Shown piece after piece: positions 1 to 64,000 of a DNA stretch of 64,000 nucleotides. The stretch's first letter is position 1. Each line of letters begins with the position of its first letter. The position numbers and the translations under genes are program-made. Below the pieces are notes generated by a model. That model was given only the letters and a program-made list of their open reading frames with translations. It was not told where the DNA came from and searched no databases. The DNA is from Eledone cirrhosa. Its lineage: Eukaryota. The stretch is from contig OZ024745.1 of assembly GCA_964016885.1 (NCBI GenBank), positions 115,568,001 to 115,632,000 of the forward strand, in the 5' to 3' direction.

Positions 1-270
1 TTATTATTATGTTAGACTATTTGTATGTAATATTTAATTTTTATTAATTCAACTATAACAATTATTATGTAAAATATATTTATTGATTGTTTTTTGTAGT
101 TGTTTATATTAAAAGTCTGAAAATATTTTTATACATCTTACAATAATATCTATAAGATCATTTATAAAATAACAATTATATAATCTAATTACATTACAAC
201 GATAATTTATTATTAATAGATATCATGTTTAACTAGAGTTATTACAAGCGTTGCCTTAAAAAAATTAAAC

Positions 271-719
271 TAGACCTGAAAAATGCGCAAGCTCAAAAGA
301 GCCACAGAATGTTATAACAAACCTTCAAAAGTGTGGGACTAGAGTTGTTGCTCAAAAATATTGTAATCATTATCTATCGTACACTCTGTGGCATCCTTTT
401 ATAAAAAAAAAAAGAGAGACTCATAACGAACTCAAGACGACACGATAATTATTTAAGTGAATTTATAATATAGAATTCGGTTTAAGTGCATTTCGTATTA
501 ATCATTACTAAACATCTAATATGAGATATTGAACATTAGCTTAAATAATTATCTTGTCGTCTTGAGTTCGTTATGAGTCTCTTTTTTATAAAAGGACGCC
601 ACAGAGTGTACGATAGATAATGATTACAATATTTTTTAGCAACAACTCTAGTCCCACACTTTTGAAGGTTTATTATAACATTTTGTCGCTCTTTTGAGCT
701 TGCGCATTTTTCAGGTCTA
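271..719. repeat. Long inverted repeat (arms ~271-457 / 540-719)
   Basis: The arms are near-exact reverse complements (tagacctgaaaaatgcgcaagctc... / ...gagcttgcgcatttttcaggtcta) with an ~82-bp spacer. Confidence 0.95.
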
Positions 720-861
720 TATTTAGGTTTGTTGGTTCACCACCGGATATAATTGGTCATTCCGTATGGTCAATCTTGATGCAATATTATGGAAAGTACT
801 CAACCTAGTGCAGTTCACTCGTCTTCGTTTGTGTAGTTGGTGGTGCGAATACGGAGTTAAT

Positions 862-1109
862 TATTATGAATAAAATAACAGGAGGCTGGACTGGTGTCAA
901 TCCTTGAAAAGTTTATTATACTATGATAATTTCGACCTCTCTGTCACTGATTTTCGGACCCATGGATTTTTATATATTCCTTTGTTATATTTCGAATACC
1001 TGATGATATCACCGGATTCATACGGAACCCGGTCATTGAAATGATCATAGTATAATAAACTTTTCAAGGATTTACACCAGTCCAGCCTCCTGTTATTTTA
1101 TTCATAATA
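862..1109. repeat. Inverted repeat (arms 862-933 / 1038-1109), probable Penelope-like pLTR end with inverted copy
   Basis: 72-bp arms are reverse complements. A hammerhead motif spans the spacer and right arm. Confidence 0.9.
996..1053 (+). ncRNA. Minimal type I hammerhead ribozyme
   Basis: Helix I atac/gtat; CTGATGA 1000-1006; stem II atcaccgg/ccggtcat; GAAA 1038-1041; palindromic stem III ATGATCAT; predicted cleavage after A1049; AATAAA follows. Confidence 0.8.
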
Positions 1110-1120
1110 TATATTTATAT

Positions 1121-1447
1121 ATATATCAAAGGTATATATTGAGTTAGGAACTCAAAATAGTCTCTTACAATAAAATAGCTCTAAGAAAGAGATTTTTCCG
1201 AGCCGTATATTATAATTGATTATAAAAGAAAAACGAACAGATATATACATATATGTGTTCAAATCGCAAGGGACCAGATATAAAAGAACTGGTGCCTTGC
1301 GATTTGAACACATATATGTATATATCTGTGTTCGTTTTTCTTTTATATTCAATTATAATATACGGCTCGGAAAAATCTCTTTCTTAGAGCTATTTTATTG
1401 TAAGAGACTATTTTGAGTTCCTAACGCAATATATACCTTTGATATAT
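1121..1447. repeat. Near-perfect palindrome (arms 1121-1277 / 1289-1447, 11-nt loop)
   Basis: Direct reverse-complement comparison. It also explains the mirrored 66-aa ORFs on both strands. Confidence 0.97.
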
Positions 1448-1594
1448 TCGGCTCCGTTAATTTGTTGAGCTATTTCAAATGTCGAATAAACTTGGCTGTT
1501 ATTTTTAGTGGTGTAAGTTTGTGAGACACGCTATTATATATCGCACACTATTCAGTTACTTAATATACTTAGAAGTGTCTAGGATACTAATTTG

Positions 1595-1674
1595 TCACCC
1601 ACTGATGAGCAAGAATTGGTATTTCTATTCACAATTAATTAGTATTGCGAAACAGCACCAAGCTCTCTGGGTGA
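1595..1674 (+). ncRNA. Type I hammerhead ribozyme (one stem III mismatch)
   Basis: Helix I TCACCCA/TGGGTGA (7 bp); CTGATGA 1602-1608; stem II GCAA/TTGC; GAAA 1649-1652; stem III ACAGC-accaa-GCTCT, C17. GCTGTC would be canonical. Confidence 0.8.
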
Positions 1675-1987
1675 TTGGTAGTTACCACAATTCCGGTTTG
1701 TATTTATTTTCTTGGATTTTTTTCTTAAATTGAGACAGGCAAACCCTATTGTCTATAGTTAGTATTCTTTTCACCATAGCGAATCTGGTCCCTTGCGATT
1801 TGAACACATATATGTATTTATCTGTGTTCGTTTTTCTTTTATATTCAATTATATATATATATATATATATATTAATAAGAGGAATTCCAACTTTGTCTGA
1901 TTTACTCGTTTTATTTACAATCCTTTAAAATCTATAATGGTATTATAATGAAATAGTATGATAGAATATTAAATGTTAAGTATTAAT

Positions 1988-2026
1988 TGAACAAATACTT
2001 TCATGCTTTCGCAATCTTCAGGTTCA
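1988..2026 (-). ncRNA. Inverted copy of the 2837-2875 hammerhead
   Basis: The minus strand reads TGAAC CTGAAGA TTGCGAAAGCAT GAAA GTATTT GTTCA, with one stem III C>T difference. Confidence 0.7.
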
Positions 2027-2836
2027 TAATGTGTGGTGACAGTCAAGTTTGCAATTTTCAACTGTAATGAGATGGGTAAATTTTGTACCTTATATACAGT
2101 GAAAAGTGGCTCCAGAATGCTAAATCTTGCAAACTGTATTTCGACCAATCGGTGTGTAGTTTCACTGAATTACTAAAGCTGATTGGTTTATGCGTCACGG
2201 TTGGTTGAGCATGTCTAACGACCACTAATTGATTCTATCCAAAGCATCAATTGTTTTGCTATTTTTAGAAATGATGAAAATAGCATTTTCTAGTAATCAT
2301 CACCATCAACATCACTTTTATTATTATCAGGGAATATTTATAATATTCCCATTCTACAAATTACACAGCCCAAGTGAAATCAAGAGAAAAATCAAAGAAA
2401 AGAATTTTATTGATAAATTCAAACCCAAGCTAAATGAACAATAATAATGCTTAGAGGTATTACTTCTACTATGACTATGACTACGACCATGTCGACTACG
2501 ACCACTAGCAACAACAACAACAACGACAACAATAATAATAATAATAAAAGTGATGTTGATGGTGATGATTACTAGAAAATGCTATTTTCATCATTTCTAA
2601 AAAATAGCAAAACAATTGATGCTTTGGATAGGATCAATTAGTGGTCGTTAGACATGCTCAACCAACCGTGACGCATAAACCAATCAGCTTTAGTAATTCA
2701 GTGAAACTACACACGGATTGGTCGAAATACAGTTTGCAAGATTTAGCATTCTGGAGCCACTTTTCACTGTATATAAGGTACAAAATTACCCATCTCATTA
2801 CAGTTGAAAATTGCAAACTTTTTTTTTTTTGCAAAA

Positions 2837-2875
2837 TGAACCTGAAGATTGCGAAAGCATGAAAGTACTTGTTCA
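2837..2875 (+). ncRNA. Minimal hammerhead ribozyme
   Basis: Helix I TGAAC/GTTCA; CTGAAGA; stem II TGC-GAAA-GCA; GAAA; palindromic stem III AGTACT; U17. Confidence 0.8.
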
Positions 2876-3830
2876 ATTAACACTTAACATTTGATATTCT
2901 ATCATACTATTTCATTATAATACCATTATAGATTTTAAAGGATTGTAAATAAAACGAGTAAATCAGACAAAGTTGGAATTCCTCTTATTAATATAATCTT
3001 TTATACACCATCATACACACCCGTGTATATTTATCTATATATATATATGCTTTACTACTTCTGTCTGTCTTTTCTATCTTCTGTCACTTGTGTCGATGAA
3101 TATATTGTGTAAATATGTTTTAAAACTTTCTCCCTTGCTATTGTGTGTCTGGTATTGAAATATTAATATGTAATATTATATGTATTTGAATTGCCTATAT
3201 CTCCGTATATTTATTGTCTATTATATATATATATTTTTTTTTTTTCACCATACTTTATTTTATTGTATGATATTATTATTTTTTACCCTGTAGAATACAT
3301 TATGTTTTTATACACGTTTTGTTGACTTTGTAAGGTACGTTGGATGTATTTATATATTTTTTTAATGTCAATATATTATTTTCAGTGATTTTAGTATTGT
3401 TTAATCACACCGTGAGGGTGATTATTCTATTATAATGCTTATATTTATATATTTGTGTTAATATGTGTAAATGTGTATATGTGTGTGTGTATATATATGT
3501 GTCGGAGTGCGTGTAGGTATATATATATATTAAATTTTATTTCTGTATTATGTATTGTATTGTATTGTATATTATATTACAATTTTTATATCTTATTTCT
3601 CGCATTATATTACTATGTTGTATTTCAAGTATTAGACTTATATTGTATTTTTAACGTGGGTTTGTTTAATGTTTGCTTGCTCTCTTGCCCTATAGCTTTT
3701 ATTTACAAATGCACCCTATTAGGTTTAACATGTCTTTCCATGATAATTTTCCTAAATTTTCCTAAATATCCATTCGCTATTCTTCTGAATTTTGGCTTGT
3801 TCTAGCCGATGATATTTCTTGTCTTTTTCC

Positions 3831-3875
3831 TTGCTCTGATGAGACCTAATTAATGGGACGAAACATTGTCAACAA
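3831..3875 (+). ncRNA. Minimal hammerhead ribozyme, slightly degenerate
   Basis: ttgct CTGATGA gacc-taattaatg-ggac GAAAC att GTC aacaa, overlapping AATAAA. Single mismatches in helix I and stem II. Confidence 0.65.
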
Positions 3876-4127
3876 ATAAAGATTTTTAATGTATTAAAGG
3901 CTTCTTTGTTAATTTTATATAATTTTTCGGCTGTTTGATAACATTGAGCTATATCTTATACTGTCATTTCTCTAATACGACGAGTGTGTTTAACTCTAAT
4001 GCACTCAAGTATTTTTATCATATATATATATGTATGTATACATACATATAGTAAAAGGAGAAGTGTATGGTTATCTACCCTGACAGTTCAATTAAATAGT
4101 TTCGACAAGAGCAGTATATATATATAT

Positions 4128-4663
4128 AGCAGTATTTTTCTCCCCATTTTATCACATATATTTACCTAAACTGCGATTCTGTTTTTTTCTCTCTCTCTCT
4201 CTTACTGCTCCCTCATTCTCTCTGTTTCTCCTACTTTCTTTCGCCCCCTCTGTCATGTCAGTTAACTCTTCCTCACACTTCCACTCACTCACTCACTGTT
4301 TCTCATCTCCTCACTTCACCCCCTTCGCAACGAAAGCAATTTCTCTCTTTCTCACATTGCATTCGTTCGCGAAAGGTCTTTTTTCTAAGCGCTCATATAT
4401 TCACCTAGCTTATGCTAACATAATAACTATGAAGCTTGTTTCCTTCCTTCTACGGTTAGCTCTACTCTTTGTTGTTTTCCTGTCTCACTCGCTTTACGCG
4501 TTTTAATTGTCCTAATAACTTAATTTAGTTATTATTGCACCGACGTGAGGTATATGATTTTTAATGCAATGAAATATTTATGATCGTCGGCAAATCACTG
4601 ATGAGGGACTTATTTTATTACATGTTATCCATGTGCTACCAGCAGTATTTTTCTCCCCATTTT

Positions 4664-4667
<4 letters not shown>
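4128..4667 (+). mobile_element. ~513-bp terminally redundant non-coding unit (PLE pLTR/retrozyme-like)
   Basis: 27-bp direct repeat agcagtatttttctccccattttatca at 4128 and 4641. CTGATGA-ggga...tcc half-hammerhead at 4598. Flanked by (TA)n. Confidence 0.5.
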
Positions 4668-4717
<50 letters not shown>

Positions 4718-4719
<2 letters not shown>

Positions 4720-5803
4720 CCTTTGATTCTGTGGACCGTTACTGCCTGATGAAGATCTTACAGGCTTATGGAATCCCCAAGAGGATAGTGGACCTGATAT
4801 CACTGCTCTACACCAACACCAAAGCCCAAGTCATTACACCTGATGGGATGACAGAGTTCTTTGAGATACTGGCTGGAGTGCTCCAGGGAGATACATTGGC
4901 TCCCTACCTTTTTATCATCGTAGTGGACTATTGTATGCGCCTTGCACTGGAGAAACACCAGGACTCTGGCTTTACTGTAGCACCGGCTCAGAGCAGGAGA
5001 GTTGGGGCGAAAAAGGTATCGGATGCTGAATTTGCCGACGACATAGTTTTGGTGACAAATACAGTGAAGGAGGCAGAGGATTTGATGCGGGAGGTTGAGA
5101 CTGTGTCGATGAGTGTGGGGCTGAGAATGAATGAGACTAAAACAAAATATCTGGTAGAGAATGTTGAGAAGCCAGAGGGGATCACTAATGTAGGCGGGAA
5201 GCCGCTGGAATTGGTTGAGGACTTCCTGTATTTGGGAGCAAAGATTGGGAATACGGAAGATGATGTGGTTGAGAGGAAGAGCAAGGCCTGGGCGGCGTGC
5301 CACAGCTTGAGATCGGTGTGGAAGTCGGACCTTCGTAGAGACCTGAAAATCCGCCTCTTCATTGCTGTAGTGGAGTCTGTGCTGCTGTGTGGGTCTGAGA
5401 CTTGGACACTGACCAAGAGACTCACTCAGATGGTGGATGGGTGCTACACGAGAATGCTGAGGATGGCTCTGAACATTAATCAGTATACACTGAGGATGAA
5501 AAACTCAGAGCTGTATGGGAGCCTCCCAAAAGTCAGCTCAAAAGTGACACAGAGGAGACTGAGGTTGGCTGGACATGCTCACCGACATCCAGAGTTGACA
5601 TTGCACTCCGTGCTCCTTTGGGAGCCCCTACATGGACACACTGGAAGAGGAAGACCAAGGTTAACATATGTTGATGCCCTAAGGACAGACACTGGTCTGT
5701 TGGAGACGCAGGACATGGCAGCGATAATGAGGGACAGAGACCGCTGGAGAGAACTCGTCCATGGATCTCGGGAATTTTACCCGCCTTAGATAGATAGATA
5801 GAT
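4718..5803 (+). mobile_element. 5'-truncated RTE-clade LINE, uninterrupted RT/C-terminal ORF
   Basis: AFDSVD, GVLQGDTLAPYLF, FADD, LCGSETW and RGRPR-like motifs. Stop at 5789 runs into a (TAGA)n tail. Inserted in (TA)n. Confidence 0.95.
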
Positions 5804-5808
5804 ATATA

Positions 5809-5922
5809 TATTAGAAATGTAAGCTATCGCCGTATTTTGACTAAAGAAATTAAAGACTATCAGGCTAAATAATTTCTTTAATTTCTTTAGTCAAAATACG
5901 GCGATAGCTTACATTTCTAATA
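5809..5922. repeat. Perfect hairpin (48-bp arms 5809-5856 / 5875-5922)
   Basis: tattagaaatgtaagctatcgccgtattttgactaaagaaattaaaga and its reverse complement, with an 18-nt loop. Confidence 0.95.
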
Positions 5923-6107
5923 ATTTCAAACCCACTCGCTGTTTCGAAAATATTCTTACATATATATATATGTTTATTCTTACATATATATATACTGCTC
6001 TTGTCGAAACTATTTAATTGAACTGTCAGGGTAGATAACCATACACTTCTCCTTTTACTTTTTACACAGTTATTTCCCTTTTAAGTATTCGCTGTTAATG
6101 ACAGCAA

Positions 6108-6340
6108 TTCTTCTTCTTCTTCTTCTTCTTCTTCTTCTTCTTCTTCTTCTTCTTCTTCTTCTTCTTCTTCTTCTTCTTCTTCTTCCTCCTCCTCCTTATT
6201 TCTAAGAGGGTCGTAGGGGCAGACTCCCCAAGGACTCCTTCCAGCAAGTCCTGTTTGAAGCAACCGTCTCCAATCTCTGTTCCATCAGAAGAAAGCACTA
6301 GATCTGACCTGCCCTTCCTCGGACCATACACCACATTGAG
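6108..6340 (-). mobile_element. RTE 3' end with expanded (GAA)n tail
   Basis: gagggtcgtaggggcagactcc... is shared with 50355-50700 and 53180-53270. (TTC)n at 6108-6185. Confidence 0.7.
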
Positions 6341-6344
6341 ACTG

Positions 6345-7452
6345 TTATAAAAGGCTCGTTAGTCCTTTTTATCAGTAGCTTCATGTAATTCGGATGCTTT
6401 AGCCATCCAACAGGCATCCTTCATCTTTCTAAGTCAGGACTGTACCTGCTGCTTGCAATCTTTGTTGTTGAATTTTTATCTCCAATTCAAATCCTGTGTG
6501 GGTTATGCATTCTGTTGATAAGGTTCTGAACATCTGAGTTGCCTTCATCAAACCAGTCCTGATGTTCTCTCATAGGAAATCATAAAATCTCCACAGAGGC
6601 TGCATAGGTGGCATCATTAAGCGCTTTCCTGGAACCCTCAATGTCATCAGAAATCTGAACAGAATCGATGGTTGATTGACTCATCCCTCGACTCTGTTCA
6701 GATTTCTGATGACATTGAGGCTTCGCAGAAAGTTTCAGCCTCCCATTAACTGATCGCAGCTTACCCACATCAATCTTGGATGGGATAGGTGGCCTCTGAA
6801 GACGCCTTTTGTTTGGAAGATTGAAAGAAACTTTACTGCGCAGCAGTGCATGATCAGAGAGATAACAAGAAAAGTGAAAAGAATGAGTGATTTTTAAAAT
6901 ATTTGAGGTGACACCTGCAGATGATGACATAGTCAATCATATACCAGTCCTTGGATCTAGGATTCATCCATCTTGTTTTATGGTTTGCACGTTGTTGAAA
7001 GAAGCTGTTGGTGATTCTGAGATAAAATTCTTTACAGAGTGAGAGCAGCCTAAGCCCATTGGAGTTCACAGCTCCGACTCCGTTAGATCCAAGGACGTTA
7101 TGCCATGTTTGAAAATCATTTCCAACTTTAGCATTGAAATCATCCATTATGATAAGCTTGTTCTTGTTGGAAACAGAGGAGATCACTGTGTGAAGCTGAT
7201 CGTAGAATATTTCAATCTCCTGCTCAGATGGATAGAGAGTTCGGGCATAACAACTTACTAGCGTAACAGAGGTGTTGTTTACCAAATCCAGTGACAGTCA
7301 TTATGCAATCACTGACACATTTGGAGAATGATGTTAGGGATTTCACAATGTCAGATCTGATGACAAAAGCAACACCCGATTGACGGTGGTCTTCACTCTT
7401 TCCAGACCAGAAAACTGAGTAGCCCTCTCCCACTTCTTTCATTTGGGACATG
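6345..7452 (-). pseudogene. RTE LINE APE-endonuclease region, decayed
   Basis: GYSVFWSG, SGVAF, DDFNAKVG, NSNGLRLL, WMNPRSK.W..IDY and SDH motifs, with frameshifts. Confidence 0.9.
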
Positions 7453-7690
7453 CCAGGGAGTCGGGTCTGAAACAAAAGTTGCAGTTTATCGTGCAGTGGT
7501 ATTACCAATACTCTTATATGGCTCAGAGTCATGGACACTTTACCGTACTCACATAAGCTTGATGTCTTCCACAAACGCTGTCTTCGCTCTGTCTGAGGAT
7601 ATGCACTTTCTGACAGTCTCCAGTACCGAACTGTTCACAAGGTGCAACAATGGTGGGATTGAGTTATTTATGATGCAATCCCAACTCATA
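7453..7690 (+). pseudogene. RTE ORF2 C-terminal fragment, opposite orientation
   Basis: YRAVVLPILLYGSESWTLYR motif. Confidence 0.8.
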
Positions 7691-8099
7691 TATAGATCTA
7701 GTCTTGTAGAAGTCATTTCTATAATAAAATGAATATACATACACTCTACTAATATATCTTTTTTTACAGTGGTCGCCTGGAGATTTACACCAGGCTCTTA
7801 CACATACACATAAGCGTCCGCGTGCATAAACAAATATATTCATTTTATTAAGTCTAAATAGTGAGTCTTTTTACTCTGGAGTTTCTTCCTTGTCTGAAGT
7901 TAAATCTTTGATAGATTTAGCTTATACAGGTGTTTTCGTGTCCAGCCAATCTTAAACTCCTTTATTATGCCCTGGGGAACAATGATTAACAGAAGGAGAT
8001 TGAAGCGTGGACGCCGACTTACAGAAAAGTAAACTAGATAGTAGGTAGGTAGTTTTGGGAGAGAGGGAGAAAGAAGAGAAAGAAGAGAGAGAGAGAGAA

Positions 8100-8152
<53 letters not shown>

Positions 8153-8225
8153 CCAAAGACGTTTGAATGTTCTTTTCATGGTATTTATTTTTCCTCAATG
8201 TGATCTCATTAATATATGTGGACAT

Positions 8226-8415
8226 ACACGTGCACCCCAGAAGGAACTTTGATGCCGCCGGTTTCCCATCACATCTGGAGCCTGTCAGTGATGGCAAACA
8301 TCCAGACGAGATAACCCTTGTCCCATTTGAGGTGGGTAAATCTTTAATCTGGGATACTGCAACACATTCTCCGCCTCCAGACTAGTCATTTCGGCCACAA
8401 ACTGAGGGGCTGTCA
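8226..8415 (+). pseudogene. CRE-like non-LTR retrotransposon, restriction-like endonuclease fragment
   Basis: [32 protein letters not shown] matches the EP...DGKRPDG.T..P...G..L.WD motif. Confidence 0.75.
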
Positions 8416-8439
8416 CCAAGTTTGTGGTACATGGAAGAT

Positions 8440-10628
8440 GTCCAAATTATGGGTCTTGACCGACCTGCGTTCGAACGAAACTTTTAACTCTCTCTTGAAT
8501 CATGATCTTATAAAAATGGCCTCCGACGAGATAAATTGGCGCAGCCGAACTGAAAATCAGTCTGTTGAAACTTTGTGGCGAGAAATAAAGGAAATTCTAC
8601 TTGGGCTAACAGAAATGGCAGTGCCGCTGAGAACGCCAAAACGCAAGAAACACAAACCCTGGATAACAAAGACAATTATCCGCGAACGGAAGTTAAGAAA
8701 CGCTGCTTGGGGGGCACTATCAAGAGACCATGTCTGCGGCGGCATTTGAAGTCTACAGAAAGCAGCGAAATCATGTCGAGCATATTTCCAGAATTGGAAG
8801 GCAAAATTTTGAAAAGGAACTTGCAAATGATGCCGGTTGTAATCCAAAGCGATTTTATACTCACGTGCAGAGAAATCAAAAACTGAATAACCAAATTGTC
8901 ACTCTCCGAAACCCCGAAGGTGCAGTTATTGAACACGCTGACCAACAAGCTTCTCTTTTGGCCGATGTTTTCGCAAATATCTTCAAGGAAGACGATGGCA
9001 GAGAACCTCCAAATCTAAACATGATCGCCCCACCAATACAGCCAACCACCGTCAGACCGGACGAGGTGGAAAAGTTGCTTTTGTCCTTAGATGTGAATAA
9101 GGGGCATGGTCCAGACGGTCTACAACCAGCGATTTTGGGTGCAGTTGCACCCAACCCTGCTAAACCTCTAGCCACACCATTCAACCTGTCATTGGCTACC
9201 AGAGTTGTTCCTGCCGACTGGAAAGTAGCTATAATTTGCCCTATCTTTAAAAAAGGCGACAAAGAAGATCCGGGGAACTACAGACCCGTGAGCCTCACCT
9301 CAATTGTCTGTAAGTCCTTGGAATCTCTAATCAAGCGGGCAATTATGGCTCATCTTGCGTCTTTCACTGCCATCTCTCCATCTCAACACGGTTTCATCCT
9401 GAAACCTTTCTGTCTTACAAACCTACTCGTGATGGAAGAAGGGGTGACGAGGATAGTGTACGATGGAGATGCGGCCGATATTATCTTTCTCGAATTAGCC
9501 AAAGCCTTTCACTCTGTCAACCACCGCCTGCTCCTGTATAAGCTAAGCAACTACGGTCTCCATCACTCGATTATAAAGTGGATTGGATAATTTTTTGAGG
9601 GTCGTACTTGCAGAGTTCGGATCAATGGTAGTCTGTCCTCGGGGGTGGATGTAGGCAGCGGCGTTCCCCAGGGCTCTGTGTTGGGCCCAATTCTCTTCCT
9701 TCTATGCATCAACGACATGCCGGACGTGATTGGTGGAAACGTGCTTCTATTTGCAGATGATGTGAAAATGGTAGCCCGTAGGAGCGAGATCGACAATCTC
9801 AAGTCTAGCCTCCAGCGCGCCTGGAGTTGGGCCATTGACTGGGATTTATACCTCAATGTCGATAAGTGTTGCCATATGACAGTGACTACACCTTATAACT
9901 CAGCTCTTACCTTCAACGGTGGCACTGCTCCTTTGAAGGAGGTTGAGGAGACTAAAGATCTTGGTCTGCTGGTCGACTCGTACTTCAAACCATCAAAACA
10001 TTGCATTCAAGCCGCAAACAAGGCAAGGAGCTCTCTTTTTCTTATTTGACGCTCCTTTGCCAAACTCACTCCAGAAATTTTCAGGCCTCTCTATGCCGCC
10101 CTCATGAGACCGCACCTAGAATATGGCATCCAAGCATCAAACCCATATCTCATCCGGGATATCCATCACTTAGAGAGTTCAACGACTAGCGACTCGAATG
10201 GTACAGGGTCTTCATGAGCTGCCCTACGAAAGCCAGTTGCAGAAGCTGAACCTCTTCTCCTTGGAGCGTCGACGGCTAAGAGGCGATCTCATTTTGGCTT
10301 ACAATCTCTTCAATGGCCATTACGATCTCCCTCAAGATCTCCTATTCACTCCGGCACTTGAAAGGGGTCTACGCGGACATGACAAAAAGCTGTTTCACCG
10401 CCACTTTCGCCTAAATAGACGGAAAGCTGCTTTCTCGATCCGCATCTCTGGACCCTAGAATCGGCTTCCAGAAGAAGTAGTCAACGCGTCAACCACGCAA
10501 CAATTCAAGGCGAAATTGGACCGGTGTTGGACCACTGTGTTTCCGCTTGTGTAAATTTGCCCCCCCCCCCTTCCATGGCATCTGAAGCATCTATGTTTTA
10601 ATTTCTGCCAAATATATTGAATTGAATT
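8440..10628 (+). mobile_element. CR1-clade LINE, 5'-truncated, with stops and frameshifts
   Basis: KPWIT, GPDGL, PIFKKGD...[36 protein letters not shown] and LRGH motifs. Ends in ttgaattgaatt. Confidence 0.93.
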
Positions 10629-10729
10629 TTCTAGGTGCCGCTTACTTTCTGCGAGCGCAAAGTTCTCGGGGGACTGAATTAATGCCCTGCCTGTGGCAAA
10701 CCTTGCTAGTCTTAGTCATGACCAGCTCC

Positions 10730-10820
10730 GTATCTCTTCAACTTTTTCGTGCAGGTCATCGACGAAACCTCTGGTATCTTTAGTGTTCGAACTGCCGTTT
10801 TCTTCAGCAATATTGATAGG
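10730..10820 (+). pseudogene. Continuation of the CRE-like endonuclease fragment
   Basis: FNFFVQVIDETSGIFSVRTAVFFSNIDR resembles the F.P.avETsG.fG segment that follows the 8226-8415 fragment. Confidence 0.5.
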
Positions 10821-10823
10821 AGT

Positions 10824-10940
10824 GTGGTGACCTACATTCCGCGGGCTCACATACATCCTCTTCTACTGGCGTTGATTGGCTGAGCTGAGCCAAATCACGC
10901 ATAGAGAATGTATGTGAGCCCGCGGAATGTAGGTCACTAC
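10824..10940. mobile_element. Hairpin MITE-like element
   Basis: ~33-bp TIRs gtggtgacctacattccgcgggctcacatacat / atgtatgtgagcccgcggaatgtaggtcactac, plus an inner IR. aggagt occurs on both sides (candidate TSD). Confidence 0.8.
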
Positions 10941-11700
10941 AGGAGTGTAGCGAAATCTGTCCACACCTTGACCCCTGGGCTACCTTTAAACAAGTCTGAG
11001 AGTGGATGACCAGGGGACAGAGAAAGCGGCAGATATAAATAGCCTGTCTTAGATCAGGCGGCAATCAGTTCAAAGCAGTTCTTGATAGAGTAAACATGTA
11101 AATCATTTGCTTTCTACAGACAACTTGGGGTCTTACAGACTCTTATATTCTCTTACTCTCTCTCTCTTTCACTCAGCCTCTATCTCTTGGTCTCTCTCTT
11201 AACAAAACCAGTGAAGTTCATAAAGTTTTCTTGGTAAATACGACTTTAACTCTACTTTTACAAACCAAATAACGTACATAATTCTTGTCTATTTTTCGTA
11301 TAGGTCCGGCATAAGCTATTTTCAATAAATTAATATTATAGAGGTTTGGTGCCATCACGGTTCATATAATATTCATGTTCTGCATGATCAAAGAACTATC
11401 ATCTCATCATCTTATTGAACATGTAGTGACCCCTTGGGTCGAGAAGGCGAGTTAATGAGAGTTACGTCCCATGGATACTATGCCCTTAATATGTTCACTC
11501 CACATGGTGTGGGTGAAATGAAAGGTGGGAGAAGGTAAAATTACATCTTAACTCCTGGACGGCTAGCTTTGTAAGAGAGCGGGTACTTTCAGTTTCTCAT
11601 CTCTCTCTCAGGCGACTTCAACTTCGGAGCAGAAAGCCAATAACACCATGTGGAGACTAACTTTTTCTCTCACCTCGTCGCCAATTCTACAACTAATAAT

Positions 11701-11882
11701 TGTTTCTACTTTTGGCACAAGGCCAGCAATTACCTAGTGTATTACTGGTACTTTATTTTATCGACCCCGTAAGGATGAAAGGCAAAGTTAACCTCGGCGG
11801 GATTTGAACTCAGAATGGAAAGGGCCGTAACTCTTTGCGTCAAAGCATGGCGTACGACCCTCTACCAATACTGCCAATCCAA
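11701..11882 (-). mobile_element. tRNA-derived SINE family 1 with TSD
   Basis: A box TGGCAGTATTGG, B box GAGTTCAAATCC, body ...tttcatccttacggggtcgataaaataaagtaccag. Flanking repeat ttctacaactaataat. Confidence 0.9.
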
Positions 11883-12572
11883 CGACTTCTACAACTAATA
11901 ATACCAATTAGACATATTATATTATTTCAAAAGGTATGTCTTATTTCCAAGTTGTAACACGCACTCATAACAATAAAGTTGAGACAATTATAGACACTCG
12001 TGTGAGATATTTCAGCATGTTTCATTTAATTACTTTATTCCTAAATTGATGACCAAATAACGTAAACACTAAATAAAATCGACGAACTTTCATGCTCGTT
12101 AAAAACACTTACTCACTTACCTGCAGACATGCAACTTCTGGTCATACTGTATCACACAACAGTGACCACACGACACAAGTGAGCACACACGCAACAAACG
12201 AATCAACACAACACAATCAACTAACCAACACGACCATCCAAAACATCGCTATAGGAGTGCCCCCCCCCCCCCCCCCCCCCCCGAGGAAGAATCTCCACAA
12301 ATTGGAGTGGTTGAAGCAGTGGGTGTCGCTGGCTGTTCTTTGTGGTAATACTTTCAGTTTCTTGGCCTCACTGCGCAGCTGAAATACAACACATTCACTG
12401 GGATGCAGATTTCTCTCGCTTCTTCTAACTTTCCCTATATTATTGCAAACATAATATAATCTACCTGAAACTTATTGAATACAGATTTATAAACCCAAAT
12501 GTACTGATGTTAAAGCCTAACTTCTCATAACAATTGTTGTCCGACGCTCTACCGATATCGCCAACTCATATT

Positions 12573-13030
12573 AATTGTTTCTACTTTTGGCACAAGGCCA
12601 GCAATTTGAAGGAAGAGGAAAATCGATTAAATCGACCCCAGTGCGTTATTTTATCGACCCCGCAAGAACGAAAGGCAAATCTAATCTCGGCGGGATTTGA
12701 ACTCAGTAAGTAAAGGGACAAAACATGTTGTCCGACGCTCTACCGATACTGACAATAATAGTGGTTTCTACTTTTGGCACACGGCCAGCAAAACCCAGTA
12801 TATTACTGGTACTTTATTTTATCGACCCCGTAAGGATGAAAGACAAAGTTAACTTCGGCCGGATTTAAACTCAGACCGTAAAGGGGATGGTTTCTGATTT
12901 AGGTACAAGGCCAATAATTTGTGGGGAGGGGAAAGTCGATTAAATCGATCCTAGTGTATTACTGGTACTTTATTTTATCGACACCGTAAGAATGAAAGGC
13001 AAAGTTAGCCTCGGCGGGATTTGAACTCGA
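12573..13030 (-). mobile_element. Cluster of three SINE family 1 copies
   Basis: Three tandem copies of ggcacaaggccagcaa...ttatcgacccc...gggatttgaactc. Confidence 0.85.
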
Positions 13031-13707
13031 TAACAAAAAAGAAAGAAAAGGTTATGGGGAAATGGAAGAGGCAATATTTTTGTGCATTTATTCATAGCAA
13101 CAATAAAGAGGCAGTGACGGTGGGAGTTTTGTTTGTGTTCGAACCTACTGTATATTTTTTCACGGACACGCAAATTATTTCATTATCTAGCTACCAGTAA
13201 TGCACTGGTAATTGCTGGCCTTGTGCCTAAAGTAGAAACAATTATCGAGCTATCAGTAACCTCTCATAAATAGGTCACTAGTTTATGTTAAGTAATTTAC
13301 CAAACCGTATATATATATAAATAAAAATAAAAATACAAATAAATAAATATATATATAGTTTTGTAATAAACATAAGGCAATTATTTCATTTACCACTGGT
13401 TTCTTAAAAGCAAACAAATTTTGCTTTCAATCATCAGAATGAAAAAAATCCAGGTGTATTTATTGACATTGGATTTTAAAAACAAAAATATAATCTATAT
13501 GAAAGTGAGGCTGGAAAAGGAAGATAAGTTGTGTTGGAAGGAGTAGGTATATTTTTGATTGAATAATCCAATTCATAAAGGTCCATGGTGTATGTTGGTT
13601 AAATTCCTGAAAATTGTAGAGTGCTCAACTAATCCGGCTGGAAAGTGCCTGTAACCTACATAGAGCGCTCTTTTTTCCTGGACCTTTCCGACGGAATTAC
13701 TACATTT

Positions 13708-13749
<42 letters not shown>

Positions 13750-14771
13750 CTACCTTCTGTTATTAATCCTTTCGTCTGAAGACTGCCACACAGTGGCTTA
13801 TATAGACACAATGCATATTTAATTATAAACAAATCAATTACAAATTATCAGCAACATATAACTGTTACTCTGCAGATACCGATAAAAAGCTTATCTCACA
13901 TAGTTTATTTGTTATATTACAATCTTACCTTCTTTGGAAGAAGAGTTTTGTATTTATTTTGGATCTTATTCGCTTTAAGGTACTGCACATTTTTGTTTCA
14001 TTTCTCTTTGTCATGTTCGCTACTGATATTCTAAATGTAACTAATATTTTACACGATATAAATTATACACTTCGAATTGAATTTATCTTATTGTGGAAAT
14101 GTATTAGACAATGGTAATATAGCTTATTTTGCTTATTTAAAACAGATTATTAACCCGTTGTTACCCAACTGGTTTTTCGATAAATTAATGTTTTTGTAAC
14201 ATATATTTAGTTACGCCGAGTATATTTTTTCATCATGTGTACATACGCAAAACGTCTACTTTTTTTTTCATTTTAGTTTTCGTAGCCTAAACTTGATTAG
14301 AAATGAATGGTGAATATTTATCATAAATTTATAGAAAATCGCTCCTCAGCTTTCCGGTGGAAAATTGTTCTTTTTCGTAGTTTTTTTCCCCTGTTTTCAA
14401 TGAATCTAATTTCTATATCGGACGAAGGGGGAAGAGAGGACACTCGAGGATTCGCACCCTCGGAATTTTTTTTATTGGAAATTTTTTTCCCTATTGAATT
14501 TATCTTTTAAAACAGTTGGAAATTATTTGCTTTTTACTTAACCGTACCTCACGACAAATGTCGGGATGTTGCGGTGGCGTGGATGAAGGGTTTGGATTAG
14601 GGACGCATTTGGTTAGATTCGTAGAAAACACGAAAAAAAAAAATAAAAAAGAAAGCTAGGCAAAAGAACAATTTTCTCACCGAACGAGATGTTTTTCTGT
14701 AAATTTATCATATCGAATTTTAGCAATTCCATGCAAGGAACAAAATCGCACCTGTCAGTTAATACTACACG

Positions 14772-14844
14772 CAGGTGCACACACACACATTCCCTTTACA
14801 CATCAAAACGATGTGTAAAGGGAATGTGTGTGTGTGTGCACCTG
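14772..14844. repeat. Hairpin with 5-nt loop inside an older imperfect inverted repeat
   Basis: caggtgcacacacacacattccctttacacatc aaaac gatgtgtaaagggaatgtgtgtgtgtgtgcacctg. The flanks (aacaaaatcg / cgattttgtc) are also complementary. Confidence 0.85.
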
Positions 14845-15284
14845 AAAGAGCAGAAATTGACATTGTAACGATTTTGTCTTTTGGATGAACATTGGTTACT
14901 GAAAATATTTTGGCTACAATTATTTGCATGAAATTAAAAAAAAAGACATATTAATTTAAACTAAATAAACGAAACAACAAATTATGCGGCACGGCCAAGG
15001 CCAGCTAGCTTGAATCAAGAAAAATAAACCTGTAAATTATAAATATTAATATATTTTAGAGAATTCCAATTGAAATTAATCGTAAATCCATGCATATAGT
15101 AAAATATATATGAATGTGTATAACGAAGTAAAGCAATTTTTATGTAGATTAATAAACAGTAATAGGATAGAAAAAGAATATTGAAATGTCGAAACAGAAA
15201 GTGGTCTCATAATTCGGCATGTGATTTTTGTTGTTCTTTTTATCTTGCCTCTTGTCAACATTGACTTGAATATTTATTACTATA

Positions 15285-15945
15285 ACTGTTTCTACGTTTG
15301 GCACAAGGCCAGCAAAACACCCAGTGCATTACTGGTACTTTATTTTATCGACCCCATAAGGATGAAAGTTAACCTCGGCGGGATTTGAACTCAGAATGGC
15401 AAGGGCCGTAACTCTATACGTCAAAGCATGGCGTCCGACCCTCTACCGATACTGCCAATCCATAAAAATAATAATTTAATTCTTTCTAACATTGGCACAA
15501 GGCCAGCAATTTGACGGAAGGGTAAAGTTGATTATATCGACCAATTGACCCTTGTGATGTGTGACTGATTGACATACTTGGTGGTGAATAGATCTTTTTG
15601 TGTTTTTCTCTCTCGCTTTGATTTTATAAATGATCAAAGCGAGAATTATAATCTGTAATGTTATTTATATAGATATAACTATCTATTCACAGTTGTATAA
15701 ATAACATTACAGATTATAATTCTCGCTTTGATCATTTATAAGATCAAAGCGAGAATTATAATCTGTAATGTTATTTATACAACTGTGAATAGATATAACT
15801 TTAAAAAAAATACTTAACTCCAACTTTATTTTATCGACCCCATAAGGGCGAAAGGCAAAGCAAACCTCTGCGAGATTTGAACTCAGAACGTAAAGGGTCA
15901 TAAACTATGTTGTCCGACGCTCTACCGATACTGCCAACCCACCGC
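15285..15945 (-). mobile_element. Two SINE family 1 copies, the second split by a foldback insertion
   Basis: Copy at 15285-15462. The second copy has its tail at 15481-15542 and its head at 15823-15945. Confidence 0.8.
15611..15795. repeat. Nested multi-foldback repeat
   Basis: The segment gatcaaagcgagaattataatctgtaatgttatttata occurs in alternating orientations (-,+,-,+), the first copy partial. Confidence 0.9.
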
Positions 15946-15969
15946 CTTTATAATGATAGTAATAATAAA

Positions 15970-16315
15970 GACAGCTAAAAAATCTAAGATCAACCACATT
16001 TTGTTCATGTGTACTCTTAAGCTTTTTGGGACTAATTAGAGAGGCCACAAAAGTAGAATTAAGAAAACCTATGCTGAACAGAAAAAGTGAATGGAATAAC
16101 CATAACCATACACAAACACACACTAGTGACCAAAGGTAGAATATAAACACATAAACACACACAGACTCAGACACAAGCACATATACACACACAAATGCAT
16201 GCACAAACAGAAAAAAAAAATAAATAGATAAAATAAAAAACATATAGGAACACAACGTTAGAAAACATGATAATCACTGAGGATGTCACAGATATGTGTG
16301 TTGAAAGAACTTTGA
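15970..16315 (+). mobile_element. Decayed Penelope-like 3' end with hammerhead-like motif
   Basis: LIREATKVELRKPMLNRKSEW (GIY-YIG C-terminus-like), then tca CTGAGGA tgtcaca-gata-tgtgtgtt GAAA gaac tt tga at 16274-16315. Confidence 0.55.
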
Positions 16316-16863
16316 AAAACTATATTTATTTTTTAATTGTTGGTCAATGATAAACATTGATTGCCAGCTAAATTGTTTATAGAAATATAAAAATATACTG
16401 AAGCGAAAACCAAACCAAACAATGAATGGATGCCCTTCCTAACACCAACCTCATTTACAGTGAGTGCTGGATGCTTTTTTGCCGTGGCACCTCCACGACC
16501 ACTTTCTGGTAATATTAGGTCAACATGACATTACCCAAATATAAGAGAGCCAAAATAGAAGAAAAACAAACATACTGGAATGACAAAGATAGTATTGGCA
16601 ATTTACTAGAAATATGAAAAACAGCATGGATGAGCATCAGTCAGAGAAGTGGATGCAACAATCAGTTGTAAATGTTGAAACTGAGGTGCTAATCTCTGCA
16701 ACTCAAGAACACTTAGACAAATTATATGAAATGCTACATTGATAAGTAGTAAAAAAAAGCTAAAAGCATTTGCCTTGTATTAAGGATATGCAGTCAACTT
16801 GCACAAAGAGAAGATTAAAGGGGACAACATAGAATGCATTGATTATTAGAAAATATGTAGTGA

Positions 16864-17225
16864 CGGCACATGGATTAGTGGTTAGAGCATTGGGCTTGCA
16901 GTTGAGAGGTTGTGAGTTTGCTTCTTGGTCCGGGTGTTGTGCTGTGTCCTTGAGCAAGACACTTTATTTCATGTTGCTCCAGTTTACTCAGCTATAGAAA
17001 TGAGTTGCGACGTCACTGGTACCAAACTGTATTGATCATTGCCTTTCTCTTGGACAATATCAGTGGCGTGGAGAGGGGAGGCTGGTATGCATGGGCGACT
17101 ACTGGTCTTCCACAAAACAAACCTTGCCCAGGCTTGTGCCTCAGAGGGAAACTTTCTAGGTGCAAAGCCATGGTCATTTGTGACCAAGTGAGGCCTTCAA
17201 AAGATGTCATCATCATCATCATCAT
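16864..17225 (+). mobile_element. tRNA-derived SINE family 2 (CORE-like body)
   Basis: ggcacatggattagtggttagagc head, gtgtccttgagcaagacactt core, (CAT)n tail. Confidence 0.85.
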
Positions 17226-17550
17226 TTCATTTTACGTCCGCTTTTCTCTGCTTGCAAGGGTGGGACGGGAACTGATTCTGGCTTAATTTCTACAGCTGGA
17301 TGCCCTTCCTAACACCAACCTCATTTACAGTGAGTGCTGGATGCTTTTTTGCCGTGGCACCTCCACGACCACTTTGCAGTGGAATGATATGGACCCCAGT
17401 CCCTATCATCTCATTTCTATAGCTGAGTAAACTGGAGCAATGTGAAATAAAGTTTCTTGCTCAAGGAAACAACACATCACCCGGTCTGAGAATTGAACTC
17501 ACAACCTTTCGATTGCAAGGCCAATGCTCTAAACATTAAGCCATGTGCCA
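17226..17550 (-). mobile_element. SINE family 2 with RTE-like tail
   Basis: Near-identical reverse complement of 22743-23070 and 51559-51925. Confidence 0.9.
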
Positions 17551-18539
17551 TGTGGAAAATATAATTTAGACAGAGCTGATAGTGGTAGAAAATGAGGAAA
17601 TAAAATTCTTGTGAGATTTCAATATTTTATGTAATCAAATAAAACTAGAAGGCCTGTTATTGTTATTAAAAACTTGTGTTGCTTCACTGGGTGACAACAG
17701 AGTGTGTGAGAAAGAACAGGAAAAAATAAATACCAGGATCTGAAAAGAGAAATTGCAAGAGTGTGAACTATAAAAAATGTTGAAATTATGTCAGTCATAG
17801 TGGGAAACCTTGGTGCAATCATGAAGGAAATGAAATCATGGTTGGAGAAGATTGGGATCAACAGAAGTATTACAGAAAATCATAGAACAACATGGAACGT
17901 GCTAAAAATTGAACTGATCAAAGAATCTCAAATGACCATTATTATTTACCTTATTCTTGAGGAATTAGGTAATTAAGATGTGTAAAAAAACCCTGTATAC
18001 ATTAATCATTTAATGTCTGTTTTACTTGCTAGCAAGGGTTGGATGGGTCATCAAAGATCTAATCAGTACTTAATCTTTCTGAGCAGCTAGGGTCTGCATT
18101 TCACTCCTCTATTTTCTCCCCTAGGGCCACATGGGTCACATATGTGTTATCTGAGGGCCACACATGACATCTAATTGAGCACATTACAACTATTTTTTTT
18201 TCATTTTATATTACAAAGATAAAACATGTTCGCGCTGTAAAAATCTTTGTAAGGGACACGGGTATGCTTATAAAGGGACGCATGTTTGACATGCCTGCTC
18301 TTCAGAATGTGTCGGGTGCATTTTATATCACTAGAGAGGGTTTCGTGTCTTTGACACAACCAAAGGGTCAGTTTGGTAAGTTTTCTATGGCTGGATGCTC
18401 TTCCTACCAACAACTACTTTGTAGAGTGTACCGGGAGATTTCTGTGTCATTGACACAACTGAACAATCCCCTCAACCCTTTTTTTGGCATGTTTTCTACT
18501 GCTGGATGCTAGGTAAAGTCATTAATTATACAGATAATA

Positions 18540-18732
18540 GGGTGGTGGATTGGCAGTATCGTTAGAGGGTTGGACGCCATGCTTTGCAGCAAAGAGTTAC
18601 GGCCCTTTATGGTCTGAGTTCAAATCCCGCTGGGGTTAACTTTGCCTTTCATCCTTACGGGGTTGATAAAATAAAGTACCAGAAATACACTGGGTAATTG
18701 CTGGCCTAGTGTCAAAATTAGTAACAATTAAT
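18540..18732 (+). mobile_element. SINE family 1
   Basis: gggtggtggattggcagtatc...gagttcaaatccc...gtaacaatta. Confidence 0.85.
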
Positions 18733-21214
18733 TATACACATAAAATTCAGATATAATCTAGTTGCTCTCTATCTTCTAAATATAGTTAGCAACATATCAC
18801 AAGCTTATATAAACATAGCAAAACCAAAACTCTTGTCAGAACCTGTATCATCCTATACCAAGAAAACCAAACAGAGGCCAACAATTAGAACACATTTGCA
18901 GGAAATAACATGAAACGAAAGCACTCACCAGTGGTTGTTTGTTGCTTAGGCTAACTCATCAATCAGTCGTGGAAATCAAATGTGTACCAGCTGTCAAACA
19001 TCTTATCTTTTTTGAGGCATAGTTATTTAGCATGAAATAATTTGTGTTCTTATTTAGGATAGTGAGTTTTCATTTGCTTAAGATTTAGCTGCCATTATTT
19101 CTAATATGCAGTTGGTGAATTGGCAGAGTCGTTAGAACGTTGGATAGAATGCTTTATGGTATTCGTTCCTGGCCTCTGCTCTCTGAGTTCAAATCCTTTG
19201 CCTTTCATCCTTTCGAGGTCAATAAAAAAAGTTCCAGTCATGTACTGGGGTCGATTCTTCCTCTATATCTCTTTCTCATTTCCTCTCTCTCACTTTCTAT
19301 CCTTCTCTGCTGTGTTCTAACCTGAAGAGGGATGGGCTCTGTCAGGTTTAAATAAAAATACCCTAGAAATGCTGCATGTCAATACGGCACCTTTAAAACT
19401 CCTCCAGGATTTCTAACATGACAATCAATGATATACTAATTCTCTTGTTGACTTGTGGCACTAGAGGTTATCCTGTATTGTGTATTCTTTGAAAGACACT
19501 CTTTTTGTTCTTATCCTCCCAAAATAAATGTCAATCAATAATCTAACTCTATTTCAGGTAATTTGAGTGAGCAAAAATACCTCACAGGTATGTTTTGATT
19601 ATTAGATATGCAGTTGGGTCTCTTGTCTGTCATTATCTAAATTAGGTTTTGCATTGTAACCCTTTAGCATTTACATTACTCTATATATACAATTGTATTT
19701 TCATGGTAAAGGCTTTATCTTACATAATATCGAATCTATGAGATGTTGATATTATTTATTTTGAGAACAATACCTTTCTAGAGGAAATGTTTGCCTACAA
19801 ATTGCTTCGTTAATTCTTTTTAAAAATTCATTATATTACATGATTTACATATTTAATACCATATTGTATTTATGTTTAGTATAATGAACACTCCTTTGTT
19901 GTATTTTCCATTAGCCATATGATTAATATTGATAACCAGTGTCACTAGATTCACTATTTCTACCCAAACTTTGCCATTTCACCACCTATTTATTCTCAGA
20001 TAGACTGTATTAAAAAAACTGATAGGATGGTCACAACTAAAATTCTTTTGTTACAGGTGTACCCAATCAGGTCTGACTAAACAACATTTTGATGACCCTG
20101 TCAGATCCATATCTTTGATAAACTGAAAATTGCTAATATGCACCAGTATCCTACAAAATAAGAATAAATTCCTCATTATAAATTCCTCATTGTACAAACT
20201 GCACCAATAAAGCCTTTCTCATCCCAATGTGTATTACAGACTTCAACATATAACTGCCAAAATTGGCAATATCTTCACCCAAATACTGCTTTAAATACCA
20301 AATTCATGGCCCTATCACCAAATACCGATACTCATAATACAGCAATATTCCCTCTCTATCTTAAACTCTAATAAGAATTTACTTTTGGTAAGAACCTGTT
20401 TGAATGAGGAATGTAGTTATCACCACTCAGAAATAAATAAAAGAAGATTAATCAACAAACTCTGATTGAAAGAAAAAACTGAAAATCTAGAAACGCTCCA
20501 ATAATTAAAATAGACAGATCTGCCAAAATCACAAAACCAAACAAAATAGACAAGTACAACGAAATATTTTTGCAAAAGCATAAAATAAACCCAGTGAAAA
20601 TCTCTTTCTATTTTTTTTTTTTTTTTTTGCTGATCTATTTAGAAAACATGAAAGCCTTTAAATCTAAGTTTATAAAACAATTCCCCCCCGCCCCCCCCCA
20701 AAAAAAAAATTGACGTACACTCTGTAACAATCACTTATGTACTTTAAAAACTTTTATAACAATCACTAAATATTTAGAATTGGAAGACCAAAATAACATA
20801 TACATGTTATTTACTATAATATTTTCATGGTAAAATCTTTGCCTTACATAATTATCTCACATAATATCAAATCTATGAGATTTTGATATTATTTATTTTG
20901 AAAACAATACCTTAACATCGGCATGAGCAACCAGTTACAGCTGGTTTGAACAGAAAAAGGTGAGAGAATTCTGCTGGATATGACTAGTTTTAATGCTGAA
21001 GGGGTAATGCAAGATATTTGGTTATTTCTAACAAATCAAGGAACCACTTAGAGGTTCTCTCATTGGTTTGAATGTATTGTTGATTGATCAGGGGATTTAA
21101 GTAAATTCAATTTTTAACTTGAGCAGTTGTTGTTTTAATTATTGTAAAACTAAATATTACACTCTATTTTGTAGGTTATAATCAGTCACCACGTTGATAA
21201 ACTTTGCAGCCATA

Positions 21215-21279
21215 ATGTATCTAAAGATTGTTCTAATTAGCATCTCAGCCTTGATTCTCCAACATATATGCAGTTTTAT
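21215..21279 (+). CDS. PON: Paraoxonase/arylesterase (PON family), coding exon 1
   Basis: ATG 21215, MYLKIVLISISALILQHICSF (hydrophobic N-terminal anchor), donor gtaagt at 21280, phase 2. An upstream acceptor tttgtag ending 21174 implies an earlier non-coding exon. Confidence 0.8.
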
Positions 21280-21519
21280 GTAAGTAATTATCATTGTCCA
21301 TTTATATATTTATCTTTTAATAAATATAATGTAATACATATTTAATTTACATTTGCACACACAGACTAGCACACATATGCTATCTTTTAGATAACATATT
21401 TGTCTTGTTATCTATGTGTTTACTTCACTGAAGAGTCACTAGCCACCCACTCCACCCCACACATATATATATTCAGCTGGTATTTTCCCACTCGTGTTCC
21501 TTCATCACCTCCCCCACCA

Positions 21520-22470
21520 GTCTTAGATCTCACAATCTGTAACCAGGTCTTTCTTGGTCTACCATAACTCCCTTCCACTGGAATTTCCTGGCATTTCTTT
21601 ACCCAGTGGTCATCATCCATGTGCATCACATGCCCATGCCAATGATGCAGTCTTCTCTCCTACACACCACCACGGATTCTTCTTAAAGCCAGCTTCTCTC
21701 CCAGCTCATCCAAGCTCTGCCTTTCTCTCACACTTACATTGCACATCTAACGAAGCATGGATGCTTCATTTCTCCCCAGTCTCTGCATGTCCTCTGCTTT
21801 ACTGCCCATGTTTCACTACCATGTAGCACATGTCCTCTGCTGTCACAGCCCATGTTTCACTACGATGCAACACCACATGTCCTCTGCTTGTCACTGCCCA
21901 TGTAGCACCATGTGTCCTCTGCTATCACTGCCCATGTTTCACTACCATGTAGCACCATGTGGTCTCTGCAGTCACTGCCCATGTTTCACTACGATGCAAC
22001 ACCACTTGGCCTCTGCAGTCACTGCTCATGTTTCACTACCATGTAGCACCACATGTCCTCTACTGTCACTGCCCATGTTTCACTAACATGTAGCACCACA
22101 TGTCCTCTGCTGTCACTGCCCATGTTTCACTACCATATAGCACCATGTGTCCTCTGCAGTCACAGCCCATGTTTCACTACCATGTAGCACCATATGTCCT
22201 CTGTTGTCGCTGCCCATGTTTCACTACCATGTATTACCATGTGTCCTCTGCAGTCACAGCCCATGTTTCATTACTATGTAGTACCACATGTCCTCTGCTG
22301 TCACTGCCCATGTCTCACTACCATGTAGTACCACGTGTGCTTTGCAGTCGCTGACAATGCAGCATTGCACTTTGCATGCAGGTGTCATTCAGCTGTCCCT
22401 TTGTTGTCAAAATAGGGATTAGTTCTCTAAACTTCTTCCATCCTATCCTAATTCTAGCTATTATCTCTCA
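21520..22470 (-). pseudogene. RTE C-terminal fragment with internal minisatellite
   Basis: MHMDDDHWVKKC...GRPRKTW on the minus strand. Confidence 0.8.
21788..22350. repeat. 47-bp minisatellite (~12 copies)
   Basis: Unit tgtcctctgctgtcactgcccatgtttcactaccatgtagcacca(ca). Confidence 0.9.
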
Positions 22471-22742
22471 GCACACAAGTGTGCCTGATAAAATGTTTGG
22501 TTGTTGTTTCTAGCAATTATTTCAGGTCGTGTGATGGAAAACATGCTAGACATTGTCATTCCCAACCACTTACATAAACTACTTTCCACTTCTAGCTCAT
22601 GTACACACTCAAGACCACACACATATTCAGTCTTGCTCATTTTGATTATCTTTACGCATGTGTTCCTTGAACATAACTGGAAGGTTCCATGTCACAGACA
22701 GAAAGAATTCCTATTATATATATAATATATATATATATATGT

Positions 22743-23070
22743 GGAGGCACATGGCTTAGTGGTTAGAGCATTGACCTTGCAATCGAAAGGTTGTGAGTTC
22801 AATTCTCAGACCGGGTGATGGGTTGTTTCCTTGAACAAGACACTTTATTTCACATTGCTCCAGTTTACTCAGCTGTAGAAATGAGATGATAGGGACTGGG
22901 GTCCATATCATTCCACTGCAAAGTGGACGTGGAGGTGCCACGGCAAAAAAGCACCCAGCACTCACTGTAAATGAGGTTGGTGTTAGGAAGGGTATCCAGC
23001 TGTAGAAATCAAGCCAGAATCAGTTCCCGTCCCACCCTTGCAAGCAGGGAAAAAGTGGACGTAAAATGAA
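22743..23070 (+). mobile_element. SINE family 2
   Basis: Full head, core and ttggtgttaggaagggtatccagctgtagaa tail. Confidence 0.9.
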
Positions 23071-24946
23071 AAAAAAATATCTATATATATCTATATATAT
23101 CATCATGATCATTGTTTAACATCCATCTTCCACGCTAGCATGGGTTGGACGGGTTTGTCCTACTTGAGGCAAGATTGGTTGGGTGACCGTGTCTCGCTTG
23201 TACAGTACTGTCCCTGGCAGGTTTTCTACAGCTGGATGCCCTTCCTAACACCAACCACATTTACAGTGTGGACTGAGAGCCTTTTTACCGTGTCTCCTAC
23301 ACGCCCACTTTACACTGTGGACTGGGTGCTTTTTGTCGTATCACCTACACGACCACATTACAGTGTGGACTGGGTGCTTTTTGTTGTGTCACCTACACGA
23401 CCACATTACAGTGAGGACTGGGTGCTTTTTGTCGTGTCACCTACACATCCACATTAAATGGTTGGAAAAACACTGATTTACAAAATAGTGATTTACACAA
23501 AGCTAGAGCTATAAGCTATAATCGGTTTGAGAATGTTATAAATATGCCATGTACTGAGATATTAGGTATTACACGGTTGACTTAACACTAGGTACCAGCT
23601 TTATGTGCTCTTTCAACGTGTGGGTGCATATTTTTCACTATTCAAATTTTTTAATGTAGGCATTGGATTAATAAGTATTTATTAGAGAACTTTGATCAAG
23701 ACTCTTAACCCATGCTTGTTCTGTCTCTCTACACTGAACAAATACAAGTCACTGCTTGTAGCTAAACTTTCGCTCCAATTCACAGTAATTGTAGTTTTGT
23801 TTCTTTTGTATCCTTGTTAACTCAGTCATGAGAGGATTTTGTTACAACTGGAGGTTTATGTGAGAAAAATAAGTTGAAGAAGCTAGTAGTGTGGACAATC
23901 TTAGAGAAAATTAGGGTATTAGTACAGGAAGTCTACTTTATAGCTCTTGACTTCAATAGTTTTCTCTCTTCTAGTACTTAAAGCTTCATAACACAACTTC
24001 AAAAAATACGTTTTCAATTAAACTTGTACAATGCCCTTTTTTCACTAATATTCACTTTTTATAATAAAGTTTGAGTAAATTTAATCTACTCTTCTCTAGT
24101 TTCATTCCAAGCCTTTGAATTAGTTAGTATGCAGTTAAAAGTTAATTCTGTTTCTTATCTCTTTAGTCAACATATTGCTTTTGAAATACATTGCCTATGT
24201 GTTTCAATGGCAAAATTGTTTACCAATTGGGCAGGAACTTGTCAAATCAGACCAAGGAAACAGTGTTTCCATTGTCTTGCCATTACTGATACTATCTACC
24301 GGTCACAATTCCTGGCAGAAAGAGCAATGAGAAATAAAATGCCTTTACATTGGCTTAGTGGTTAGAGAACTGGGGTTGTGAGTATGATTCCTGAACTGGG
24401 CGATGCATTATGTCCCTAAACAAGACATTTTATTTCACATTGCTATTTCTGCCAGGAGTTGTGACTGGTAGATAGTATCAGCAATGGACAGACCAATGGA
24501 ACATTGTTTCCTTGGTCCTATTTGATGAGTTTCACCCTACTTGGTAAGTGAATGCAGTCTGGGAATTTGTCGATTGATGTGTTTCAATTGGATTGAGAAT
24601 TTGATGAATCTAGTAAAATAATTAATTTTATAATTATTTTCTTATCCTGAAAGGTTTTAATATAAATATGAATACATAAAAATGAGAGTGTTTATATTGT
24701 AGAGTCAGGGGTGCCTCAGGCTATCAAAAGTTTTGTTTTGTTTCAAATGTCACTTGTTCTATAACATTTCTGAACTTCAAACCTTGTCTTCTTGTTTTTA
24801 TTTATTTATTTGTTTTTATAAGATAGATGAGGTTAGACAATGGTCAGATTTGATGGAGTTGTTGCTCAGTTTGAACATCTGCTTGGCAGAAAAATGTGCA
24901 TAATTAAGTAATTCTTGAGGATTACATTTTGAAGGAATGTCTAGGT

Positions 24947-27377
24947 CACAGGTTCTCAACCCATTTAGGCCAAACGCCCTCTTTTGTCCCTCAAAATCAC
25001 GAAACGCCCCCCCCCCCCTTATTTTTCCACTTTTCAATATACTACTGATTTTGATATCAGTAGATTACTAAAAAAATGATTAACAATATTCCAAAGATAC
25101 TATTGAAGGCAGCTGAGAGTATAAATACATTCCTTGAAAGGAAATATATAAATTTCAAAAAAAGGAACATAAATGTTCTTTTTTATGAATAAGGACCAGT
25201 TGAATTTGTTATATTCCCACCAGACGATACCAACTATTTTGAACATTTATACAAGAGCAACTCTGTCTATCCAAAGAGTGCTCTTATCTGGAAGAAAGTG
25301 GCAATTATATCATTTCAAAGCTTTCCAATTTTCCCTTTAATGAAACGGACAGAATAAATGTTGATATCTAACTTGATGTCATCTCTGCTTTGTGAGCTTA
25401 GAGACCACGGAAGAGGGTATATTTATTAGTAAATGGTAAAATATATACAACAAATGAGTAAGTGAATTGTAGTAGATGGTTTCCAGTCCAGTCAGACTGC
25501 AACTACAAATAAAAAAAAATTGTTAGTTTGCTTTGTAACAATAGCATATCCAAGTTTTCGGATAAATCAACTTACTTTAACTTTGACCTCATTTCAATGG
25601 GACCCTTGAACTCTATGGAGTCTAGCTAACTCTTTGACGTCAGGCTGGATTTTAGAAAGATGTAGCCGGAGATCTCCACGTGTAATTACATTGTAGCGGT
25701 TGTGAGCCTTACTGTGCAGTCTGGAAACAGCACCAAACCTCCTCTTGACTAAGTATGAGCTTGGAAAAGGCAGAGCAAATCTCTTAGCCTCTACATGTAG
25801 GTGTGGAAATCGACACTGAATTTCCTCTTGCATCCAAAAAAGGGGTTCACCTATTTTAGGAAATCTAATTTTGATCATGTCATCTGCTTGAAGTTCAATG
25901 AATTCTTCCTGAAATATAACGTCCAAATTATCGACATTAGCTATGAAGGGATCTGCTATCCACATTGGGATGTCCATCAGCAAAAGGTCGACAAACAGTT
26001 CTCCCATGTTGTCTTGTAGCGCATAGAGGTGAGCGGTATAAATTTGGAGTTGGTCATCGCTTACAATGTTTGAACATTGGCGACATTAGGAAATATAGAA
26101 TTCCCGTCAACAAAGATTCCTTTCGATGACATTCAATTTGGCCAGGAATGTTTTCACAGCATTCCTTGCTTTATGCAAGGTGATCTTCTTCCCCTGCAAA
26201 GCCAAAATGACGCTATTGCATTTGTCGACGATGTTGGTGAGGTAGGCGCAGTTTTGCCTCACATCAAGGGTTTTCTTGTACAGTTCTGTGTTGCGTCCTC
26301 GTAGAAACTCAATAATAGAGTCGAACAGTTCAAAGAAGTGAGTAAGGCACTTGCCCTTTGAAAGCCACCTCACTTCATTATGAAGGAGCAACTTGACGAA
26401 TTCTTCGTCATTATCTTGACACATTGCCGGAAAATTCGTTCATTGAGGGAATGCTGTTTGATAAAATTGATGACATCAAGGGCCACTTGCAAGGACTTGC
26501 TCAGCGGCTTGCTGAGTTTCTTCGCAGCCAAGTGTTGTCGATGAATGACACAATGAACAACAAATACAGATAGATTTTCTTTCTTCAGAAGAGTGACGAA
26601 ACCCTTATGTTGGCCGACCATTGCTCTTGCGTCGTCCTTGCACATCATCCAATGTGTGTTGTATTTGGTCCTAGATGTATGTATTACCTGCCTGTGTGTT
26701 GTAGGTAGTCTTAGATGTATGTGTATTACCTTTTTATATATTGCATGTGGTCCCAGCTGTATGTATTACCTGCTTGTGTGTTGTATGTGGTCCTAGATGT
26801 GTGTGCTACCTCCTTATGTGTTGCATGTGGTCCTAGATGTGTGTATTACCTGCTTATGTGTTGTATGTGGTCCTAGATGCGTGTATTACCTGCTTATGTG
26901 TTGCATGTGGTCTGAGATGTGTGTGCTACCCGCTTCTGTGTTTTTTTTTCTTTTTTATTTGTAATATTATACAATAGGGAATAAAATAGATCTACATAGT
27001 GTTAACTCGTTACGGTTGAGTCAATAATTTCAGACATGAAATACATTGTTATCGGTGAAGGAAAGACAAGATTCTAACTGGTTACACTCGAAGTGTCCTT
27101 GACCCAGTTGACTGTGGGTTTTCTCCATTGTTAGGATCTCAATTACCGGTTAATGTCTAGACACGCCTGCACACCTGCTCATCTGCTCACAGCTGCGGTC
27201 AGACCGTTATGCTGTCTGCATGCTCATTCAAATGCATTCACACTGGCTGTCTCAAAGACATACAAATATGGCTTATAAAACTTACCAAAGTAAAGAGCCT
27301 TCCAAAGCTCCAAACGCCCCCTGGAGTTCTGAAACGCCCCCCGGGGAGTACATATGCCCCCCCGTTGAGAACCTTTG
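24947..27377 (-). mobile_element. hAT (Buster/Charlie-type) DNA transposon, defective
   Basis: TIRs cacaggttctcaac / gttgagaacctttg and 8-bp TSD gtctaggt (24939-24946, 27378-27385). Frameshifted transposase at 25594-26648 with DDARAMVG, HCVIHRQHLA, LLLHNEVRWLSKG and PFPSSYL motifs. Confidence 0.95.
26652..26940. repeat. 40-bp minisatellite inside the hAT element
   Basis: Unit gtggtcctagatgtgtgtattacctgcttatgtgttgtat, ~7 copies. Confidence 0.85.
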
Positions 27378-28038
27378 GTCTAGGTAATGTGTTTAGTGTA
27401 GTGTCTGGAAGGTGAGACATCATCATCATCTTTGTTTAACGTCCATTTTCCATGCTAGCATGGGTTAGACAGTAAGAAGAATATGGGTGGGCTCTAGTGG
27501 AGGTCATTATAGTAGTGGTAGAATAGTTAGAGAGAAGAAAGAGTGCATTTGTAAACCAGTAGTTGAAGCATGTTGGTGGTTAAATGTTTGCCCACCTGTC
27601 GGGTGGCCTTCTTGTGAATGAGGTCTAGTTCTTTAGTGTGAATTTTACTTGAGCTTTATGTGTAGGGTATGTTAGTCAGGGGAAGTTCATCCTCAGACAA
27701 GCCATTGTTGGTGACAAGAGATTACAGACAGGCCTGAATAGAGGGACTATATTACATAATGTGTTGTTTTTTTTTTACTTAAGATGGTATGTACAGATTT
27801 TAGGGAGATTTGGCTGTTATTTTAAATATATTGGGAGGCAAATTAGCAGATTGCTTATTGGTTCAAAAGGTTCTGGCAATCCTCTTGACCAAGATAGAAG
27901 AGATATGGCTTTTCTAGTACATACAGAATTTTTGGTAGATAATCTATTTGCAATTTTTGTGGAATAATGTGGGATTTAGTATAATTAAAAAGAAATTTCC
28001 TGAAAATGTAAAGCAGAGTTAAATTTTATATGTTGCAG

Positions 28039-28109
28039 ATACCAATTTGGTTTCAAATTAACAGTATATAATCATTCGCCTGGCCCCTGTAAATATATTC
28101 CTGGTATTG
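28039..28109 (+). CDS. PON: PON coding exon 2
   Basis: ttgcag|...|gtaagt, 71 nt, (I)YQFGFKLTVYNHSPGPCKYIPGI. Contains the Cys equivalent to PON1 C42. Confidence 0.92.
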
Positions 28110-28307
28110 GTAAGTGTTTTCTAAATACATTTTATATATTTTTATTTTAAACTACCATTTTAATAGAGTAACTAAACTGTGTTGAATGAAGTTCATTATA
28201 CTACAATATATATATACCATCATCATCATCATTTAAGGATTTCGAGTTATGTAGAGTACAAAACTGTGTTGAACGAAGTTTATCATACTGTTCTATACAG
28301 AGGTATA

Positions 28308-28348
28308 CAGTTCTGATGAAGGGTAATGACCTAGAAATATGTTGATTG
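28308..28348 (+). ncRNA. Degenerate minimal hammerhead in PON intron 2
   Basis: cagtt CTGATGA aggg-taatga-ccta GAAA tatg tt gattg, lying within a ~390-bp unit bounded by direct repeats. Confidence 0.45.
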
Positions 28349-28569
28349 TTCCTCGATGTCAGTGTTGAAGAAAGGGATGACAATTGATCATCAGCACAGC
28401 ACAACTTTAAAGGGGCCGTTTGTTTACAAACGAATCGAATATTATTATTAATGTTCGATATAACCCATACGTTCATATGTATATATATGTGTGTGTATAT
28501 ATAAATATATATATATATATGTATGTGCATATGCATACTTACATTTATGTAAGTTATGTATCATTTTTG

Positions 28570-28601
<32 letters not shown>

Positions 28602-29767
28602 CCATCATCATCATCATTTAAGGATTTCAAGTCATGTAGACTACAAAACTGTCTTTTAATTTTTTATGTAAATTAATATTTGTATCCATTTTCCAATTAG
28701 ATTCAGTGCAGTTGCACTGAAAATAATATATATTGGATTTTTTAAAATTAATATTTACCCTTAGAGATATGTCTAAACTTTTTTATGCATCTTTATTAAA
28801 TTTAACCTCTCCAGATTTCCCATGAATATATAATTAAAATTACATCTGAAAGTTGATATTTTTTCAGAAAGTTTACAAAGCAATATATCAATATATATGT
28901 TTGACATACTTGGTTAAACTTTCATACTTTACTATAACAATTATGCTTTTGAATTTATGGGCAAAGAATATAACAACATTTGCATCAGCCAACTGTAAGA
29001 ACAGCTTCCACTTGTTAAAACTTTTCCTTTGCAATATCTAGAATGGTCAAGTATTTTTTTAAGTGAGATATTTCTTTAGTATTTCACAATGTGAATGCTG
29101 AGATGGGTATTTTAAAACTTTGCTTGTAACACCGGATGGTGTTTTTAGAGACTGGCACATCATCATCATTTTACGTCCGCTTTTCTCTGCTTGCAAGGGT
29201 GGGACAGGTCCTATTCAGCACAGCATCTCTCCATTTGTCACGGTCCTTCGTCATCTCCTCTAAGCTTCAGAGATCTGAGGTCAGCTCTCACCACCTCCGC
29301 CCATGATTTTCGTGGTCTTCCTCTACTGCATCTTCCTTCGACTGGGATTTCTTGGAACTTCTTTACCCACCGGTCATCCTCCATGTCCATACCAACGCAA
29401 TCTTCTCTCCCGCATACTACAGCTTAACCCTCTTATACACAGTTTCTCTATACAGGAATATAAAAAAGATGTTCAAAATAACTTCAATCTTCTTAAGTTG
29501 ATCAGCAAGTTCTCAGACCTCATTTGCTTACCAAGTGGGGTGGATCTCATCAAATCAGACCAAGGTAACAATGTTTCCATTGCTTCAAACTACAGACCTG
29601 TAATAGCCCAAAGCTACACTATCATCATCATTACCATTTAATGTCCATTTTCCCTGCTAGTATGGGTTAGACATAGAAAATGAATGTTAAATGGTGATGA
29701 TGATGATGATCACTATTGCAATCCCTCTGTATCTATTCTTATTTATCATACTTGTTACTATTTTCAG

Positions 29768-29823
29768 AAAATGGGTCTGAAGATATGCATACTTTACCAA
29801 ATGGCCAAACATTCATTTCTTCT
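29768..29823 (+). CDS. PON: PON coding exon 3
   Basis: tttcag|...|gtgagt, 56 nt, ENGSEDMHTLPNGQTFISS, matching the PON1 ETGSEDLEILPNGLAFISS motif (E53, D54). Confidence 0.96.
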
Positions 29824-30314
29824 GTGAGTAGAATATTTGCTCTTTGTGTTTTATTTATCTAATGATCTTTGAAAAAAAAGCCAAACAGTCAGACATGCTG
29901 TTAGTGTGTATATGGTATTGGATTATAACTCATTGGTTTTGATGTCAAATACACTGCAGGCATTTCCTTACACATTGTAGTAATATACTTATTTCTACAT
30001 GTATCCATTTTCTGTTACATGAGATAAACCGGCATCATATTTTCTGACGAATATTTCTTTTTTATTTGCATACTGCTTTGAAATGGGAGCTAAGTTCAGG
30101 TGTTTAAAAACTGGATATTTAACATATTCACATACATGCAATGTTTTATTGAACATCAGAGTTGGTTTATTCAAATCTACAATGAACTACACATGAGAAT
30201 ATAGGTATTCTGTATTCTCTATCTGTATGCTGCACTTTGTTTGTTACACTAAGATATTTAACTCCTAATGATCTATTGTAACCTGTTGAAAATCAATGCA
30301 ACAAACCACTACAA

Positions 30315-30762
30315 ATAATAATAATAATGAAATGATTGTGTACAGTGCTCAGGTGTACTACAACTCATCAAAGGTGCATGTATAGTACATAGAATAATGT
30401 ACAAATGTCAGGGAAGTGAACAATGTATGAGTCATGATATACATGTGTGGGTGTGTATGGAGAGGGGATATCAGGTATAGTATTGGCGAATTTCAGGAAG
30501 CATGGAGGTTTTAAAGGATGCAGTGTCTCGGCAGCTAACAACTGATGCAGGTAGTTTGTCCTATGATTCAGCAACTCTGAGCGTGAAAAAATGTTTCCGA
30601 AAGTCATGGGAGTTGTGCTGTTTTCTGACTTTGTAGGCATGCTCACGTGTGTTAGATACATGGAAATCAAAAAGGGGCTCAGGGTTGTTGTTGGCATGAT
30701 GATTAATCATTTTGAGGGTGTTTACCAAGTCAATTGCCAATCGTTGGAGCTTCAAAGTATCC
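30315..30762 (-). mobile_element. CR1 3' end
   Basis: LQRLAIDL...FRKHFFTLRVAES. The same 3' UTR occurs at 42555-42760 (+) and 47900-48210 (-). (TTA)n tail. Confidence 0.85.
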
Positions 30763-30982
30763 ATACCCAGGGAAATCAGTATGGCTGTGTGATATAACGT
30801 TTGCTTTGCAACAACATTGTTTTGTTTTCAATCCAACTGCATGATACCTTGAGTAAGTGTCTTCTGCCATAGCTTTGGGTGGATTAAAACCTTGTGAGTT
30901 AAATATGATAAACTGAGTTAAATATGATAAACTAATGCAGCCTGTTGAAGGGACCATTTCTGTTCTTGGGTAATCAACTTAA

Positions 30983-31234
30983 CCCTTTTGATACCACACT
31001 GCCTGAAACTGCCCCTGGTTCTATAATACAAAGTTGACTATTTTAAAATGTTCACATTTATCTAAAATCTTTCTACCATCGTTTTATGTAAGAACCTTTT
31101 GTTATGTTCAAAACACCAGATTGATAATGAAAATATTAGTTATAATACTAAATCCGTCCAAATTCTTGATTATTTTCAAAATTATTTGAGTGTCATAGGT
31201 TGTGTTTTTCATTAAAAATATGGTAACAAATCGG
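30983..31234. mobile_element. piggyBac-like MITE (old)
   Basis: TTAA|cccttttgatacca ... tggtaacaaatcgg|TTAA. Confidence 0.55.
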
Positions 31235-32236
31235 TTAATTTGTTGCCTAGCTTAACACTAACACCACCAATATCATTTGAGTGCATTGAGCAGTGATCCC
31301 TCTGTTGCTAGTAATTGGTTCTTATTTCCTCTTGGACGATAACTTCCTTCCATCCTTCCACCAGAGACCCTGTAAAATGTCATCGATGCTACCCTTCCAC
31401 CTCTGATTAAGTCATGAAAAAATACTCCAATAAAAATATAGAGTCCAAAGAAACTAATAACTTTCTGTTGGTGAAAACCAGTTAATAAGGCATTTGATTT
31501 GGTTACCGTATTTTCTGGCATTGAAGACTCTATTTTTTACTAAAATAAGTCTCTAAATTCTACCATGCATCTTGGAGGCCAAAGGTTATGTTTCTCATAG
31601 ACATATCCTAGCCCCAGAGGAAACTTATCTCTGCTAGACTAATTTGAACTAACTCCTGTATATGACCTCAATGAAGTGTATAAATTATACTTAGAAGTAA
31701 ATAAACAAAATATCATAAAAAATTAGGTAACAAGACCCAAAGTGCCAGGACGTTACTTTTATTTTTATCATTGTTTGTCAAATTTGGGGTGTGTCCTGAA
31801 GGGTGAAGCGTTCTTTGATGCTGGGTCATATGGTAATTTGATCCCAGTAATTTACTTGTATTTATTTTGTTGAAAGAGGGATGAAAGTCAGAATGTAAAG
31901 GGATATTTCTTTATAACATTAGCCTAAAACCATCAATTTGGGAGAAGGGTAAGTCGATTATGTTGACCCTAGTACTTAACTAGTACTTTATTTTATCAAC
32001 CCTTTAAGGATGAAAGGTAAAGTACCTCAGAATGGAGAATGTCATAATTAAATACTGCAAATCATTTTGTCCGATCCACCAAAGGATAATATTAGATAGA
32101 TTGCTTGTAATAAGGATTGGACTGAACATAATTGTTTTGTCATATTTATTATTTATTTTTGAGATGTCCTAAAGAAATATATTCTTTCTCTATGTTTCTA
32201 ATTAAAAAGAAAACATTATTTTCTAACATTTTGCAG

Positions 32237-32408
32237 GGTTTTATTCCTGACTATATTGGCTCAACAAAACACATTAATACCATGGGGCATATATTTTTCT
32301 ATGATATGTCCAAAGATAGTAATCAAGAAGTCATTGATTTAGAGCTTCAAAATTTTCATCCACAACGATTTATTCCTCATGGTATCAGTGCTTGGCAGGA
32401 TGATAATG
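32237..32408 (+). CDS. PON: PON coding exon 4
   Basis: ttgcag|...|gtaagt, 172 nt, GFIPDY...FIPHGISAWQDDN. PHGIS carries the H115 equivalent. Confidence 0.95.
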
Positions 32409-32486
32409 GTAAGTTATTTTAATTTTAGTATTCTTATAATCTTTTACCGGCTTTAGCTATTGGATCATGATAGAATGTTACCTTTA

Positions 32487-32704
32487 CCCTTTAGCATTTA
32501 AACTGGCTGTATCCAACTAGAATTCTGTCATCTCTTTCTGTTTAAACTGGCCATAACTGGCTGCTCATACTTATGTTAAGGTATTGTTCTCAAAATAAAT
32601 GATATGAAAATCTCATAGATTTGCTATTAAGTAGGATAATTATTAGATAAAGTTTTACTGTGAAAATACGATAGAATATATAGAGTAATGTAAATGCTAA
32701 AGGG
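32487..32704. mobile_element. piggyBac-like MITE
   Basis: TIR ccctttagcattta / taaatgctaaaggg followed by TTAA. Partial copies at ~19660, 20810, 37901, 41790-42205 and 47090. Confidence 0.75.
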
Positions 32705-32794
32705 TTAAAGGAATTTTAATAAATCATATTACTCCTCAACTTAATTCAATCTCATACTTATTTTATTGATCTCTATTTAGTGAATTGTTCATTT

Positions 32795-33929
32795 ACTGTC
32801 TCATTATAAGCTGGTACTTCATTTATTAACACCTACTGTCTCATTATAAACTGGTACTTCATTTGTTAACACCTACTGTCTCATTATAAACTGGTGCTTC
32901 ATTTATCAACACCTACTGTCTCATTATAAACTGGTACTTCATTTATCAACACCTACTGTCTCATTATAAACTGGTACTTCATTTATCAACACCTACTGTT
33001 TCATTATAAACTGGTACTTCATTTATCAACACCTACTGTTTCATTATAAACTGGTACTTCATTTATCAACACCTACTATCTCATTATAAACTGGTACTTC
33101 ATTTATCAACCTCAACTGTCTCATAACATTATAAACTGGTACTTCATTTATCAACACCTACTGTCTCATTATAAACTGGTACTTCATTTATCAACACCTA
33201 TTGTTTCATAAACTGGTACTTCATTTATCAACCTCAACTGCCTCATTATAAACTGGTACTTCATTTATCAACACCTACTGTCTCATTATAAACTGTTACT
33301 TCATTTATCAACACCTATTGTCTCATTATAAACTGGTACTTCATATATCAACCTCAACTATCTCATAAACTGGTACTTCATTTATCAACCTCAACTGTCT
33401 CATAACATTATAAACTGGTACTTAATTTATCAACACCTACTGTCTCATTATAAACTGGTACTTCATTTATCAACACCTATTGTTTCATAAACTGGTACTT
33501 CATTTATCAACCTCAACTGCCTCATAACATTATAAACTGGTACTTCATTTATCAACCTCTACCGTCTCATTATAAACTGGTACTTCATTTATCAACCTCA
33601 ACTGTCTCATAACATTATAAACTGGTACTTCATTTATCAACACATACTGTCTCATTATAAACTGGTACTTCATTTATCAACCTCAACTGTCTCATAACAT
33701 TATAAACTGGTACTTAATTTATCAACACCTACTGTCTCATTATAAACTGGTACTTCATTTATCAACACCTACAGTCTCATTATAAACTGGTACTTCATTT
33801 ATCAACACCTACAGTCTCATTATAAACTGGTACTTCATTTATCAACACCTACAGTCTCATTATAAACTGGTACTTCATTTATCAACACCTACAGTCTCAT
33901 TATAAACTGGTACTTCATTTATCAACCTC
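32795..33929. repeat. 40-bp minisatellite (~28 copies) derived from SINE family 1
   Basis: Unit cctactgtctcattataaactggtacttcatttatcaaca runs directly into SINE sequence (gatgaaa...aaagttgacc...gatttgaact). Confidence 0.95.
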
Positions 33930-35428
33930 CAAAATGATGAAAAACCAAAGTTGACCATGAAAAGATTTGAACTAGGAGTGCAGAATAAAGGAACAAACAC
34001 CACAAGACACCTAGATCTGTAATAACTCTGCCAATATGTATCCCCCCTCTACCTTTCCAATGGCAAACATTCAAATGTACAATTTCTCAACCCTCACATG
34101 CCCATATAAAAAATAGATTAAGAAAAAATATATTTCTAGTAATTTATAAAAAGTAACTGATAAAATTCAGCATAATTTTTCATTTTCCATTAAATTTGTA
34201 TGGAGCAGCATTACAGTATTGAATATATAATATCTTGGGATAATGTTTTTTGTGATATGTAAAGTTTAAAAGTTATATACACAATCACTAATTAGGTAAG
34301 TTATGTAACAAGCTTGCAACTACTTCTAGCAACCCTTCATGGAATTTAAAATATTTCATTTCATGGGTGTTTTTAATACTAACTACTCTTGTGCTTATTA
34401 CTCCAGTTCACTCTGCTGTAGAAATGAGTTGCCACATCACTGGTGCCAAACTGTATTGGCCATTGCCTTTCCCTTGGACAACATCGATGGTGTGGAGAAG
34501 GGAGACTGGTATGTATAGTCAACTGTTGGCCTTCTTGGAGTGGAACTTTCTAGGTGCAAAAGGGGCTTATGACACCTTTGTGCATATGCTACTTTGGAAG
34601 TCCTCTGTCAGCCTGTTCATAATCCCACTGTCTCCCCTATGTACTTATAGTTTACATTAGACACACAATATATAATTTTTACCTACTACTTTATTGTATA
34701 TCCAGCATAGTCATCTCATCAGATGAAGTAACTCTATATATTTTTCTTGTGAAAACTTTTATCTTTGATACTTTTAAACTTGATTTTAGGCTCTGCTTTC
34801 ACATTAGGATCTTTCCCCCTAATTCTTTGATTGCTTCAGCTCTAAGAATTAGGTTGTCAGTATACAGGAATTCTTGTGGGCAGCCACTCATGAACTCTTG
34901 TATGAAGAGAATGATAATAAACAAGACAGAGGTGATGAAGCTGTAAGGAGCTCCTATCTCCACAACTCTCACCTTTATAACAGCCCCACTGTAATGGCTT
35001 GCTTGGCTTTCACAAGCCATTAATCTAGATCTTGTTTTCTTAGTGACCACTAAACTACAGTGGCCACTAGACTAAATATCAAAGGCTTTCTGTAGGTCAA
35101 TGAATATTAGTTATAATAGTTTTTAGTTAAGTACTAAGACCTGACAAAATCTTTATTTATACTGACTCACTATTCAGCAATTGGAACACTGCATACCTCT
35201 GATTCTTATGGTACACAACATTGGCAAACCTTTTATTTTCATCCTCTCTCTGTTTAAGTATACCTCATTTCTATCTTCTCTTCTACTTATCTAGTATTGT
35301 TCCTTGCTGTCTTCTTCCATCATTCCCTTGTCTGTCTCATATGTAATATTTTAATTGTATTATTCCATATGTGTATATTATATTTGTTCTATATATTATA
35401 TTTTAAATTCATTGATCTCTTTATAAAG

Positions 35429-35552
35429 GCCATATTACTGTTTTTGTGGTAAATCATTTGCTGAAAGGAGATCAAATTGAGTCCTTTGAATACCTTCCAG
35501 AGAAAAAAGCACTTCGGCACGTAGCAGCATTTAAAGATGGAAGCATGAGAAA
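35429..35552 (+). CDS. PON: PON coding exon 5
   Basis: taaag|...|gttagc, 124 nt, GHITVFVVNHLLKGDQIESFEYLPEKKALRH... VVNH carries the H134 equivalent. Phases 1/2 fit the neighbouring exons. Confidence 0.92.
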
Positions 35553-35799
35553 GTTAGCTTTTATTCTTTATATTTTTCTTATAATTTCTAGAAACAATTG
35601 AAAAGAGAATACTACACATAACTATTTTCCTTTTTCTGATATTTTATCTTTCGTAGGATCTGATTGAGAAGTATCATTATGTATAAATTGGTAGAAATGA
35701 GATATGATCTTCAATATCTCCTAATCAATGACAAATATATATTTGATGCACCTCCCTCACCCAAGTCCCCAATCTACACTGCAAATTGCTTGTGTAGGT

Positions 35800-36225
35800 G
35801 GCACAAAAAATGGGCTTAGTCCACACTGTAAAGTGGTCATGTAGGTGTCACAAGAAAAAGTGCACAGTCCACACTGTAAAGTGGTCATGTGGGTGCCAGA
35901 ACAAAAAGTGCCCAGTCTACACTGTAAAGTGGTTATGTAGGTGTCGTGACAAGAAGTGCCCTGTCCACACCGTAAAGTGGTCATGTAGGTGTCAGTACAA
36001 AACACACCAACTCCACACTATAAAGTGGTTGTGTAGGTGTCAGAACAAAAGGTGCCCAGTCCACACTGTGATTGGCGTTAGGAAATGCATCCAGCCATAG
36101 AAACCAAGCCCAAATCTGTTTTGTATGAACAAGACAAGGTCATCTGACCTGGCTTGTCACATAATGGGACAGCTCGTCTAACCCATGCTAGCATGGAAAA
36201 AATACATTAAATGGTGATGATGATA
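35800..36225 (+). repeat. RTE-tail/SINE-derived element with ~41-bp tandem unit
   Basis: Unit cccagtccacactgtaaagtggtcatgtaggtgtca... Also at 23260-23455, 46040-46420, 51720-51820 and 58240-58325. Confidence 0.8.
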
Positions 36226-37622
36226 GTGAAGTAAAGGGGAATAACCGCTTACCTCGACATCTTCCCTCTCTTTTATGTTTTCTTTCTATGTGTAAGATTT
36301 CAAGCTGAGCAGCTAATTGCTAATCTTACCTAATTCTTTCTACCCACTTATTAGGAGTGACTGTATGTGACCAGTTTAGAATAGGTACTCTACTAAAACA
36401 ATTGACACCAAGAATGGTATCTGGCCTAAACATTCTTTCAAAAAGAACCCCATGATGAGCAAGAAGCTTTTCATGGGGTCCATAAGGCTAACACCTGCCT
36501 GAATCAGATTTTATATGAGAAGTGGGTTTTCAGGTTCTTATTTGAAATCTCAGATACTTTGTTAGTAAGGAAGAATTTGTAGTAACCTGCATTTTAAGTA
36601 GAAATGAACTGAAGATTGTTCTGAGATATTTTCTAATGGGTTTATGAGAAAATGAGAATGGCTTCTGGTGTTATTCTTGACACATAGTTAAGTTTCATTA
36701 CATTCTGATTTTAAATCCTTCCACAGTTTACTCTTCCTTTCTGGCATCTGTGTCAAGGAAATAAAATTTAATTGCATATACCTCAACCTCATGATTTGTA
36801 GTCTTGTTCCTATGTTAGAAAGCATGTATTTAGTTGAAGGTATAAAAGCTGTCTAGACTAAAGCCATTCAAATATTTAGTTATGCCTCTTTCACTACTGA
36901 GTTCAAATCCCATTAGGTTCCATTTCATTTTTATTCCACTGAGGTCACTAAAATAAATACCAGCTGTATAAGAGCCTACTATTGACTTTATCCTTCCATC
37001 TCCATGAAATCACACACTATTCTTTTAAAAGAGGAAGGACAGACTGAATAATACACTCCTGATTGAGACAAGATGGGGTGGTCATTGAGGTAATGCCTTT
37101 GTTCATGTCTACTCAATCAGGGCTGACCTTGTCTAAACATAAATGCTTTGCCTGAGTACCCATTATTTATTTTGTAATATCTGTACTAACATACTCAGTG
37201 TGTATGGGTTTGGAGTTGTTACCATACTATGAAGATGAGACTTACTCTCCAGGGCATTGCTCATTTTATTTTGTTAATTAATTTTGATTAATAAAAATCC
37301 AGGAGGCTTTAGGAATTATTGAAGCTCGATGAGTGTTTCAAATTTGAATATGTGAGAGTTCCAAATGCAGAAAAAAATGAAATAACAGTTGATCACTATA
37401 AATAATAGTTGAGAAAATTGGGTAAATTAACCTTAGTGATAGAAAAATTGGACTGAGGCACCTATTATTTATAGAGATTGACGGCATTACAGTTTTTTCT
37501 CAGTTTTGGACTCACATTTTCAAATTGTAAGATACATTTTAGAACAAGCTCAATGAAAATATTTTACTTAAAAAGAATATATATTTCTGCTATTCTTATA
37601 CATTCTTCTTTATTATTTGCAG

Positions 37623-37823
37623 TGTAAATGATGTATTAGCTACCAGCAACAAAACCTTCTACTTCACTAACTGGTCACATTATAGATCTTATATTGGTAG
37701 ATCTATGGAGAGATTTTTGCTTCTTCCATGGACCAATGTATACTACCATGATGGAGAAGTCTACCAAATGGTTGCCGAGGATTTAGTCATGGCTAATGGC
37801 ATAATAATGTCAAATGATGGAAA
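37623..37823 (+). CDS. PON: PON coding exon 6
   Basis: ttgcag|...|gtaagt, 201 nt, NVNDVLATSNKTFYFTNWSHY...MANGIIMSNDGK (N168/D169 and N224 equivalents). Confidence 0.96.
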
Positions 37824-38848
37824 GTAAGTTCCTTCTATAAAACTATCAACTGTTTTACCACTTTAGTGTTCTTTCAGTCAACATAAAAGTTGTTAGTTTT
37901 AACCCTTTAGCATTTACATTACTCGATATATAAACTATTGTATTTTCACAGTAAAGGCTTTATCTCACATAGTATCTCACATAATATCGAATCTATGAGT
38001 GATGTGTTGTTTCCTTGAGCAAGACACTTTATTTCACATTGCTCCAGTTTACTCAGCTGTAGAAATAAGATGATCGGGACTGGAGTCCCTATCATTCCAC
38101 TGCAAAGTGGTCATGGAGGTGCCACGGCAAAAAGCACCCAACACTCACTGTAAATGAGGTTGGTGTTAGGAAGGGCATCCAGCTGTAGAAATCAAGCCAG
38201 AATCAGTTCCTGTAAGATTAGAGAGCTAGGATGAATTTTGACTGATTCACATTCCCTGTTGAACTCTTGCGCCCCTAACATTTTCACAACATGGGAAAGC
38301 CTAGCACACCTGAAAATGACAGACGCCATTCACCAATTTGATCCAAGCAGTATATAAACATCAATTTTAGGCCAAGGGAAGCTGGGTACACCTCAAATTA
38401 TATCAGACACCATTTACTTGCTTTAAGGCTACCACCATGACCACCCCTCCAGAAGTCCAATGCTTGTACCTCAGCTGCAACCCACACCAATGCTGCTATT
38501 GCAACACCAAGTATGCTGGTGCTGTAATGAGGTAGTGCTGGTGCCACAACAAAAGCACCCAGTCTACCCTGCAAGGTGTTAGAGCCAGAGTCACGATAAA
38601 ATGCTCCCAGTACACGCTGTAAAATAGTTCGTTACTAAAGGATTTTGGCCGTAGAAATCATGCTCCCAGTATATGTAAAGAGGTTTGTATTAGAAAAGGT
38701 ATCCAACTGTAGTAACCAATGTAAAATACATCATACAAGCAGGATCTAGTCACCTGTTTGGTCTGGTCTCAGCATGCGACAGCTGTCTAATCCATGCAAG
38801 TATAGAAAATAGATATTAGATGTTGATGATAAGGATGATAGTCTATGA

Positions 38849-39254
38849 CAGTGCTACTCAAAGTGGTGATCCGCGGACCGGTGCCGGAACGCGAGCCATC
38901 AGCTACCGGTACGCGGCCAGTGTCCAGGCCATGCTAAGGAATCATTTGAGGAATTTTTTTAATTACTTTTTTATATGTTTTGATATTGTATTATTTGTTT
39001 ACAAAATAAATAGAAGATAAAAAAATGGTCAACTATTATTATATTCATTATATATATCCTTACGGGGTCGATAAAATAAAGTACCAGTAATGCACTGGGG
39101 TAATTGCTGGCCTTGTGCCAAAAGTAGAAACAATTATATTCATTATATATGTCGTTTCCGGTATAAATTAATATTACTACAAAATATTAGCGGTACGTGG
39201 CACATTGAAAACAAAAATGCCAGTCCGCCACATCAGATAGTTTGAGAAGCACTG
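38849..39254. mobile_element. hAT (Charlie-type) MITE containing a truncated SINE
   Basis: TIRs cagtgctactcaaa / tttgagaagcactg and TSD gtctatga on both sides. A SINE 3' fragment at ~39057-39133 is flanked by attatattcattatatat. Confidence 0.92.
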
Positions 39255-39859
39255 GTCTATGATCATCAACATCATCATCATCATCTTCGTTTAACGTCCA
39301 TATTCCACGCTCGCATGGGTTTGGACGGTGATGTGGGAAATATGTGATGTGGGACGGTATGCAGGGAAAATAGGTGCCAGCTTGAACTCTAACCACTCAT
39401 GTGCTAAGTCTACATTATCAAAGATTTAATCCATGGCAACAAGTTTTTAGCTGCTGGGGCTACAATATTTCTAGTCTGAAATCATTCCGGCATATTGGTT
39501 GGACTGTCACTGCGCTGTGGCTACATGTTTCAGAACAAACCCTCATCACAAAATAATCGATCAAAACACCTTGAATCTCTGGACACATGTTCCAAGTTTA
39601 AAACAATAGAATAAGTAGTACTAACAGAACAAAATGCACTGACTGCATGCTTGAAACTGAAGTTATTCAACTAACAAACATTGCATGCATGGTCCCATAA
39701 CTCCCGAGGGAGTCATAGGGGTGCTGTATTGACATACAGTGATTCTAGGGTATTTTAAAACCTGGCAGAGCCCATCTCCCCTCCAGGTCTGAATACAATA
39801 GTTCCCTTCCAGAGAAAGATAGTGTGAGAATATAAGTGAGAAAGAAATATAGAGGAAGA

Positions 39860-40550
39860 AATTAGGCATAAGAGGAATCGGATGCAGTATACTAGAGAGG
39901 AGATTGCATTGGCATGGTCATGTGATGCATATGAAGGACAACAGTTGTATAAAAATGTGCAGGGTGATCAAAATTGATGGAAGCTATTGAGTAGGAAGAC
40001 CTGGGACGAGGTGATAAAAGCTGACCTTGCGCAATTGCATCTCTCAAAGACAATAACACCTGATCGAGATCTTGGCGTTATGCAGTAATACAGAAGAACC
40101 CGCCTTCCCTTTCGCTCAGTCTCAAACATACATGTAGTAGGCACCGCTTAACCATTATACCTCCACCCACACATCTAGGAGGCAACGCTTACCACTAAAC
40201 CTTCTCTCAAACATACACCTAGTAGGCACCTCTTAACCACTATACCCTCTTCCATATATTCACCCACTCACTTCTGTCCACACCACCCTTTCACTATAAA
40301 GTTATGTTGGTATCACAAAAAAGCATTCAGCCCACACTGTAAACTGGTCTCGTGGGTGTCACGACATAAAGCACCCAGCACACACTGTAAATGTGGTTGG
40401 TATTAGGAAGGGCATCCAGCCATAGAAATCTAGCCAGCAACAGTCCCTTATGAGCAAGACACGGTCACTTGACCCAACTTGCCTCTAATGGGACAACCTG
40501 TCTAACCCATGTTAGCTTCGAAAATGGGTGTTAAACAATGATGATGATGA
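39860..40550 (+). mobile_element. RTE 3' end (same family as 56805-58490)
   Basis: gcatggtcatgtgatgcatatgaag...ggaagacctggga. Tail gttaaacaatgatgatgatg. Confidence 0.8.
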
Positions 40551-42309
40551 ATCGACCCGAGTACTTTACATACTTTTTTATTGACAAACTTTTTTTATCT
40601 AAAGGATGAAAGGCAAAGTTGACCTCAAACAACACATGTTTCTCATAAGAGAATATTGTTTCATGTGTTTACAAGCTAGATGAAAGATCAATATGACAGT
40701 AACTATTTATATTATATTGTTAGAAAGTTGCTCTTTGATGTACCCACTAAATTGAAATATTTCTATGACTGATATTACTTTCTGTTGCCACATCTCTTGA
40801 TAAAATGACTGCCATTTTTATAAAATGGGAGATATAAATTTTGATTGTATTTGTTTTATTTTCTGCTATTGTAATAGTAATGATAATATAAACTATAGTA
40901 ATGATAGTATAAACTATATATCTATGCTTTCACAAATACTCACACATTCAAAGACTTTGTATGTACATGTATGTTTTGTTTACTCAGTTTTACCAGTTAT
41001 TTGATAAACTTAGTATAAGTATACATAAAGATATAACTTAATATATACCCACCACACTCCATGTTATACTTTAGTGATAATGAGCTAAGTTTAATTTCAT
41101 GTACTGTGTTAAAACATGCTTCCACTGCTATGATTACTCCCTGTCAAGAATGACATTAGAATGACAAATATATTTATACTTAGAGAAGAATGGATATCCA
41201 ATAGTGCATCATCATCATCATTTAACGTCCATCTTTCAGGCTAGAATGGGTTAGACAGTTTTGTTCCATTTGATGCGGGAGTGGTCGGCAGACCATGTCT
41301 CGCTTGAACAGAAGTGTCTCTGGCAGGTTTCTATGGTTGGATGCCCTTCCTAACACCAGCCACTTTACAGTGTGGCGTGAGTGCTTTTTATTGTGTCACT
41401 GACACAGTGGACAGAAATAGGAGGATGAGGTAGGGTGTGTGGGGTGGGGTGTATAATGGGTCCTTAGTAGTGAAAAGGTTGAGAGCCACTCACCATCATC
41501 GTACCTTCATTGTTCCATGTTTACATGGATTTGATGGGTCCTTCTCAGTACAACATCTCTCCACTTGTCTCATTCATTTTTCATCTATGAACTTTAGCAA
41601 TCTGAGACAAGTTCTCACCACTTCCATCCAAGTCTTCCTAGGTCTTCATCTACTGTGGTTTCCTTCCACTGGGATTATTTGGCACTTCTTCACTCAGCAA
41701 TAATCATCCATACACATCACATGTCTATACCAATGCAGGCTCTTCTCCTTCACACTACTTCTCATTCTTCTTATACCCAGTTTCTTCCTCTCATGGTAAA
41801 GGCTTTATCTCACATTATATTGAATCAATGAGATTTTGATATTATTTATTTTGGGAACAATACCTTGTGGCCAGTTTGAAAAGAAAGAGGTGATGAAATT
41901 CTGGCTGGACATGGTTGATTTAAAACTTTAGCATTTACATTACTCTGTGTTTGCTGTTGTGTTTTTACAGTGGCAGCTTTGCCTCATGTGATATCTCACA
42001 TAACATTTACATTACTCTATATTTACTATTATTTTTTCACATAAAAGGCTTTACCTCACATAATTATCTCACATAGTATCGAATCTATGAGATATTGATA
42101 TTATTTATTTTGAGAACAATACCTTACCATCAGTATGAGTGGCCAGCTAAAGCCAGTTTGAATAGAAAGAGGTGAGAAAATTCTGGCCAGATACGGCCAG
42201 TTTAATAATCCCCACCTCCTTAATAATCCCCACTGGAGGGGAGGGTCACACAAGAAGTTGATCTGATGCAATGAAGGAAATGAGGTGCCTTGCTCAAGGT
42301 TTCAATGGT

Positions 42310-42545
42310 AGCACTAACTACTAAACTGTACATTAGATAATGTAGTCCTAGATACATTATGTCTGATAGCCAGTAACACTAACTACTGTACTGTATATTA
42401 GATAATGTAGTCCTAGATACATTATGTCTGATAGCCACTAATACTAACTACTGTAATGTACATTATATAATCTAGTCCTTGATAAACTATGTCTGATAAC
42501 CACTAATGCTAACTACTGTAATGTACATTAGCTAATGTAGTCTTA
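42310..42545. repeat. ~65-bp tandem repeat (~3.5 copies)
   Basis: cactaactactgtactgtacattagataatgtagtcctagatacattatgtctgatagc repeated. Confidence 0.85.
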
Positions 42546-43687
42546 GGTACACTCTGCATCAGTTGTTAGCTGCTGAGACACTGCATCCTTTAAAACGCTA
42601 CACCTGATATCCTCCTCCATACACACACACACATGTATATCATGACTCATACACTGTTCACTTTCCTGACATTTGTACATTATTCTATGTACTATACATG
42701 CACCTTTGATGAGTTGTAGTGCACCTGAGCACTGTACACAATAATTTCATTATTATTATTGGCGACCTATGTAGGAAATCGTATTATCGTGAGCTCCACA
42801 AAGGTTTGTTGTTAAGTGTTTCTAAGTTCACATATATTGCTTTCTGAAAAGGACACTCAATAATATTGGGGCCTTGAGCCCAAAATTTAAACTTTATATT
42901 TATCAAACAAAAAATTTCTTTGAAAAAAAACATGGACGGCATCAGCTACCAAAATCTGCTGACAGCCATCCTAACAGACTAACATCTCCCACCACCACCA
43001 GTATTGTAAACCTTGCTACGGTTTTCAACACTGAAAATATAAGTAATAGCAGTGGCAATTATTTAGATTTGTCACATACAGACATGGATTTCCTGCCATT
43101 ACCAATGTCTACAGGTGTTAAAGCTGCCATCACCACCACCACCACCACAATGTCAAAAAGAACAACCAACACCACTGATACCACCACCACCACCACCACC
43201 ATATCAACTGAAACAAAAAATAAATTATCTCGTGATATTGAAATGGATTCTCCGAAAATCGACTCTTCCATGCCGAACGCCACTGACACCACCACCACAA
43301 CTGAAACTAAAAATAATGATAACAAAAATAACAATAACAACAACAACAGCAACAACAAGAATAACAACACCAGCGCCGAACCAAATGTCGTTTGCTAAAG
43401 CGGCAAACAAAAATGAAACGGTTGAGGTAAGCCAGGAAGAATTAAATGAAGCCAAGCGAATGGTAAAAAAATATGGTTACAGGGTCAGCCCCCACCATCT
43501 AATACCATGGAGCATCGGCGCCTATGCACTGTCATATCGCACGATAAACATTATAACACGCTGAGTGGAACGGGCATCCGAGTCCCTGATACAGAAAGCT
43601 TTGGGACATGTGTGGGCTCAAAAAACCCACATCAGACGTGGACAAAAATATGGAACCATCTACAATCTTCTTATTATTATTAATAGA

Positions 43688-44300
43688 CGGTGGATTGGCA
43701 GTATCGGTAGAGGGTCGGACGCCATGCTTTCCAGCATAGTTACGTCCCTTTACGATCTGAGTTCAAATCCCGCCGAGGTTGACTTTGCCTTTCATCCTTA
43801 CGGGGTCGATAAAATAAAGTACCAGTAATGCACTGGGTAATTGCTGGCCTTGTGCCTAAAGTAGAAACAATTATTAATAATATGGATACGGTGGATTGGC
43901 AGTATCGGTAGAGGGTCGGACACCATGCTTTGCAGCATAGAGTTACGGCCCCTTATGATCTGAGTTCAAATCCCGCCGAGATTAACTTTACCTTTCATCC
44001 TTACGGGGGTCAATAAAATAAAGTACCAGTCACGCACTGGGATCGATTTAATCAACTTCCCCTCCCCCAAAATTGCTGGCCTTGTGCCTATATCAGAAAC
44101 CATTATTGGATTGGCAGTATCGGTAGAAGGTCGGACGCCAAGCATAGTTACGGCCCTTGCCATTCTGAATTCAAATCCCGCCGAGGTTAACTTTGCCTTT
44201 CATCCTTACGGGGTCGATAAAATAAAGTACCAGTAATATATTGGGATAATTGCTGGCCTTGTGCTAAAAGTAGAAACAATTATTATTATTATTATTATTA
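43688..44300 (+). mobile_element. Three head-to-tail SINE family 1 copies
   Basis: ggattggcagtatcggtaga starts at ~43691, ~43892 and ~44108. Confidence 0.92.
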
Positions 44301-44440
44301 TACATACATGCACACACATTACATATATCATAGTTAAGCATGTACATTAATATGAGAGAATGAATTGGTGATGGTACCAGTGATATTAAAGATAATAGAT
44401 AACAATGTTAACTTAACTTCATAATCTTTCTCTTCTAAAG

Positions 44441-44522
44441 GTTTGTCTATATTGCCTGTACAATGACGAAAGATGTCAAAGTTTTTAAGCGAGACACTGA
44501 TAATCGGCTTATATTTCACCAG
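44441..44522 (+). CDS. PON: PON coding exon 7
   Basis: ttctaaag|...|gtttgt, 82 nt, KFVYIACTMTKDVKVFKRDTDNRLIFHQ (cf. PON1 KYVYIAE...). Confidence 0.92.
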
Positions 44523-44727
44523 GTTTGTGCATGTTATGATTTTATTTTTATCTATTTGGGACAACCTTCTCCCCCGAGCACTTAAAAAAGATTCCATTTC
44601 TATCCACGTGGTGTACATGGCTTTTGACACAACAATTTGTGTTGTTATTTAGCCAAGGTTAGCCTGGATCAAATCGATGATTCAAATCATTCCATGTACA
44701 TTTATGACTATATTATTTAATGTACCC

Positions 44728-45115
44728 TAGGGTGGTGGATTGGCAGTATTGGTAGAGGGTCGGACGCCATGATTTGCAGCACAGTTACGTCCCTTTACGG
44801 ACTGAGTTCAAATTCCGCCGAGGTTAACTTTGCCTTTCATCCTTACGGGATCGATAAAATAAAGTACCAGTAATACCCTGGGATAATTGCTGGCCTTGTG
44901 CCAAAAGTAGAAACAATTATTAGGGCGGTGGATTGGCAGTATCGGTAGAGGGTCTAACGCCATGATTTGCAGCAAAGAGTTACAGCCCTTTATGGTTTGA
45001 GTTCAAATCCCGCCGAGGTTAACTTTGCTTTTCATCCTTATGGGGTCGATAAAATAAAGTACCAGTAATGTATTGGGTATTTGGTGGCCTTGTGCCAAAA
45101 GTAGAAACAATTATT
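44728..45115 (+). mobile_element. Two head-to-tail SINE family 1 copies
   Basis: Heads at ~44730 and ~44922. Confidence 0.92.
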
Positions 45116-45688
45116 TAATGTACCCTTTCTTTTGTATAACAGTGAAGTATAATACAGAGGTGGAATTGACTGCTATTTCTAGCAAGTTTAGCAGCTACAT
45201 AGCAGCTCTCTAGTTGGAATTAAAAATTTACAATTGTCCAAGAGAAAGACAATGGCAGATACAGCTTGGCATCAGTGATGTCGCAACTGATTTCTACAGC
45301 TGAGTAAACTGGAGCAACATAAACTTAAGTGTCTTGCTCAAGAACACAATGCAAAGCCGAGTCCGAGAATCTAACTCACAACCTGATGATTGCAAGCCCA
45401 ATGCTGTACCAACTAAGCCATGCGTCTTCACAGCACCCTACATGTTGAAAATGACTAATTTGGCTCAAGCAGTTTGGTATCCAACTAAAGAAATTAGAAT
45501 ATTCAACTTCCTTATTCTGCATTCAGTTCAAATAATGCTGGGGTTGATCTTCCCTTCATCCTTCCAGGGTTTTTGTGGGTTGATAGACTAGGTACATATG
45601 TTAATTCCCTATTCCCCCTCTTCAAATATTGGTTTTATAACTATGCAAGGTATTTATTATAATTTTCTCGTGTTCTGTTTTGTTTCAG

Positions 45689-45820
45689 GAATTTCTGTTG
45701 GACTCTCTTGTTGATAACCTCTCAGTTGATTCCGAGGGCAATTTGTGGGCTGGTTGTCATCCTAGATTTTTTGCTATTTGGAATTACATGGACAACCCTA
45801 CCCTTCGCGCACCCTCTCAG
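45689..45820 (+). CDS. PON: PON coding exon 8
   Basis: tttcag|...|gtatga, 132 nt, EFLLDSLVDNLSVDSEGNLWAGCHP...APSQ (D269/N270 and C284/H285 equivalents). Confidence 0.96.
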
Positions 45821-46785
45821 GTATGATATATATGATATGAAATAAATATTGAACTTGTTGCAAACACCCATGATAATTAGACATCATCATTATCATATAT
45901 CTATGTTCCATAGTTGTATGGTTGCCACATACTGAGGCTAGACATTTCAAGTGACTATGTTCTGTTTTTAGTATGGTTTCATTGGCTGGATGTCCTTCCT
46001 AATGCCAATCATTTTATAACATGTATTGAGAACATCTTATCATGACCCCAGCACTACCACCTTAAAGGATATACTAGGTGCTTTTGTTGTGACACCAGCA
46101 CTACCACCACTTTACAGAGTGGACTGGGTGCTTTTGTTGTGACACCAGCACTACCACCACTTTACAGAGTGGACTGGGTGCTTTTGTTGTGACACCAGCA
46201 CTACCACCACTTTACAGAGTGGACTGGATACTTTTTCTCATGACACCAGCACTACCACCTTACAGGGTGGACTGGGTGCTTTTTATCATGACACCAGCAC
46301 TACCACCTTACAGGGTGGACTGGGTGCTTTTTATCATGGTACCAGCACTACCAGCTTACAGGGTCAACTGGGAGCTTTTTATCACCAGTACTTTCAATTT
46401 ACAGGCTGGACTGGGTGCTTTACCTCATTAAAACAACAGGATGCTTGTGGTGTCCTTGGTTAGGCTAGTGAAGCAGTGATGGGAGTTGGGTGTAAGATGA
46501 GAGGAGGCAGGCTTCACATTGCCACTGTGGGAGAGGAAGTGTCAGCCTTCAACACATCAACCCAAATATTCTTTGGTCTTCCTCTTCCACATGTTTCATC
46601 ATCTTTCAGTGCCCTGTACTTCTTTATGTAGCTGTCATTCTCAATGTACATTACGTGTCCATACCAGCACCATTTTCTCTTTTTTCACTGCATCTTATCC
46701 CTCTTATGCTTAACTCTTCTCTTAGTTTGCTAACACTTTGTTATTCATGTACACTGCTATTCCACATTCATATAGTAAATCAAGT

Positions 46786-47060
46786 GGAGGCATGTGGCCT
46801 AGTGGTAAAGGTGTTGGACTTAGGATCATAATGTCGTGGGTTCGATTCGTGGGTTGTGTGTTGTGTTCTTGAGCAAAACACTTGATTTCACATTGCTCTA
46901 GTATACTCAGCTGGAAATGAGTACCAGCAATATCTGGGGGTTTAACCCTGCGATGAACTGGCGTCCTGTCCAGGGGGGAGTTTAGTACTCTGTCGCTTCA
47001 CGCCATGAAACCGGGATAAGGCACCGGCCAAGTGAGCCTTCTGGCTTAAGACAGACTTTA
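46786..47060 (+). mobile_element. tRNA-derived SINE (family 2 variant)
   Basis: tggcctagtggtaaag A box, ggttcgattc B box, cttgagcaaaacactt core. Confidence 0.8.
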
Positions 47061-47436
47061 TACTTTAGATAATAAATCAATACAAGTTAACACTTTACCA
47101 TTTAAATTACTATTTACTATTGTATTTGCACAGTAAAGGCTTTATCTCATAATAATCTCACATAAATTCAAATCTACGAGATTTTGATGATGTTACTATT
47201 TATTTTATTGGTATGTTAAGTTAGATATGGTCAGATATGGTTTAAGTCCTAAAGTATCTTTCTTAGTGGCAGATTTCTTAATATAAGAATGCAATAACTT
47301 CATTGTTATATTCTGATTGTTCATACCTCTCTAATAAATTATTTTTCTTTTGCCTGATTTTTGAGCATTCTATCTTAAAATATTCAAAATTGCCATATTT
47401 ATCTACCTTTGTATTCATTTTTTATTAATTGATCAG

Positions 47437-47604
47437 GTTTTGAAACTCGAAGTAAAAGATGGGTTGATAAAATCCATGAAGGAGGTCTATTCCAATGATG
47501 GATCCACACTATCTGCTAGCACAGTAGCTATATTATACCGAAACCAAACACTTATTGGATCTTTGTTGGAAAAATTACTTCTATGTGATATTCGTTATAT
47601 ATAA
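47437..47604 (+). CDS. PON: PON coding exon 9 (terminal)
   Basis: atcag| VLKLEVKDGLIKSMKEVYSNDGSTLSASTVAILYRNQTLIGSLLEKLLLCDIRYI*, TAA 47602-47604. Contains the C353 equivalent. The spliced CDS totals 1071 nt in frame. Confidence 0.95.
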   Translation, partial: VLKLEVKDGLIKSMKEVYSNDGSTLSASTVAILYRNQTLIGSLLEKLLLCDIRYI

Positions 47605-50600
47605 TTTAATGCTACTTTTAAAGTGGATTATAAAATATTCCTTAATTCATTTCTGTTTTTGTGTTTCTTTTTTAAGATATATTTTTGTGGAAAGTTCCTG
47701 TTAGGAAAGTATTTATTTAGTATTTGTTGTTTGTTTTCTTTACATGTAACTCCTGACGGAGTCGCAGGGGCCCTATTGTGACATACAGTGTTTCTTGAGC
47801 AATTCTAAACTTGGCGGAGCTCATTTCCTCTCCAGGTCTGAAGTCAGCCAATTTCTTCCAAAGAAGGAGTGAAAGTAATAGAGAGGAAGTAAGAAAGAGA
47901 TAATAATAATGAAATTATTGTGTACAGTGCTCAGGTGCACTACAGCTCATCAAAGGTGCATGTATAGTACATAGAATAATGTACAAATGTCAGGAAAGCG
48001 AACAGTGTATGAGTCATGATATACATGTGTGTATGGAGCGGGGATATCAGGTATAGTGTTGACGAATTTCAGGAAGCATGGAGGTTTTAAGGGATGCAGT
48101 GTCTCGGCAGCTAACAACTGCTGCAGGTTGTTTGTTCCATGCTTCAGCAAATCTGAGCGTGAAATGTTTCCAAAATTCATGGGAGCTGTGCTGTTTTCTG
48201 ACTTTGTAGAGGAATAATTGACCCCAGTACAAGACTGGTACTTTATTTATCGACCTCGACATGATGAAAGTTAAAGTTGACCGTGGCAAGATTTTAACTA
48301 AGAATGTAGAGGGCTAGAACTAATACGGCAACATTCTATCTGATGTTCTAACAGCTCTGCTAATTCACTGCTTTATTTGGTTTGTTTTATAAGTTGAGGA
48401 ATGCATTGGATGGGGACCTTTTGGTTCTGACTTGAAAATATTTTTTACCAAGACCAAATGTCAGATATTTTACTTGTGGAGTATTGAACGTCTGTGACAT
48501 ACAATAGGTTGTTGCTTGCTCAGTCCATAATTAGATTTGATTTTTTTTAGTTTGAAAGTATGGTAGCATAATACTATGTTGGAAATTTGAAACAGTGCTA
48601 GAACTTGATATCTATTTACAGCTAGGGTCTTAACTTAGTGCAACTTTAATGATAGGATATAAACCATTGTCCCTTTGTATGGTAGACTGAATTCCTATTT
48701 ATATGATTATCTTCAACTGTTAGAAGAAATTAGAAGCAGAGTATCAATATTTTGAAAAGAACTTGAAAAGAACTTGACTTTTACCGACTGAAATTTATTG
48801 AAACTCTGAAAAAGTAGAATTTGCAAAGAAAGTCTGTTTTAAGTTTCGAACTAGAGATGACTTTTACAAGTTATTCTATCAGTGTTGAAGATTGTTTATG
48901 TCATTTGTTTCATTGCTTAGGCAATGAATTGGCAGTCGTTAGGGTGTTGCTTCAGTATTTGTCCTGGTTCACTGTGTTCTCAGTTCAAATCCTGCTGAGA
49001 TCAACTTTACTTTACATTCTTTCAAGGTTAATAAAGTACCAGTCTACTACTGTATCTCTCTCTCTCACACATACACAATTCAACTGTGTTCAGCCCTGAA
49101 AAAGGATAGGCTCTACCGTATTTAAAATTGGCCAGGAAATGCTGCCGGGACAGTACCCCATTTTCCGAGAAAGGAACACAGCATCAATGATTTTTGCAAG
49201 GTCTTTCAGACAAGGAAAAGATCATGACTTATAGATTGTTGCTGTAGGATGCAACACAGGAGTTATTTAGTTATTCTCAAGCTTCAGATCTGGTTTGTAT
49301 TTATGTATGGTCTTGTAATTCCCGATGGAGTCATAGGAGTCCTGTATTAACATACAGTGTTCCAGGGCATTTTTTAAAACCTGGCAGATCCCATCTATCC
49401 AGGTCTGAATACAGCAGATTTCTTCCAGATAATGATAGCGAGTGAAAGAATGGAAGTAAGAAAGAGAGATAGAAGAACAATCGATCCCAGTTCTAGACTG
49501 GTACTTTTTTTTTATCAATCTTGAATGGATGAAAGGCAAAGATGACCTCAGCAGAATTTGAACTCAGAGAGCAGAGAGTGGAAATGAATACTGCAAAGCA
49601 TTCTATCTGATGTTCTAATGACTTGGTCAATACCTGGTCTAAATACTTGCAACAGTGGCCTCAATAAAAGTGCTCAACTGTTGCATCATAGATGAGGCCT
49701 ATTACTTTAGAACAGGTATAGTTCAATGAGCTTCCTGAAGCTAGAGTAGCAAATATTCAAAGTACTGCAATGTGGGAATGTACCATGTGTTTATCAAGTG
49801 AACTTCTTCATCACACTTACATAAGGTTGTTTCTGTAGATCACATCTTTCAGGTTTACTCACATTCTCCTACACTTAAACATATATCATAGATTGGCTGC
49901 AAGTTGAAAAATGTTGTTGTTTAGCTGAAGGGTTGATCTGACTGAACAGAATTATGTGTTCTAGTCATAACCATCCAGTCTTTTAAGGTGTATAGATGGA
50001 AACATTATTCAATCTTTCCTTTCCTAAGATAAAAGGATAGGATTCGAGAGAATTTGGCTGCTATTTCTAGCCTGTCATGTTGTCAAGTAGAGATACTCCT
50101 ATAGCTCATTCTACAAAAGGTTGTACTCATTAGATAAAGGTTGAACATATGTAACTCTCTTCCCATTCAAGGGAGCTGAATCCTTAAACTGGAATGCTAA
50201 GTGCTGTAATTCGTTCGCTGCCTCTAGCCTTATAATAATTAGCAAATATATTTGAAATTTCCGTCAACATTTAACTATGGATGGGTGCTCAGACAGTACA
50301 ATCTTTTCTTAAAGATTTAAAATTTTTGTCGTCTTCTTCTCCTTCTTCACTCACTTATTCCTGAGAGGGTCGTGGGGGCAGAGTCCTCAAGCACTCCTTC
50401 CAGCGAGTCCTGTCAAGCAACCATTTCCAACCGATCTGGCTGGATTTTCAAGTGAGACCAGCTATACTCATGGATGTTATCCAACCATTTTGCTTGGGGT
50501 CTACCTCTGGGTCTCTTGCTTGTTGGTTTTACTCGTAAAATCTGTCCAACGATTCTTTCCTGAGATATTCTAACCACATAACCATAGTATCGGAGCTGTG

Positions 50601-50910
50601 ATCTCTCAATTTAGAGAAGTAGTGTCTCCTACCTGAAGTGACTCTCCGAGCTACGCATTTTATCAAGTAATGTTACTCCAAAACCCTTCAGAGGAACCCA
50701 TTTATGCCGGGGGGGGGGGGGGGATATTAAAAAAAAATTCATAGAAGTAAGAATTGAGTTGTATTGTTGTTATTCACGTAGGTGGAAATATACACACAGC
50801 TATCTGTTGTCTCTCAGTTGTTATTTACTCCTTTAGTGAATTGGCCATAGGGTTATTTACTCCAGTAAATACCACTACATGCCAACCATTAATTTAATTT
50901 GTTTAGAAGA

Positions 50911-51253
50911 TGTAAAAGAAATGACGAATACTTCAGAAACGAGTATCAGTAACGATTTGTATTTATTGAAGTAGCTTGTTACAATTTTGGTAGTGAAACA
51001 TACCTCGTGCCATGATGTGGTGTAATCCTGAGGTATAAGATAGGATTAGAAAAGGTTTAGCATCTGTGCTTAGTGCGGTCAGTTCTAGAGCCTGTTAGTG
51101 AAGAGAGGTAGATTGTCCTTTGCTCTTTCTTTTATAATCTCTGGAACGGAAGTTCAAGGAATATTCTAGAAATTCTACAGGAAGTAACTCTGGCTACTTC
51201 CCTACACTCCCAACCCAGTACTGATAAAACTCACTGATGTAACCATCTTTACA
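50911..51253 (-). mobile_element. Possible solo LTR
   Basis: tgtaaaaga...tctttaca termini, with TATAAAAG and AATAAA on the minus strand. No TSD seen. Confidence 0.3.
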
Positions 51254-51450
51254 TTTTTCAGTCATAGCATATCCCTGATGTCATTTGTTTGCTTATGTTG
51301 TCTCTATGTGAATTAAAAATCTGGAGTTACTTTCCTTGATGGGTAATATAGTTTTATAGCCACTGTTTTCTTATAGCGAATTTGAAATGATTGAGTCATA
51401 ACATTGCTGCAGAGCACAGCACTTTCCTGGTCTTAACACAGACGATTTCT

Positions 51451-51558
<108 letters not shown>

Positions 51559-51925
51559 GAGGCACATGGCTTAGTGGGCTTGCAATTGAAAGGTTGTGAG
51601 TTCAATTCTCAGACCAGGTGATGTGTTGTTTCCTTGAGCAAGACACTTTATTTCACATTGCTCCAGTTTACTCAGCTGTAGAAATGAGATGATAGGACTG
51701 GGGTCCCTATCATTCCACTGCAAAGTGGTCGTGGAAGTACCACAGCAAAAAAAAGCACCCAGCCCACACTGTAAAGTGGACGTGTAGGCGCCACAGAAAA
51801 AAAGCACCCAGCACTCACTATAAATGAGGTTGGTGTTAGGAAGGGCATCCAGCTGTAGAAATCAAGCCAGAATCAGTTCCCGTCCCACCCTTGCAAGCAG
51901 GGAAAAGCGGACGTAAAATGATGAT
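51559..51925 (+). mobile_element. SINE family 2 following a (TC)n/(TA)n microsatellite
   Basis: Matches 22743-23070. (TC)n at 51455-51543. Confidence 0.9.
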
Positions 51926-52000
51926 ATATACCGGAACAAGACAACATTATAGTTAAATGTAAACCGGAAGTTTGCTCCTCTATAATTGATTATTGAATTC

Positions 52001-52140
52001 AATCTGGTGCAGTCTGCTACTAACCCAGGCTCTGCTGTACTTTGGGCTGAGGAAGGTAAACCCCCCAAATATCGGTTGTTCTCCGACAAGTTTGCTATCA
52101 AGCCTGTAGCAGTGGAGATTTCTGGTGTCCTAGGACCACC
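52001..52140 (+). pseudogene. CRE-like REL endonuclease fragment
   Basis: NLVQSATNPGSAVLWAEEGKPPKYRLFSDKFAIKPVAVEISGVLGP. Confidence 0.7.
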
Positions 52141-53179
52141 TCCCTACTCACCACTATTGGCTCTTCCAGCATATCTCCCTCCCCATCCTCCGGGAAAACG
52201 CATTCTCTATTCTGCCTGCTGGGGCTGCAGGGTGGCCAGCACATGGGTCCCCATTTGCTCATAATAGCAACACGATGGAGGAGCGGGAGAGACGGAGGCA
52301 GTGACGGTGGAAATTTAGTTTGTTTGTGTTTGGACCTGGTGCATAAATGTGTGTTTCACATCAATAAAAGTCATAAATATACCTCAGTTTTTTAGCTCCA
52401 GGACAGTACTGGTCAAACCAACCTAATGGCCAACAGAAATGCTGCTATCGATATCTTCTATTTTTAATATCTAGGATAACATGTACCCAGTTTACTCTAA
52501 AGTTGTAGTGCTGGTGAAATGCAGTCAGTACAAGTGGTTGGCATTAGGAAAAGCAGATAGCTGTAGAGACCAGGCCCAAAATGGAATGTAAGAGCAAGAT
52601 GTAGTCCCCTGATATATCTAGACTTGGACCAGAACAACCTGTTTTTTCGATGAGAAAGTGGTAAATGCATATGAAGATGATGATGATGATGGCATTGTCC
52701 AATATGATTTTCTTTTTAAAGATGGAGCAATAGGTTTTGAAGAACATTTGGCTGCTATATCTAACATGTCAAGCAACAAGCCAGAGTCTCTGTTAGTGGC
52801 TTGATATGCTCGAGTAAAACTGAGTATACAGTTTTGTAATGTCAGTAGAAAATAGGGAAAATAACTTTTATATCAGCATTGAAATATCTGCTATTCCAAT
52901 GTTTAAAATATTAATACAACAAATAGTAACTTTCAGACCAGCATGAGACAAAAGGTGAGAAGTGTTGTTGAATACATCCAACCTGATTCTTATTTTATTG
53001 ACTTCAGGATTATGAAAGGCAAATCCTTATGAGGTCGTAGGTGACACCAGGAAAAGCATCTGGCTGTAAAACACTGCCTTAAATTGTCCTATCCCATACA
53101 AGCCAGTATGGAAAAGCAGAAATAAAAACGATTATCATCACAAGGAAAATTTACCTCAGAGAGTAGAGGTTTAAATCTT

Positions 53180-55140
53180 CTTGAGAGGGTCGTGGGGGTA
53201 GAGTCCTCAAATACTCCTTCCAGTAGATCATGTCAGAAGCAACCATCACCAAATGATATCAGCCAAGATCAAGGATGTTATCCAACCATCTTGCTCGGGG
53301 GCTACCTCTGGGTCACCAGCCAGTTGGTTTTGCTCATTAAATTCATGCAGCGATTCTTTCCTGAGACATTCTAACTACATGCCCATACTATCGGAGCTGT
53401 GATCTCTCAATTCGGAGAAGTAGCGGCTCTACCTGGAGTGACTCTCTGATTTCAGAACTGTGCTCATTATCAAGTAACGTTGCTCCAAAGACTTTTCAGA
53501 GGAACCCCATTTTGGCCGCTTGTATTCACAATCACATTCTTTTGGTCATTACCCAAGATTCATGACCATAGGTTGCATGAATAACGAATTGAAGAAAGCA
53601 TGTTTGACTTTCATGCCTACCCCTTTTGATTACTGAATGCCGAAGCTGGTTCATTACTGCACCAGCTCTTGCAATTTTTACACTTAATTTAGTCTCCTGC
53701 CTTCCATCACTCATGAACATGGCCCCAAGATACTTCAACTTCTCTACCTGCTTCAGTGGAACTCCTTTCACATGTAGAGTGCACTTCATAGGCTTTCTTG
53801 AGAGGACGAGTGTCTCAGTTTTCACAGCCCTGATTTTCATTCCAGCCATGCAGCACTCAGCATCAAACCTATCAAGTGCAAGTCGAAGATCATCTTCTGT
53901 CGAGTTAAGTGACACCATGTCGTCTGCAAATTCCAGCTGACTGATTTTACACCTGCCAGTCATGACACCACTTCCAACCTGGCTGTTCATCTAAATAATG
54001 AACAGGAGAGGTGACAGTATGCACCCTTTATGGAGTCTGACTCCCACATTGAATGTCTTCGATATAACACCATTTATCTGAACACAAATACTTGGGCATT
54101 CTTATAGAGACATCAGGGCAGCAAGAAGCTGACCATAAATCCCATACTCCTGCACAGCCTTCCACAGCAGTGCCCGAGGAACACGGTCATATGTCTATTC
54201 AAGGTTGACAAAACAAGAATATACCTCTTGGTAATAATCCTACGATTTCTTGAATACCTGCTGTGCTGCGTCCGGGGCGAAAACCACACTGTTCACTAGC
54301 TTGGATTCGACGATCTCTCTGCATCTCTTTGCCAGACACTTAACATAGACTTTACGAGGGAGGATTAACAAGGAGACCCCTCTGTAATTGGAATCTCTCT
54401 TGCCAGATGTGTTCTTGATAGCAGGTGTGGAGGAGGGCTTCTTATTACGAAGTCGGAGGATCGTTTGCCAGAACACTTTATTTGCTTAACTCCAAAGTCC
54501 TCCCATGTTTTAACATTGGACGCTTTTACTGTTTTTGCTGTGATTTTTTTGTGCCTGTTTATACTGCAAGTGAAAGAAGGAGGAAATATTTCCAAGCCAA
54601 GCTTTGTAAGCCTCCTTCTTTGCTTGGATCGCATCTTTGACCCCTTGATTGAACCACAGGGTCTTGTTGCCATCTGGTGCCACATAAAGCCTCTTTTGCC
54701 CACAGCATTTAACAGTTGAAGCAGAAACTGCTGCACTGAACAATCTCCACTCTGTCTGAACTTCTTCAGTTTGCTCAGGGAGTTCTCTGAATTTGGATGC
54801 AATAGTATCTGACTTTCTTATCCACCAATACTTCCCACTTTATGCTGTAGGTCACCTTGAACCTGACAGTTTTATTGGCTTCTTTGGCTTTAGGTAGTCA
54901 CAAGTTGCAGATAACCAGATGGTGATCAGTTGACAGCTCAGCGCCTCCCTTAACTCAAACATCTTGTATAAAATTAGAGAGATCAGAGACAATAAGAAAA
55001 TCAATTATTTATGGATGTCTCTGTGCTGGAAGGTGTTCATAATAGAGAGTCCATTGCTAGAACAAAAGTCTTGTAAGGCCTCTCCATTCATATTTAGATC
55101 AGAGTCACCATTCCTTCCAATCACACCTTTCCATGTCAGG
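53180..55140 (-). mobile_element. RTE LINE, decayed
   Basis: WKGVIGRNG...NGEAL, NYRGVSLL, FADD, YLG and YGHESW motifs. A second 3' end lies at 50336-50700. Confidence 0.9.
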
Positions 55141-56059
55141 TCATGAGTGCTAACATTTTGTTCTGCTAGAGAATGGGTCACAGGTGGCGGATAGTAATAT
55201 GGCCACCAGATACAATGGCTAGTTGCGATATAAGCGGGCAACTGCTGGACGAATAAGCAGCCACTGACCAACAGTGGTAAACTACTAGGGGAGATGGAGC
55301 AATAGGTGACACCTGTAGCTCCCAAGAAAACTCTCACAACCCAGTGATGTATCTATGACGAGGTGAATAAAGGCCACCTCTAAAAAAAGCCTAGTTTTCC
55401 CAGGTTTTACAAAATACCAGATTGGGGACCTGTGCAAATAAGACCACTGAAACTGAAACTGCAATATGATGAGGTTCAAACCTAAATATGATAATAGATT
55501 TAGTTCAGTGTTTTGCCATTTATTTCACTCCACCACATTCTCATATAACAAAGAAAAGGATTATGATCCCTTCAGTTGATTATATAGTCAACAAAAACAA
55601 GGGTTTTACTCTCAGATTTCCAAGTAGACTCTTACTGTAACTTCAAATATATTTGATGACAATCTTTCTTTTGATTTCATTGTTTTTCATTGTAGAAGTT
55701 TGCATTTCTTGATTTCAAAATTTACATTTCAACATTTACATTTGCTTTAGACAGCACTTTGAGGACTTGAAGCTGCTTCTAGAAGAATATATTTACATCA
55801 AAGTCAATATTTATGGCATTTTCTTTCATCCTTTAAAATTTTGAGATCAACTCACAGCTTGTGTTTGACTTGCATTCTTCCCAGATTAACAATGATAATT
55901 AAATCAGCTATAATTATTTCATATTTCTACCATTTTATACTGTTAAAAGTAGTGGGGAAATTGAACTTGTTCGAAACCTGTAAACAAAAATTCTATTGTT
56001 TACAAATGGTGATATAAAATATATATTGATAACACTGTTGATATTTTATATCAATGTAT

Positions 56060-56803
56060 GTAAATCATGTGTCAAAAATCTATGCCAATGGACAAAGGTC
56101 ACAAGGCATCGACTAGCATTTGACATTCCTATGATTAGCAGGAGCCGAAAAACCATGCAGAAGATTGCTACTTGTGTCTCACAAAGACTTCTGGTTATAG
56201 CAAGAAATTTTGACAGAAAATATGTTACCTAAATCTGGATTCAGCAATTCATCCTGTGCTTCACTTAGATAAAGTACAAGTACAAGTCACCATTTATATA
56301 TTCCACTGGAAGATAAAAGTGATATATGTGTATCAGATGAAAATCATGAACATAACAGTGATACAGTCATTGTAGATACAGCAACCAAGGAACGTGAAAA
56401 CTTCAACCAGGCAGAACTGAATGATTTAGTTAGAGACTTAAGCCTATCAAAAGAGTTATCAGAACTGTTAGCTTCTAGACTTAAAGGGAAGAATATGCTG
56501 CAGAAAGAAACAAATGTAACTTGTTATTGAAACAGGGAAAAAGATCTCTTGGTATTTTTTAAAATTGAAAAAGATTTTGTTTCCTGTTGCGACATGGCGG
56601 GATTGTTAAAAGTCATAGGTGCTCTACAGTATGATCCTCATGAATGGAGACTCTTTATAGATAGTTCAAAGAAGAGTCTAAAATGTGTATTACTCCATAA
56701 TGGAAACTTGTTAGGTGCAATTGCTATTGGTCACTCTGTACACTAAAGAGAAGAATGAAAACATAAAAACTGTATTAGATTTACTCAAGTATGATGAACA
56801 CAA
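56060..56803 (+). pseudogene. DNA transposase relic, probably Sola2-like
   Basis: FDIPM..EPKNH.EDCYLC, FNQAELNDLVRDLSLSKE.SELLASRL and EWRLFIDSSKKSLKCVLLHNGN motifs. The superfamily assignment is from memory. Confidence 0.7.
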
Positions 56804-56804
56804 A

Positions 56805-58490
56805 AGGGGATGCTCTAGATAGGGGAAACTATAGAGGCATTAAGTTAGTTGACCAGATCATGTAGGTCACAGAAAGAGTTATAGTGCAACTAATCAGAGA
56901 GTGAATTGATCTAGATGAAATGCAGTTTGGGTTTGTGTCAGGTAAAAGTACCACAGACACTCTTTTCCTTGTACGACAACTACAGGAGAAGTACCTACCT
57001 AAAAGTAAATCTCTCTACTTAGCTTTTGTAGACCTGGAGAAAGCCTTTGACAGAGTCCCCCGCTCCATTATCTGGGAGGCTCTTAGAAAACTAGGTGTAG
57101 ATGAATGGTTTGTGAGAGCTATACAAGCCATGTATAAAGAAACAGTCAGTAAGTTTAGAATTAACAATGAATATAGTGAAGAATTTAGTGTAAAAGTTGG
57201 TGTTCATCAAGGCTCTGTCCTTGTCTAAGACTAAAGTTCTAGTATGTAGAAAGGAAAATAGGGCACAAGTGTCCTCTGGGGAATGGCCATGCTCAGTGTG
57301 TGGGAAACGAGTAGGTAGAAATTCCATTTTATGTCCCAAATGTAAACTATGGGTACATAAAAGATGTAGTGGGATCGCAGGTAAACTATCTAAGAATGTA
57401 GATTTTATATGTAGCCGATGCTCAAGTGCAATAAGTAACAAGTGCCCACAGGATACTAGCTCCTTCTATTGCTCAGATGGTTCTATAGAAATAGTGGACA
57501 CTTTCCGCTACCTGGGTGACAAAATCAGCAGTGGTGGAGGGTGCTCTGAAAGTACATTAGCCAGAGTCAGAACGGGATGGAAAAAGTTCAGAGAGCTTAT
57601 ACCGCTGTTGGTCACAAATGGTTTCTCTCTAAAAATGAAAGGCAGATTGTATGATACCTGTATACGAACAGCAATGCTACATGGCAGTGAGACATGGGCA
57701 GTGTGTGCAGAGGATCTGTGCAGACTGGAGAGGAACGAAGTATGCATCCGTTGGATGTGTAATAGTAATATACGCAAACGGCAAAACATAAATGAACTAA
57801 GTGAGAAATTAGAAATAAGAGGGATCAGATGCTGTTTACTTGAGAGAAGACTACGTTGGTATGGTCATGTGATGCATATGAAAGACGACAGCTGTATAAA
57901 AAAGTGCAGGGCGATCAAAATTGATGGAAGTTATGGATTAGGTAGACCCAGAAAAACCTGGGACGATTTGATAAATTCTGACCTTACACACTTGCACCTC
58001 ACTAAGACAATGTCACTGGACCGAGATCTTTGGCACCACGCAGTAATACAGAAGACCCGCCTTGCCTATATACAAAGGAAACCTAGGTCAGTAGGCACCT
58101 CTTAACCAAATATACACCCCAATCCACTACCCCTACTCTATCCTCCCACTCCCACCAACACTACCCTTTCTCTGTAAAGTTGGTACCACAATATCCTGTC
58201 CAAATTAATGAGATAATGAGATCGAGATCAAGATCGTGTAGGTGTCACAACAAAAAAACACAGTCCACACTGTAATGTGGTCGTGTAGGTAACACGGTAA
58301 AAAGTTCCCTGTCCACACTGTAAATGTGGTTGGTGTTAGGAAGGGCATCCAGCTGTAGAAAACCTGCCAGATACTCCTATACGAGTGAGACATGGTCACT
58401 CTGCCAACCTTGCCTCAAATTGGGACAACTCCCGTCTAACCCATGCTAGCGTGGAAGATAGACATTAAATGATGATGATGATGATGATAT
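56805..58490 (+). mobile_element. RTE LINE with PHD-like zinc finger and internal deletion
   Basis: NYRGI, QFGF, AFVDLEKAFDRV, GVHQGSVL, WPCSVC...C..C..WVH..C, LHGSETW and GRPRKTW motifs. Tail (GAT)n. Confidence 0.92.
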
Positions 58491-58499
58491 ATATATATA

Positions 58500-59545
58500 T
58501 GCGGGTGTCTGTGACCTATATACACCGGACACAGACACACACGCACACATACACACAGACACACACTCAGAAACCCTTTCTATTTATCAGGATACAGTAA
58601 TACTGTATTCATTTCTTTGAAGTCAGCAGTTATAATTTAATTCAACACCACCAGCTCTCTCTTCCATTTACCTTCTCTGTCTCCTTCTCTCTCTCTCTAC
58701 GTCTCTCTTTCAATCTACTCTCTCACAACTACTATCTATTCCTCTCTATCCTTCTCTCTCTCTCTGTTTATGAAGGTACCCAGAAAAGCCCGTATCTTGG
58801 GAACCCGTGGTCCAATTTACGCGAAACTTGTTTTATTCCATTTGTATTCCCATTTCAGGGTCAACCTCTTTTCAAAGTATTGTCCCATTATGCGCCCATT
58901 TGGTTGTATTACATTACAGACAAGCAAGCAAGCAATCACAGAGTTTTAGTAGTATACTAGACCACCCAGGTCACGCTCACTTCAAAATATAAAAAAAAAA
59001 ATCTTGTTCACTTAAAAATAATTTTAAAATTATTAAAATATACACAGATATGTATATAATGGGAAACGAAACGGGAAGGCCCATATATATACGTGTGTGT
59101 ATGTCTATATATATGTGTGTGTGTATACATATATATATATGCATGTGTGGGTGTCTGTGATCTATATACACTGGTCATAGACATACACACATACACACAC
59201 ACACTCATATATATACACAACACCACCACCAGCTCTCTTCCATTCTCCTTCTGTCTCCCTTCCCTTTCTCTATGTCTCTCTTTCAATCTACTCTCTGACA
59301 ACCACTATCTCTTCCTCTCTATCTCTCTCTTTGTTTATGAAGGTACCCGGAAAAAAAACCCCATATCTCGGGAACCCGTTGTCCGATTTGCGCGAAACTT
59401 GTTTTATTCCATTTGTATTCGCATTTCAGGGTCAATTTCCTTTCAAAGTATTGTCCCATTATGCGCCCTTTTGGCTGTATTACATTACAGACAAGCAAGC
59501 AAGTAAGCAAGCAATCAGAGTTTTAGTAGTATATAGATAGATATA
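58500..59545 (+). repeat. Two diverged tandem copies of a non-autonomous element (Helentron/HINE-like)
   Basis: 58500-58955 aligns with 59145-59535. Both have ccgatttgcgcgaaacttg-like motifs, (CAAG)n and a ttttagtagtata end. Confidence 0.5.
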
Positions 59546-60270
59546 AGATACAAGGAAGTGTTATTACAAGAATAGAGAGTCAGGATTTACACCATGTAAA
59601 CCTAACCAAGGGTCCAGCCATCAAAACTGGCAGCAGTGTAGTAGATAAGGTGATTAAAAAAATGAAGGTAGGAAAGGCAGCCTGTCTTTCGCTGAGATAG
59701 TTAAACTATCCAGTGGAACAGGACACAGACTAGTCACTTCTTTTGGTAAATTAGATAGTGCAGGAATGTGCCATATCCAATAATTGGTATCACAACACCA
59801 TCATCAACTATTACAAGGGTAAGGTAGATGCACTAAAGAGAGGCAATCATAGCGGTATTGTTGGAGCAGATTATAAACTTTACAGAAAGGGTAATAGCAA
59901 AATAAATTAAGGGCAAAATTAACCTTGATGAGATACGATTTGGCTTTCTGCTTGGGAAAAGCACTATTGATGCCACCCTCCTGGTGAGCCAACTGTAGAA
60001 GTATTTAGCTAAGAATAAGTCCCTACACATTGCATTTGTTGATCTGGAAAGAACCATTGACAGAATCCCATGCTCTGTAATCTGTATAAGATATACAGAA
60101 GCAGTCAACAGTAAGGGTACTAAAGAAAGAAGGTTCTCTCCCAAATGTTTGTAAGGCTCACTAGAAGTGGATGAAATGCTGGATGATTTCATTAGTAGTA
60201 GAGGTGGATATACCAAAATGATTATATTCAGCATGAAAACAGGGTGGAAGTTCAAGGAGTTGTTTATTAC

Positions 60271-60660
60271 CTCTTCTTCTTCTTCTTCTTCTTCTTCTTC
60301 TTTTTCTTCTTCTTTTTCTTCTTTATCTTCTTTTTCATCTTCTTCTTAATCTTCTTCTTCTTCTTTTTTATCTTCTTCTTCATCTTCTTTTTCTTCTTCT
60401 TCCTCTTCCTACTACTCACCCTCCTACTACTCCTCGTACTCTTACTCTTACTCTCACTCATCCTACTCCGCATGCTCTCTTCCTCATCCTCCTCATTGTT
60501 CTCGGTCATGCTTGATATAACTGGGCTCCGCGCTCTCAGGCGCATCACGGAATCTGTGCTCCACAGCTTTGATGACATCCTACCATCTAGTGCGTGCCTG
60601 CTGTGGAGTTTCTTCCAGCCCGTAGCTTTTGGCAATAAAAGGTTTCTTTCTGAAAGGGAA
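60271..60660 (-). mobile_element. RTE 3' end with long degenerate (GAA/GAG)n tail
   Basis: LLPKATGWKK...RW.DVIK-like sequence at 60500-60660. Pyrimidine triplet tract at 60271-60495. Confidence 0.55.
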
Positions 60661-62004
60661 GGACAGATTATATGATACATGTATTCAAACTACAATGCTG
60701 CATAGCAGTGAGCCATGAGCCTTGTATGCAGAAAATTCGCAACAGCTTAAAAGAAATGAGGTATGCATGTTATGTTATATGTATAAATGACAGAGAACAA
60801 GTGAACTGAGAGACGATTGAACGTATAAGACTTGAATGCTGTGTGCAAGAGAGATGATTGTACTGGTATTAGCATGTGATGTGTAAGGAGAATAAAAGTT
60901 ACACGAGGTTGTGAAAAATGATTTCAAGAAGGTGAACTCCACAAAGGAGATAACACAGGACCAAGCTGACTGGGGATATGCCACAATGCAAGACTTCTTC
61001 ACCAATAGAAGCATTGTGACACTAAAATAAAATGTGAGAAATGGGAGGCTACAGTATTTGGCATTCAAAATGAAGTAAAGACAATATAATGTTTGAGAGG
61101 ACTTCAGTCTGGCATGGCTTAAGAATACTTATCTAGTGCTGGTACCACAATAAAATGCACCCAGTCTACTCCATAAAGTGATAGTGCTGCTGTCAGAAAA
61201 GATGCATTTGAAAAATCAACCCAGAACACCATGTAAGGTAATTGGTTTTATGAAGGGCATCCAGCCACAGAAACCATGCAAAATATAGAACATAACAATC
61301 AAGATTGGTTGTTTCATTTTGTCTGGTCTCAGACTGTGATATCTTGTCAAACTCATGTCATTGTAGAAAGAGGACATCAAATGATGCTAATGGCGTGGCA
61401 TATATATAGTGACTAGATATAGCTGACAGTTATTTTTAGCCACTATATATAATAGCTTTGCAAAATTGGTTCATATGATTTGCATAATAGGGCTTTCATT
61501 GATTGGGAATGTAGTCAATTAAGTAATGATGCAATAAATAACACAGGCAGATGGAGTAAAGTGTAATGTATCTGATGAAGACTTGAGTCAAAACTGGTCA
61601 GCCTAATCTCTTTTTCTGTCTTTGGAAAGGTAGGAATTATATTTGTTTATATTTGTTTACTTATATTAGATGACACACCACAATACTGACAGAAATTTGT
61701 ATTTTTTATCATTAGATATAACTTTATTACAACTTCAAAAGAATGAAAGGTGTAAAAATATATGATAGATATATATTAAAGTGGGTTCTAACATACTTGA
61801 TGTAGAAATTTCATGTGACATTTATAGCAATAAGATCCCACCTCTATATTTCTTGATCTCTTCCCTTCCTCCCTCTCTCTCTCTTCTTTCTCTCTCTTTG
61901 ATATAAAGTTCTTTCATAATCAATATTATGCTGTTTCATCTAGTTTGTTGTATGGCTACATATTGTTAACACAGTTATCAATGATGAGATATAGATTAGA
62001 AAAT

Positions 62005-62280
62005 GGATTCTGGACCAGGCGGTGCATTGTGTCCTTGAGCAAGACACTTTATTACACGTTGCTCCAGTTCACTCAGCTGTAGAAATGAGTTACAACATCA
62101 CTGGTACCAAGCTGTATCAGCCATTGCCTTTCCCTTAGACAACATTGGTGACATAGAGAGGTGGGGACTGGTATACATGGGCGACTGCAGGTCTTCCACA
62201 AACAAACTTTGCCTAGGTTTGTGTCTTGAAGGGAAACTTTCTAGGTGCAAAACCATGGTCATTCATGATCGAAGAGGGCC
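62005..62280 (+). mobile_element. SINE family 2 (5'-truncated)
   Basis: Matches 16930-17200. Confidence 0.85.
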
Positions 62281-64000
62281 TATGATATAATAAAGTAATA
62301 CTATGAATGGAGAGGAAAAGGCTATATTAACTTAAAGCAGGGCCAAATTAAGGCCAATTGTTACCCTTAGAATAGCTTAACAATGGTTTTCATTTGATAC
62401 TTTAGTTTTCCTTCAGGTTACCTTCAGGCCAGACAACACACCTATATCGAATATTGCCTGTTTTATTTTTTAGATTATTTATTTAATACTGAATATTAGT
62501 CCACAGCCTAAACAAACAATTTTGTCATAACTAGCCTCACAAGAAAAAAAAATCTATTATAATTTATGATTTGTACCATGGTAAATCTGGTACCACAAAA
62601 TCTCTGGCACTCCACTTTCTTTACTGTCTTCAGTTCCTACTTATTTTGTTTAATGGTTAACACATAATCGTCTTAAAAAAAGGACACACTAGGTAATATG
62701 ATTCTAGAAGTCTGGGGTGGGGCTGAAGAGTGAAGAAAGACAGGATGGTCACAATTTGGATGCATAGGTCTGTTCAGTCGGGGTCAGCTCATGTGTTTTG
62801 GAGTGGGTGGGGTTTGGTGGCGTTAAACCGTAAAAAGAATCAAAAAATATTTTGCTGGTGATAAGAAACTAATTCAGTTACGTTACTCAACAATATTTTC
62901 TTTCTATATTTACATTTCCCTCAACAATTCATTCACTTTTAGACTAATTCCTAATCCTATTGGCTGGGGAGCTGCTGTTGTGTTGTATTAATCTATGTAA
63001 TGTTTATATTTTCTGAAGCCATTAAAGTTCTGTCTGATGAGACTTCCATCCATTTCATTCTCTTTATTCTATCACTTTGTCTATGTACATGCCATCCTAG
63101 CTATTTATCTGTTTATCATTCTTTCATTTTCTTCCCTCATATTCAGACATGGACACATGAAAAACTATTTATTTATTGTATGTATTGTATGTACTTAGTT
63201 GGTCTTCCAGGATTAGACATATTTATCTAGCACTAGATATTTAACAGTAATGGTAGCGAATATGGGTTATATGATGTTTTATCTCAAAGGAATTAATGGC
63301 ATAAGTAAAGTGAAAAAAAATGTTGCAATGGGATACTGAATCTGTGATGCAGACGTCAGTACAATTTTATGCCAACACTTAGAATTATGTAACCTTCATT
63401 TTAGTTGATGTATATGATAGGATTACATTTTTTGTTGGTTGATTGATTGTTTGTTGATATCCTTAAAGCAAATTAAAGTGTTTGGAGATTGTAAAAGAAG
63501 ATAAAAATTTGAATGCCATGAAAGACTGGGACATTACTTGCTTGTAGATTTATCTCTGCAATTACCACTACAGAGTGACCACAAAAACACACCAGCTGTG
63601 TTGTTATGGAGTCAACACCATCTTGAATTACACTGCCATCTAGTGAATTGAGACAATTCTATAAATGACGAAAGAAACTTTGTTAATTTGACACAACTGT
63701 AGCCATTAATATTGTAAGAATATTCATTTAAGTTTTGATATTATAAAGTATTTGAAATAAATAAGCGTTTTTTGGTCACCCTGTATTTTACGGGTACTCA
63801 AAGATATGCAGTTATCATATTTAGTGTGAGTGTTTTTATGTTTAATGAATTCCAATACTTCTATATCTCACATGCACTCTATATGTCCAATCACTTCAAG
63901 TTACATTAAACTTAAAATGATAATATGTAGTGTTTGATCCAGTTCTTTATATTCTGAGTTCAAATCCTTTTGAGGTCAATCGTGTATTTCATGCTTCAGA

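Follow-up and report, generated by a model that had tools for sequence, protein, structure and literature searches.

Non-circularly permuted hammerhead ribozymes of type SGC and type CSG were described by Eckert et al. (2023; PMC10085705); in the available text of that paper, metatranscriptomes are the sole source of the SGC ribozymes, and related S-G-C and C-S-G RNAs were cleaved in vitro. Animal non-LTR retrozymes are believed to parasitise Penelope-like elements (PLEs), according to the accessible parts of PMC7229834 and of a preprint (Li, Clavereau and Pollet 2026). For Naiad PLEs, the available text of Craig et al. (2021; PMC8557442) reports no canonical hammerhead, only flags named "HHR_core" and "HHR_half_core." Hammerhead cleavage was dispensable for the insertion of an anole PLE in vitro (PMC11167929). 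A standard kink-turn consists of a duplex, a 3-nt bulge, and then G.A and A.G pairs (PMC4382518).

We analyzed positions 1-6100 of a 64,000-nt stretch of the Eledone cirrhosa genome (the window). This locus is probably a chain of independent insertions of PLEs and likely non-coding parasites at (TA)n, one of which, the 513-nt unit F, has a complete S-G-C hammerhead core with a predicted cut after A4554. Pile-ups of this kind are ordinary for PLEs; the surprise lies in the rearranged hammerhead.

Rearranged hammerhead core in unit F

Unit F and its motif comprised the following parts:

4128-4668, + strand: element F, one 513-nt unit without an ORF (4128-4640), followed by 28 nt from the start of a second unit, with (TA)25 at the end
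4667-4717, no strand: (TA)25 run
4535-4605, + strand: rearranged S-G-C hammerhead
4535-4539/4565-4569: helix Y
4540-4545/4585-4590: helix X
4546-4548/4579-4584: kink-turn
4549-4553/4574-4578: stem III
3′ of A4554: predicted cut
4555-4560/4592-4597: stem I
4570-4574: U11.1-GAAA
4598-4604: CUGAUGA, with G10.1 at 4605

The blocks followed the non-circularly permuted order S, G, C, and every core base was present (UH, 4553-4554; GAAA, 4571-4574; CUGAnGA, 4598-4604). Position 4598, originally listed as a half-motif, was the start of the last block of this complete core. The segment 4546-4548/4579-4584 matched the standard sequence definition of a kink-turn, and the 5′ flank strand took the place of half of stem II. 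Between blocks C and G, stem II consisted of the lone pair 10.1-11.1 (84% paired), the neighboring 11.x bases pairing with the 5′ flank instead. Because stem II is not formed between these blocks, the motif was filed as a variant of SGC and not as a plain member. On its sequence, the F motif is predicted to cleave its own RNA after A4554.

The F pattern had 9,009 matches in the genome and none in the control; a pattern almost without stem letters had 104 matches (3 in the control). Descriptors that specified pairing only gave 44, 106, and 133 S-G-C matches in the fetched loci and none in any shuffle, and three S-G-C matches were present in 400 kb of unselected sequence. Across 19 diverse copies, 87.4% of cells were paired, compared with 65.5 ± 1.7% after shuffling (a control that takes no account of kinship among copies) and 28-46% after sliding. 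Two-sided change was found in 15 of 18 pairs (stem I, 5 of 6; stem III, 4 of 5). Helix Y was paired in 73.7% of cells in the same copies (62.2 ± 3.3% shuffled, 22-45% slid), and the whole five-helix model had two-sided change in 19 of 23 pairs. Among the letters left free by the descriptor in 27 stem sets, N7 varied and H17 was A or C in every set; where not imposed, 10.1-11.1 paired in 23 sets and both GA steps of the kink-turn occurred in 20. The invariance of core and kink-turn is partly circular, because many loci were fetched with patterns fixing those letters. Several of the 31 motif clusters paired poorly (decayed copies or false matches).

Stem I was weak (-2.3 kcal/mol), and a plain fold of F favored a small hairpin over the tail. 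The weak stem I, the single stem II pair between blocks C and G, and a cage-like geometry that requires a sharp bend or a partner would suit a conserved structure that is no self-standing rearranged ribozyme: either the relic of a dead hammerhead (a protein-binding or packaging signal) or a type-III hammerhead using the GAAA of the next unit, since in a tandem array blocks S and C, read on into block G of the following unit, do give the type-III order. We consider this improbable. The unit's own GAAA takes part in a local hairpin of stem III and helix X, both of which covary, and the same order occurs in single copies of Naiad 3′ UTRs in the accessible sequences. Moreover, the core letters obey hammerhead rules where these were not imposed, and the available text of PMC10085705 reports in vitro cutting for related S-G-C and C-S-G RNAs.

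For the preferred reading, a self-standing ribozyme, folding would begin with the hairpin of helix X, kink-turn, and stem III. The 3′ tail (stem I strand, CUGAUGA, and G10.1) and the 5′ flank would then dock on its 20-nt loop to complete the catalytic core, with helix Y, from the 5′ flank, substituting for the 5′ strand of stem II. The kink-turn would bend helix X back and allow closure in one molecule; alternatively, two copies might dock head to tail. No helix of the published kind joining the far sides of stems I and II was seen in the F motif; in the model, helices X and Y may meet stem I at a second three-way junction and do the same job as the published tying helix.

The head-to-tail joint of unit F (4663 to 4162) was present in independent contigs of other runs. 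The 19 other best-scoring rows (18 loci) were all partial tandems in direct orientation; their 5′ ends varied, most lay between TA runs, and inverted copies were found in none of the 18 loci. Variants were shared more within one insertion than between insertions (0.43 vs. 0.05; 0.25 when one identical pair was left out). This is not diagnostic of rolling-circle copying, because the excess was also found in the autonomous element D (0.17 vs. 0.03). Cleaved tandem F transcripts would yield unit-length RNA, which a PLE protein would copy into fresh TA sites in the way proposed for retrozymes.

Comparison with SGC ribozymes, retrozymes, and Naiad PLEs

Judged by the available text of PMC10085705, the F motif is like SGC ribozymes in the order site-GAAA-CUGAnGA, in having all core bases and covarying stems I and III, and in the short linker between stem I and the stem II side. 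It is unlike them in that thousands of copies reside in the genome of an animal, and in that blocks C and G are joined by the 10.1-11.1 pair alone, the rest of stem II coming from a fourth, 5′ segment (helix Y). A further difference is the kink-turn between stem III and helix X; neither "k-turn" nor "kink" occurs in the main text of that paper.

Like the animal non-LTR retrozymes in the accessible parts of PMC7229834 and the preprint of Li, Clavereau and Pollet (2026), unit F consists of short, ORF-less, head-to-tail units with one ribozyme each. Retrozymes, however, are defined by, and searched for with, type-I hammerheads, and the descriptor scan found no type-I hammerhead in unit F, which had the S-G-C fold instead. 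By analogy, unit F appears to work like a retrozyme, but it is no member by the published definition. It is invisible to type-I descriptors, which would imply that the counts of animal ribozymes and retrozymes made with them are too low.

Two octopus Naiad consensus 3′ UTRs had, by eye, the same S-G-C order, helices X and Y, and kink-turn letters as the F motif (PMC8557442, accessible part), and the same S-G-C or C-S-G layout was seen by eye in 16 of the 54 published Naiad consensus sequences available. In the same source, (TA)n targeting and the tandem or inverted insertions of Naiads are further likenesses to unit F; Naiads differ in being autonomous, with an N-terminal endonuclease, whereas F is without a frame. 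No Naiad frame was found upstream of the motif in the fetched loci (searches without a Naiad protein as query), and this genome gave no match to a short pattern of the octopus Naiad version. F-type units likely would descend from Naiad-type PLE ends. The rearranged motif likely explains the reported absence of hammerheads in Naiad PLEs.

We lean slightly toward a broader view, in which Naiads and parasites like F carry widespread four-segment hammerheads (S-G-C and C-S-G) unseen by standard descriptors. Here, closure through the kink-turn would make cleavage switchable by an L7Ae/15.5K-type protein or by ions (3b.3n pair); Naiads with long uninterrupted helices would act as antiparallel dimers, the base of one hairpin docking on the loop of the other, and would cut tandem transcripts only. 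Judged by the literature searched, the F motif would place a non-circularly permuted ribozyme for the first time in the genome of a known kind of organism; it has at least 9,000 copies, and its split stem II and kink-turn lie outside the published three-block scheme. It bears on why Naiad and most Chlamys elements seemed hammerhead-free, unlike all other PLEs, and the predicted motif offers a natural, possibly protein-gated ribozyme scaffold.

Elements of the heap

Genome matches assigned each inserted segment to its own dispersed family; 1-4717 and 5787-6001 were matched at other loci throughout by tiling, save 4051-4114. The heap contained a Helitron-like element, a Neptune-type PLE, a Hydra-type PLE, three ORF-less tandem units, a tRNA-bearing unit, and a LINE fragment:

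1-719, + strand: element A, 3′ part of a fixed non-coding element of ~1.16 kb that starts 443 nt upstream of the window
720-933, - strand: element B, inverted copy with long 3′ tail
934-1109, + strand: element B, 5′-truncated sense copy ending in a TA run
1121-1279, - strand: element C, inverted copy with long tail
1289-1853, + strand: element C, 1.1 units of a 496-510-nt ORF-less tandem unit (retrozyme-like)
1868-2327, - strand: element D, inverted short-tail copy with hammerhead
2327-3048, + strand: element D, 5′-truncated Neptune-type PLE
3046-4020, + strand: element E, 3′ UTR fragment of a Hydra-type PLE
4050-4128, - strand: inverted duplicate of the unique right flank (5981-6059) and a TA run
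4719-5790, + strand: 5′-truncated LINE reverse-transcriptase fragment (RVT_1, E 6.6e-15)
5809-5959, + strand: element H, inverted arm 5809-5856 and sense fragment 5857-5959 of a ~265-nt tandem unit
5981-6110, no strand: unique right flank, with a chance GAAAC...GTC at 6006

Element D contained the last 38 codons of a GIY-YIG endonuclease (2328-2441), a 3′ UTR, the hammerhead, a long tail, and a TA run. The element was present at 29 other loci, with an upstream frame that encoded a reverse transcriptase (RT), a CX4CxxC linker, and a CxxC..H..H endonuclease, and RVT_1 and GIY-YIG occurred in one contiguous frame in the copy at locus L014. These motifs fit Neptune (RT, CX2-5CxxC linker, C-terminal GIY-YIG with CCHH), and on domain order and linker motifs element D is assigned to the Neptune type. 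Copies of element E had a CxCX5C linker, no CCHH, a CxxC and a CxH beside conserved E and N, and (TA)n insertion, matching the definition of the Hydra clade in the available text of Craig et al. (2021; PMC8557442). Elements D and E share with Neptune and Hydra PLEs, as described in the accessible parts of PMC8557442 and PMC4209133, the domain order, linker cysteines, a minimal type-I hammerhead in the 3′ repeat, TA targeting, 5′ truncation, an inverted upstream copy, and an optional tail. They are ordinary new families, with no noteworthy difference from those PLEs. The original inference that several PLE or retrozyme-like families had repeatedly targeted one AT-rich locus was supported: two families, D and E, continued into PLE frames in other copies.

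Unit C was tandem, ORF-less, and equipped with a type-I hammerhead, as non-LTR retrozymes are. The element B family looks like an ORF-less tandem unit of ~2.0 kb: the period was ~2.0 kb in locus L295, of which 1.75 kb was common to L296, and no PLE frame of at least 110 aa was found in these two loci. Elsewhere, the element H unit included a tRNA-like module, with tRNA-Ser(GGA) called in three of five loci. The LINE fragment is presumably RTE-like, and its relatives also terminated in TA runs. This fragment and the rearranged hammerhead at 4535-4605 were absent from the original list.

Helitrons have a 5′ TC and a 3′ CTRR, insert between A and T, and have a short subterminal hairpin of about 20 nt and an autonomous RepHel partner. 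Element A ended in A-TC ... CTAG-T and is, by these features, taken to be Helitron-like. Its fixed ends, with 5′ TC after A and 3′ CTAG before T, resemble those of non-autonomous Helitrons; its terminal hairpin of ~450 nt, not ~20, does not. The 449-nt terminal palindrome (271-719) was fixed, being present in all 19 other loci (chosen by best score to the palindrome), followed by G and then T in 17 of them; the start lay at -441 to -443 in 18.

Type-I hammerheads

At least five hammerhead cores had been proposed, and five type-I cores were confirmed:

996-1053, + strand: hammerhead of B, with U.U at 10.1-11.1 and a palindromic stem III
1595-1674, + strand: hammerhead of C
2026-1988, - strand: hammerhead of D, inverted copy
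2837-2875, + strand: hammerhead of D, sense copy
3831-3875, + strand: hammerhead of E, with two private stem-breaking changes (3844 and 3872)

The strict descriptor found four complete folds in 1-6100 (CUGA at 1602+, 2021-, 2842+, and 3836+; mean 0.05, maximum 1 in 300 dinucleotide shuffles). The fifth core (1000+) failed it because of U.U and C.C mismatches in stem II, common to the whole family, and passed a looser descriptor. An Rfam search gave no hammerhead at E ≤ 1. The hammerhead of B, whose GAAA and cleavage site lay within a foldback arm, had no private change among 26 copies. In that of C, the window had C at 1665, where all 26 aligned copies had G, and the pair adjoining the cleavage triplet was broken.

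Origin of the inverted repeats

All six inverted repeats were recovered at the positions originally claimed:

260-408/582-730 and 410-471/526-587: inverted-repeat arms
862-933/1038-1109: inverted-repeat arms
1121-1258/1310-1447: inverted-repeat arms
1868-2327/2538-2995, in pieces: inverted-repeat arms
4050-4128/5981-6059: inverted-repeat arms
5809-5856/5875-5922: inverted-repeat arms

TA runs, originally noted beside several of the foldbacks, were 8-51 nt long and present at nearly every junction of the heap. The description of the foldbacks as hammerhead-bearing held for several, but not for 271-719 and 5809-5922, as no hammerhead was found in the families of elements A and H. Break points in the inversions of B, C, D, and H varied from copy to copy, and most foldbacks were per-insertion inversions; element D was inverted in 7 of 29 loci, with inner ends all unlike that of the window.

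Random 6.1-kb tiles had 1.07 foldbacks on average. The locus was at the top of the range (5 vs. ≤4 in 40 tiles), five of its six ribozyme cores (the rearranged core of F included) lay on the + strand, and its RNA would fold into several hairpins of 48-456 bp. We nevertheless think it very unlikely that the heap is a functional read-through locus, in which long double-stranded hairpins are cut by their own ribozymes and feed small-RNA or editing pathways. An offset tile of unselected sequence had six foldbacks and six hammerhead folds, and comparable heaps adjoined most fetched copies of the families. Furthermore, the ribozymes at 1000 (B) and 2842 (D) lie within arms and would be paired away in read-through RNA, those at 1602 (C) and 3836 (E) have private stem-breaking changes, and insertion mechanics account for every part. 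The special self-processing hairpin or small-RNA locus of the original prediction found no support. That the palindromes are assembly fold-back artefacts is hardly credible, difficult as palindromes and TA runs are to assemble, since the D arms differed at 15 of 443 columns (as much as family copies do), the arms carried different tails, the same geometry with other break points recurred at many loci, and the F tandem joint was found in independent contigs.

For a chain of independent insertions, we propose that TA-targeting PLE endonucleases would nick the TA run left by the previous insertion. Insertions terminated in a fresh TA run that could be nicked again, so that heaps would grow by themselves. 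Fold-back or re-priming of the new cDNA at the 5′ junction would produce the inversions and also the right-flank copy that lies inverted at 4050-4128.

The 4050/6059 arms were no repeat family but a duplicated unique flank; both genome matches were the window copies (in a search that skips common words). The supposed half-motif at 6006 is therefore a chance GAAAC...GTC. Inverted flank copies were rare, with one candidate, mostly TA, among 26 F-type loci. The sequence AGCAGTAT was common to 4050-4128 and the 5′ end of F.

Composition of the locus

The sequence of 1-4717 and 5787-6001, with the exception of 4051-4114, matched other loci throughout (assembly size 3.0 Gb; the window lies on its contig C5). 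Besides D, a Penelope-like element (PLE) of the Neptune type, the following insertions were recognized:

443 nt upstream of the window to 719: element A, a fixed 1.16-kb element
720-1109: element B, the end of a tandem unit of approximately 2 kb, ORF-less, with a type-I hammerhead
1121-1853: element C, a tandem unit of 496-510 nt that is ORF-less and carries a type-I hammerhead
3046-4020: element E, a PLE 3′ UTR; the frame of its element has the Hydra-defining CxCX5C, CxxC and CxH motifs
4128-4668: element F, a 513-nt ORF-less unit
4719-5790: LINE reverse-transcriptase fragment
5809-5959: element H, from a tandem/inverted unit of 265 nt that carries a module resembling tRNA-Ser(GGA) (three of five loci)

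The original prediction was mostly right in its observations. All six inverted repeats that it had listed were recovered in place, and TA runs of 8-51 nt marked nearly every junction. Four of its five hammerhead cores were complete type-I folds (0.05 expected in 1-6100 from 300 shuffles), and the fifth, at 1000, had U.U and C.C mismatches in stem II that are family-wide. An Rfam scan of the window returned no hammerhead, only generic miRNA-hairpin matches under the gathering score.

Element A started at the same place in 18 of 19 other loci and ended in CTAG followed by T in 17 of 19. Its 449-nt palindrome (271-719) is a fixed part of the family and contains no hammerhead. The ends resemble those of non-autonomous Helitrons; a first look gave 963 candidates. 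No PLE frame that could represent an autonomous partner for B was present in the eight extended loci checked. Element C is retrozyme-like. Relatives of the 4719-5790 LINE (L038, L137, L146, L216 and L241, other loci of the same genome) were 3′ fragments in or ending at TA runs, and this LINE may also favor microsatellites. The unit of H (also in L135, L136, L138 and L139) has spread into TA runs in the manner of PLE parasites; six hammerhead block orders were sought in the fetched loci of its family, and none was found. The last bases of H lie in a short direct duplication around a TA run (5951-5994), just before the flank.

Origin of the foldbacks

The inverted copies of B, C, D and H had an inner end that differed at each locus, often with a different tail. 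For D, an inverted copy was found in 7 of 29 other loci, none of which shared the break point of the window. These foldbacks thus have the tandem/inverted structure with optional tail described for PLEs. The two arms of D differed at 15 of 443 columns, as family copies do, which argues against an assembly fold-back. A further recurring foldback family of approximately 115 nt, inserted downstream of a TA run, was seen in L074, L075, L081, L085 and L131.

The 4050/6059 pair had only two genome matches, both inside the window. One arm repeats 79 nt of the right flank in inverted orientation at the 5′ junction of F. The eight letters AGCAGTAT are common to the inverted flank copy and this junction; a fold-back of the cDNA onto the strand that primed it would account for the arrangement. 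Four contig sets, placed on 3560-4666 only, gave almost no cover at 4041-4114, an outcome that favors neither side. Inverted flank copies were rare, with one weak candidate among 26 F-type loci, and were rejected as a general feature of F-type insertion. Because the pair has no genome matches outside the window, the half-motif predicted at 6006 is a chance occurrence in unique flank, and its pairing with that at 4598 was ruled out.

A probable rearranged hammerhead in unit F

The 19 other best rows by score for F (18 loci) were 97-99% alike. Each was a direct partial tandem; the 5′ ends varied, most rows lay between TA runs, and none was inverted. The head-to-tail joint of F was also present in contigs of other runs. 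Comparison with a related family (73-79% like F) revealed a core in the order cleavage site, GAAA, CUGAUGA (blocks S, G and C). The supposed half-motif at 4598 in fact belongs to this complete rearranged core (4535-4605, +): a GAAA lies 27 nt upstream of CUGAUGA, with a UH site farther upstream. The alternative that 4598 represents one half of a type-I or type-II hammerhead agreed neither with stem II nor with the sequence of the related family.

Pairing-based descriptors gave 44 S-G-C matches in 620 kb (0 in 5 shuffles), 106 in 854 kb (0 in 2 shuffles) and 133 in 1.56 Mb (0 in 3 shuffles), all three sets being enriched sequence from fetched loci; 400 kb of unselected sequence contained three. 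Genome-wide, a family-level pattern gave 9,009 matches vs. 0 for the reversed pattern, and a pattern fixing only the core, the kink-turn letters and one strong pair gave 104 vs. 3, adding older, diverse families. In metagenome contigs, the cephalopod-type pattern had 0 matches.

By invariant letters, 154 motifs in 31 clusters fitted. Paired cells in these clusters numbered 134/186 in X (the helix beyond the kink-turn), 99/124 in stem III and 133/186 in stem I, each above all 2,000 partner shuffles; such shuffles ignore relatedness, so that their values are not probabilities. Slid controls, which keep relatedness, were included in a formal alignment of 19 rows (18 clusters with the spacing of the window and one further variant; the 13 differently spaced clusters were not included). 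There, 87.4% of cells were paired, compared with 65.5 ± 1.7 when shuffled and 28-46% when slid, and 15 of 18 pairs showed two-sided change. At the level of sequence comparison, an overlooked rearranged hammerhead in F is well supported.

Related S-G-C units differed in length (period 630-637 in L156, L170 and L176, 672 in L164, 573 in L256 and 525 in L198), and several of them, unlike F, had inverted copies. One subfamily, found in L257, L261, L265 and L271 (about 1500-1560), has A.C at 10.1-11.1; its linker is shorter and its kink-turn register is shifted.

Helices of the F motif

Stem III and X are separated by a 3-nt bulge, after which come G.A, A.G and U.U, a standard kink-turn by the published definition (PMC4382518). 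Both GA steps were present in 20 of 27 stem sets in which these letters were not imposed. The pair that follows them was U.U in 18 of 31 clusters, and other clusters included some with 3n=G or 3b=C, which lets a kink-turn fold with ions alone (PMC4382518).

Blocks C and G are joined by the pair 10.1-11.1 only (84% paired; in one family, A-U is exchanged for U-A). The bases 5′ of it pair instead with the 5′ flank directly before X, forming helix Y, and stem II is therefore split. Helix Y was 73.7% paired, compared with 62.2 ± 3.3 when shuffled and 22-45% when slid, and its two pairs beside the core alternated between G-C/U-A and U-A/C-G. Over the whole model, 19 of 23 pairs showed two-sided change. 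The far ends of stem I, Y and X would form a second three-way junction. Folding prediction returned the X/stem III hairpin and left stem I, which is weak in F, to form as a pseudoknot.

A GGAC after G10.1 (4606-4609) can pair with a GTCC upstream of Y (4508-4512), likewise in several families (L058, L164, L172, L158, L285 and L286). This candidate pairing would give the base of the ribozyme another helix and a four-way junction.

Comparison with published hammerheads and Naiads

Type-SGC and type-CSG hammerheads were described and validated by Eckert et al. 2023, who reported none in known organisms' genomes other than one GCS candidate (PMC10085705). The F motif agrees with type-SGC in the order of its blocks, in its core and in both stem I and stem III. 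It lacks a full stem II and is therefore filed as a variant.

Naiad PLEs were reported by Craig et al. 2021 to have no canonical hammerhead (PMC8557442); eight cases there are termed 'HHR_half_core', with the second half 35-50 nt off on either side. Their consensus file was read around 60 of 62 CTGATGA, 19 of 23 CTGACGA, 10 of 25 CTGAGGA and 31 of 43 CTGAAGA places, line-broken strings being missed. By eye and without a control, at least 16 of 54 Naiad records (PMC8557442) had S-G-C or C-S-G order, stems I and III having 5-13 pairs. At least 10 were S-G-C (three Acropora records, Naiad_Ovul and the record preceding it, Naiad_Esco, and four placed by file position only), and at least six were C-S-G, all in the nematode part and including Naiad-2_Nbra and Naiad-3_Nbra. 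Helix-Y pairing was seen in at least six S-G-C-type records, and kink-turn letters in the two octopus records. Many core-string matches in the same file, including those of the bivalve part and several from arthropods, fitted neither order by eye.

A short octopus-Naiad pattern had 0 matches in the Eledone cirrhosa genome. Searches by tblastn with Neptune-, Hydra- and Nematis-like frames found no Naiad frame tied to the S-G-C motif, and a profile of 15 PLE reverse-transcriptase fragments found no frame belonging to it in the fetched loci; queries and profile may both be too distant. Consequently, it is from shared architecture and target only that we infer a Naiad ancestry for F. Another PLE family (L198, L201, L125, L215 and L260) has WW and YSRYVDD motifs, a C-terminal endonuclease and its own type-I hammerhead; it often adjoins S-G-C units but is apparently separate from them.

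In the titles and abstract openings searched, which covered few subscription papers, a rearranged hammerhead was reported neither from animal genomes nor from Naiads, and a full-text search found no literature joining hammerhead, k-turn and retrotransposon. The predicted rearranged hammerhead of F is relevant to a standing question in the study of PLE ribozymes.

Proposed mechanism

The X/stem III hairpin would form first, and the tail and 5′ flank would then dock on its loop, building the core; the predicted cut is 3′ of A4554. Where the fixed helices are short, the kink-turn could bend X back and close one molecule. Alternatively, closure could come from head-to-tail docking between two tandem copies; only multimers would then be cleaved, as has already been proposed for minimal PLE hammerheads. 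In several Naiad records, stem III and X together gave, by eye, an almost unbroken run of at least 15 pairs, a length that would not allow closure in one molecule and so points to a dimer.

A TA-targeting PLE protein would then take the unit-length RNA as its template. Genomic 3′ ends lie about 110 nt past the predicted cut, a position consistent with an internal start of reverse transcription. Rolling-circle copying was examined through shared variants, and the result was positive in direction but not specific: sharing was 0.43 within vs. 0.05 between insertions for F units, and likewise 0.17 vs. 0.03 for the inverted copies of D, so that sharing in F does not establish a circular template.

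The locus relative to the genome

An automated count gave 5 foldbacks in 1-6100, compared with 1.07 on average and at most 4 in 40 unselected 6.1-kb tiles. One of 40 overlapping offset tiles contained 6 foldbacks and 6 hammerhead folds. Tiles with more TA runs had higher counts of both foldbacks and hammerheads (Spearman 0.49). The heap is ordinary and represents the upper tail of a genome-wide habit, because each insertion leaves a fresh TA target.

The suggestion that the locus yields self-processing hairpin RNA was unsupported. The ribozyme at 1000 has its GAAA and cleavage site inside a foldback arm and that at 2842 lies wholly inside one, so that both would be paired away. Two other copies have stem-breaking changes: the hammerhead at 1602 has C beside the triplet, compared with G in 26 of 26 copies, and that at 3836 has two private changes of this kind.

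Rest of the window

The remainder of the window contained the following features:

8697-10458 (+) and 6580-7634 (-): pieces of two additional LINEs, with reverse-transcriptase or endonuclease frames
6624-6732, 15611-15795, 16865-17549, 22914-23317 and 24220-24547: further inverted repeats
21819-22353, 26655-26942, 32794-33926, 35763-36069, 42312-42551 and 46037-46421: minisatellite arrays, period 40-65 nt

Type-I hammerhead folds were also present outside 1-6100, at 13437 (-) and 28313 (+), and the family of the former was seen in other loci.

Follow-up and report, generated by a model that had tools for sequence, protein, structure and literature searches.

A palindromic Penelope-like insertion with opposed hammerhead-like motifs in Eledone cirrhosa

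Within a stretch of 64,000 nucleotides from Eledone cirrhosa (hereafter the window), which consists of AT-rich, animal-type DNA with many microsatellites and LINE fragments, a long palindrome encloses the end of an open reading frame (ORF). This raises the question of which element left the palindrome behind and how its two arms came to face each other. It is very probably a single 5′-truncated insertion of a Penelope-like element (PLE), in which a sense copy (2328 to about 3035) and a shorter inverted one (2327-1868) meet head to head. The identity of the loop peptide, the truncation point, two 3′ ends of the family, the repeated sequence, the hammerhead anatomy and the (TA)n flanks are direct observations.

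Anatomy of the palindrome and the peptide in its loop

The palindromic arms of about 460 bp claimed in the original prediction are real: BLAST (95.9% over 461 columns, E=0) and global alignment place them at 1868-2327 and 2538-2995, with few differences plus one patch, around a loop of 210 nt. The left arm (1868-2327, minus strand) is an inverted, more deeply 5′-truncated copy of the 3′ UTR and pLTR of the element; it carries no tail and ends in an (AAT)n tract at the junction. The right arm (2538-2995, plus strand) holds the remaining 3′ UTR and the pLTR (about 2836-2995). On the same plus strand, the loop comprises the end of an ORF (2328-2444) followed by the start of the 3′ UTR with a trinucleotide-repeat tract (2445-2537), present in single copy. 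The palindromic arm stops at 2995, as had been stated, but the insertion itself runs about 40 nt further right as an element-derived, one-sided tail (2996-3035, plus strand; about 34-40 nt, right end approximate), containing an AC-rich stem-loop at 3013-3028 with a folding z of -4.45 (1 of 200 shuffles). Overall the insertion unit measures about 1.2 kb, and both flanks are (TA)n (1850-1867 on the left, 3036-3048 on the right), from whose sequence the target is inferred. A target-site duplication is not readable at this locus, where the left (TA)n merges with the arm end.

In the global alignment the arms differ by five substitutions (right-arm positions 2632, 2715, 2868, 2881 and 2893), two one-base indels (2599 and 2785) and the patch, which was found as expected but is smaller than the roughly 20 nt given for it, with 15 nt at 2821-2835 (a T-run plus GCAAA) facing 17 nt at 2028-2044. 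Since the left-arm form of the patch is present in the loose ends of all four sequencing runs in which other copies were compared (X1, X4, X6 and X13), the right-arm form (2821-2835, plus strand), in which a T-run and a repeat of the adjoining TTGCAAA stand in place of 17 family bases, is the derived one; it is likely a repair scar, perhaps templated by the neighbouring TTGCAAA. Outside the patch 5 of 442 sites differ (98.9% identity, JC 0.011). With an octopus-type clock, by which a JC of 0.09 corresponds to 25 My (PMC13282606), this divergence would amount to about 1.6 My, on the two assumptions that the clock holds and that the arms had no differences when they formed.

The frame at 2328-2441 encodes 38 amino acids ending in PKLNEQ, with the stop at 2442-2444. 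A Pfam search with this 38-aa peptide returned no matches, and phmmer against 1.84 billion proteins returned nine (E 1.5e-5 to 9.3e-4), to whose last residues the peptide aligns. Five of the nine carry the Pfam GIY-YIG domain, two of them above the curated cut-off, and one match of 698 aa (P0004) combines GIY-YIG with a reverse transcriptase (RT) match. Relatives of P0004 numbered 2942 at E<=1e-20 among 8000 scored candidates, the named ones being mostly bivalve, and a telomerase-like RT was present in the same ORF in all close relatives examined, P0004 included. The peptide matches 114 of the 118 relatives of at least 600 aa, lying at most 10 residues from the C-terminus in 111 of those 114, and its closest relative (P0017) is 68% identical. 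A profile of the relatives scores it 34.9 bits, where none of 200 shuffles exceeded 3.9, and among the 2853 frames of the window it is the only significant match (E 1.3e-9); as this profile descends from a match of the peptide, it confirms the position and is not an independent discovery. A word-index search for longer proteins with a 40-aa query gave four candidates, none of which scored.

The claim that the spacer encodes the C-terminus of a PLE-type endonuclease is thus upheld by the phmmer matches and by the C-terminal alignment to RT plus GIY-YIG relatives, and the HMM search proposed for the peptide at 2328-2444, once run, aligned it to PLE GIY-YIG proteins. These 38 codons and the stop are the end of a PLE RT and GIY-YIG ORF and, fragment though they are, would place the element by its C-terminal GIY-YIG among the EN+ PLEs. 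Only the last 38 residues are retained at the locus, the GIY-YIG motif itself having been truncated away, and no PLE RT was matched among the 2853 frames of the 64-kb window; the link of the window element to an RT ORF is drawn from the relatives and from about 30 nt of loose ends of other copies. The copy cannot encode an RT and is likely a dead insertion.

Other copies, two 3′ ends and the affinities of the family

The tract 2328-2995 is partly present in 11 of the 15 sequencing runs listed (seven studies, eight organism labels), none of those with this tract being an RNA run. Copies were compared over 2290-3950 in four of the 15 (X1, X4, X6 and X13), whose organisms need not be the host species, and seven of the other runs hold a small share of 2328-2995 or none. 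In the loose ends before 2327 in X1 (six contigs) and X6 (one), the endonuclease frame continues, and read by eye these ends contain a PLSxHxxxCG motif, as P0004 does before the same stretch; similar letters precede 2333 in X4 (four), where the frame also continues. Because the endonuclease frame continues upstream in other copies, 2327/2328 is the point of 5′ truncation. The two copies share a single T there (1 nt of microhomology).

At the opposite end, 33 X1 contigs leave the element at 2995 into (TA)n, the position to which the outer end of the left arm corresponds, and others continue through 3001 and 3009. The depth at the family variants 3001/3009 was 387,000-434,000 in X1 against 894,000 at 2980, and 31,000-29,000 in X6 against 58,000 at 2980, with no drop between these positions in X13. 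The family has two 3′ ends, one at 2995 and one beyond, of which the left arm shows the short and the right arm the long form. Depth in X1 also rose about tenfold toward the 3′ end, from 0.04-0.08 million in the unmasked bins of 2346-2793 to 0.69-0.77 million across 2850-3017, as 5′ truncation would give, contig depth not being copy number. Among the 3239 X1 contigs, 1292 were less than 95% alike to the window copy.

Three raw reads of X13 run from the arm end at 2327 through 40 letters ending in upstream endonuclease sequence and then from 2327 onward. This junction, 31 nt further up the ORF, may represent either the orthologous site or a second event. The joints between opposite strands recorded at 2325/2327 were rejected as proof of other inversions: the loop tract was masked as a repeat when other copies were compared, and with 2457-2575 masked ordinary copies map to 2290-2327.

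The layout matches the inverted-copy insertion mode that had been predicted. Canonical EN+ PLEs are described with a C-terminal GIY-YIG, a hammerhead in the 3′ repeat, 5′ truncation with an adjacent inverted truncated copy at the 5′ end, an optional 30-40-nt tail at one end and a bias to microsatellite targets (PMC8557442, PMC3846280, PMC2377424), all of which recur here, the tail with its approximate right end included. The window copy differs from them in having neither a direct upstream pLTR nor an RT, and in an inverted arm of 460 nt that extends past the roughly 200-nt pLTR into the 3′ UTR; unlike the Adineta copies described in these sources, its junction lacks a short palindrome.

As to the clade, a CX2-5CxxC linker, which lies outside the window fragment, occurs in 114 of the 118 long relatives, and their spacer from the linker to the next cysteine measures 23-30 residues (median 24, n=103 measurable). 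This resembles the Neptune rows in Fig. S2 of PMC8557442 (25-27 by count) and not the Nematis rows of the same figure (about 7). The window C-terminus (IFPFYK...FKPKLN) nevertheless differs from that of the Neptune rows (...LxxxxPxGLN), and a term search of the supplement of that paper did not find the string PFYK. The family looks Neptune-like and is left unplaced, the relatives having been compared with figure rows rather than in a tree that includes named elements. Naiad and Chlamys elements are distinguished by an N-terminal EN and no canonical hammerhead, whereas here the EN is C-terminal in 111 of 114 relatives and hammerheads are present. The Poseidon element PAc of Anolis (PMC11167929) is alike in its AT-rich target, in two 3′ ends that define the tail, in an AC-rich stem-loop in the tail region and in its minimal hammerhead; it belongs to another clade, Penelope/Poseidon having no Zn linker, and its ORF is described as starting inside the hammerhead, while no start codon follows the window motif. 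The window copy is a new family member of known architecture, and the family may already have a name in Repbase-type libraries.

Hammerhead-like motifs in the arms and in the neighbouring hairpins

Hammerhead cores had been predicted in both arms on opposite strands. They are there, although stem III of the left one reads AGTATT and not AGTACT. Both are minimal type I motifs, the right at 2837-2875 on the plus strand (26.6 bits, E 1.4e-5) and the left at 1988-2026 on the minus strand (23.0 bits, E 1.8e-4). The right motif consists of a 5-bp stem I, CUGAAGA, a 3-bp stem II closed by U.U, GAAA and the palindrome AGUACU, with U at the cleavage site; in the left motif this palindrome is weakened to AGUAUU (self-duplex -0.4 kcal/mol). 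Core positions C3-U4-G5-A6, G8-A9, G12-A13-A14, A15.1-U16.1 and H17 are found in both arms, with stem III predicted to form as a dimer only, and U.U replaces the G10.1-C11.1 closing pair of stem II in both. A descriptor scan of the window gave six rows at five sites, whereas 30 block shuffles averaged 0.13. Rfam at gathering thresholds gave no matches in the whole window. Folding z-scores of the 39-nt motifs were unremarkable, so folding energy was not counted as support.

The control set comprised 123 loci of relatives (590,571 bases) from alignment-based metagenome scans; a metagenome scan with P0004 alone had given 91 pattern matches, none of them confirmed. In these loci the descriptor found 32 hammerheads, 32 of 32 on the coding strand, against 0-2 in five shuffles, and 14 of the 32 have U at the cleavage site. 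Five of the 15 loci that share the C-terminus of the window peptide have a strict CUGANGA motif, which lies 174-448 nt past the stop, and a sixth has a variant core; several contigs in this set of 15 end within 160-460 nt of the stop. In one of the five, an RT plus EN copy (L003), the motif is built as in the window and lies 448 nt downstream of the stop. Given that the U.U closure of stem II is also found in three of these five (L003, L010 and L077), it is likely a variant of the lineage rather than decay. None of the 15 loci contains the same simple palindrome as the window copy, and at the DNA level positions 1-4200 of the window gave a single 40-nt match to the 123 loci. A covariance model built from 21 relative motifs, avoiding near-duplicates and including none from the window, places the two arm motifs at the top of its 23 window matches (E values rough), the right one ahead of the left; the pairs of the model were picked by the descriptor, so its covariation is not independent. 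The window element thus carries a type I hammerhead motif in its 3′ repeat (pLTR), on the coding strand.

Several observations were made beside these in the relatives. After the stop, L002 and L015 have very short hammerhead-like cores (stem II about 2 bp, ACCGGT palindrome), apparently repeated, which escaped the strict descriptor; the direct pLTR-ORF-pLTR partial tandem characteristic of active EN+ PLE copies was seen in more distant relatives such as L044, which has two same-strand motifs. The contigs with the PLE RT matches of L077-L123 are listed under prokaryotic genome assemblies and probably entered these bins as contamination from a host animal.

The arm motifs share with the minimal PLE hammerheads described in PMC4209133 and PMC6765202 the type I order, the CUGANGA/GAAA core, a 5-bp stem I and a short palindromic stem III needing a dimer, and differ in the 3-bp stem II and in U.U instead of the conserved G10.1-C11.1. 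Opposite-strand pairs of minimal hammerheads 100-700 bp apart have already been reported, and minimal PLE hammerheads are described as cleaving weakly and as dimers only (PMC4209133); those of PAc depend on protein, and insertion in vitro can proceed without them (PMC11167929). The dimeric cleavage suggested for the palindromic stem III is plausible by predicted energies for same-strand copies (-16.4 kcal/mol for the dimer of two right motifs against 2 x -4.2; -11.8 for the dimer of the left variant), with U17 letting the predicted dimer helix over-pair into the core. It does not extend to the two arms, which are not each other's dimer partner because they lie on opposite strands. Read-through RNA is predicted to fold as one hairpin (-754 kcal/mol), in which the motif pairs to the left arm with a mean probability of 0.97 and stem I has a probability of 0. 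The hammerheads are thus predicted to be passengers, needing a same-strand partner and locked in a 460-bp stem if read through.

Five of the 11 best covariance-model matches fall within the first 4 kb of the window, where three other hairpins precede the palindrome. The original prediction tied these neighbouring hairpins to PLEs as a group, a claim that holds to different degrees. The hairpin at 862-1109 (head to head, 70 of 72 matches) has in its loop a hammerhead-like motif at 995-1054 (E 0.018), whose stem III is an 8-nt palindrome and whose closure is U.U; it repeats the layout on a small scale and is likely the stub of a different PLE family. The near-perfect hairpin at 1121-1447 (154 of 157, 11-nt loop) is connected only through its inner 69-75 nt, which recur at 1785-1859. 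Upstream of this second occurrence, at 1597-1672, lies a weak hammerhead-like motif with long stems (E 1.2), and the palindrome sits in (TA)n directly after 1449-1859. The hairpin at 258-733 (arms of about 210 nt, 192 of 207; 54-nt loop) could not be connected: it has no hammerhead by descriptor or covariance model, no ORF and no other copy in the window.

On the other side of the palindrome, 3050-3935 belongs to a second repeat family, with its greatest depth at 3831-3875, where a hammerhead-like motif (E 0.08) is followed by AATAAA; the majority letters of other copies at 3844, 3871 and 3872 restore broken pairs in stems I and II of this motif. Beyond this family, several of the hairpins are parts of other kinds of dispersed repeat. 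At 4050-6059, a 79-nt inverted pair (78 of 79) encloses a LINE RT fragment with an open frame at 4719-5789, presumably RTE-like, together with a 37-nt direct repeat (4128/4641) and a perfect 48-bp hairpin (5809-5922). Overlapping short palindromes at 15611-15795 form a three-armed fold-back with one related place near 44,700, and the repeat near 11,750-13,030 is one that we take to be a SINE. Further model matches at 16272-16317, 13442-13386, 61567-61604 and 28308-28348 have rough E values of 2e-4 to 0.06; some of these four, lacking good stems, may be chance matches.

Origin of the head-to-head arrangement

For the single insertion preferred here, we lean slightly towards a route with two primers over one in which a cDNA copied itself. 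The RT-endonuclease (RNP) of the element would nick both strands in the (TA)n tract, and each nicked strand would prime reverse transcription at one of two neighbouring pLTR start sites, which would leave the tail on one side; both cDNAs would stop early, at 2538 and 2327, and be joined head to head through 1 nt of microhomology. PAc is reported to cleave and extend both strands with a preference for AT-rich targets, and to have two RT start sites at an AC-rich stem-loop that bound its tail (PMC11167929). A literature search combining Penelope with twin priming and inverted copies brought up no PLE paper by title among the matches listed, and one on palindromes and self-priming had PMC3846280 as the sole relevant paper among the best 15 of 80.

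Self-copying nevertheless retains an appreciable, if lesser, probability. In that case the first cDNA, or an antisense template, would have turned back on itself near 2538 and used its own 3′ part as template, after which the endonuclease trimmed one end and so left the one-sided tail. The geometry fits equally well (a cDNA from about 3035 to 2327, folding back at 2538), and palindromes of this kind have been explained in print by self-priming (PMC3846280). The junction is less favourable to it, with only 1 nt of microhomology, no hairpin there and a 210-nt loop. The alleles carried by the arms, judged among 40 of the 224 variant rows listed for the family, bear on both routes. Alleles 2633A, 2638T, 2643G and 2931G, in the minority in most of the four runs compared, are common to both arms, which indicates one source lineage and would suit self-copying. 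A self-copy would, however, start identical, yet the arms do not agree at 2715 (C/G), a position with both letters frequent in each of the four runs (C at 54,294 of 74,119 depth in X1 and in 313 of 786 reads in X13), nor in the A-run at 2599, whose two lengths are likewise frequent in the family. These two differences could also stem from homoplasy or gene conversion. A shared rare haplotype with differences at 2715 and 2599, together with arms that each start at one family 3′ end, leads to the tentative and rather doubtful suggestion that each arm had an RNA template of its own, with a dimeric RT-endonuclease priming on the two nicked strands, for which 2715, as one informative site, is a hint only.

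The same two polymorphic differences also speak for two independent insertions of the family head to head, or for a later inverted duplication; the hammerhead-bearing remnants nested in the first 4 kb and the reported insertion of PLEs next to earlier copies (PMC6765202) point the same way. Such an origin is nonetheless improbable, as the arms are far more alike outside the patch than many X1 contigs are to the window copy, the junction contains no host DNA, and a one-sided tail fits a single event. There is very little to recommend an artefact of assembly or of a fold-back read: two homopolymer indels, the T-run patch and the want of a record spanning the whole unit (only 2290-3950 was compared) could be read that way, but the left arm stops exactly at the family 3′ end, the flanks do not mirror each other, the arms are set apart by five substitutions, and the three X13 reads contain the same kind of junction. 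Equally remote is a fold-back DNA transposon (MITE) or a retrozyme with PLE sequence in it by chance. The long inverted ends and the TA target do recall MITEs, and animal retrozymes are reported to hold type I hammerheads and to derive from pLTRs (bioRxiv 10.64898/2026.07.22.740005). Against this, coverage rises toward the 3′ end as for truncated retrotranscripts and joints vary between copies; moreover, non-LTR retrozymes are described in the same preprint as same-strand tandem units with a hammerhead each and no ORF, while here the copies are inverted and contain ORF sequence.

A single PLE insertion remains the preferred account, and the palindrome is likely ordinary, a dead insertion of well-described layout. 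As a clean textbook case of inverted PLE insertion it has value for annotation, such palindromes being easily filed as MITEs or non-coding hairpins. If it is transcribed, the 460-bp stem would be a dsRNA substrate for silencing or editing. The formation of inverted repeats and tails in PLEs is described as still open (PMC8557442, PMC11167929); if many copies had arms from different templates, this would bear on how inverted pLTRs form, and in a genome rich in young PLE palindromes the comparison of arm with arm at polymorphic sites would be informative on that process.
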